From: Cytophagaceae bacterium
GTDB lineage: Bacteria; Bacteroidota; Bacteroidia; Cytophagales; Spirosomataceae
Reading direction: 5' to 3'
Assembly: GCA_947471105.1 (NCBI GenBank)
Contig: CANIYB010000001.1
Coordinates: 1-36,540, forward strand
Length of the DNA: 36,540 bases
The first letter of the stretch is position 1. Each line of letters opens with the position of its first letter. Of this stretch, positions 1 to 36,540 are shown piece after piece. A program made the translations under genes and the position numbers. A model generated the notes under the pieces. It ran no database searches. It was given only the letters and a program-made list of their open reading frames with translations, and was not told the origin of the DNA.

Positions 1-649
1 AACTAGTACGGTAGTCAGTAAAACTAAAATTACCATTGCAAGCTTGTTGAAAAATCGACATCTAACGCTGGGGATTTTAGCTCAGTTTTGTAACGTAGGA
101 GCTCAAGTATCATTATGGGGAAATTTTGTGGATTTGAAAATTGATTTGGCCAGTGAAACAAATTTGTGGATTGTGCAAAAAATTTACCAAACAACTAGTG
201 CGATGTCAGCGACTCAAATAGCTAGTTTTCATGCCTCTTTTGCCTTTGTACTTTTTATGTTTGGTCGATTCATTGGCACTTATTTCATGAGCAAAAATGA
301 TTCAAATAAAATTCTTGGAATCTATTCCATCGGAGCAGTAATTTCCATTATAATTTCAATATTTGGGGGTGGTGTTTATGCATTAGTTGCTTTAATGATG
401 GTTTATTTCTTCCAATCCATTATGTTTCCAACTATTTTTGCTTTAGCATGTAAAGACTTAGGTGAAGGTTCTAAATTAGCTTCGTCATTAATTATTATGT
501 CTATAGTAGGTGGAGCCATTATTCCTCCAATTACCGCGGCATTATTTAAAATAAGCACTCCAGTAGCTCTTATAATTCCCTTATTATGTTTTATATACAT
601 CGTATTTTATTCTTACAATGGATATAAGCTGCCCAAACAGAATGCATAA
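1..649 (+). CDS. fucP: L-fucose:H+ symporter-family MFS permease (5'-truncated by window edge)
   Basis: Frame is open from position 2. FucP-like motifs AQFCNVGAQV, FMFGRFIGT, FQSIMFPTIFALA, MSIVGGAIIP with several hydrophobic helices. Stop TAA at 647-649 overlaps the next ATG (TAATG). Confidence 0.85.
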   Translation, partial: TSTVVSKTKITIASLLKNRHLTLGILAQFCNVGAQVSLWGNFVDLKIDLASETNLWIVQKIYQTTSAMSATQIASFHASFAFVLFMFGRFIGTYFMSKNDSNKILGIYSIGAVISIIISIFGGGVYALVALMMVYFFQSIMFPTIFALACKDLGEGSKLASSLIIMSIVGGAIIPPITAALFKISTPVALIIPLLCFIYIVFYSYNGYKLPKQNA

Positions 650-978
650 TGAAAAGGTATATATTATTATTGGATTTAGTTAACGATGAAAAACTGATAG
701 CAGAATATATTAATTACCATAAAGATATTCCAGCTGCCATTAAAAATAGTATTTTTGAATCTGGAATTACTTCCATGGAGATCTATAGATTTCAAGACCG
801 ATTAGTCATGGAAATTATCGCTGTTGAAGATTTCAGTTTTGAGCGTAAAAATAAATTAGATGTAAATAATTCTCAGGTAGTAGCTTGGGAAAAGCTTATG
901 TCAGCATATCAAAAAAGCATTCCAGGGACTCCTGAAAATGTCAAGTGGGTTTCGGCCGAGAATATATTTAAATTATAA
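649..978 (+). CDS. L-rhamnose/L-fucose mutarotase (RhaM family)
   Basis: 109 aa with RY..LLDL..D..LIAEY..YH, GI..MEIYR and VVAWEKLM..YQ motifs; lies in a fucose cluster. Confidence 0.8.
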   Translation: MKRYILLLDLVNDEKLIAEYINYHKDIPAAIKNSIFESGITSMEIYRFQDRLVMEIIAVEDFSFERKNKLDVNNSQVVAWEKLMSAYQKSIPGTPENVKWVSAENIFKL

Positions 979-981
979 ATA

Positions 982-2646
982 ATGATTACGAAAAGAAAAA
1001 CTTTTTTGCAAATTAATGATGTTGACAATTTATTAGTCGCGTTACAAAATTTAAAAAAGGGTACTGAGATTATTCACAATGGCAATAGTATTATTTTACA
1101 AGATGATATTGATGCCAAACATAAATTTACGACCGAAGCAATTCCTATTAATGGGGAAGCTGTAATGTATGGAGTATTAGTAGGTATAGCGAAGCAAGCG
1201 ATACCCAAAGGAGGTTTAGTACATACATTTAATTTGCATCACGCATCTCAAGAGTTTAAAGGAAAAATAAAAGATTATCATTGGACTCCACCTAATGTGG
1301 ATCAATGGAAAGAATTAACGTTCAATGGTTATCATCGAGCTGATGGTCAAGTAGGGACTCAAAACTTTTGGCTAGTTATTCCTTTGGTTTTTTGTGAAAA
1401 CAGAAATATTGAGTTATTAAAAAACGCTTTTATAAATGGATTAGGTTTTCAAAAAAATGACCCATTTACAGAACAAGTCGTATTATTGAAAAATCAAATT
1501 CAAAATGGTGAAGATTTAAAGCTTCCTAAATTTGATAAGACTAAGAAGACTACATTAGTTCACAAAAGCGATTTATTTAAGAATATTGATGGGATTAAAT
1601 TCTTGACTCATGAAAGCGGTTGTGGGGAAAACAAAGATGAATCTGACAATTTATGTTCATTGTTAGCAGGTTATTGCCTTAATCCTAACGTAGGGGGGAT
1701 AACGCTATTAAGTTTAGGTTGTCAAAATTCTCAAATCAGCTTATTCCAACAAAAATTAAAGGAAAAAGATCCCAATTTTTCTAAGCCACTATATATTTTT
1801 GAGCAACAACAAGATGAAGGAAGTGGGGTAGAACAAATGTTAAGTGAAGTAATTCACAAGACTTTTGAAGGCTTAGTTGAAATCAATAAATGCCAAAGAA
1901 CTCCTGCGCCACTATCTAAACTACGAGTAGGTGTAAAATGTGGCGGATCAGATGGTTTTTCAGGTATTTCAGCAAATCCCGCCATTGGGCATACTGCTGA
2001 TTTGATTGTATCATTAGGTGGAACTGTGATGATTGCTGAATTTCCGGAATTATGTGGAGTTGAACAAGAACTTCAAAATAGATCCATAAATAGTCAAGTT
2101 GCAGATGATTTTGGCGTAATGATGCGAGAATATGCAAGAAGAGCCGCAGCAGTAGGCGCTGGATTTGACATGAATCCGTCTCCTGGAAATATAAAGGATG
2201 GATTAATTACAGATGCCATAAAATCAGCCGGAGCGGCAAAGAAAGCGGGATCATCTCCGATACAAGCATCCCTTGGATATGGGCAATATGTGACTAAAAA
2301 CGGGTTAAATTTAGTTTGTACACCTGGAAATGATGTTTTAGCCACTACAGGTATGGCAGGCGCTGGAGCTACTATTCAACTATTTACAACGGGCTTAGGA
2401 ACTCCAACGGGTAATCCTATTTGTCCAATGGTAAAATTATCTACTAATACAAGGTTAGCGGAAAAGCTACCTGAAATAATCGATATCGATTGTGGTCCAA
2501 TTATTTCGGGTGACAAATCAGTAGAAGAAGTAGGGGAAGAGGTTTTAAATTACATCATCAAATTAGCTTCAGGTGAAATTAATACCAAAGCAATGGATTT
2601 AGGACAAGATGATTTTATGTTTTGGAGAAGAGGAGTTAAATTATAA
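982..2646 (+). CDS. UxaA/GarD-family sugar-acid dehydratase (N-terminal SAF domain); candidate L-fuconate or D-altronate dehydratase
   Basis: DNLLVAL and HKF SAF domain, GYHRADGQVG, THESGCG, CGGSDGFSGISANPAIG, NPSPGNIKDGL, FTTGLGTPTG. Confidence 0.9.
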   Translation: MITKRKTFLQINDVDNLLVALQNLKKGTEIIHNGNSIILQDDIDAKHKFTTEAIPINGEAVMYGVLVGIAKQAIPKGGLVHTFNLHHASQEFKGKIKDYHWTPPNVDQWKELTFNGYHRADGQVGTQNFWLVIPLVFCENRNIELLKNAFINGLGFQKNDPFTEQVVLLKNQIQNGEDLKLPKFDKTKKTTLVHKSDLFKNIDGIKFLTHESGCGENKDESDNLCSLLAGYCLNPNVGGITLLSLGCQNSQISLFQQKLKEKDPNFSKPLYIFEQQQDEGSGVEQMLSEVIHKTFEGLVEINKCQRTPAPLSKLRVGVKCGGSDGFSGISANPAIGHTADLIVSLGGTVMIAEFPELCGVEQELQNRSINSQVADDFGVMMREYARRAAAVGAGFDMNPSPGNIKDGLITDAIKSAGAAKKAGSSPIQASLGYGQYVTKNGLNLVCTPGNDVLATTGMAGAGATIQLFTTGLGTPTGNPICPMVKLSTNTRLAEKLPEIIDIDCGPIISGDKSVEEVGEEVLNYIIKLASGEINTKAMDLGQDDFMFWRRGVKL

Positions 2647-2655
2647 TATTATTGT

Positions 2656-3423
2656 ATGATTTTTTCATTAGAAAATAAAGTTGTTATTATTACTGGAGGT
2701 AGTTCCGGAATCGGAAGAGCTATTTCAATACTATTCGCCCAACAAGGAGCGGAGGTTCATATATTTGATCTACAAAGTCAATTGAGTGAAGACACAATAT
2801 CTGAAGTTCAACAATTCAATAAAAATTCCAAGTTTCATCCGGTTGATATTACAAATGAACAATTAGTGTTGGATGAAATTAATGCTTTAAACGTCATTGA
2901 CATATTGATTAATAATGCTGGAATAGCTCAAATTGGAAATGTAGAAAATACAAGCTCTGGAGACTTTCAAAAAATCTTTGATGTAAATGTGAAAGGGGCT
3001 TTTAATTGCATTAAAGCAGTTATTCCTACTATGGTGAAAAATAAGTCGGGTGTCATATTAAATATGGCTTCAGTAGCATCATCTGTTGGCATTCCAGATC
3101 GATTTGGATATTCAATGACTAAAGGGGCTATAAAATCTATGACGCAATCGATCGCCAAAGATTATATTTCAAAAGGGATTAGATGCAATTGTATCTCTCC
3201 TGCAAGAGTTCATACTCCATTTGTAGACGGATTTATACAGAATAATTATCCGAATAATCAAAAAGAAATGTTCGAAAAGTTATCAGCATCCCAACCCATT
3301 GGAAGAATGGCTAAACCCATAGAGATCGCCCATTTAGCTTTATATTTATGCTCAGACGAAGCATCATTTGCAACAGGTTGCGACTATCCTTTAGATGGTG
3401 GTTTTTTACACTTAAATAATTAA
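2656..3423 (+). CDS. SDR oxidoreductase, probable 2-keto-3-deoxy-L-fuconate 4-dehydrogenase
   Basis: TGGSSGIG, NNAG, YSMTK, RCNCISPARVHTPFV, QPIGRM. Substrate is inferred from the cluster. Confidence 0.8.
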   Translation: MIFSLENKVVIITGGSSGIGRAISILFAQQGAEVHIFDLQSQLSEDTISEVQQFNKNSKFHPVDITNEQLVLDEINALNVIDILINNAGIAQIGNVENTSSGDFQKIFDVNVKGAFNCIKAVIPTMVKNKSGVILNMASVASSVGIPDRFGYSMTKGAIKSMTQSIAKDYISKGIRCNCISPARVHTPFVDGFIQNNYPNNQKEMFEKLSASQPIGRMAKPIEIAHLALYLCSDEASFATGCDYPLDGGFLHLNN

Positions 3424-3428
3424 ATACA

Positions 3429-4103
3429 ATGAAAACAAAACTATTTTTTGCGTTGCTACTGATATCTTCTCTATCTTCATTTAAAGCTGATAATCCCATT
3501 AAAATCTTATTTTTTGGTGACTCCATCACGCAGGCTGGTATCGGAAAAACAGGTTATATAACTAAAATGGCAGAAATGCTTTCTTCTAAAGGTCTATCAG
3601 GGAAATATGAATTGATAGGTGCTGGAATAGGAGGGAACAAAATTTATGATTTATACCTACGACATGAAGAAGATGTGATTGCTAAGAAACCTAATATTGT
3701 TGTAATCTATATTGGAATCAATGACGTTTGGCATAAAACTTCCTCTAGAACAGGAACAGATTATGACAAGTTTGAAAAGTTTTATCATGCTTTAATTCAG
3801 AGGATACAAAAATCTGGTAGTCAAGTAGTTATCTGTACACCCACATTAATTGGCGAGAAGTACGACTCAACTAATGAGAATGATGGGGATTTGAATTATT
3901 TTTCTACGGTCATCAGAAAAATAGCTATTGACGAAAAGTGTAAGTTGATTGATTTACGTAAAGCATTTATCGATTACGAAACAAAATTCAACACGGAAAA
4001 TAAAGCATTAGGTATATTAACATCAGATAGAGTTCACTTAAATGAAGCTGGTAATGTATTCTTAGCTGAAGTTATGTGGGACATTTTAAAAGACATAAAA
4101 TAA
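3429..4103 (+). CDS. SGNH/GDSL hydrolase (esterase) with signal peptide
   Basis: Signal-like N-terminus MKTKLFFALLLISSLSSFKA; blocks FFGDSITQ, GIGGN, IGIND, DRVH. Confidence 0.85.
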   Translation: MKTKLFFALLLISSLSSFKADNPIKILFFGDSITQAGIGKTGYITKMAEMLSSKGLSGKYELIGAGIGGNKIYDLYLRHEEDVIAKKPNIVVIYIGINDVWHKTSSRTGTDYDKFEKFYHALIQRIQKSGSQVVICTPTLIGEKYDSTNENDGDLNYFSTVIRKIAIDEKCKLIDLRKAFIDYETKFNTENKALGILTSDRVHLNEAGNVFLAEVMWDILKDIK

Positions 4104-4108
4104 AAAAG

Positions 4109-4957
4109 ATGAAATTAGTAAGAATAGGAAAGCTAAATAAGGAAAAACCTGCAGTATTAATCAATGATAAATATTTCGATGTTTCAGATTTCATACCTGA
4201 TTATGATGAAGCATTTTTTGAAAATGATGGCATCCGAAATCTAGAAAATATAGTCTCAAATAATAATAATTTAAAAGAAATACTTAATCCAGAAAGAATT
4301 GGATCTTGCGTAGCTAGGCCTTCAAAAATAATATGTGTAGGTTTAAATTATATAGATCATGCAAAGGAAACAGGAGCCGAAATACCGAAAGAGCCTATAT
4401 TATTTTTTAAAAGTACTACTGCATTAAATGGCCCATTTGATGACGTCATTATACCTAAAGGTTCTTCTAAAACAGATTGGGAGGTAGAGTTAGCCATCGT
4501 GATTGGCAAAAAAGCTCAATATGTTACTGAAAAAGATGCCTATGATTATGTTGCGGGATATTGTTTACATAATGATTATTCGGAAAGAGAATTTCAATTA
4601 GAGCGAGGTGGTAATTGGTCAAAAGGAAAGGGATGTGATACATTTGCTCCTTTAGGACCATTTTTAGCAACTAAGGATGAGGTTAAAGATGTCCATGATT
4701 TAAACATGTGGCTTGATGTGAATGGAAAAAGATTTCAAGTTAGTAATACGAATCAATTGATCTTTAATGTACCCCAAGTAGTTTCTTATATTTCCCAATT
4801 TATGACGTTGCTACCAGGTGATGTGATTAGCACAGGTACTCCACATGGTGTTGGACTTGGTTTAAAGCCACCTGTTTTTCTACAGCCAGGCGATTGTGTT
4901 ACATTAGGAATGGATAGTTTAGGAGAACAGAAACAAAATTTAGTGGCTTATTCTTAA
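4109..4957 (+). CDS. Fumarylacetoacetate hydrolase family protein, probable 2,4-diketo-3-deoxy-L-fuconate hydrolase
   Basis: KIICVGLNY, DWEVELA, NDYSER, KGCDTFAPLGP, GDVISTGTP. Start moved to ATG 4109 (MKLVRIG), just after the upstream stop at 4103. Confidence 0.85.
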   Translation: MKLVRIGKLNKEKPAVLINDKYFDVSDFIPDYDEAFFENDGIRNLENIVSNNNNLKEILNPERIGSCVARPSKIICVGLNYIDHAKETGAEIPKEPILFFKSTTALNGPFDDVIIPKGSSKTDWEVELAIVIGKKAQYVTEKDAYDYVAGYCLHNDYSEREFQLERGGNWSKGKGCDTFAPLGPFLATKDEVKDVHDLNMWLDVNGKRFQVSNTNQLIFNVPQVVSYISQFMTLLPGDVISTGTPHGVGLGLKPPVFLQPGDCVTLGMDSLGEQKQNLVAYS

Positions 4958-5787
4958 TGATTGATTCACATCAACATTTTTGGACATATAATGTAAACCG
5001 AGATGTTTGGATAACTGAGGAAATGGGAAGAATTCGCAAGAATTTTTATCCGAATGATTCTGTCGAGTTATTTGCCCAAAATCAAATTGACGGTTGCATA
5101 GCCGTGCAGGCCGATTCATCAGAAGAAGAAACCTTCTTTTTAATATCATTAGCAGAACAATCTGAATTTATAAAAGGTATAGTTGGGTGGGTTGATTTAC
5201 AATCAATTAACATTGAAAGTCAGTTAACTTATTTTTCTCAATTTGAGAAGATTGTTGGTTTCAGACATGTTGTTCAGTCGGAATCAGATCCTAATTTTTT
5301 AGCTAGACCCAATTTTTTAAAAGGAGTTCAGTTATTGGATACATTTGATTTTTCGTACGATTTACTTATTTATCCGAACCAATTAAATGCTGGCATTGAG
5401 TTTTGTAAGAAAAATGCGAATCAAAGGATCGTTTTAGATCATTTAGCAAAACCTCCTATTAAATCTGGTGACATTTCTGAATGGAAAAAGGATATTGAAA
5501 AATTCAAGGAATTAGAAAATGTTTCTGCTAAAATTTCAGGTTTGATTACGGAAGCCGAATGGTATAATTATAATGAGAAAGATATTTTACATATAATTGA
5601 AATAGCTTTAGAGGTATTTGGTTCGGATCGATTAATGTTTGGAACAGATTATCCCGTTGTATTAGTGGCTGATGAGCTGTCTAATTGGGTTAAAACTTTT
5701 AATAAATCCATTTCCCAATTATCATCCAATGAAATAAAAAAAATCACCATCGATAATTGTCTTCAATTTTATAAAATAGACGTATAA
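4957..5787 (+). CDS. Amidohydrolase_2 family sugar lactonase (L-fucono-1,5-lactonase-like)
   Basis: IDSHQHFW, GFRHVVQ, DHLAKP, KISGL, MFGTDYPV; TAATG overlaps on both sides. Confidence 0.85.
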   Translation: MIDSHQHFWTYNVNRDVWITEEMGRIRKNFYPNDSVELFAQNQIDGCIAVQADSSEEETFFLISLAEQSEFIKGIVGWVDLQSINIESQLTYFSQFEKIVGFRHVVQSESDPNFLARPNFLKGVQLLDTFDFSYDLLIYPNQLNAGIEFCKKNANQRIVLDHLAKPPIKSGDISEWKKDIEKFKELENVSAKISGLITEAEWYNYNEKDILHIIEIALEVFGSDRLMFGTDYPVVLVADELSNWVKTFNKSISQLSSNEIKKITIDNCLQFYKIDV

Positions 5788-6569
5788 TGAATTTAGGATT
5801 AAAAGAAAAAGTGATTATTGTCACTGGAGGGGCAAAAGGTATTGGCGAAGGAATAAGCGAAAGTTTAGCTCTTGAAAGTGCCATGGTAGCAATTGTTGGT
5901 CGAAACGAAAATGACAATCTTACATGTATTGAAAAAATTCAAGCCATCGGTGGACAAGCATTTTCTTTTGTTGCTGAATTAAGCGATCCAAATCAATGTA
6001 AAAAAGTGATCGATGAAATATTCAATAAGTTTGGGAGAATTGATGGATTAGTAAATAATGCCGGAATAAATGATGGTGTAGGATTAGCAAATGGTACTTA
6101 TGAGAAATTTGTTCAATCATTGCACTCGAATTTAATTCATTACTATTTATTAGCACAGGCTTGTTTACCACATTTAATTAAGACAAAAGGCTCCATTGTT
6201 AACATTGGTTCAAAAGTAGCAGAAACTGGACAAGGTGGAACTTCAGCATATGCAGCTTCTAATGGGGGGAGAAATGCTTTAACACGAGAATGGGCGGTAG
6301 AATTGTTGCCCTATGGCATCCGAGTTAATGCGGTCATTGTGGCAGAATGTTATACTCCCATGTATGATAAATGGATAAAAACGTTACCAAATCCTTCAGA
6401 AACCTTACGTGAAATAGAAAATAGAATTCCTTTAGGTAAGCGAATGACGACTAAAGAAGAGTTGGGCGCCATGGTTACTTTTTTATTATCAAGTAAGTCA
6501 AGCCATACCACTGGCCAATTAATTCATGTGGATGGGGGATATGTACATTTAGATCGATCATTAATCTAA
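5787..6569 (+). CDS. SDR oxidoreductase, probable L-fucose 1-dehydrogenase
   Basis: TGGAKGIG, NNAGINDGVGL, TGQGGTSAYAAS, ALTREWA, HTTGQ..HVDGGYVHLDR; adjacent to the lactonase. Confidence 0.8.
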   Translation: MNLGLKEKVIIVTGGAKGIGEGISESLALESAMVAIVGRNENDNLTCIEKIQAIGGQAFSFVAELSDPNQCKKVIDEIFNKFGRIDGLVNNAGINDGVGLANGTYEKFVQSLHSNLIHYYLLAQACLPHLIKTKGSIVNIGSKVAETGQGGTSAYAASNGGRNALTREWAVELLPYGIRVNAVIVAECYTPMYDKWIKTLPNPSETLREIENRIPLGKRMTTKEELGAMVTFLLSSKSSHTTGQLIHVDGGYVHLDRSLI

Positions 6570-6573
6570 TAAT

Positions 6574-7659
6574 ATGGATTATAAAAATATTGAAAGTCCT
6601 GGGTTAATTGTGTTTCCTGAAGTTGTAAGGTCAAATATAAAGATGGTTATTGATATGGTTGGCGGAAATGTCGCTCGATTAAGACCCCATATTAAGACTC
6701 ATAAGACCCAAGAGGGGAATGACTTACTATTAGAGGCTGGGATATATAAATTTAAATGTGCCACGATTGCGGAAGCGGAACTACTCGCTATTTCAAAGGC
6801 AAAAGATATATTGCTATCCATTCAACCTACCGGAACCACTCTATCAAGATTTATCGAATTGATTCTTAGTTATCCGAAAAGTCAATTCTCATGTTTGGTG
6901 GATGATTATTTAGCTGCAGAGAAAATAAATGAATTTGCCATAAACAATAAAATAGTAATCAACATTTTTATTGACTTAAATGTAGGAATGAATCGGACTG
7001 GAATCGTTCCAAAAGATGCAATCCATTTAATTGAAAAAATAGCAAATCATTTATTTAATTTGGAAATTAAAGGGCTTCATGCCTATGATGGGCATATACG
7101 TGATTTTGAAATGGAAGCTCGTATTAATCATGTCCAACAAGATTTTATAGATTTTTATGAATTAATTGGCAAAATAGACCCCCATAATAAGTACGAATTA
7201 GTAGTCGGTGGAACACCTAGCTTTTTAGTACATCGTACGAACGATCGTTTTGTTTGTAGTCCTGGAACTTTTGTATTTTTTGATATAGGTTATTCTAAAT
7301 TATTTCCTGAAAATACTTTTAAAATGGCTGTTCAAATAATTTCAAGAGTCATTTCTAAACCCACAAGTTCAACCATTTGCATTGATTTAGGACATAAATC
7401 GGTGGCAGCAGAAAATCCCATTGAAAATAGAGTTCGATTTATAGATTTTCCAAATTGGATCCTTAAAAGTCAAAGTGAAGAACATGGAATTATTGAAGTT
7501 AATGATCATTCCAACATAGAAATTGGCCAAATCATACGAATGTACCCATATCATATTTGTCCGACAGTGGCACTGCACCAAAACTTACAAGTCATTGAAC
7601 ATGACCAAAAGATAGGAGAGTGGGTAGTAAAAGCGCGTAATCGTAAAATAAATATTTAA
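6574..7659 (+). CDS. D-threonine aldolase / DSD1-family PLP-dependent enzyme (fold type III)
   Basis: RPHIKTHK (PLP lysine), RTG, HAYDGH, GGTP, SEEHG, HICPTVALH (metal-binding HxC). Confidence 0.85.
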   Translation: MDYKNIESPGLIVFPEVVRSNIKMVIDMVGGNVARLRPHIKTHKTQEGNDLLLEAGIYKFKCATIAEAELLAISKAKDILLSIQPTGTTLSRFIELILSYPKSQFSCLVDDYLAAEKINEFAINNKIVINIFIDLNVGMNRTGIVPKDAIHLIEKIANHLFNLEIKGLHAYDGHIRDFEMEARINHVQQDFIDFYELIGKIDPHNKYELVVGGTPSFLVHRTNDRFVCSPGTFVFFDIGYSKLFPENTFKMAVQIISRVISKPTSSTICIDLGHKSVAAENPIENRVRFIDFPNWILKSQSEEHGIIEVNDHSNIEIGQIIRMYPYHICPTVALHQNLQVIEHDQKIGEWVVKARNRKINI

Positions 7660-7660
7660 T

Positions 7661-8728
7661 ATGCTACTCTTTGACGCTCATTTAGATTTAAGCATGAATG
7701 CTTTGGAATGGAATAGAGATTTACGCTCATCCATTACTGAGATAAATTCCAGAGAGGAAGGCATGACTGATAAATTAGATCGAGGAAAAGCAACGGTATG
7801 CTTAGAAGAGTTACGAAAAGGTAATATTGGGATTGTGGTAGCCACGCAAATAGCGCGGTATGTGGAAAAAACATCTCAATTACCGGGTTGGAATTCTCCA
7901 GAACAGGCTTGGGCGCAAACGCAAGGTCAATTAGCCTATTATAAAGCTTTGGAATCATTCGGAGAACTATCTCCTATACGAAATGCAAATGAACTAAATA
8001 CTCATTTACAGTATTGGAATGGTTCTACCGATGATAAAAAAACCATCGGTTATATATTAAGTTTAGAGGGGGCTGATTCTATCATATCCGTTGAATACTT
8101 AGATATAGCCTATAATTATGGATTAAGAGCTTTAGGACCAGCTCATTATGGACCTGGTAGATACGCACAAGGCACCAATGCAACCGGCGGTTTAGGACCT
8201 AACGGAAAAGATTTGTTAGAAAAAATGGAATCTTTGGGGATCATCTTAGATGCAACCCATCTGTGTGATGATAGTTTTTGGGAAGCTATGGAAATTTTCA
8301 ATGGATCTATTTGGGCTAGTCATCAAAATAGTAGATCACTCGTAAATCATAATCGCCAGTTTACGGATGAACAATTTAAAGAAATTATTCGACGTGGAGC
8401 AGTAATCGGTTTACCCTTAGACACTTGGATGATGGTCCCTAATTGGATTAGGGGAGAATCGGACCCAATAACTATGAAAGTCGACTTAAACGTCATGGTA
8501 GACCATTTAGTCCATATTTGCAGCCTTGCAGGCAATACTAATCATGTAGGAATTGGTACTGATTTAGATGGCGGATTCGGAACTGAACAATCCCCGATGG
8601 ATATTAAAACTATCGCTGACCTACAAAAAATTCCAGATTTATTATTGAAAAGAGGTTTTTCGAATGATGATATTACAAAAATTTGTCATCAAAATTGGAT
8701 TGATTTTTTAGTTAAACATTGGAGTTAA
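7661..8728 (+). CDS. Membrane-dipeptidase family (peptidase M19) amidohydrolase, cytoplasmic
   Basis: DAHLD, SLEGAD, LDATH, SHQN, GIGTDLDGG; no signal peptide. Confidence 0.85.
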   Translation: MLLFDAHLDLSMNALEWNRDLRSSITEINSREEGMTDKLDRGKATVCLEELRKGNIGIVVATQIARYVEKTSQLPGWNSPEQAWAQTQGQLAYYKALESFGELSPIRNANELNTHLQYWNGSTDDKKTIGYILSLEGADSIISVEYLDIAYNYGLRALGPAHYGPGRYAQGTNATGGLGPNGKDLLEKMESLGIILDATHLCDDSFWEAMEIFNGSIWASHQNSRSLVNHNRQFTDEQFKEIIRRGAVIGLPLDTWMMVPNWIRGESDPITMKVDLNVMVDHLVHICSLAGNTNHVGIGTDLDGGFGTEQSPMDIKTIADLQKIPDLLLKRGFSNDDITKICHQNWIDFLVKHWS

Positions 8729-8731
8729 CCA

Positions 8732-9487
8732 TTATACAGATCCTGGGGGTGGGCTGTATGAGGTCCAACCTCCATCCACGATTAAGGTTTGACCCGTAAT
8801 TTGCCTTGACTTTTCAGAGAGCATAAATAATATTGCATTTGAGATATCAGATACATCAGCAATTGAACCCATCGGAGTTATTTTAGTCCATTGATCTTCA
8901 AAGTCATCAATTAAAGATGTTCTTTCTGTAAGGGTAGCACCTGGTGAAATAGCATTGATGCGAATTCCTAATGGGGATAATTCCACAACTAAATTCCTTA
9001 CCAACTGGATTAAAGCTCCTTTTGTCATGCCATAAGCCACTAAATCAGGATGAGCTTGATGACCAGTAACTGAAGAGGTAACCACAATGGATCCTTTTGA
9101 TTTACTTTCTTTTAATAATTTAGCAATGAATTGTATTAAGAAAAAAGTACCTGAAACATTGACTTTTAACAATAAATCCATGGATTCCCTCGGGTATTCA
9201 AGGAAATTGCCAAAGGTTGTAATTCCACTATTGCAAATACAACCATATAAAGTTCCCGGCGTACTACTGATCGTTTTCGCTAAATCACTTAAAAATAATT
9301 CACTACTTGAATCACCTAAGATCCCCAAATGGTTTGTTAACGAATGTTTTTCTAATTGCTGTGAAGCAGATTTGAAAACGGAAGGATCAATTTCGTTCCA
9401 TATGACAAAATATCCTTCTTTGCATAATTGTATAACTACTTCTAAACCAATTCCTTGACCAGCACCTGTGACAATTACTTTCTTCAT
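8732..9487 (-). CDS. SDR family oxidoreductase
   Basis: TGAGQGIG, YGMTK, IRINAISPG, ITGQTLIVDGG. Confidence 0.85.
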   Translation of the reverse strand: MKKVIVTGAGQGIGLEVVIQLCKEGYFVIWNEIDPSVFKSASQQLEKHSLTNHLGILGDSSSELFLSDLAKTISSTPGTLYGCICNSGITTFGNFLEYPRESMDLLLKVNVSGTFFLIQFIAKLLKESKSKGSIVVTSSVTGHQAHPDLVAYGMTKGALIQLVRNLVVELSPLGIRINAISPGATLTERTSLIDDFEDQWTKITPMGSIADVSDISNAILFMLSEKSRQITGQTLIVDGGWTSYSPPPGSV

Positions 9488-9488
9488 T

Positions 9489-11204
9489 TTAATGTGAATC
9501 TCTTGTTACTTTTGAACCTGAACCACCCTTTAAAAAATCAAAATCGGCTCCCACATGTGCTTGCTCGACGCGGTCAATAAACAATCCCACATAACCTCTT
9601 ATTTGCTTAACAGGAACAAACGGATTTGCTACTTTTCTTTTGGCTAATTCTTCATCACTAACTTCCCAATGAATGCTTCGATTGTTTAGGTCTAATTGAA
9701 TAAAATCTCCATTTTCAACCCAATTCAATGGTCCACCAGCTGCAGATTCAGGACTTACGTGTAAAATAACAGTTCCATACCCTGTGCCACTCATTCGACC
9801 ATCCGAAATTCTGACCATGTCTTTTACTCCTTTTTCTAATAATTTTTTAGGAATACCCATATTACCCACTTCGGCCATACCCGGATAACCTTTGGGACCT
9901 ACATTTTTCAAAACCATCACTGAGTTTTCGTCAATATCTAAATCAGGCAAGTCAATTCTAGCATGATAATCTTCTATATTTTCAAATACAACCGCTTTTC
10001 CTCTATGTTTAAACAACGATAAAGAAGCTGCTGAAGGTTTAACAACCGCTCCATTCGGAGCTAAATTTCCTCTAACTACTGCTATTCCTGAATCTAATTT
10101 AAAAGGCTCTTCGAAAGTTGAAATAATATTACTGTCGTAAATAGGTGTATTTTCAATGTTTTCACCAACTGTTTTGCCATTCACTGTTATAGCATCCGTA
10201 TTCAGAAACTTTTTCATTTGATTCATTAATGCCGGTAAGCCCCCAGCATAATATAAATCTTCCATGAAATGTTCCCCTGAGGGTTGTATATTAGCTAATA
10301 AAGGGATTTGTCTAGAAAATTTATCAAAATCATTTAAATCTAATTCTACTCCAATTCTACCTGCAATTGCTAGTAAATGAATTACGAAATTAGTTGATCC
10401 ACCAGTAGCCGCATTAACCCGAATGGCATTTTCAAAAGCTTGTCGCGTTAAAACTTTTGAAATTTTCTGATCCTCATTAACCATTTCCACGATGCGCCTA
10501 CCCGAATTTTGGGCTAGGACTTTTCTTCGCACATCGGCAGCTGGAATAGCTGCATTTTGTGGTAAACTTAATCCTAAAGCTTCCACCATAGTAGCCATAG
10601 TGGAAGCCGTACCCATTACGGCACAATGTCCAGGAGTTCTTGCCATACAAGCCTCAGCTTCGACAAATTCCTTTTGAGTTAATTCACCTAATTTATACGC
10701 TTCAGCAAATCTCCATACATCAGAGGTGCCAATATCTTTACCTTTAAATTTTCCTTTCATCATAGGCCCCCCTGAAATAACTAAAGTAGGCAAATCAACA
10801 CTGCAAGCACCCATCACTAAAGAAGGAGTGGTTTTATCACATCCACACATTAGCACAACCCCATCGATCGGATTAGCTCGAATGGATTCTTCAACATCCA
10901 TACTGGCCAAATTACGATATAACATGGCAGTTGGCTTAATTAACGTTTCACCCAAAGACATAACGGGAAACTCTACAGGAAATCCTCCAGCTTCAATAAC
11001 ACCTTTTTTAACAAATTCTGCGAGTTCTCTAAAATGAGCATTACATGGTGTTAATTCAGACCATGTATTACAAATACCAATGACGGGTTTGCCTTGAAAA
11101 TAATCATCAGGAATACCCTGATTTTTCATCCAGGCTCTATAAATAAAACCATCTTTACCAGTTTTACCGAACCATTGTTGCGAGCGTAAATTTTCTTTAT
11201 TCAT
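9489..11204 (-). CDS. IlvD/Edd-family [2Fe-2S] sugar-acid dehydratase (L-arabinonate/D-xylonate dehydratase type)
   Basis: NTWSELTPCNAH, GCDKTTP, GHCAVMGTAS, SDGRMSGT, and C-terminal RDSH typical of pentonate dehydratases. ATG 11204 preferred to TTG 11210. Confidence 0.88.
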   Translation of the reverse strand: MNKENLRSQQWFGKTGKDGFIYRAWMKNQGIPDDYFQGKPVIGICNTWSELTPCNAHFRELAEFVKKGVIEAGGFPVEFPVMSLGETLIKPTAMLYRNLASMDVEESIRANPIDGVVLMCGCDKTTPSLVMGACSVDLPTLVISGGPMMKGKFKGKDIGTSDVWRFAEAYKLGELTQKEFVEAEACMARTPGHCAVMGTASTMATMVEALGLSLPQNAAIPAADVRRKVLAQNSGRRIVEMVNEDQKISKVLTRQAFENAIRVNAATGGSTNFVIHLLAIAGRIGVELDLNDFDKFSRQIPLLANIQPSGEHFMEDLYYAGGLPALMNQMKKFLNTDAITVNGKTVGENIENTPIYDSNIISTFEEPFKLDSGIAVVRGNLAPNGAVVKPSAASLSLFKHRGKAVVFENIEDYHARIDLPDLDIDENSVMVLKNVGPKGYPGMAEVGNMGIPKKLLEKGVKDMVRISDGRMSGTGYGTVILHVSPESAAGGPLNWVENGDFIQLDLNNRSIHWEVSDEELAKRKVANPFVPVKQIRGYVGLFIDRVEQAHVGADFDFLKGGSGSKVTRDSH

Positions 11205-11850
11205 TTTCAAAGTCTAAGGTTTTTTTTAAAACAAAGCTATTATCCGGACCTAATGAATAATAACAAACTCTAACACCATTTTCTAATTCTGAATATTGGT
11301 CATTATTAAATTGAAAGGATCGAACTATATTAGATTTAACAAAATACAAAGAATCCTTTCCTGCATAACCAAATTCTTGTCTACCCTTTAAATTAGGAAA
11401 ATTTATTAAATTAAAAGAATTTTTATTGTATTCATACCCATATATTTGAAATTTATGAGCGTTATCATCTCCATAAATCCAGAATTCAGGTTGTTGGTTA
11501 TTATTTAAATCTGAGCTTAATAGATTTTTTATCTTAAAATTTTTTATTTTTTTTTCAAAGACCAACTCATGACTTTTGAATATTTGAAAATTGACAAAAT
11601 CATTCTTTATCTCAGCCTTAGCCTCAAAATCTTCTACTTGAGTTAAATAAACAGGGGATACGTGTTCAATTGTATCCAATGGGAGTTTCATATTTGAAAT
11701 AGAATCCATTGCTGTATTAACTATTTTTTCATCATTGAAATCATATGTTACTTTATCATTATCCGTTAGATCTTGATTAATGATGAAATAAATCAGAAAT
11801 ATAAGAAGGCAAATAATTCCAATAAATAAGAAAGATTTAATGTGTCTCAT
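11197..11850 (-). CDS. Membrane-anchored hypothetical protein with PliI-like (lysozyme inhibitor) C-terminal domain
   Basis: N-terminal TM helix; DLNNNQQPEFWIY, GYAGKDSLYFVKSNIVRSF and GVRVCYYSL resemble Bacteroidota PliI-like proteins (from memory). Overlaps both neighbours. Confidence 0.55.
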   Translation of the reverse strand: MRHIKSFLFIGIICLLIFLIYFIINQDLTDNDKVTYDFNDEKIVNTAMDSISNMKLPLDTIEHVSPVYLTQVEDFEAKAEIKNDFVNFQIFKSHELVFEKKIKNFKIKNLLSSDLNNNQQPEFWIYGDDNAHKFQIYGYEYNKNSFNLINFPNLKGRQEFGYAGKDSLYFVKSNIVRSFQFNNDQYSELENGVRVCYYSLGPDNSFVLKKTLDFENE

Positions 11851-12988
11851 CGATTGTTTTCTTCATGATCATAATAGCCTTTTCCAACGACTTTTTTGTG
11901 CAAGCAATATTAACCCGAATGAAATTTTTACCTAAAAATTGATCTCCTCGCAAAACATGTAAGCCATTTTCAAATAACCTTTTTTGGAAATCACCTAATA
12001 TGTTTGAGTCATATTGTATCCAAGCTAAATAAGTAGCTTCCAATGGTAACATCTTCAAACCACTCATTTTATTTGCAAATGAAAAAAGTAAATCATGATT
12101 ACTTCTTAAATATACAAGCAAAGAATCCAACCATACATGACTCATTGTTAAGCTAGTTTGCATAATTTCAATACTGTTTCTTGATAGCATTGGAAAAATT
12201 CCTTGGGAATGTTTTAAGAATTTCTCCCTAACTTCTGCATTAGGAATAATGGCTACCGCGCCACCCATTCCAGCTGTATTATAGGTTTTTGATGTAGCGA
12301 AAAATGTAATAGCAGGAAAATCAATGGGAATATACTTGCCTATGCTAATGTGTTTAACACTAGTTTGCAAAAGTAAATCAGCATGAATTTCATCTGATAA
12401 GATCATGCAATCATATTGTTTGCATAAATCAATGATACGAGCTATTTCATCAACATTAAACACAGTACCGCCTGGATTGTGTGGATTACAGAATAAAAAA
12501 ACGCCAGGACCTTTTTTTAATTGATTTTCAAATTCGATGAAATCATACACCCATCGACCCTCTTTTTCAACCATATTAAATGTTAAAAGTGATCTATCGA
12601 CCCATTTACCAACTAAATGAAACGGGTGATATACGGGAATTGGAGTTAAAATACTTTGCGAAGTTGAAACAAAAGTAGAACAGGCTAAGGTTAATCCAGG
12701 TACTATTCCTGGAATCCACACTTGCCAATCAACTTGTGTATCCCAATCATAAACTTCTTTAATTTTTTTTTGGTAGGCCAGTTTTAATGTTTCCGGTACA
12801 ATGGAATAACCAATTACTCCATGATCATTTATATTTTTAATCGTATCGATTAACTCATCAGCAATACGAAAATCCATATCAGCCACAGGCATAGGCAGCA
12901 TATCTCGACCTTCGTACATTGGGTTATCCCACTTAAAGCTATTGGTATTTTTGCGATCTATTTCTTGATCAAAATTATAAGTCGACAT
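11837..12988 (-). CDS. MalY/PatB family PLP-dependent C-S lyase (cystathionine beta-lyase-like)
   Basis: KWD, PMPVADMDF, CNPHNPGG, SDEIHAD, SKTYNTAG, EATYLAW. Confidence 0.88.
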   Translation of the reverse strand: MSTYNFDQEIDRKNTNSFKWDNPMYEGRDMLPMPVADMDFRIADELIDTIKNINDHGVIGYSIVPETLKLAYQKKIKEVYDWDTQVDWQVWIPGIVPGLTLACSTFVSTSQSILTPIPVYHPFHLVGKWVDRSLLTFNMVEKEGRWVYDFIEFENQLKKGPGVFLFCNPHNPGGTVFNVDEIARIIDLCKQYDCMILSDEIHADLLLQTSVKHISIGKYIPIDFPAITFFATSKTYNTAGMGGAVAIIPNAEVREKFLKHSQGIFPMLSRNSIEIMQTSLTMSHVWLDSLLVYLRSNHDLLFSFANKMSGLKMLPLEATYLAWIQYDSNILGDFQKRLFENGLHVLRGDQFLGKNFIRVNIACTKKSLEKAIMIMKKTIDETH

Positions 12989-13780
12989 TTATCTATTGGG
13001 TCTGTAAATTTGAAATCCTTTTATTTTTTTATTTTTCAATAAGTATTGATCGATGGTCACATCAGAAATGCATACCACTTTTTTTTCCTGAGAAGCATGT
13101 AAGATATACTTTTTATTATTTTTAAAATAAACAAATCCCACATGCTTAAAATCCAAATCATTACGTGAAGATACAAAGGCTATGACATCCCCATTTTGAA
13201 TTAAGTTATTTGTATCAGAATCGTTCATTGAATCAAAGTAATATATAGGCCGATTGCTAATTGAATTTTCTATTTTCTTCAACTTATCTTTATCTATATA
13301 TTTACTATTTACATGTTCAGATAAATAATCTATTTTTTTAAAAACGGATTTTGAGTTGAACGGATTATTAATAGGAGTAAGTAATTTGAGTTTAACTAGC
13401 TTTTCTAGGCCAGAAGTTAAATAATGATTTCTGTTTTCATAGCTGATGGAATCATTGTATCGGATCTTAATAAGGTTATCGCTAAACTGGATAGGATTTC
13501 CCTTAGAATGATACAAGGCTAATACGTTTTCTACATAAGTAACACAATCAAAATCGCCAAATGAGAAATATACTTTTTCAGGGTTTGATGCAGATAATCG
13601 ATTAGCTAAATAAGGGGCTCCGATAAAATATTGACCAATCAGATTGGGAGATTTTAATGAAAGGCTTTTTTCTATTGCCAACTTCAACTTATTGGGTATT
13701 ACCTTAAATGATTGCGCTTCCAGAAAATATCCGGGAACCCAAACCACAATAAACATCATGATAAAGCCTAGTTTTTTCAT
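12989..13780 (-). CDS. DUF1460 / NlpC-P60-like N-acetylmuramoyl-L-alanine amidase, exported
   Basis: Signal-like N-terminus; GAPY, FDCVTYVENVLAL (catalytic Cys), RNHY, GDVIAF, HVG, HAS. Confidence 0.8.
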   Translation of the reverse strand: MKKLGFIMMFIVVWVPGYFLEAQSFKVIPNKLKLAIEKSLSLKSPNLIGQYFIGAPYLANRLSASNPEKVYFSFGDFDCVTYVENVLALYHSKGNPIQFSDNLIKIRYNDSISYENRNHYLTSGLEKLVKLKLLTPINNPFNSKSVFKKIDYLSEHVNSKYIDKDKLKKIENSISNRPIYYFDSMNDSDTNNLIQNGDVIAFVSSRNDLDFKHVGFVYFKNNKKYILHASQEKKVVCISDVTIDQYLLKNKKIKGFQIYRPNR

Positions 13781-15489
13781 GAAATTGCTTTAAATATTAA
13801 TGCACTATTGGGCGGAATCTCTACAAATATTTTATCTGAAATTTCGTCGTTTTTATATTCAATGGTAGGAGGGGTGAACATATTTTCAATCTTCCATTTT
13901 AAATTATATTTATTCATTAATTCAAACGCTAAATCCGGAATGACAATTTCTAATTGGAAATTCTCCGAAGTGTGAAAATTAATTACAAACAACAATTGTT
14001 CATCATTTGTATATCGTAAATAAGCGTACACATATTTACTTGGATAGTTTTCTCTCTGTACATATTGTAAATCAAAAAATTGACCCATTTGTACTGCATT
14101 TGAATTTTTGACAAAATTAAATAGTTGTTGATAAAAATGATCTATTTCAATCTCCTGACTTGTCAATAAATCATGATTGAATTTTCCATGATTAAACCAT
14201 CTTTGATGCGAATCCACCCGCCAGAAATCAAACATAGTCGTACGATCATCTGCATCATTAAAGCCTTCGATTTCATTTGCTTTTTCGCCAAATTCTTGAC
14301 CAAAATAGATCATGAATGGTCCTCCATGCAATGTTGAAGTAATCAACATGGCTGGAATTGATGACCAAATATTATGGGCTGCAAAACCTGAAGAATTAAT
14401 TCTAGTTTCATCATGATTTTCTAAAAATCTTAACATTTTATTAGAAAATTCACCGGATTCCTGCTGCCAAACTTGAGTAATTAAACTAGTATGCGCCTCA
14501 CTTTTTTGTTCCATTAAACTCCTTAATGAATCGTACAAACCCACCTTATCATAAAGGTAATCAAAGTGTCCCTTGTAGATATAATCAGCATATAAACTTG
14601 GCTGATAGATTTCAGCAATAAAAATTAGATCAGGATTAATCTCTTTTATTTTAGGAATAACAAAAGCCCAAAATTCCACAGGAACCATTTCAGCCATATC
14701 GCAACGAAAACCATCTACACCCAAATTTGTCCAATAGGTTAAAACTTCCAACATTTTATACCAAGTGTCTGGTATGGGATCAAAGTGAATATGGCCATTA
14801 TTATGATAATCGATCCCGTAATTTAATTTAACCGTTTCGAACCAATCGTGAATAGTGGGTTGTGAAGAAAATACATTATTTCCACTTGCTTTAGCTGGTA
14901 TTTCCACATATGCTTGAATATTGGATTCAATTTCACCATTATTAGGTACAATAAATTGTGTCCCAGGCAAATAATAAAAATTGTTTTGAGGTGAAAAATC
15001 GACATCTTTTCGATCATTAAAACCGAAATCATTTACCCCATCAGGTTTTTTGTCAGATTGATAATTTCTGGCTAAATGGTTAGGAACAAAATCCAGTATT
15101 ATTTTTAATTTATTTTCATGAATTCGATCAACCATTAAATTGAACTCATCTAAGCGATTTTCAGGATTATTGGCCAAAAAAGGATTTACATCATAATAAT
15201 CTTTGATGGCAAAAGGAGACCCACAACTTCCTTTGACAATAGAAGGGTGATCTAACGTACACCCATAGTCTGAATAATCTTCTTTTGTGGCGTGTTCGAT
15301 AATTCCAGTGGTATACAAATGGGTAAAACCCTTATCATGTAAAATAATTAATGCCTTGTTTGAAACATCAATAAATTTAGTTGTACCATTTGTGGTTGAA
15401 TGACCATTCTTTTGAGGATTTGTTACCGTATTTCCCCAAAGATGAAACATCATCTGATAAATGATCAATTTATTTGATTCGTTTGACAT
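13777..15489 (-). CDS. GH13 alpha-amylase family glycoside hydrolase, cytoplasmic
   Basis: GSPFAIKDYY, LDFVPNH, DGFRCDMAE (nucleophile D), FIAEIY (acid/base E), FLENHDE. Confidence 0.9.
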   Translation of the reverse strand: MSNESNKLIIYQMMFHLWGNTVTNPQKNGHSTTNGTTKFIDVSNKALIILHDKGFTHLYTTGIIEHATKEDYSDYGCTLDHPSIVKGSCGSPFAIKDYYDVNPFLANNPENRLDEFNLMVDRIHENKLKIILDFVPNHLARNYQSDKKPDGVNDFGFNDRKDVDFSPQNNFYYLPGTQFIVPNNGEIESNIQAYVEIPAKASGNNVFSSQPTIHDWFETVKLNYGIDYHNNGHIHFDPIPDTWYKMLEVLTYWTNLGVDGFRCDMAEMVPVEFWAFVIPKIKEINPDLIFIAEIYQPSLYADYIYKGHFDYLYDKVGLYDSLRSLMEQKSEAHTSLITQVWQQESGEFSNKMLRFLENHDETRINSSGFAAHNIWSSIPAMLITSTLHGGPFMIYFGQEFGEKANEIEGFNDADDRTTMFDFWRVDSHQRWFNHGKFNHDLLTSQEIEIDHFYQQLFNFVKNSNAVQMGQFFDLQYVQRENYPSKYVYAYLRYTNDEQLLFVINFHTSENFQLEIVIPDLAFELMNKYNLKWKIENMFTPPTIEYKNDEISDKIFVEIPPNSALIFKAIS

Positions 15490-15594
15490 TAATTAAATAG
15501 AAATCTATAGATATTATTCTACAAAGATTTAAATATATTAAGCGATGTAAACTTAAAAAAACAGAACTAGATAAAACCATTGGCCTATACCCAA

Positions 15595-16593
15595 TTATTT
15601 AATCAAGTCGATATCCGGGGTTGATTGATCTACTAAAGAAACTCCACCTCGGTCTTTTCTAGCAATTCTTGAATAAAGACCTATTTCTTGGCTAAACAGA
15701 AAAGTGAAAAATAACTTCACAAAAGAGGTATGGTAATGTAAATTATTATAAAATTCTGGAGCTATATTTTTCAACTTTGGCAAATTGTTCCAAGGAATTG
15801 ATGGCATATCATGATGTTCATTATGGTAACCTACATTCATATTAATTGAATTTAAGCCTCCATAATAACTAAATGTTTCTTGTTTTTTATCTAAAACTAA
15901 AAAGTGTTCTTGTATCCACCTAGCACCCAGCGGATGAAGTCCCACAGAAAATAGAAAACTAAACCCTAGATAAGCTAAAGCTGACCAACCCCAAAAATAA
16001 ACTATGGCAGCATCGAAAATAAGTTGGACCACAATGTTCATAATCACATATCGGTCTATAATAGCTAATTCAATGCAACGATAAGTACGAATTCCCTGAA
16101 AAAATGGAAATAATAGTAACCATATCATTTTACCAATAAAAAAATTATTAATCAATTTAGCTTCCCAATAATCTGGCAAATCAGCATCGAGCTCATGGAC
16201 ACCTTGAAAAGCATGATGTTTTAAATGAAAGTTTTTGAAAGAAATAGCCGTTGGCGCCAAAGAAGGGAGATTAGCTATGATCCCCGCAAAAACATTCCAA
16301 GATTTTTTTCTATAAATTAAATTATGAGCGGATTCATGAATACAAACAAATAAGGTATGTACAGGGAAAGCTCCAATAAACCAAGCCGTACCTACAATGA
16401 TCCACCAAGAATAATCTTTGATAAAAAAGGCAATTGTAATTTGCAAAAACACACAAGCTAAAATCCAATACATGGTATTAGGATTCTTGCCAATTAATTT
16501 TTTTACTTCAGGATGTTTTTTAATTATTTCACGAGTTCTACTACGATGAGGTTCAGCCTCATCAACCCAAATAAAATCATTCCTTTCCTCCAT
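15595..16593 (-). CDS. Sphingolipid delta-4 desaturase/C4-hydroxylase-like membrane desaturase (DES1/DEGS family)
   Basis: N-terminal Lipid_DES-like DFIWVDEAEPHRSRTREIIKKHPEVKKL; His boxes HESAH, HLKHH, HNEHH; GLHP..A..IQEH; ETFSYYG.LN...NVGYHNEHHD.P.IPW..LP. Confidence 0.85.
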   Translation of the reverse strand: MEERNDFIWVDEAEPHRSRTREIIKKHPEVKKLIGKNPNTMYWILACVFLQITIAFFIKDYSWWIIVGTAWFIGAFPVHTLFVCIHESAHNLIYRKKSWNVFAGIIANLPSLAPTAISFKNFHLKHHAFQGVHELDADLPDYWEAKLINNFFIGKMIWLLLFPFFQGIRTYRCIELAIIDRYVIMNIVVQLIFDAAIVYFWGWSALAYLGFSFLFSVGLHPLGARWIQEHFLVLDKKQETFSYYGGLNSINMNVGYHNEHHDMPSIPWNNLPKLKNIAPEFYNNLHYHTSFVKLFFTFLFSQEIGLYSRIARKDRGGVSLVDQSTPDIDLIK

Positions 16594-16612
16594 GATAATT
16601 TATTAAATATTA

Positions 16613-16620
16613 CAAATATA
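16613..16620 (-). promoter_or_regulatory. Bacteroidota sigmaA -7 element for the desaturase gene
   Basis: TATATTTG on the - strand matches TAnnTTTG, about 20 nt upstream of ATG 16593. Confidence 0.6.
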
Positions 16621-16659
16621 ATAAGAGAAATATACTTTATTCTATATTCATAAACTATG

Positions 16660-16672
16660 TGACAATATGTCA
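16660..16672. promoter_or_regulatory. Palindromic operator/activator-like site TGACA-N3-TGTCA upstream of dnaK
   Basis: Perfect inverted repeat tgaca-ata-tgtca in the desaturase/dnaK intergenic region. Confidence 0.5.
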
Positions 16673-16695
16673 GAAATTAATGAACAATGTTATTA

Positions 16696-16710
16696 TGGCA
16701 CTATCCTTGT
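16696..16710 (+). promoter_or_regulatory. sigma54-like -24/-12 promoter for dnaK
   Basis: TGGCAC-TATCC-TTGT has GG-N10-GT spacing versus consensus TGGCAC-N5-TTGC (one mismatch), 31 nt before the ATG. Confidence 0.45.
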
Positions 16711-16741
16711 AGAATGTGGGCGAAATTAAATAAAATTAATC

Positions 16742-18628
16742 ATGGGAAAAATTATTGGAATTGATTTAGGTACCACCAACTCATGTGTGGCGGTTATGGA
16801 AGGTAGCGAGGCTGTTGTAATTGCGAATTCTGAAGGACGAAGAACAACACCTTCAATCGTTGCATTTTTGGAAAATGGTGAACGCAAAGTAGGGGATCCT
16901 GCTAAGCGACAAGCTATTACAAATCCACAAAATACGATTTCATCAGTAAAAAGATTTATGGGTAAAAAATACTCCGAAGTAAGTTCAGAGTTAAAAACTA
17001 TTTCATATTCAGTTGAACAAGGAAATAACGATACGCCAAGAGTAAGAATCGGCGATCGTCTTTATACACCTCAAGAAATATCTGCTCAGATTTTGACTAA
17101 AATGAAGCAGACAGCTGAAGATTATTTAGGTCAAACTGTAACAGAAGCCGTTATTACGGTTCCGGCTTATTTTAATGATGCGGAACGTCAAGCCACTAAA
17201 GAAGCAGGACAGATTGCGGGACTTGAAGTAAAACGAATTATAAATGAGCCTACAGCTGCTGCATTAGCATATGGAGTGGATAAAAAAGGACAGGATATGA
17301 AAATAGCTGTCTTTGATTTAGGTGGAGGTACTTTTGACGTATCTATTTTAGAATTAGGAGATGGAGTATTCGAGGTTAAATCGACAGACGGAGATACTCA
17401 TTTAGGTGGAGATGATTTTGATCAAGTCATTATCAATTGGCTTGCAGAAGAATTTATATCAGATGAAAATATAGATCTACGTAAAGATCCGATGGCACTT
17501 CAACGCTTAAAAGAAGCAGCTGAAAAGGCAAAAATCGAATTAAGTTCTAGCGCAAATACGGAAATTAATTTACCTTATATTATGCCTGTAGACGGCATTC
17601 CCAAACATTTAGTTCGTTCATTAACGCGCGCTAAATTTGAACAACTGGCCGACAGTTTAATTCGCCGTACATTAGAACCATGTAAACGTGCCATGAAAAA
17701 CGCTTCTTATTCGAACGCGGATATAGATGAAGTGATTTTGGTAGGTGGGTCAACACGTATTCCAAGAATCCAAGAAGAAGTTGAAAAATTCTTTGGCAAA
17801 AAACCATCTAAGGGAGTTAATCCAGATGAGGTAGTAGCTATTGGAGCAGCTATTCAAGGAGGTGTTTTAACCGGTGAGGTGAAAGATGTATTATTATTAG
17901 ATGTAACACCTTTATCCTTAGGTATTGAAACGATGGGTGGTGTATTCACTAAATTGATCGAATCAAACACTACGATCCCGACAAAAAAATCTGAGACTTT
18001 TTCTACAGCAGCAGATAATCAACCTTCAGTTGAGCTAAATGTATTACAAGGAGAAAGACCAATGGCTAAAGATAACCGTTCCTTAGGCCGTTTCCATTTA
18101 GATGGTTTGCCACCAGCTGCTAGAGGAATTCCTCAAATCGAGGTAACCTTTGATATTGACGCAAATGGAATATTACAAGTTTCAGCAAAAGAAAAAGGTA
18201 CTGGTAAAGAGCAAAAAATTAGAATTGAAGCTTCTAGTGGTTTGACAGATGAAGAAATTGAGAAAATGAGAAATGAGGCAAAAGCAAATGAAGCGACAGA
18301 CAAGATCGAAAAAGATCGCGTTGAGAAAGTCAACCAAGCAGATGCTTTAATTTTTCAGTCTGAAAAACAATTGAAAGAATATGGCGAAAAATTGTCAGAA
18401 GGCAATAAATCAGCCATAGAAGGAGCTTTATCTGAATTGAAAATAGCTCATGCATCTCAAGACTTAACGTCAATCGATTCAGGAATTGAAAAGTTAAATA
18501 CGGCTTGGACTGCGGCTTCGCAAGAAATGTACGCTAATACTCAAGAGGGTGGTGATCAACCATCTCAAAATACAGAAACTCCATCGGATGATTCAGCTGA
18601 AGATGTTGCTTTTGAAGAAGTAAAATAA
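16742..18628 (+). CDS. dnaK: Molecular chaperone DnaK (Hsp70)
   Basis: [42 protein letters not shown]; C-terminal DVAFEEVK. Confidence 0.99.
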
Positions 18629-18646
18629 AAGCATTTCTAATGTGTT

Positions 18647-18680
18647 AAAAGGTTCCTCTAAAAAAGGAACCTTTTTTTTT
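18647..18680. terminator. Bidirectional intrinsic terminator between dnaK and the DUF3050 gene
   Basis: AAAAGGTTCCT-ctaaaaa-AGGAACCTTTT hairpin with a long T run on + and a shorter one on -, between convergent genes. Confidence 0.85.
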
Positions 18681-19443
18681 ACATTTTTGCATTGACAATA
18701 CCATCCCAAAGTTTAATTCTGGCCTCTAACGAATTGATCGCTGCCTGTGTAGCGCGTGCCCAGGCTTTTGGGTCATCTTGACACAATTGAGATACCATGG
18801 ATGTTGCTAATGCAGAATGATGACCTCCATCCACTTCAATATGCCTTTCCAAATAATAGGTCAATGTTTTTATCTTATCAGGAGATTGTACTCTTAATTG
18901 ATTTAATATGAGTTGAAACATTTCCGGAATCAAATCTTCTCGGCCAAAAGTAAAAATAGCGGAAATTTCTTCAATCTTCCCGTTTAAAATACTTGAAAAA
19001 GTAAAGGTTAAGAAATCCTTAATGCTTTGTGGTAAATCAATTGAAGGAAGGGCAATCAGAAACTCCTCAACTGATTTAAACTGTTTAAAAGTTGACAAAG
19101 CAGGAGGGACCATAATGGCTAGTTCATCCATAGCTCTCAAATATAAATCAAAATGACTGATATAGCCACCGTTAGGATCAATATCAGATTCTTCTCCTAA
19201 AACAATTTCATTAATCAAATACCTAGTTTCACCCGATCCCTTTGGAAACCATAATGAATCTACAGAAGTTAACTCAACTTGTAACTTTTTGACTAAAGAC
19301 ATAAAATCCCAAACTGCAAATATATGATGCTGCATGAAAACAGATAAATGTTCATGAGAAATGATATAAGAATTAATTGGATGATTTCTTAAAACCTTTT
19401 TATAAGGTTCAATGCTTTTTTGTAATTCAATTAAATGCGACAT
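18679..19443 (-). CDS. DUF3050 protein (heme-oxygenase-like diiron oxidase superfamily)
   Basis: FMQHHIFAVWDFMSL, INEIVLGEESD, SHFDLYL, FGREDLIP, YLERHIEVDGGHH. Confidence 0.85.
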   Translation of the reverse strand: MSHLIELQKSIEPYKKVLRNHPINSYIISHEHLSVFMQHHIFAVWDFMSLVKKLQVELTSVDSLWFPKGSGETRYLINEIVLGEESDIDPNGGYISHFDLYLRAMDELAIMVPPALSTFKQFKSVEEFLIALPSIDLPQSIKDFLTFTFSSILNGKIEEISAIFTFGREDLIPEMFQLILNQLRVQSPDKIKTLTYYLERHIEVDGGHHSALATSMVSQLCQDDPKAWARATQAAINSLEARIKLWDGIVNAKM

Positions 19444-19445
19444 TT

Positions 19446-20495
19446 TTAATTCGTATGAATGGATTTTATTCTATTTTTCAATGAACTACCGTCTCTTGAA
19501 CTATTAAAAGCAATAATTTCAGAAACGATGGATAACGCAATTTCATTAGGACCTTCAGCACCAATATCTAAACCAATAGGGCCAAAAAATGACATATCCT
19601 TTATATTAACAGACAAAATTTCTAATTGTTTTATAATCTTTTGCATTCTTTTTAATGGACCTAAAATTCCAATGTAACCTTTAAAATTGACTGAAGTTAA
19701 ATGTTTAACAATGGCCACATCTCGATCAAAATCATGTGTCATTAACACAATAACATCATTATTTTTAAATGTGAATTCATCATCCCAATGAAAATATGAT
19801 TGAACCTTATCCTTTAATAAAGCATTCATTTTTAATGGATTACCGACCCAACAAACATCCCAAGAAAGAAAATGACAAAGTTCAATCAAGCTTGACGAAT
19901 CAAATAAATTTCCATAAAGCACAATCCTGGGTATTACTGGCAAATGTTCGACAAATAATATCTCATTTTCGAATACTTTAACCTTGGATTGATGATGATT
20001 TAATACTTGGTCTGCTTCTTCATTTGATAGAGCAGAAACAAAAGGATTAGTGGGGTTAATCGTTACAAAAGCAGAATTTGTAGAATTTATAGGAAAAGAA
20101 TGTTCAAGTATTGTTGGATTCGAACTTTCAATATGTGTATTAAGCAATTCAAATAATAATTTTGCATATTCTACATCTGGGCTAATTAAAATTTCGATAA
20201 GACCATTGCATCCTAATCCCACACCTAATTCAAAAGGATCATCTTCTCGAGTATCATACTTGACTAATTTATTTTGATTGGAAAGCATTGACAGTTGGGC
20301 CTTTTTTAGCATATCACCTTCAAGGCAACCGCCGCTTATTCCTCCGTGCCAATCACCATTTTCATTAATTAACATCCTAGCACCAGGTCGCCGATAAGCT
20401 GAACCATCTACGTTGACAACAGTGGCTATAGCAAATTTGACACCGGATTGAATGTATAATGAAAGTTGGCCCACAAATAATTTGATCTCTTTCAC
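19446..20495 (-). CDS. xdhC: XdhC/CoxI family molybdenum cofactor sulfuration/insertion chaperone
   Basis: GSAYRRPGARM, ISGGCLE, GLGCNG, MTHDFDRD, YIGILGP, PIGLDIGAEGPNEIALSI; GTG start overlaps the upstream TGA. Confidence 0.88.
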   Translation of the reverse strand: MKEIKLFVGQLSLYIQSGVKFAIATVVNVDGSAYRRPGARMLINENGDWHGGISGGCLEGDMLKKAQLSMLSNQNKLVKYDTREDDPFELGVGLGCNGLIEILISPDVEYAKLLFELLNTHIESSNPTILEHSFPINSTNSAFVTINPTNPFVSALSNEEADQVLNHHQSKVKVFENEILFVEHLPVIPRIVLYGNLFDSSSLIELCHFLSWDVCWVGNPLKMNALLKDKVQSYFHWDDEFTFKNNDVIVLMTHDFDRDVAIVKHLTSVNFKGYIGILGPLKRMQKIIKQLEILSVNIKDMSFFGPIGLDIGAEGPNEIALSIVSEIIAFNSSRDGSSLKNRIKSIHTN

Positions 20496-21622
20496 ACCAA
20501 TAGTTTGCTTAACTTCTCTTTTAAATAGTGGATTAAAAAATCAATTTCATTTTCAGTCGTCATATAACTTAATGAAATCCGTAGCGTACTTAAAGCTAAA
20601 TCTCTTTTGTGTCCCAAAGCCGTCAAAACATGCGATGGATTTGTAGACTTAACATTGCAGGCCGAACCATTAGAAACAGCGATTGCTGTTAAGGAATTGA
20701 ATAAATCTTCCCAATGAACTCCGTAAATTGAAATACTAAGTAGGGTGGATATATTATGAGGACTATTAGAATTGATCAAAATGTGATTATTGAAATTACT
20801 CAAAAGTATATCCTTAATCTTACGGTTAAAATTACGAAGTGTTTCATCAAAACTTAATATCTCTGGTATAAAGGTAAAAGCGTAGCCTAGACCTACAATG
20901 AGCGGTACTGGTAAAGTTCCAGACCTAATGCCTCGTTCTTGTCCACCACCATCAAAAAGGGGGCTAATTGTACAATTACTATTGATTATTAAGCCCCCAA
21001 TTCCTTTGGGAGCATATATTTTATGTCCTGAAAAACTCATTAAATGAGGTAAATTATTTACGTCCAATTTGATTTTTCCAATGGCCTGTGTCACATCAGA
21101 ATGAAAACATATGGAGTGGGAATCACATATCTCTTTAAATCCTACATAATCAGAAATAGTCCCTATTTCATTGTTCACCATCATAAGAGACACTAATAAG
21201 GTATCAGTTTGAATGGCATTTAACAACGCATCTTTCGTGATTTGACCCACTTCATTGGGAATCAAATAAGTAACAGAATAGCCTTCCTTTTCTAATTGAA
21301 TAAATATTTCGAGTATCGCCTTATGTTCAATAATTGAGGTAATTAAATGACCTTTCGATTTACCTTTTAAATAACCTTTAATGGCTAAATTATTTGATTC
21401 TGTTGCACCTGAGGTGTAAATGATGGCACTTGGCTTTACATTAAAATAATCTGCCATTTGATTTCTGGACAAATCAATGGCTTCTTGTGCTAACCAACCA
21501 AAATGATGCAAATTAGATCCAGCGTTGCCATAAACAGTAGAAAAATAAGGCAACATCTTATTTAATACTTCCGAACGAACTGGAGTAGTAGAAGCATAAT
21601 CGAAATAGGTAGGTAAATTCAT
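20492..21622 (-). CDS. Cysteine desulfurase (IscS/NifS group I)
   Basis: YFDYASTTP, TSGATESNN, EHKAI, NNEIG, SGHKIYAPKG (PLP Lys), SNGSAC (catalytic Cys). Confidence 0.92.
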   Translation of the reverse strand: MNLPTYFDYASTTPVRSEVLNKMLPYFSTVYGNAGSNLHHFGWLAQEAIDLSRNQMADYFNVKPSAIIYTSGATESNNLAIKGYLKGKSKGHLITSIIEHKAILEIFIQLEKEGYSVTYLIPNEVGQITKDALLNAIQTDTLLVSLMMVNNEIGTISDYVGFKEICDSHSICFHSDVTQAIGKIKLDVNNLPHLMSFSGHKIYAPKGIGGLIINSNCTISPLFDGGGQERGIRSGTLPVPLIVGLGYAFTFIPEILSFDETLRNFNRKIKDILLSNFNNHILINSNSPHNISTLLSISIYGVHWEDLFNSLTAIAVSNGSACNVKSTNPSHVLTALGHKRDLALSTLRISLSYMTTENEIDFLIHYLKEKLSKLLV

Positions 21623-21649
21623 TTGTTACTAAGACTAGTAACAAAGATA
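21622..21649 (-). promoter_or_regulatory. -7 promoter element (TATCTTTG, 21642-21649) overlapped by a 10-bp perfect inverted repeat (21622-21645)
   Basis: TTTGTTACTA-agac-TAGTAACAAA runs from the A of the desulfurase ATG into the TAnnTTTG element. Confidence 0.55.
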
Positions 21650-21654
21650 AGTGT

Positions 21655-21691
21655 AAAAAAAAAGTCCCGAATGTTTCCGGGACTTTTTTTT
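21655..21691 (-). terminator. Intrinsic terminator after rplT
   Basis: On the - strand: AAAGTCCCG-gaaacatt-CGGGACTTT followed by a T run, directly after the rplT stop. Confidence 0.9.
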
Positions 21692-22034
21692 ATGATAATT
21701 TGGATAGAACAGCTTTGAAAGCATCAGGATGGTTCATGGCTAAATCTGCGAGTACTTTGCGATTTAATGTCATACCTGATTTGTTATACTTACCCATGAA
21801 AGCTGAATAGGATAATCCTTCTTGCCTAGCTGCAGCATTAATACGCTGTATCCAAAGTCCACGAAAATCTCTTTTCTTAACTTTACGATCGCGATATGCA
21901 TATTGCAAACCTTTTTCTACTTTGTTTTTAGCGACAGTCCAAACATTTTTCCCTCTTCCGAAAAATCCCTTCGCTAATTTTAAAATCTTTTTCCTCCTAG
22001 CTCTTGAAGCTACATGATTGACACTACGTGGCAT
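21690..22034 (-). CDS. rplT: 50S ribosomal protein L20
   Basis: [47 protein letters not shown]. Confidence 0.99.
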
Positions 22035-22051
22035 AACTAAATTTGTTTTTT

Positions 22052-22094
22052 GAATTCAGGCGGCTCATTTCGAACACTTTTTTTGCCTTAATTC
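22052..22094 (-). ncRNA. Candidate structured cis-regulatory RNA in the rpmI-rplT spacer (putative L20 leader)
   Basis: On the - strand GAAUUAAGGC pairs with GCCUGAAUUC (one A.G mismatch), enclosing an A-rich loop and a small GUUC-gaaau-GAGC hairpin; ends 17 nt before the rplT AUG. Confidence 0.4.
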
Positions 22095-22119
22095 TGGTTG
22101 AACAATAACTAATAACTGA

Positions 22120-22317
22120 TTATGAAAGTCCTAATAATAAACTTACACGACCCATATCAGAAGGGGAAACTAACGTAGCGTGAACTAAATTACGCTTTTG
22201 CTTAGTTGTTTTTTTTGTTAGGATGTGGCTATGAAAAGCATGCTTACGCTTTATTTTACCAGTTCCTGTAACTTTGAAACGCTTTTTTGCTCCAGAGTTG
22301 GTTTTAATTTTTGGCAT
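22120..22317 (-). CDS. rpmI: 50S ribosomal protein L35
   Basis: [36 protein letters not shown]; start set at ATG 22317 (65 aa) rather than 22380. Confidence 0.98.
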
Positions 22318-22349
22318 TCTATTAAGTATTAAATGTAAAAATTGGAATG

Positions 22350-22357
22350 CAAAAGTA
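22350..22357 (-). promoter_or_regulatory. -7 element upstream of rpmI
   Basis: TACTTTTG matches TAnnTTTG in the infC-rpmI spacer. Confidence 0.5.
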
Positions 22358-22392
22358 AAAAAATTACCTTGAAATTCCACTATATAAATAAA

Positions 22393-22953
22393 TTATTTCT
22401 TTTGAGCTTTGGGTGTAAATATGATGCTCATTCGCTTTCCCTCTAATTTTGGCATATCATCAGGTTTGCCCACTTCTTCAAGTCCCTTTGCAAAATTCAG
22501 TAATAGCATTTCGCCTCTTTCTTTGAATACAATTGTTCTACCTACGAAATGCACATATGCCTTAACCTTAGCACCTTCTTTAAGAAAATTAACAGCATGC
22601 TTTAATTTGAAATTAAAATCATGTTCATCTGTATTGGGACCAAACCGAATTTCCTTGATGACTGTTTTGGTTGCATTTGCCTTAATTTCCTTTTGCTTTT
22701 TCTTTTGATCATACTTGAATTTAGCATAATCAATCACTTTGCAAACGGGTGGAACAGCATTGGGGGAGATTTCAACTAAATCTAAACTCTGTGCTTCTGC
22801 TAGTTCAATAGCTTTAGAGAATGGATAAACACCTTGTTCAATATTTTCTCCTACTAATCTAACTTCTTCTACTCCACGAATTAATTGATTAATTCGATAA
22901 GGTTCTTCTTCTCTTCTATTTCCTCGGTAATTGTTATTGGGGCGTAAAGCCAT
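22393..22953 (-). CDS. infC: Translation initiation factor IF-3
   Basis: [44 protein letters not shown]; thrS-infC-rpmI-rplT synteny. Confidence 0.98.
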
Positions 22954-23020
22954 AAATTATTGTTTGTTTTTAATGTTTTATTAAATCAATTCGAAATCTA
23001 GTTCAAAAATCACGTATTTG

Positions 23021-23028
23021 CAAACTTA
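23021..23028 (-). promoter_or_regulatory. -7 element upstream of infC
   Basis: TAAGTTTG matches TAnnTTTG in the thrS-infC spacer. Confidence 0.5.
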
Positions 23029-23060
23029 TACCTGCTATCCTAGGTAAAATAACTAAATAA

Positions 23061-25001
23061 TCAATTTTCATAAGTTAGTTGGCTCATTTCTTCCTGAGCC
23101 AAATTCATAAATGCCTCAATAGTCATTGAGCCTAAATCTCCTTGATTCTTTTTTCTTACACTGATCATTCCTTCCGCTTGTTCTTTTTCACCCACTACAA
23201 TCATAAAAGGAACCTTACTTACTTCTGCATCCCGTATTTTTCGACCTATTTTCTCATCACGATGATCTACATATCCACGCAAATCTTTTTCTTGAAGTCT
23301 TAAATAAATCTCATTGGCATAATCTTCGTACTTTTCAGAGATAGGTAAAACGGCCAATTGATCAGGGGAAAGCCACAATGGGAAATTACCTGCTGTATTT
23401 TCAATTAATATCGCTACAAATCTTTCAAGAGAACCAAATGGGGCTCTATGAATCATGACTGGTCTATGCTTTTGATTATCTGAACCCGTATACTCCAATT
23501 CAAATCGTTGAGGTAATTGATAATCCACTTGAATCGTGCCCAACTGCCATTTTCTACCTAAAGCATCTTTGACCATAAAATCTAGTTTAGGGCCATAAAA
23601 TGCTGCCTCTCCATATTCAATAGTGGTGGGTAATCCTTTTTCCTTGGCAGATTTTATAATGGATTCTTCAGCGCGATTCCAATCATCATCATTACCTATA
23701 TATTTTTCTCTGTTAACCTTATCCCTTAAAGATATTTGTGCTGAATATTGGTCAAAACCAAGCGCCTTAAACACATACAAAACTAAGTCAATGACTTTCA
23801 TGAACTCATCCTCAACTTGATCTGGGCGACAAAATATATGAGCATCATCTTGTGTAAATCCCCTTACTCGGGTCAATCCATGTAATTCTCCTGATTGCTC
23901 ATACCGATAAACCGTACCAAATTCTGCTAAACGCAAAGGTAAATCCTTATAACTCCTTGGCTTCGTTTTATAGATCTCGCAATGATGCGGGCAATTCATT
24001 GGTTTTAGAAAAAACTCTTCATTTTCATCTGGCGTATGAATAGGCTGAAATGAATCTTTCCCGTATTTAGCATAATGCCCTGAAGTCACATAAAGTTCTT
24101 TACTAGCAATGTGAGGGGTAATGACAGGTGAATATCCGGCACGGACTTGAGCGCGTCTTAAAAAATTCTCTAGTCTTTCGCGTAAGATAGTGCCCTTAGG
24201 TAGCCATAATGGCAAACCTAAACCCACCTTTTCTGAAAAAGCGAATAATTCTAGTTCTTTCCCTAATTTTCGATGGTCACGTTTTTTTGATTCTTCTAGC
24301 AAAGTCAAATATTCCTCCAATTCCTTTGCCTTTGGAAATGTGATTGCATAAATACGCGTCATTTGCTTGCGCTTTTCATCGCCTCGCCAATAAGCGCCTG
24401 CCACACTTAAAACTTTAACTGCTTTGATAAAGCTAGTGCTTGGAATATGGGGACCCTTACATAAATCAGTGAAATTACCTTGAGAATAAAAAGTAATATC
24501 ACCATCAGACAAGCCCTCCAAAAGCTCTAGCTTATACTCATCCTTTTTTAAGGTAAAATATTGAACCGCATCTTTTTTTGAAATTTCTTTTCGAACATAA
24601 TCTAGTTTCAGTCGAGCTAATTCTAGCATTTTATCTTCTATTGCCTTGAAATTTTCTTGGCCAAATTCCTGATCACCTAAGTCAATATCATAATAGAATC
24701 CATTTTCAATCGCAGGACCAATACCAAACTTTGTTCCTGGATATAAATATTCGATGGCCTCGGCTAATAAATGCGCCGAAGAATGCCAAAAGGTTTTTTT
24801 ACCTTCTACATCATTCCAAGTAAGTAATTGCAAATTAGAATCTAAGACAATAGGAGTGGAGGAATCTACCACTTGATCATTCAATTTTGCTGCTAACACA
24901 TTCCGTGCTAATCCTTCTGATATACTTAACGCAATATCCATTGGCGTGATACCTTTCGAATATTCTTTAATTTGTCCGTCTGGAAAAATAATTTTAATCA
25001 T
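23061..25001 (-). CDS. thrS: Threonine--tRNA ligase
   Basis: TGS domain, [54 protein letters not shown]. Confidence 0.99.
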
Positions 25002-25024
25002 CCTGTCTAATTTTACGCAAGTTA

Positions 25025-25032
25025 CAAATTTA
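25025..25032 (-). promoter_or_regulatory. -7 element upstream of thrS
   Basis: TAAATTTG matches TAnnTTTG, about 23 nt upstream of the thrS ATG. Confidence 0.55.
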
Positions 25033-25042
25033 CCCCCAAAAA

Positions 25043-26134
25043 TTAAGGCCTAATCGTCAATAAAGAATCTTTGACTACTAAGTTGGAGTCCACTGAAATC
25101 CCAAAATGTTTCGTTTTCAATTGATAAAATCGATTATCATTTTTCAAAAATAGCTTAACTGAATCCATCATAGATTTATAGTGTAAATTATCTCCCAAGT
25201 ATAAATAACACTTTGATTTTAAAAATGGAACGTCAATAAAAAATTGCAAATCCGGCTTTATTTTATTCAAATAAATTAAAGCGGATGGGTAATTTCTTTG
25301 TAACATATAAAACTTACCTATCTCTAAATTTAGATTATCATTTTGTTCAAATAGATTAAGCGCTTTTTGATAATTTAATTCAGCCAATTTAAATTGATTT
25401 ATTTTACTTAGAAATCTAGCCCAGAATCGAAGAAGATAGGGATCATTTGGATACTCATTGATCACTTTTAACAATTGATTTTGATACAAATATTTAGAGG
25501 TATAATCCATCGCGTTTTCAAAATAAATTCTTTGCAACCTAACATCTTGAATACTTTTATCATCAAATCTATTGATTAAATTAGCTTTTGGAATTTGAAT
25601 TGGAAGACTTAAATTACTTAAAACAGTATAGTAAAACTGATCCTTTGGGGATAAATCATTTTTTCTAATTTGATTTAAATAATAAGTAGCCAATTTTGAA
25701 TTATTAAGTTTTAATGATGCTTCGGCTAAGAAAAAAAAGATTCGCGAATGGTTCTTTTCGTTTGACTTAATTAAATTAAAATAATTTAAAGCCGCAGTAT
25801 ATTTCTCTAAATTTAAGGCAATCTGACCCGCTAATAATACATAATCAAAGTCTCTGGGACTTGATTTAAGTGCCATCTGAATATCCACATTTGCTTTTTT
25901 ATATTGGCGAGATTCAAATAGATATTTAGCACGTAAAAAATACAAATGTGCCGGTGAACCCTCTTCAATAATTTGATTTAAATATGCGATCGCTTTTTGA
26001 TTTTGACCTTTTTCATTACCTAATATGGAGGATATGTATTTTTGATCTGGAATATCTTCACCTTTAAAATCCTGTCTAGGTTCACAGGAAAGGGAACAAA
26101 AGATGACAAAAATTAGTAGAAATTTTTCCTTCAT
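25043..26134 (-). CDS. Tetratricopeptide-repeat lipoprotein
   Basis: Lipoprotein-like signal [17 protein letters not shown]; TPR-like helices [54 protein letters not shown]-coupled to the upstream gene. Confidence 0.75.
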
Positions 26135-28941
26135 TAAAAACCTAAATCTAAAACTAGTGGATAAAATTCATATTGATTTAATCGAGGCTTATATAATAAT
26201 CTAATTCCAAGGTCAAAACCCTGAGAAAAGCGTAAAACGTGAAAGTTAGATGAAACATCTAAACCAACGGATTCATATGATTTATACAGATTTGAATTGT
26301 TTAAATCAGGAACGCCTCTGCTTACATCCAAAAACACATTTCCTTTAAATCGAGTAAAATACAATAAGCGACCCATTTTTATCGACGTATTAGCGATAGG
26401 AAATTTATAATCTAATGACAAATTAGTCCATCGCTGATTGATCTCATACAGATATCCTCTAGTAAAGACAAAAGGACTATTTAGATTATAATTACCCTTC
26501 ATCTCTTGTTGGAATGTTGCTTTTATCAATACTCCATGATTTTTCAAGAAACCAGGTAAGTAAATTTTCGCTTGCATTCCCCATAATTCAGACTGAAGCG
26601 ATTGCTTGAAAGGCATCCCATTCCAATACAAATTAAATTGATACCCAAACTTAGACTGAAGATCCCAAAGAGATTTATTTAATAATTTTGAATAATTTAT
26701 TTGATATATCATGGACGAGTATGTTCCATCAAAAGCTTCTGATTTATACCGCAAGGGCAGATTATACCCATCTACCTTAAATATTGAATAAGTACTCGAC
26801 ACATATAATTGTTCTTGGAATGCTCCCCGAGTAAGTAACAAAGGCAGCCTAATACCTACATCCATTTTGGTTTGATTCCATTGATCCGATCTCAAACTAT
26901 CCAAAGGACTTGTTTTATCAACATAAATAGATGTGTTCCTAGCACCTTGCTGAAAAGAAAAATCAAATACCGGAAACCATCCTTGATACGAAGCACGAAG
27001 GTATTTCGTTCCGGTTTGCTCACTGGCATCATACATATATCCTAAGCCCAATTGGAGCGTATTGGTTAAATTTTTTGACAATAAACCTATATCCAATTTA
27101 TTAAATTGAGAATTTATTATAGGTCCCCAAGCATATGGATTAACAATATTCCAACGGCTATAAGAAGCGACTTCAAATTTCTCTTGCTTAGGCTCAATAG
27201 GAAGAACCGTTGAAGGGTCACTTAAATGGATTGAATGAGATTCTTGTAAGCGGCCTAAACCAATTTGGCTTCCCAATGCGGAATAGTTTGAAAAAATAAA
27301 GGGTTCAGTAGCTTCGGAAGAAAAAGATGCCGCATAGGCTCCAAATTGTGTTTTGGTAACATAATTTATTGAATTGTCTTTAAAATTCCATCGTGCTATT
27401 TGGTCTACTGGGCCAACGGGCAAATTGAAATACACAAAATCTTCATGCAAAAAAGTACTTGCTATATTGTTTGAACCAAAATCACGCTTTGCAATTACCT
27501 TATGTTGCAAATAATTATAAACAACTATTTGTTTATGGCCATGCTGAAGTAAAATATAGGACAATAAGCCATTGGAAGATACTCTGGGCTGGATTACTTG
27601 CATCGATGAATGAAAACCTATGCTGTCAATTAAATATCTTGTTTCCTTCTCATGTATTTTCAAAGTCGAACTCCCATCATTTTGCAATTCTAAATAGGAG
27701 AGGTACTTAGAATCCGAACTAATACTTGGACATATCCACTTTCTATTATTAGTCCAAATCGTTTTCTCATTGTGCTTTAAGTCATAAAAAACTAATTTAG
27801 TATGCTGTTTTTGAGTCCATCTTGGATGGTACATGATTTCAGACCAAACAACATATTGATCCGACGCGGAAAGCATATTGCTCGGGTAAACAGGTCCTAA
27901 TAAACATAATTTTCGTTCTTTGGAATTTTCAATCATCACTAAGGATGGAATTTCTTGGAAGCTTGATTTGATCGCGACGACTTTGCCATTTCCAATACTT
28001 TGTGGAAAGTCATAAGAGGTAAATCCACTTTTAATTTTTGGGGAAATAATTGAATAGGAAGAATCAACATCTTTTTTTCGAATAGTATCCAATTGCTTTT
28101 GTAAAATATGAGCAACATATTGATCAATATTTACCCCATATCTCTTTTTTACTTCCTTTGAGAAAGAAAATAATCGAGGTTTATTTAATGTATTTTGCCA
28201 TATTTTACCTATCTCGTCAACTCCAAATTGGGACGTTAAATTATGCGTAATAAATTGGCCAAAAACATAATGATTGGGCATGTTTTCCCTGAAATTCCTA
28301 GCCATTAATTTACTGTAGCTCGGAACACCAAATTGAGCTAAATAAGCATTTAACGTATTTGAGAACTGAGGAATGTTAGATCTACCAATTTGATTATTTA
28401 AACGGGTTTCAGTTTCTACCGCATCACCCTCCCATAACCAATTGGGGATCATTAGATTACTATAAAGGCCTTGGCCATTACTCCCCCACAAAAGTTTAAA
28501 AACACGGCTGACTCCTGTAGTGGCCAAATCATTTTGATAAATATGCCTCGTTTCGTGACTAGCTAATAAATTAAGCCAATCATTGGTTGCTTGAAGGCTG
28601 GCATCTTGACTTGGCGTCGTATAAAATTCACCCCTAGGCGCAAAAAGACTAATAAAACCATTTGAACTCAAACCTTGATTTTGTAAAATAATGGACCATT
28701 TATTGCGTAAATCTTTCATTGACATTTTAGCTGCAGGCCATTGTTCAGACAAATACTTTGCTGTTGAAAATGCTAAGGAATCAGCACCTTCTAAATAAAT
28801 TACGCGAACTCTTTTACCCGGGATATTTATTTGCTTAAAATGCAAATTGGAGGGATTTTGTTCTAATATCGGATATAATATTTGAGAAAATCCAGAAAAT
28901 GAAATGACAATTGAAAATGAAAAGATAATTCTTAAAACCAT
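26134..28941 (-). CDS. Outer-membrane protein: gluzincin (HExxH) domain, TolB-like propeller and C-terminal Omp85-like beta-barrel
   Basis: Signal peptide from ATG 28941 (MVLRIIFSFS); HETRH plus PNWLWEGDA; propeller-like repeats (CPSISSDSKYLSY, QPRVSSNG); amphipathic strands, TRGY motif, terminal Phe (DLGF). Confidence 0.65.
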   Translation of the reverse strand: MVLRIIFSFSIVISFSGFSQILYPILEQNPSNLHFKQINIPGKRVRVIYLEGADSLAFSTAKYLSEQWPAAKMSMKDLRNKWSIILQNQGLSSNGFISLFAPRGEFYTTPSQDASLQATNDWLNLLASHETRHIYQNDLATTGVSRVFKLLWGSNGQGLYSNLMIPNWLWEGDAVETETRLNNQIGRSNIPQFSNTLNAYLAQFGVPSYSKLMARNFRENMPNHYVFGQFITHNLTSQFGVDEIGKIWQNTLNKPRLFSFSKEVKKRYGVNIDQYVAHILQKQLDTIRKKDVDSSYSIISPKIKSGFTSYDFPQSIGNGKVVAIKSSFQEIPSLVMIENSKERKLCLLGPVYPSNMLSASDQYVVWSEIMYHPRWTQKQHTKLVFYDLKHNEKTIWTNNRKWICPSISSDSKYLSYLELQNDGSSTLKIHEKETRYLIDSIGFHSSMQVIQPRVSSNGLLSYILLQHGHKQIVVYNYLQHKVIAKRDFGSNNIASTFLHEDFVYFNLPVGPVDQIARWNFKDNSINYVTKTQFGAYAASFSSEATEPFIFSNYSALGSQIGLGRLQESHSIHLSDPSTVLPIEPKQEKFEVASYSRWNIVNPYAWGPIINSQFNKLDIGLLSKNLTNTLQLGLGYMYDASEQTGTKYLRASYQGWFPVFDFSFQQGARNTSIYVDKTSPLDSLRSDQWNQTKMDVGIRLPLLLTRGAFQEQLYVSSTYSIFKVDGYNLPLRYKSEAFDGTYSSMIYQINYSKLLNKSLWDLQSKFGYQFNLYWNGMPFKQSLQSELWGMQAKIYLPGFLKNHGVLIKATFQQEMKGNYNLNSPFVFTRGYLYEINQRWTNLSLDYKFPIANTSIKMGRLLYFTRFKGNVFLDVSRGVPDLNNSNLYKSYESVGLDVSSNFHVLRFSQGFDLGIRLLYKPRLNQYEFYPLVLDLGF

Positions 28942-30356
28942 TTTAAGACCTGCTCTATGAGCCATTTAGTTTTAAAGTTGTAAGGCGGATAAAAATTATT
29001 TAACAGATTCGTATATTGTTTTAAAACTGATTTTTGATTTGAAAATTCTTGAAAGCCAAATAAACCTCCGGATTTACCAATACCCGAATTATTTACACCA
29101 CCAAAGGGTAGATTAGAATGGCCAAACTGTATCAGGCAATCATTCACTACACTTGTCCCCGAACTTGTATTATTTAAAATATAATCTGAAAACAAAGCAT
29201 CTTTAGAAAAAACGTAAAGAGCCAAAGGCTTTTCCTCTTTTAATAATTTTGTCACTATTTCATTTTCTTCCTTAAATGTTAAAATGGGTAAAATAGGTCC
29301 AAAAATCTCTTCCTGCATGATTAACATTTCATCCGTACAATTTGTCAAAAGGGTAGGTGCTATAAAACAAGTCGATTCATCTATTTCGCCTCCAGAAATG
29401 ATGGTGGCTCCTTTGGATTTGGCATCATCTAATAAATGACATATTCGATTAAAATGTTTTTTATTCACTATTCGAGCATAATCACTGCTATTTTTTATAC
29501 CCTTATTATCTTGGTCGTAAAATAATTTTATCGTCTCCTCTAGTGCGCCAATAAATGAATAATACACCTTTTCATGTACATAAACATAATCCGGTGCAAT
29601 GCAGGTTTGCCCATTATTTAAAAATTTACCCCAAGCGATTTTTTGAGCTGTTGATGCTATGTCCACATTCGAATCAATAATCGCAGGTGATTTCCCCCCT
29701 AATTCAAGTGTCACTGATGTCAAATGTTTTGCAGCGGCCTGCATAACGACCTTCCCGATAGCAGGACTACCCGTAAAAAATATGTGATCAAATTTCTGTT
29801 CTAACAAATAAGTGGATACAATTGCATCCCCTTCAAAAACAGCCACTTCGCTTTCATCAAACAAAGACAAAATCATTTTTTTGATAAAGGATGACGTATT
29901 AGGACTTAATTCAGAAGGCTTTAAAATCACAGCATTACCTGCTGCAATCGCATGAACGAGTGGATTAATCGCTAAATTAAACGGGTAGTTCCAAGGGGCT
30001 ATAATTAAACAAAGACCTTTAGCCTCCGACATGATGTAGCCTTTAGTTCCTAACAGCAAAAGTGGAGTTCCTACTTTTCTAGGCTTCATCCACGATTTCA
30101 AATGAGAGATAATATGAGCTATTTCCCTTTTAACCCCGAGCAACTCACCTATAACAACTTCTGAACTAGGTTTTTTAAAATCAGCATATAACGCATCATA
30201 TAGCTCTTGCTTGTGCGCAAGCATATATTTTTCTATTGATTTTAATTTAGCTATGCGTTCTTCTGGACTAGCATTTTTTAACCTTTGGCAGGATGATTTT
30301 TGCAAAAAAACCACTTTTTCAATAGCCTGTTCGATTGTATTTAGATCGTTCATCAT
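28932..30356 (-). CDS. Aldehyde dehydrogenase (ALDH3/fatty-aldehyde type)
   Basis: PWNYP, KPSE, FTGS, LELGGKSP, GQTCIAPDY (catalytic Cys), EEIFGP, PFGGVNNSG. Confidence 0.93.
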   Translation of the reverse strand: MMNDLNTIEQAIEKVVFLQKSSCQRLKNASPEERIAKLKSIEKYMLAHKQELYDALYADFKKPSSEVVIGELLGVKREIAHIISHLKSWMKPRKVGTPLLLLGTKGYIMSEAKGLCLIIAPWNYPFNLAINPLVHAIAAGNAVILKPSELSPNTSSFIKKMILSLFDESEVAVFEGDAIVSTYLLEQKFDHIFFTGSPAIGKVVMQAAAKHLTSVTLELGGKSPAIIDSNVDIASTAQKIAWGKFLNNGQTCIAPDYVYVHEKVYYSFIGALEETIKLFYDQDNKGIKNSSDYARIVNKKHFNRICHLLDDAKSKGATIISGGEIDESTCFIAPTLLTNCTDEMLIMQEEIFGPILPILTFKEENEIVTKLLKEEKPLALYVFSKDALFSDYILNNTSSGTSVVNDCLIQFGHSNLPFGGVNNSGIGKSGGLFGFQEFSNQKSVLKQYTNLLNNFYPPYNFKTKWLIEQVLKWF

Positions 30357-30361
30357 AAATT

Positions 30362-31120
30362 TTATTGAAATAACTCCCTTAATTTCATTTCTAATATATC
30401 AAAATAATTCGTGTTTCCACTAGGTTTCCTGAGTGAATCTCCTGCAATATACCAAAATCCATCACCCGGAAATACCGCAAATGAACTTGATTTTTTTAAA
30501 TCCTCTAAAGCTTTATCTGTAATAAATTCAGCAATAAAGACTGTATTAACGATATCTTGTAATTTATCCCAGTCGGATATTGTTTCTACCTGACCACTAG
30601 AATTTGAATACGTAAAATTAAGATTAGCAAAGGACATTTCGCCCTGATATTTATTCCAAGTATCGTTTTCATCTTTAAACTGAAAACCTAAAAATAATGG
30701 GTATTCTTTTCCTGCCACTTCATAAATGGCTTGCATTAATTCTTGAATCAGGTTTTCTTCAAAATCTAAAAATCTAGGCACATAGGTTGACGAATTAGCC
30801 GCTTCAATCGCAATAAAAGGCTCAGCATCTTTAGGATCACAAGAACCTGACTTGTATTTAGAAAAACTAAGGGCCAATCGATTCTTCCAAATGATGGGTA
30901 AATCACCCGACCATTCAAATTTATCTTCAACACTTAAACCTTCAGCGATCAATTCTTCACTTGAGAAATCTTCTCTTTCTACATATTGGACATGTAAGGA
31001 CAGTTCTAATTTATCATTTTCAAAACTCTTAAACTCAAATAAGGCCTCAAAATGATAAGGTGCTGGAATATCACTAGGACTTTCATAGAAAAGTTTGAAA
31101 TCGTGTTTAAAAAAGTCCAT
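30362..31120 (-). CDS. Hypothetical protein (acidic, cytoplasmic)
   Basis: 252-aa ORF packed between menE (2-nt gap) and ALDH (5-nt gap); no motif recognised. Confidence 0.75.
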   Translation of the reverse strand: MDFFKHDFKLFYESPSDIPAPYHFEALFEFKSFENDKLELSLHVQYVEREDFSSEELIAEGLSVEDKFEWSGDLPIIWKNRLALSFSKYKSGSCDPKDAEPFIAIEAANSSTYVPRFLDFEENLIQELMQAIYEVAGKEYPLFLGFQFKDENDTWNKYQGEMSFANLNFTYSNSSGQVETISDWDKLQDIVNTVFIAEFITDKALEDLKKSSSFAVFPGDGFWYIAGDSLRKPSGNTNYFDILEMKLRELFQ

Positions 31121-31122
31121 GC

Positions 31123-32187
31123 TTATGTTTTTAGATTGTTTAAATACAAAGTTAATGTATTTGGACGATCAATTTTTCCAGATTTTGTATATAAAAATTC
31201 AGGTAAAACGATTATTTGCTTAGGAACTTCCCAAGACTCTAAATTCGATTTCAAATAATCAACTAGTTGTAATTTAAAATAAATTTCTTCTTTTGATTCA
31301 ATAAATAAAACTAATTTTTGACCGTAAAAATCATCTTTTAAGCCCCAAGCGAAGATTTTAAACAAATAAGAATTAAGTGTAAAAAAAGCGAGGCAATATT
31401 TTTCAATCCGTTCAGGATTAATTTTTCTTCCTCCTGAATTGATGATAAAATCTTTTCTGCCTACGATTCTGAATTGCTTATCATTGACTAACTCAGCTAC
31501 ATCATTTGTTTCAACCCATTGATTTAATGTACTAGGCGAATTGATGCATAAACAACTCTCATGATTAATTCTAATCTTAACTTGAGGAAAACATTGATAA
31601 AAATTAGCTTCCCTACTTACTGGCCTAAACGCAATATGAGAAGAGGTTTCTGTCATTCCATACGTTTGAAAAATAGGCAAATGGATGTCTCTTGTCTCTA
31701 ATTCCAATGAGGGTGTCAATTCCGATCCACCGATTAAAATACCTTTAACTTCAGAAAAAATGGAAAATAAATTTCGACTTGATTGAAGAATGGTAGACCA
31801 CTGTGTTGTCACAAAAGATGCCAGATGAATATTGACTGGATTTGTAATTCCTTCTAAGGGGTTTTGTGAAGGTTCGATAATGACAAGGTTAAGCTTTAAA
31901 ACTAATGCTCGGACAAGCATCATGGCCCCCGCTATATACTCAACAGGCAAACAAAGCAAAACATTGTCTCCCTCATGTAGATTGAGCCAATGCTTTGTCA
32001 TTTTGGCTGATTCAATCATACTCAATCTCGACAGATAAATAGGCTTAGGCTTTCCTGTAGAACCACTCGTATGAAATAAAAACTCGTTTTTACCCAATTT
32101 CCACTGTTCGCAAAAATCAAATACTTCTCTTTGAAAAGAATTAATTGGTTCTGGATAATTAGCATTATGTGGATTAAATACGAGCAT
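31123..32187 (-). CDS. menE: O-succinylbenzoate--CoA ligase (short Bacteroidota type)
   Basis: AMP-binding TSGSTGKPK, YGMTET, GRKD..INSGG.KI.PE, TKSGKIDR; close to menB. Confidence 0.8.
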   Translation of the reverse strand: MLVFNPHNANYPEPINSFQREVFDFCEQWKLGKNEFLFHTSGSTGKPKPIYLSRLSMIESAKMTKHWLNLHEGDNVLLCLPVEYIAGAMMLVRALVLKLNLVIIEPSQNPLEGITNPVNIHLASFVTTQWSTILQSSRNLFSIFSEVKGILIGGSELTPSLELETRDIHLPIFQTYGMTETSSHIAFRPVSREANFYQCFPQVKIRINHESCLCINSPSTLNQWVETNDVAELVNDKQFRIVGRKDFIINSGGRKINPERIEKYCLAFFTLNSYLFKIFAWGLKDDFYGQKLVLFIESKEEIYFKLQLVDYLKSNLESWEVPKQIIVLPEFLYTKSGKIDRPNTLTLYLNNLKT

Positions 32188-32203
32188 AAATTAATATTCT
32201 CTC

Positions 32204-32232
32204 CAAAATTAGCCAAACATTCTCTAATTTCG
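32204..32232. promoter_or_regulatory. Divergent -7 elements for menE (TAATTTTG, - strand, 32204-32211) and DUF2452-menB (TAATTTCG, + strand, 32225-32232)
   Basis: One exact and one single-mismatch TAnnTTTG match in the 84-bp divergent spacer. Confidence 0.45.
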
Positions 32233-32271
32233 TGGGTTAATAAGGGGTTCAATCATAATTAACAATTATTC

Positions 32272-32727
32272 ATGTCAGAAGAACCATTTTTAAATCCTAT
32301 AAATCCTGAAAAGGTTGCTCAAAATCCTGGGTTGCTTCCTTATGCCCACACTGCCGGTGGAGCCATTATTAAGCCGGAGGATATGGGTAAAACGAAGGGG
32401 AGATCGGTAAAAGCCATGCGCCAACAAACCGATCGGCAAATGAATCAGCTGTATGAACAAATGGAGGTTTTAGCCAAACAAGCAAAACTTTTATCCGAAC
32501 GTAAAGAAATTTCAGAACGAATTTATGATGCAGCTATGGGTTTTGAACCTATCATTAGTGAAACCTATTATTTATATGAAAAAGAATCAGGTCAAGATTT
32601 ATTATCTTTAGTAGCCCCGGAAGAATGGGGTCGATCCTTTAAATACAGTAGATTTTTAGCAAAAGTAACATTACTCGCAGATCACACGTGGGATGTCACT
32701 TATAACGATGATTTAAACGATAAGTAA
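32272..32727 (+). CDS. DUF2452 family protein
   Basis: LLPY....GG, coiled-coil segment, IY.A.MGFEP...[19 protein letters not shown]. Confidence 0.75.
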
Positions 32728-32728
32728 C

Positions 32729-33553
32729 ATGATAACAAAAGTTAATTGGGAAACCATTAAAGAATACAAAGATATTTTGTTTCAATTTCATCAAGGAATT
32801 GGCAAAATTTCAATCAATAGACCCCATAAGCATAACGCATTTACTCCATTAACCGTACAAGAAATGTCTGAGGCAATGGAATTAGCACGGCAAGATACAA
32901 GAATAGGAGTGATCATTTTAACAGGAGAAGGCGGAAAAGCATTCTGTTCTGGAGGTGATCAAAGCGTACGTGGAGACGGTGGTTATGTTGGAAAAGACCA
33001 AGTACCTAGATTAAATGTGTTGGATTTACAAAGACAGATACGCACAATTCCAAAACCTGTAATCGCCATGGTGGCAGGCTGGGCCATAGGTGGGGGGCAT
33101 GTTTTACATGTCATTTGCGACTTAAGTATTGCAGCAGAAAACGCTCGATTTGGTCAGACTGGGCCTAATGTCGGTTCATTTGATGGAGGTTTTGGAGCAT
33201 CTTATTTGGCCCGAGTGGTTGGTCAAAAAAAAGCAAGAGAAATTTGGTATTTATGTGATCAATATGATGCAAAAGAGGCTTATGAAATGGGTCTAGTCAA
33301 TAAAGTTGTCCCTTTAGATGAATTAGAAAGCACCACGATTTCTTGGTGTGAAAGAATTCTTGAAAAAAGTCCCTTAGCGTTAAGAATGTTAAAATCCTCT
33401 TTTAATGCTGAATTAGATGGCCAAGCCGGCATTCAAGAGCTTGCCGGGAATGCTACATTGCTTTATTATTTATCGGATGAAGCGAAAGAGGGCAAAAATG
33501 CTTTTCTAGAAAAGCGCAAACCTGATTTTTCTAAATTCCCTAAATTCCCATAA
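32729..33553 (+). CDS. menB: 1,4-dihydroxy-2-naphthoyl-CoA synthase
   Basis: [52 protein letters not shown]. Confidence 0.97.
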
Positions 33554-33554
33554 G

Positions 33555-33959
33555 ATGAATTATTGGTTAGTAAAATCAGAACCTTTCAAATATTCTTGGG
33601 ATGATTTCGTTAAAGAAGGGAAATCCGTTTGGGATGGGGTAAGAAATTACCAAGCAAGAAATAACATGAAAGAAATGAAAAAGGGAGATTGGGTCTTTTT
33701 TTATCATTCAAATGAAGGAATGGAAGTTGTAGGACTAGCCGAGGTCAAAAAAGAATTTTTTCAAGATCCCACTACAGAAGATCCAAGATGGGTAGTCGTA
33801 GAAATCGTACCCATAAAAAAATTCAATAAAACAGTTACTTTAAAAATGATGAAATCCGATGATCGTTTGTCTAATTTAGCTTTAATCAAACAATCAAGAT
33901 TGTCGGTCACTCCTGTGGGTAAGCAAGAATTTGACATTATATTAAGTTTAGCTGAGTAG
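33555..33959 (+). CDS. EVE domain protein (PUA-like)
   Basis: YWLVKSEP, WDGVRNYQARN, FFYHS, DPT, RLSVTPV. Confidence 0.93.
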   Translation: MNYWLVKSEPFKYSWDDFVKEGKSVWDGVRNYQARNNMKEMKKGDWVFFYHSNEGMEVVGLAEVKKEFFQDPTTEDPRWVVVEIVPIKKFNKTVTLKMMKSDDRLSNLALIKQSRLSVTPVGKQEFDIILSLAE

Positions 33960-33963
33960 GACT

Positions 33964-35580
33964 ATGAAAAATCTATTGTTATTTATTGTGTTTCAAATTG
34001 TGGCGGCACAAATCGCTTGTGGGCAAATCAATAATAAAAGAATAGAATTTCCCATTCAAGGAACTGATTTAGAATCATTTAATATTCCGATCGGCGATCA
34101 AGGAGTAATTGTCTTATCACAATTAAATAAGCAATCATTTAACATTCGTAAATTCTCTACTGATTTAGAGCAATTATGGAGCAGTAATACAAATTTGGAG
34201 GCTAACTTAGATTATGTTACTTCTAGCTTTGATGGAACCGTTTTATCATTACTATTTAGCCGATTTAGAAGTAATTCATATATAATATTCAGAGTTAAAG
34301 TAAATTCCGGAGAAATTACTAAATACCAAATTTATTCCGTCGACCGAATTGAAATTTCTAATTTCAAGGCCTTAAATTACTCTTTGTTCATAGGCGGCAT
34401 GGTGAATAATCAGCCTATCATTTTATTCACTAATTTAAAAGAGCGTAAAACAAGGATTTTACCAGCTGTTGTCAAAGGCCAAGCTGAAATTCAATCCATG
34501 GATTTAGACACGATTCAGCAACAAATAAACGTAACTTATTCGGTAGGTAGTAAGGCGAAGGATTATCAATTAATCATCAAATCATTTGATGAAGATGGGA
34601 ATCAAATCGGCCAAGTCTATATGAATCCTAGTGAAGAATTTGCGATGATGAATGGGAAATTAAACCAGATAAATGACTCATTACAAGTTATAGTAGGTAC
34701 TTATGGCCATAAAAATAGTATAGGTTCATCGCGAGGTCCTAGTTCACAGGGGTTATATTTCAACTCATTTATAGATGGCAATATCATTAAATCAACTTAT
34801 TATAGTTTCACCAAGTTTAATGACTTTTTTAATTTTTTAACTCCTAAACAAAAGGAGAGGCAGGAGAAAAAAATAAAAGATAAAGAAATTAAAGGAGAAG
34901 ATTTGAGATTAGATTACCGGTTGCTGATGCATGATATTATCAAAAATGGAGAAAATTACATCATCATCGCTGAGGCATTCTATCCAGATTATAAATATAA
35001 TAATTACAGTCCTTTCGGAGGATCCATGTTGATGGGCGGCTTAGGCGGATTCTATTCCCCTTATTGGAATATGATGAATCCGTATCGTTGGGGTTATGGG
35101 AATTATGGCATGTATTCCCCATTTTCAAGTTATTATAGTCCGTGGGGATACCGTGGATATAATTCATATGGCAACCAACAGCAATTTGATGGCTGGATTT
35201 ATACGCATGCAGTCATTGCAGAATTAGATAAGGATGGAAAATTGCTTTGGGATCATTGCATCGATTTAAATGATAGTAGAGAATCAAAATTGATTCAGAA
35301 AATAAAAGCTTCAGTCGTAAGTAATACAGTGTATTTATCCTACCATCAAAATGATCAAATTATCACCAAATCCATTTCAAATAATGGAAAGAATGAAGCA
35401 TTAAGAGTTCAAGAAATCATCCCTGAGGATAAATTAGATAAGGTAAGAAGAACCGTAAAATCCGAAATCAACTATTGGTATGGCCCTTACTTCATTGCCG
35501 ACGGATATCAAACTATTACGAACCAAGAGGAAGGAAGAAGAAATGTATTCTTCTTAAACAAAATTCAAATCAATCCATAA
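33964..35580 (+). CDS. Exported hypothetical protein, beta-rich, with a Tyr/Gly-rich insertion
   Basis: Signal peptide MKNLLLFIVFQIVAAQIACG; propeller-like strands (ELDKDGKLLWD); low-complexity segment at about residues 340-409. Confidence 0.75.
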   Translation: MKNLLLFIVFQIVAAQIACGQINNKRIEFPIQGTDLESFNIPIGDQGVIVLSQLNKQSFNIRKFSTDLEQLWSSNTNLEANLDYVTSSFDGTVLSLLFSRFRSNSYIIFRVKVNSGEITKYQIYSVDRIEISNFKALNYSLFIGGMVNNQPIILFTNLKERKTRILPAVVKGQAEIQSMDLDTIQQQINVTYSVGSKAKDYQLIIKSFDEDGNQIGQVYMNPSEEFAMMNGKLNQINDSLQVIVGTYGHKNSIGSSRGPSSQGLYFNSFIDGNIIKSTYYSFTKFNDFFNFLTPKQKERQEKKIKDKEIKGEDLRLDYRLLMHDIIKNGENYIIIAEAFYPDYKYNNYSPFGGSMLMGGLGGFYSPYWNMMNPYRWGYGNYGMYSPFSSYYSPWGYRGYNSYGNQQQFDGWIYTHAVIAELDKDGKLLWDHCIDLNDSRESKLIQKIKASVVSNTVYLSYHQNDQIITKSISNNGKNEALRVQEIIPEDKLDKVRRTVKSEINYWYGPYFIADGYQTITNQEEGRRNVFFLNKIQINP

Positions 35581-35581
35581 A

Positions 35582-36490
35582 TTGAAAAATACAGCTAGTA
35601 TATCTATTGATACTCCCGAATTTTGGGGTAAATCGTATGAATTAATTGATTCAGGAGGATTTGAAAAGTTAGAGCAATTTGGAAGTTTTTGTGTTAGAAG
35701 ACCTGAGCCTCAGGCAGTTTGGGGTAAATCATTATCCGATGAAACATGGATCTCAAAAACAGATGCTTATTTTAAAAAAGAGAAAGGAAGTTCTGAAAAA
35801 GGGTTTTGGGATATACAGAAGAAGACACCGGAAAAATGGTTTATCAATTATAAATCGGATTTATTGAATTTGAATTTCAAAATCTCCTTGTCGTCATTTA
35901 AGCATGTAGGCATATTTCCAGAACAGGCGTCCAACTGGGAATTTCTGGCTGAAAACATTCCAAAACTTAAAAACGACAAACCTAAATTTTTAAATCTTTT
36001 TGCCTATACGGGGGGGGCGAGTTTGGTATGCCGACAAATGGGAGCTGATGTAACGCATGTAGATTCAGTTAAGCCAGTATTGTCTTGGGCGAGAGAAAAT
36101 ATGGAAGTCTCTAATTTAGATTCCATTCGTTGGATGGCGGAAGATGCGCTAAAATTCGTAAAAAGAGAAGCAAGAAGAGGAAACTTTTATCAAGGAATAC
36201 TTTTAGATCCACCGGCCTACGGAAGAGGTCCTGATGGAGAAAAATGGGTTTTAGAGGAACAAATAGATGATATGTTGAAGTCCGTAAAAGAAATTCTAGA
36301 CCCTAAAGAACATATTTTATTAACCAATGTCTATTCATTGGGATTCTCAACGCTTGTAGTGGAAAACCTAATGAATGGAATTTTTGATGTGCCTAAAAAC
36401 GCTGAATTTGGTGAAATCTATTTGAATGATTCATTTAACAAAAAGCTCCCATTAGGAGTGTTTCATCGTTATTTATTTCAAGAAGCTTAG
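35582..36490 (+). CDS. Class I SAM-dependent methyltransferase (RlmI/RlmK-related, short form)
   Basis: TTG start; YELIDSG..EKLEQFG, RPEPQA, HVGIFPEQ, LNLFAYTGGAS, LDPPAYGRG. Confidence 0.85.
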   Translation: MKNTASISIDTPEFWGKSYELIDSGGFEKLEQFGSFCVRRPEPQAVWGKSLSDETWISKTDAYFKKEKGSSEKGFWDIQKKTPEKWFINYKSDLLNLNFKISLSSFKHVGIFPEQASNWEFLAENIPKLKNDKPKFLNLFAYTGGASLVCRQMGADVTHVDSVKPVLSWARENMEVSNLDSIRWMAEDALKFVKREARRGNFYQGILLDPPAYGRGPDGEKWVLEEQIDDMLKSVKEILDPKEHILLTNVYSLGFSTLVVENLMNGIFDVPKNAEFGEIYLNDSFNKKLPLGVFHRYLFQEA

Positions 36491-36540
36491 GAATAAATAA
36501 CTCCTTTTGCAGCCAATAAGGTGTTTTTCATTAAGGATAC
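36487..36540 (-). CDS. folD: 3' end of a convergent gene, probably bifunctional methylenetetrahydrofolate dehydrogenase/cyclohydrolase
   Basis: The - strand reads VSLMKNTLLAAKGVIYS*, resembling the C-terminus of Bacteroidota FolD. Only 17 codons are visible. Confidence 0.55.
   Translation of the reverse strand, partial: VSLMKNTLLAAKGVIYS

Follow-up and report, generated by a model that had tools for sequence, protein, structure and literature searches.

A DES1-family membrane desaturase in a Cytophagales bacterium, its partner genes and the missing serine palmitoyltransferase

The window analysed here is a stretch of 36,540 nucleotides. On its reverse strand, at positions 15595..16593, lies a reading frame for a predicted di-iron membrane desaturase of 332 amino acids, P0001, that belongs to the DES1/DEGS family as defined by sequence: it has the Lipid_DES and FA_desaturase domains and the histidine boxes. 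The reading of its function that we favour, with somewhat more confidence than doubt, is that P0001 is a delta4(E)-desaturase for a dihydroceramide with a C1 hydroxyl, which is then capped with a phospho group, the backbone being made without serine palmitoyltransferase (SPT).

Homology to DEGS is by itself routine, many relatives of P0001 being already labelled 'sphingolipid delta-4 desaturase' in databases by JGI; what is new is the module of partner genes and the missing SPT. In the literature searched, mostly open-access, we found no paper on an assigned bacterial sphingoid delta4-desaturase and no description of a desaturase-PAP2_C-PhyH-SDR module. The literature covered includes PMC11334938, PMC2444003, PMC3463246, PMC9324278 and bioRxiv 2021.04.26.441525.

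Sequence and predicted structure of the desaturase

The reading frame is intact: it is open and starts with ATG. In Pfam, Lipid_DES (PF08557) matches residues 4-39, an N-terminal motif at 16477..16584 on the reverse strand, with 62.8 bits for a cut-off of 23, and FA_desaturase matches with 77.8 bits for a cut-off of 29.7; the first match is not a chance event, because none of 14 control genomes contains Lipid_DES. The three histidine boxes, HESAH (H86, H90; 16324..16338), HLKHH (H123, H126, H127; 16213..16227) and HNEHH (H257, H260, H261; 15811..15825), all on the reverse strand, are exactly where the original prediction had placed them. They fit the patterns HX3H, HX2HH and HX2HH, and the first is invariant in alignments A1 and A2; across 123 sequences all eight histidines are invariant, as are H16 and R19 of the N-terminal motif among 123 homologues. 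The third box sits within a block, ETFSYYG...NVGYHNEHHD, whose ETFSYYG occupies 15859-15879 of the reverse strand. This block and the N-terminal segment, which coincides with Lipid_DES, were also part of that prediction, as was membership of the DES1 family in preference to generic acyl-lipid or carotenoid desaturases; all of this stands, and the two Pfam models proposed as a check are both above their cut-offs. A carotenoid ketolase or a generic acyl desaturase was considered and rejected, the best NCBIfam matches being far under their cut-offs (for instance CrtW, 25.8 for a cut-off of 350).

P0001 is single-copy in its host genome, in which four other reading frames fit the histidine-box pattern. 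An AlphaFold2 model built from 123 sequences has a pLDDT of 94.7; its top Foldseek matches are 8xks_K and 8xqw_M, which are chains of chloroplast motor complexes, together with AlkB and SCD1, and the fold of the model is that of a membrane di-iron desaturase. Searched by sequence, the PDB gave no match for P0001 and no DEGS structure, and the ESM Atlas gave FA_desaturase/Lipid_DES clusters only.

Position in the DES family

A homologue search with P0001 retrieved 5362 proteins at E 0.001, from 6132 candidates. Over nearly its full length it is 35-41% identical to the eukaryotic DES1/DEGS1 and DES2/DEGS2 proteins (41% to Mya DES1, 38% to Hortaea DES and 35% to Mustela DES2), with which it shares the Pfam pair, the three histidine boxes with all catalytic histidines, and the QEH/EH and ETYSYYG blocks. 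It differs from them in that it falls in a separate tree group (support 97-99), that its residues 220-230 (15904..15936, reverse strand) read HPLGARWIQEH where eukaryotic DES have HPxAGHFxxEH, and that its host lacks SPT.

Two trees were computed, one with FastTree on the 181 rows left after a filter on length and motifs had removed 27 of the 150 representatives, and one with IQ-TREE (LG+C20, quick) on 35 rows. Both split the DES family in two, with a support of 99 in the first and an SH-aLRT of 97 in the second. The rows from animals, fungi and choanoflagellates, with HPxAGHF, are on one side, where a group of marine Bacteroidota (Ekhidna, Reichenbachiella, Marinoscillum, Balneolaceae) stands among these eukaryotic DES. 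On the other side P0001 is joined by further Bacteroidota, by Bacteriovorax and Binatia, and by one protein of a heterolobosean protist, P0166, which has several relatives; this bacterial-type group is marked by HPLGARWIQEH, which is present in some form in all 113 group genes taken from genome loci, and exactly in 97.

Neither nesting within the eukaryotic DES1/DES2 clade nor the HPxAGHF motif was found for P0001, in either tree. On this sampling P0001 is not nested among animal and fungal DES, the trees being unrooted and giving no direction of transfer. The term 'eukaryote-like', used in the original prediction, goes too far: P0001 is of the DES1 family but belongs to a large, mainly bacterial sister group, and it is the second Bacteroidota group that falls among eukaryotic DES. 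Bacteria, as the trees show, hold two distinct DES groups.

The marine, eukaryote-type proteins share with P0001 the Pfam pair and the phylum, and are ~37-44% identical to it, but they lie among eukaryotic rows in both trees. One of them, in genome G536 (L376:4804-19563), is clustered with an SPT-like gene (606 bits), a context that the group of P0001 lacks. The G536 cluster also holds a GNAT acyltransferase, an epimerase-type reductase, an inositol-phosphate synthase, a nucleotidyltransferase, a CDP-alcohol transferase and a PLD gene; a cluster of the same kind in G354 (L377) has a broken desaturase copy. The distribution of the desaturase is patchy: it is found in 14 of 260 genomes of the class, 25 of 160 of the order, and 27 of 201 of family f18, where it is mostly of the eukaryote-type group.

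These comparisons also bear on an alternative that we regard as unlikely, namely that P0001 is mainly a C4-hydroxylase of the DES2/Sur2 kind, acting on the same class of substrates to give phytoceramide-type bases. Eukaryotic DES proteins include, by their names, bifunctional desaturase/C4-monooxygenases, and the group of P0001 includes Bacteriovorax, which makes 4-hydroxy bases; however, P0001 is slightly nearer to DES1- than to DES2-labelled references (41 versus 35%, a weak difference), and its closest characterised relatives are said to have 4(E)-ene bases. Sequence comparison did not separate desaturase from C4-hydroxylase activity for P0001.

Host genome and neighbourhood

The host assembly (G000) comes from freshwater, is 2.4 Mb long and 82% complete. 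It is Aquirufa-like: its closest named loci, with 74-94% identity, belong to Aquirufa, Arcicella and Flectobacillus. Each of the 80 loci kept, which come from genomes of Aquirufa, Arcicella, Flectobacillus and Saprospiraceae, has an orthologue of P0001, with 70-98% identity, and the Flectobacillus major orthologue, P0013, is 77% identical to P0001. The 1-kb bins of the gene have a GC content of ~31-33%, like its flanks. To judge from composition and from conservation across genera, the gene is native to its host. A recent transfer from a eukaryote is rejected on the same two observations and on the separate tree group.

No local lipid operon surrounds the desaturase in the window. It is flanked by dnaK (16742..18628, forward strand), which is divergent from it, and by an alpha-amylase-family gene (13777..15489, reverse strand) downstream. 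The linkage with dnaK is kept in 49 of the 80 close-relative loci, and we draw no functional link from it. A scan for promoters and terminators gave 7 matches for 7.8 expected, which is chance level.

Elsewhere in the window, positions 18679-19443 encode a DUF3050 protein (283 bits), near the desaturase in 32 of the 80 close-relative loci. Positions 1-11210 hold a sugar-acid catabolism cluster that, judged from its translations, resembles an L-fucose/L-rhamnose oxidative pathway: an MFS transporter, a mutarotase-like protein, a UxaA-like dehydratase, SDRs, an FAH-family hydrolase, an amidohydrolase and an IlvD-like dehydratase. The gap between rplT and infC, at 22034-22393, probably holds rpmI, shorter than the ORF length cut-off used.

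Absence of SPT

We searched for SPT in one fixed draw of 120 genomes of the family, each at least 95% complete, at E 1e-110, a threshold at which very divergent SPTs would be missed. The desaturase is present in 41 of them and SPT in 20, and no genome has both: an SPT above cut-off was found in none of the 41 desaturase-bearing genomes, and in none of 24 genomes of the same genus. In the host assembly, 82% complete, the best match to NF047600 has 289 bits for a cut-off of 640. Five named relatives (A. antheringensis, A. rosea, Arcicella aquatica LMG 21963, Flectobacillus longus and F. rivi) have no SPT down to E 1e-20, and hold only SulA-like, BioF-like and, in three of the five, Kbl-like enzymes, the BioF and Kbl labels being taken from their neighbours. 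With none in the 24 same-genus genomes and none in the five named ones, an SPT missed through incomplete assembly is unlikely.

Outside the family, the exclusion between desaturase and SPT is not absolute: among 31 desaturase-bearing genomes, five have an SPT over cut-off, four have an SPT-like enzyme (470-606 bits), and 22 have none. A divergent SPT-like enzyme, with ~470 bits on NF047600, is also seen in family f6 (L335, L336, L095), two of the genomes having the desaturase too.

It is likely that an undescribed route leads to ceramide-type lipids in the bacteria with the desaturase and without SPT. The Spt-bCerS-CerR pathway of Caulobacter and Bacteroides would yield the same dihydroceramide, and the host has a distant GNAT protein of the bCerS family, 25-30% identical to SPT-adjacent acyltransferases; Spt, however, was found neither in the host nor in any of the 41 desaturase-bearing family genomes. 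The word 'desaturase' has no occurrence in the accessible text of the bacterial ceramide pathway paper PMC11087976.

A desaturase could also be retained without SPT if the module remodelled sphingoid bases or ceramides scavenged from algae or other bacteria; together with action on a non-sphingoid lipid, we consider this quite improbable. The small genome (2.4 Mb assembled) and freshwater habitat of the host would suit scavenging, and HPLGARW in place of the eukaryotic HPxAGHF could reflect another head group. However, the Lipid_DES motif and the conservation of the TM region point to sphingoid substrates for P0001, and F. major makes abundant sphingolipid in culture, and a unique glycosphingolipid, according to the accessible part of PMC5155239.

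Partner genes

The gene for PAP2_C, a sphingomyelin-synthase-like protein, was searched in the 120 family genomes with a three-sequence profile. It is present in 40 of the 41 desaturase-bearing genomes, which are kin from 14 genera and do not represent 40 independent events, in none of the 79 others, and in none of the 20 with SPT. The single desaturase-bearing genome without it is G072, in which the desaturase adjoins PhyH.

The desaturase adjoins PAP2_C in four genomes of three families (G069, G098, G592, G650), accompanied by PhyH in all four and by an SDR in three. All four genes are clustered in G069 and G098; in G592 and G650, which belong to other families and lack SPT, PAP2_C and PhyH flank the desaturase, and the SDR comes next in G592. 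Further genomes keep PAP2_C-PhyH-SDR or PAP2_C-PhyH together. A module gene adjoins the desaturase in 5 of the 49 loci examined, and none is nearby in the other 44. Within the stretch examined of 80 metagenome PhyH loci, PAP2_C occurs in 26, SDR in 22 and comA in 24. An Omp85-family gene (L439:11287-12387) lies inside the G069 cluster, and reading frames of similar size are found there in L440 and L446.

All four genes are present in the host, scattered over its contigs: the desaturase is on C1, PAP2_C at C112:2456-3094, the SDR at C94:5130-5903 and the PhyH dioxygenase at C7:1856-2710. Like the SMS/CPE synthases of PF14360, its PAP2_C protein is over the Pfam cut-off (37.5 bits for 27) and has the FSGHT and H.HY..D motifs, whose role in those enzymes is catalytic. 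Unlike them this putative head-group transferase is short, 212 amino acids, with no match to a PDB structure by sequence; it also has a weak PDCT match, and PF14360 covers enzymes with other acceptors too. The PhyH model has a pLDDT of 73.6, and its fold search matches are of the generic PhyH family only. PhyH is found in all five genomes examined with desaturase and without SPT, in two of three with both, and in one with neither, and is absent from one with SPT only: there is no clean rule by which it would be a strict substitute for SPT, and it is more widespread than the desaturase.

The sulfonolipid pathway

The only enzyme of the long-chain-base type found in the host is encoded at C182:2712-3950 (L091), and matches SulA (PDB 7U7H, E 2e-181) and CFAT (28EH). 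The original prediction proposed a search of the genome for sphingolipid or sulfonolipid pathways; the second is represented by this SulA with its diagnostic lysine, while canonical SPT was found neither in the host nor in the 41 family genomes. The Lys281 position is a lysine in all 60 SulA sequences matched. According to the accessible text of PMC9304779, this residue sets SulA apart from SPT, and there, as in the accessible part of PMC13692747, the CFAT/SulA enzymes tested strongly prefer cysteate over serine. With Lys281 kept, we saw no sequence sign of a SulA-like enzyme switched to serine. SulA is present in all 120 family genomes.

Neither a CapA/CBS-type cysteate synthase nor the archaeal type (TIGR03844) was found in the host or its close relatives; the CapA/CBS type occurs in 51 of the 120 family genomes, the reference being the gene beside capB in L246, compared by eye with C. 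gleum CYS-1 (supplement table of PMC11525784). ComA is present in the host (C7:5752-6513, L400) and in 119 of the 120 family genomes, and ComB in four of four named relatives; we infer that ComA and ComB could stand in for the known synthases as cysteate suppliers. The near-universal SulA and ComA, against CapA in 51 of 120, suggest that the cysteate for sulfonolipids is made by way of phosphosulfolactate. Among the matches listed, no literature joins 'phosphosulfolactate synthase' and 'sulfonolipid'.

With the CapA-CapB/SulA-CapC/KCR pathway, the host thus shares SulA and one relative of the GNAT acyltransferase, but differs by having ComA in place of either type of cysteate synthase. The accessible parts of PMC11211663 and PMC10191378 describe no desaturase step in this pathway. 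The GNAT protein (C46:2238-3428, L401), the sole bCerS-like one in the host and a candidate N-acyltransferase, is 24-30% identical to both SPT-adjacent and SulA-adjacent acyltransferases.

P0001 could then desaturate the sulfonolipid directly, turning N-acyl-capnine into its 4(E)-ene, with PAP2_C acting on something else, an explanation we find somewhat unlikely. It would require no missing enzyme, SulA being the only long-chain-base-forming enzyme found, with a possible cysteate supply by ComA/ComB; an SPT-like gene is absent from 22 of the 31 desaturase-bearing genomes outside the family; and Bacteroidota have sulfonolipids with a mass 2 Da below that of sulfobacin D, according to the part of PMC9305409 that is accessible. 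However, neither bacterial DES group has the genera of that source, Algoriphagus, Cyclobacterium and Echinicola, among its named matches (best 120), a hint that another enzyme is at work in them; the known cysteate synthase types were not found in the host or its close relatives; and SulA, being universal in the family, is uninformative by its presence. The tracking of PAP2_C (40 of 41 against 0 of 79) would also be left unexplained, since capnine has no C1 hydroxyl.

Proposed function

Enzymes of the SMS family take a phospho head group off a glycerophospholipid and place it on the C1 hydroxyl of ceramide, a hydroxyl that sulfonolipids do not have. With so tight a PAP2_C partner, a dihydroceramide is therefore the favoured substrate. 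By analogy with its family, P0001 would act on C4-C5 of a long-chain base that is N-acylated, by means of a putative di-iron centre with histidine ligands, O2 and a small ferredoxin-type donor. The lipid whose base receives the 4(E) double bond would be of the dihydroceramide type, with a free C1 hydroxyl that is suggested by the PAP2_C partner; to this hydroxyl the sphingomyelin-synthase-like partner would then attach a phospho head group. The lack of SPT suggests a backbone from another route, the most plausible start being the SulA/cysteate (capnine) pathway, kept in all these genomes.

The product would resemble the amino-phosphosphingolipids of Flectobacillus major. Lipids of this species with a 4(E)-hexadecasphingenine base, in a 4(E)-ene, 2'-hydroxy, phosphoethanolamine structure, were reportedly described by Batrakov in 1999/2000, and a desaturase, together with a hydroxylase and a head-group transferase, could account for such a structure. 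A search of the mostly open-access literature for lipid structures of F. major and Arcicella gave no paper. F. major is also listed as an amino-sphingophospholipid producer in the accessible review table of PMC10626005.

Of the products first proposed, 4-ene sulfonolipids agree with the presence of the SulA long-chain-base pathway, but the co-occurrence of PAP2_C tilts the balance to a ceramide with a C1 hydroxyl. True ceramides, favoured by PAP2_C, would need an unknown backbone route, because no canonical SPT was found in the 41 desaturase-bearing genomes. No enzyme making a long-chain base with a C1 hydroxyl was found, which counts against the dihydroceramide reading.

One rather doubtful proposal to fill this gap, drawn by analogy with sulfonate and phosphonate dioxygenases, is that SPT-less Cytophagales make true ceramide from sulfonolipid by oxidative desulfonation. 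The PhyH-type 2-oxoglutarate dioxygenase would hydroxylate the sulfonate-bearing C1, upon which sulfite leaves; the SDR would reduce the resulting aldehyde to the C1 alcohol; P0001 would add the 4(E) double bond and PAP2_C the head group. Other options for the backbone are the use of serine by the SulA of this lineage in vivo, a further enzyme, or scavenging. Alternatively, PhyH could hydroxylate the acyl chain at 2' and the SDR could act as a 3-keto reductase, in which case the backbone gap stays.

Implications

P0001 is a candidate sphingoid delta4-desaturase in a culturable lineage, with three partner genes named. Genome surveys take SPT as the sign of bacterial sphingolipid producers. Should the lineages without SPT (Aquirufa, Arcicella, Flectobacillus, Spirosoma and Hymenobacter) indeed make ceramide-type lipids, then bacteria common in fresh water and soil escape such surveys, and there is an unknown backbone route. 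If the desulfonation proposal were true, ceramide would have a pathway independent of SPT, in which P0001 is the desaturase. The two bacterial DES groups, finally, bear on the origin of the eukaryotic enzyme.
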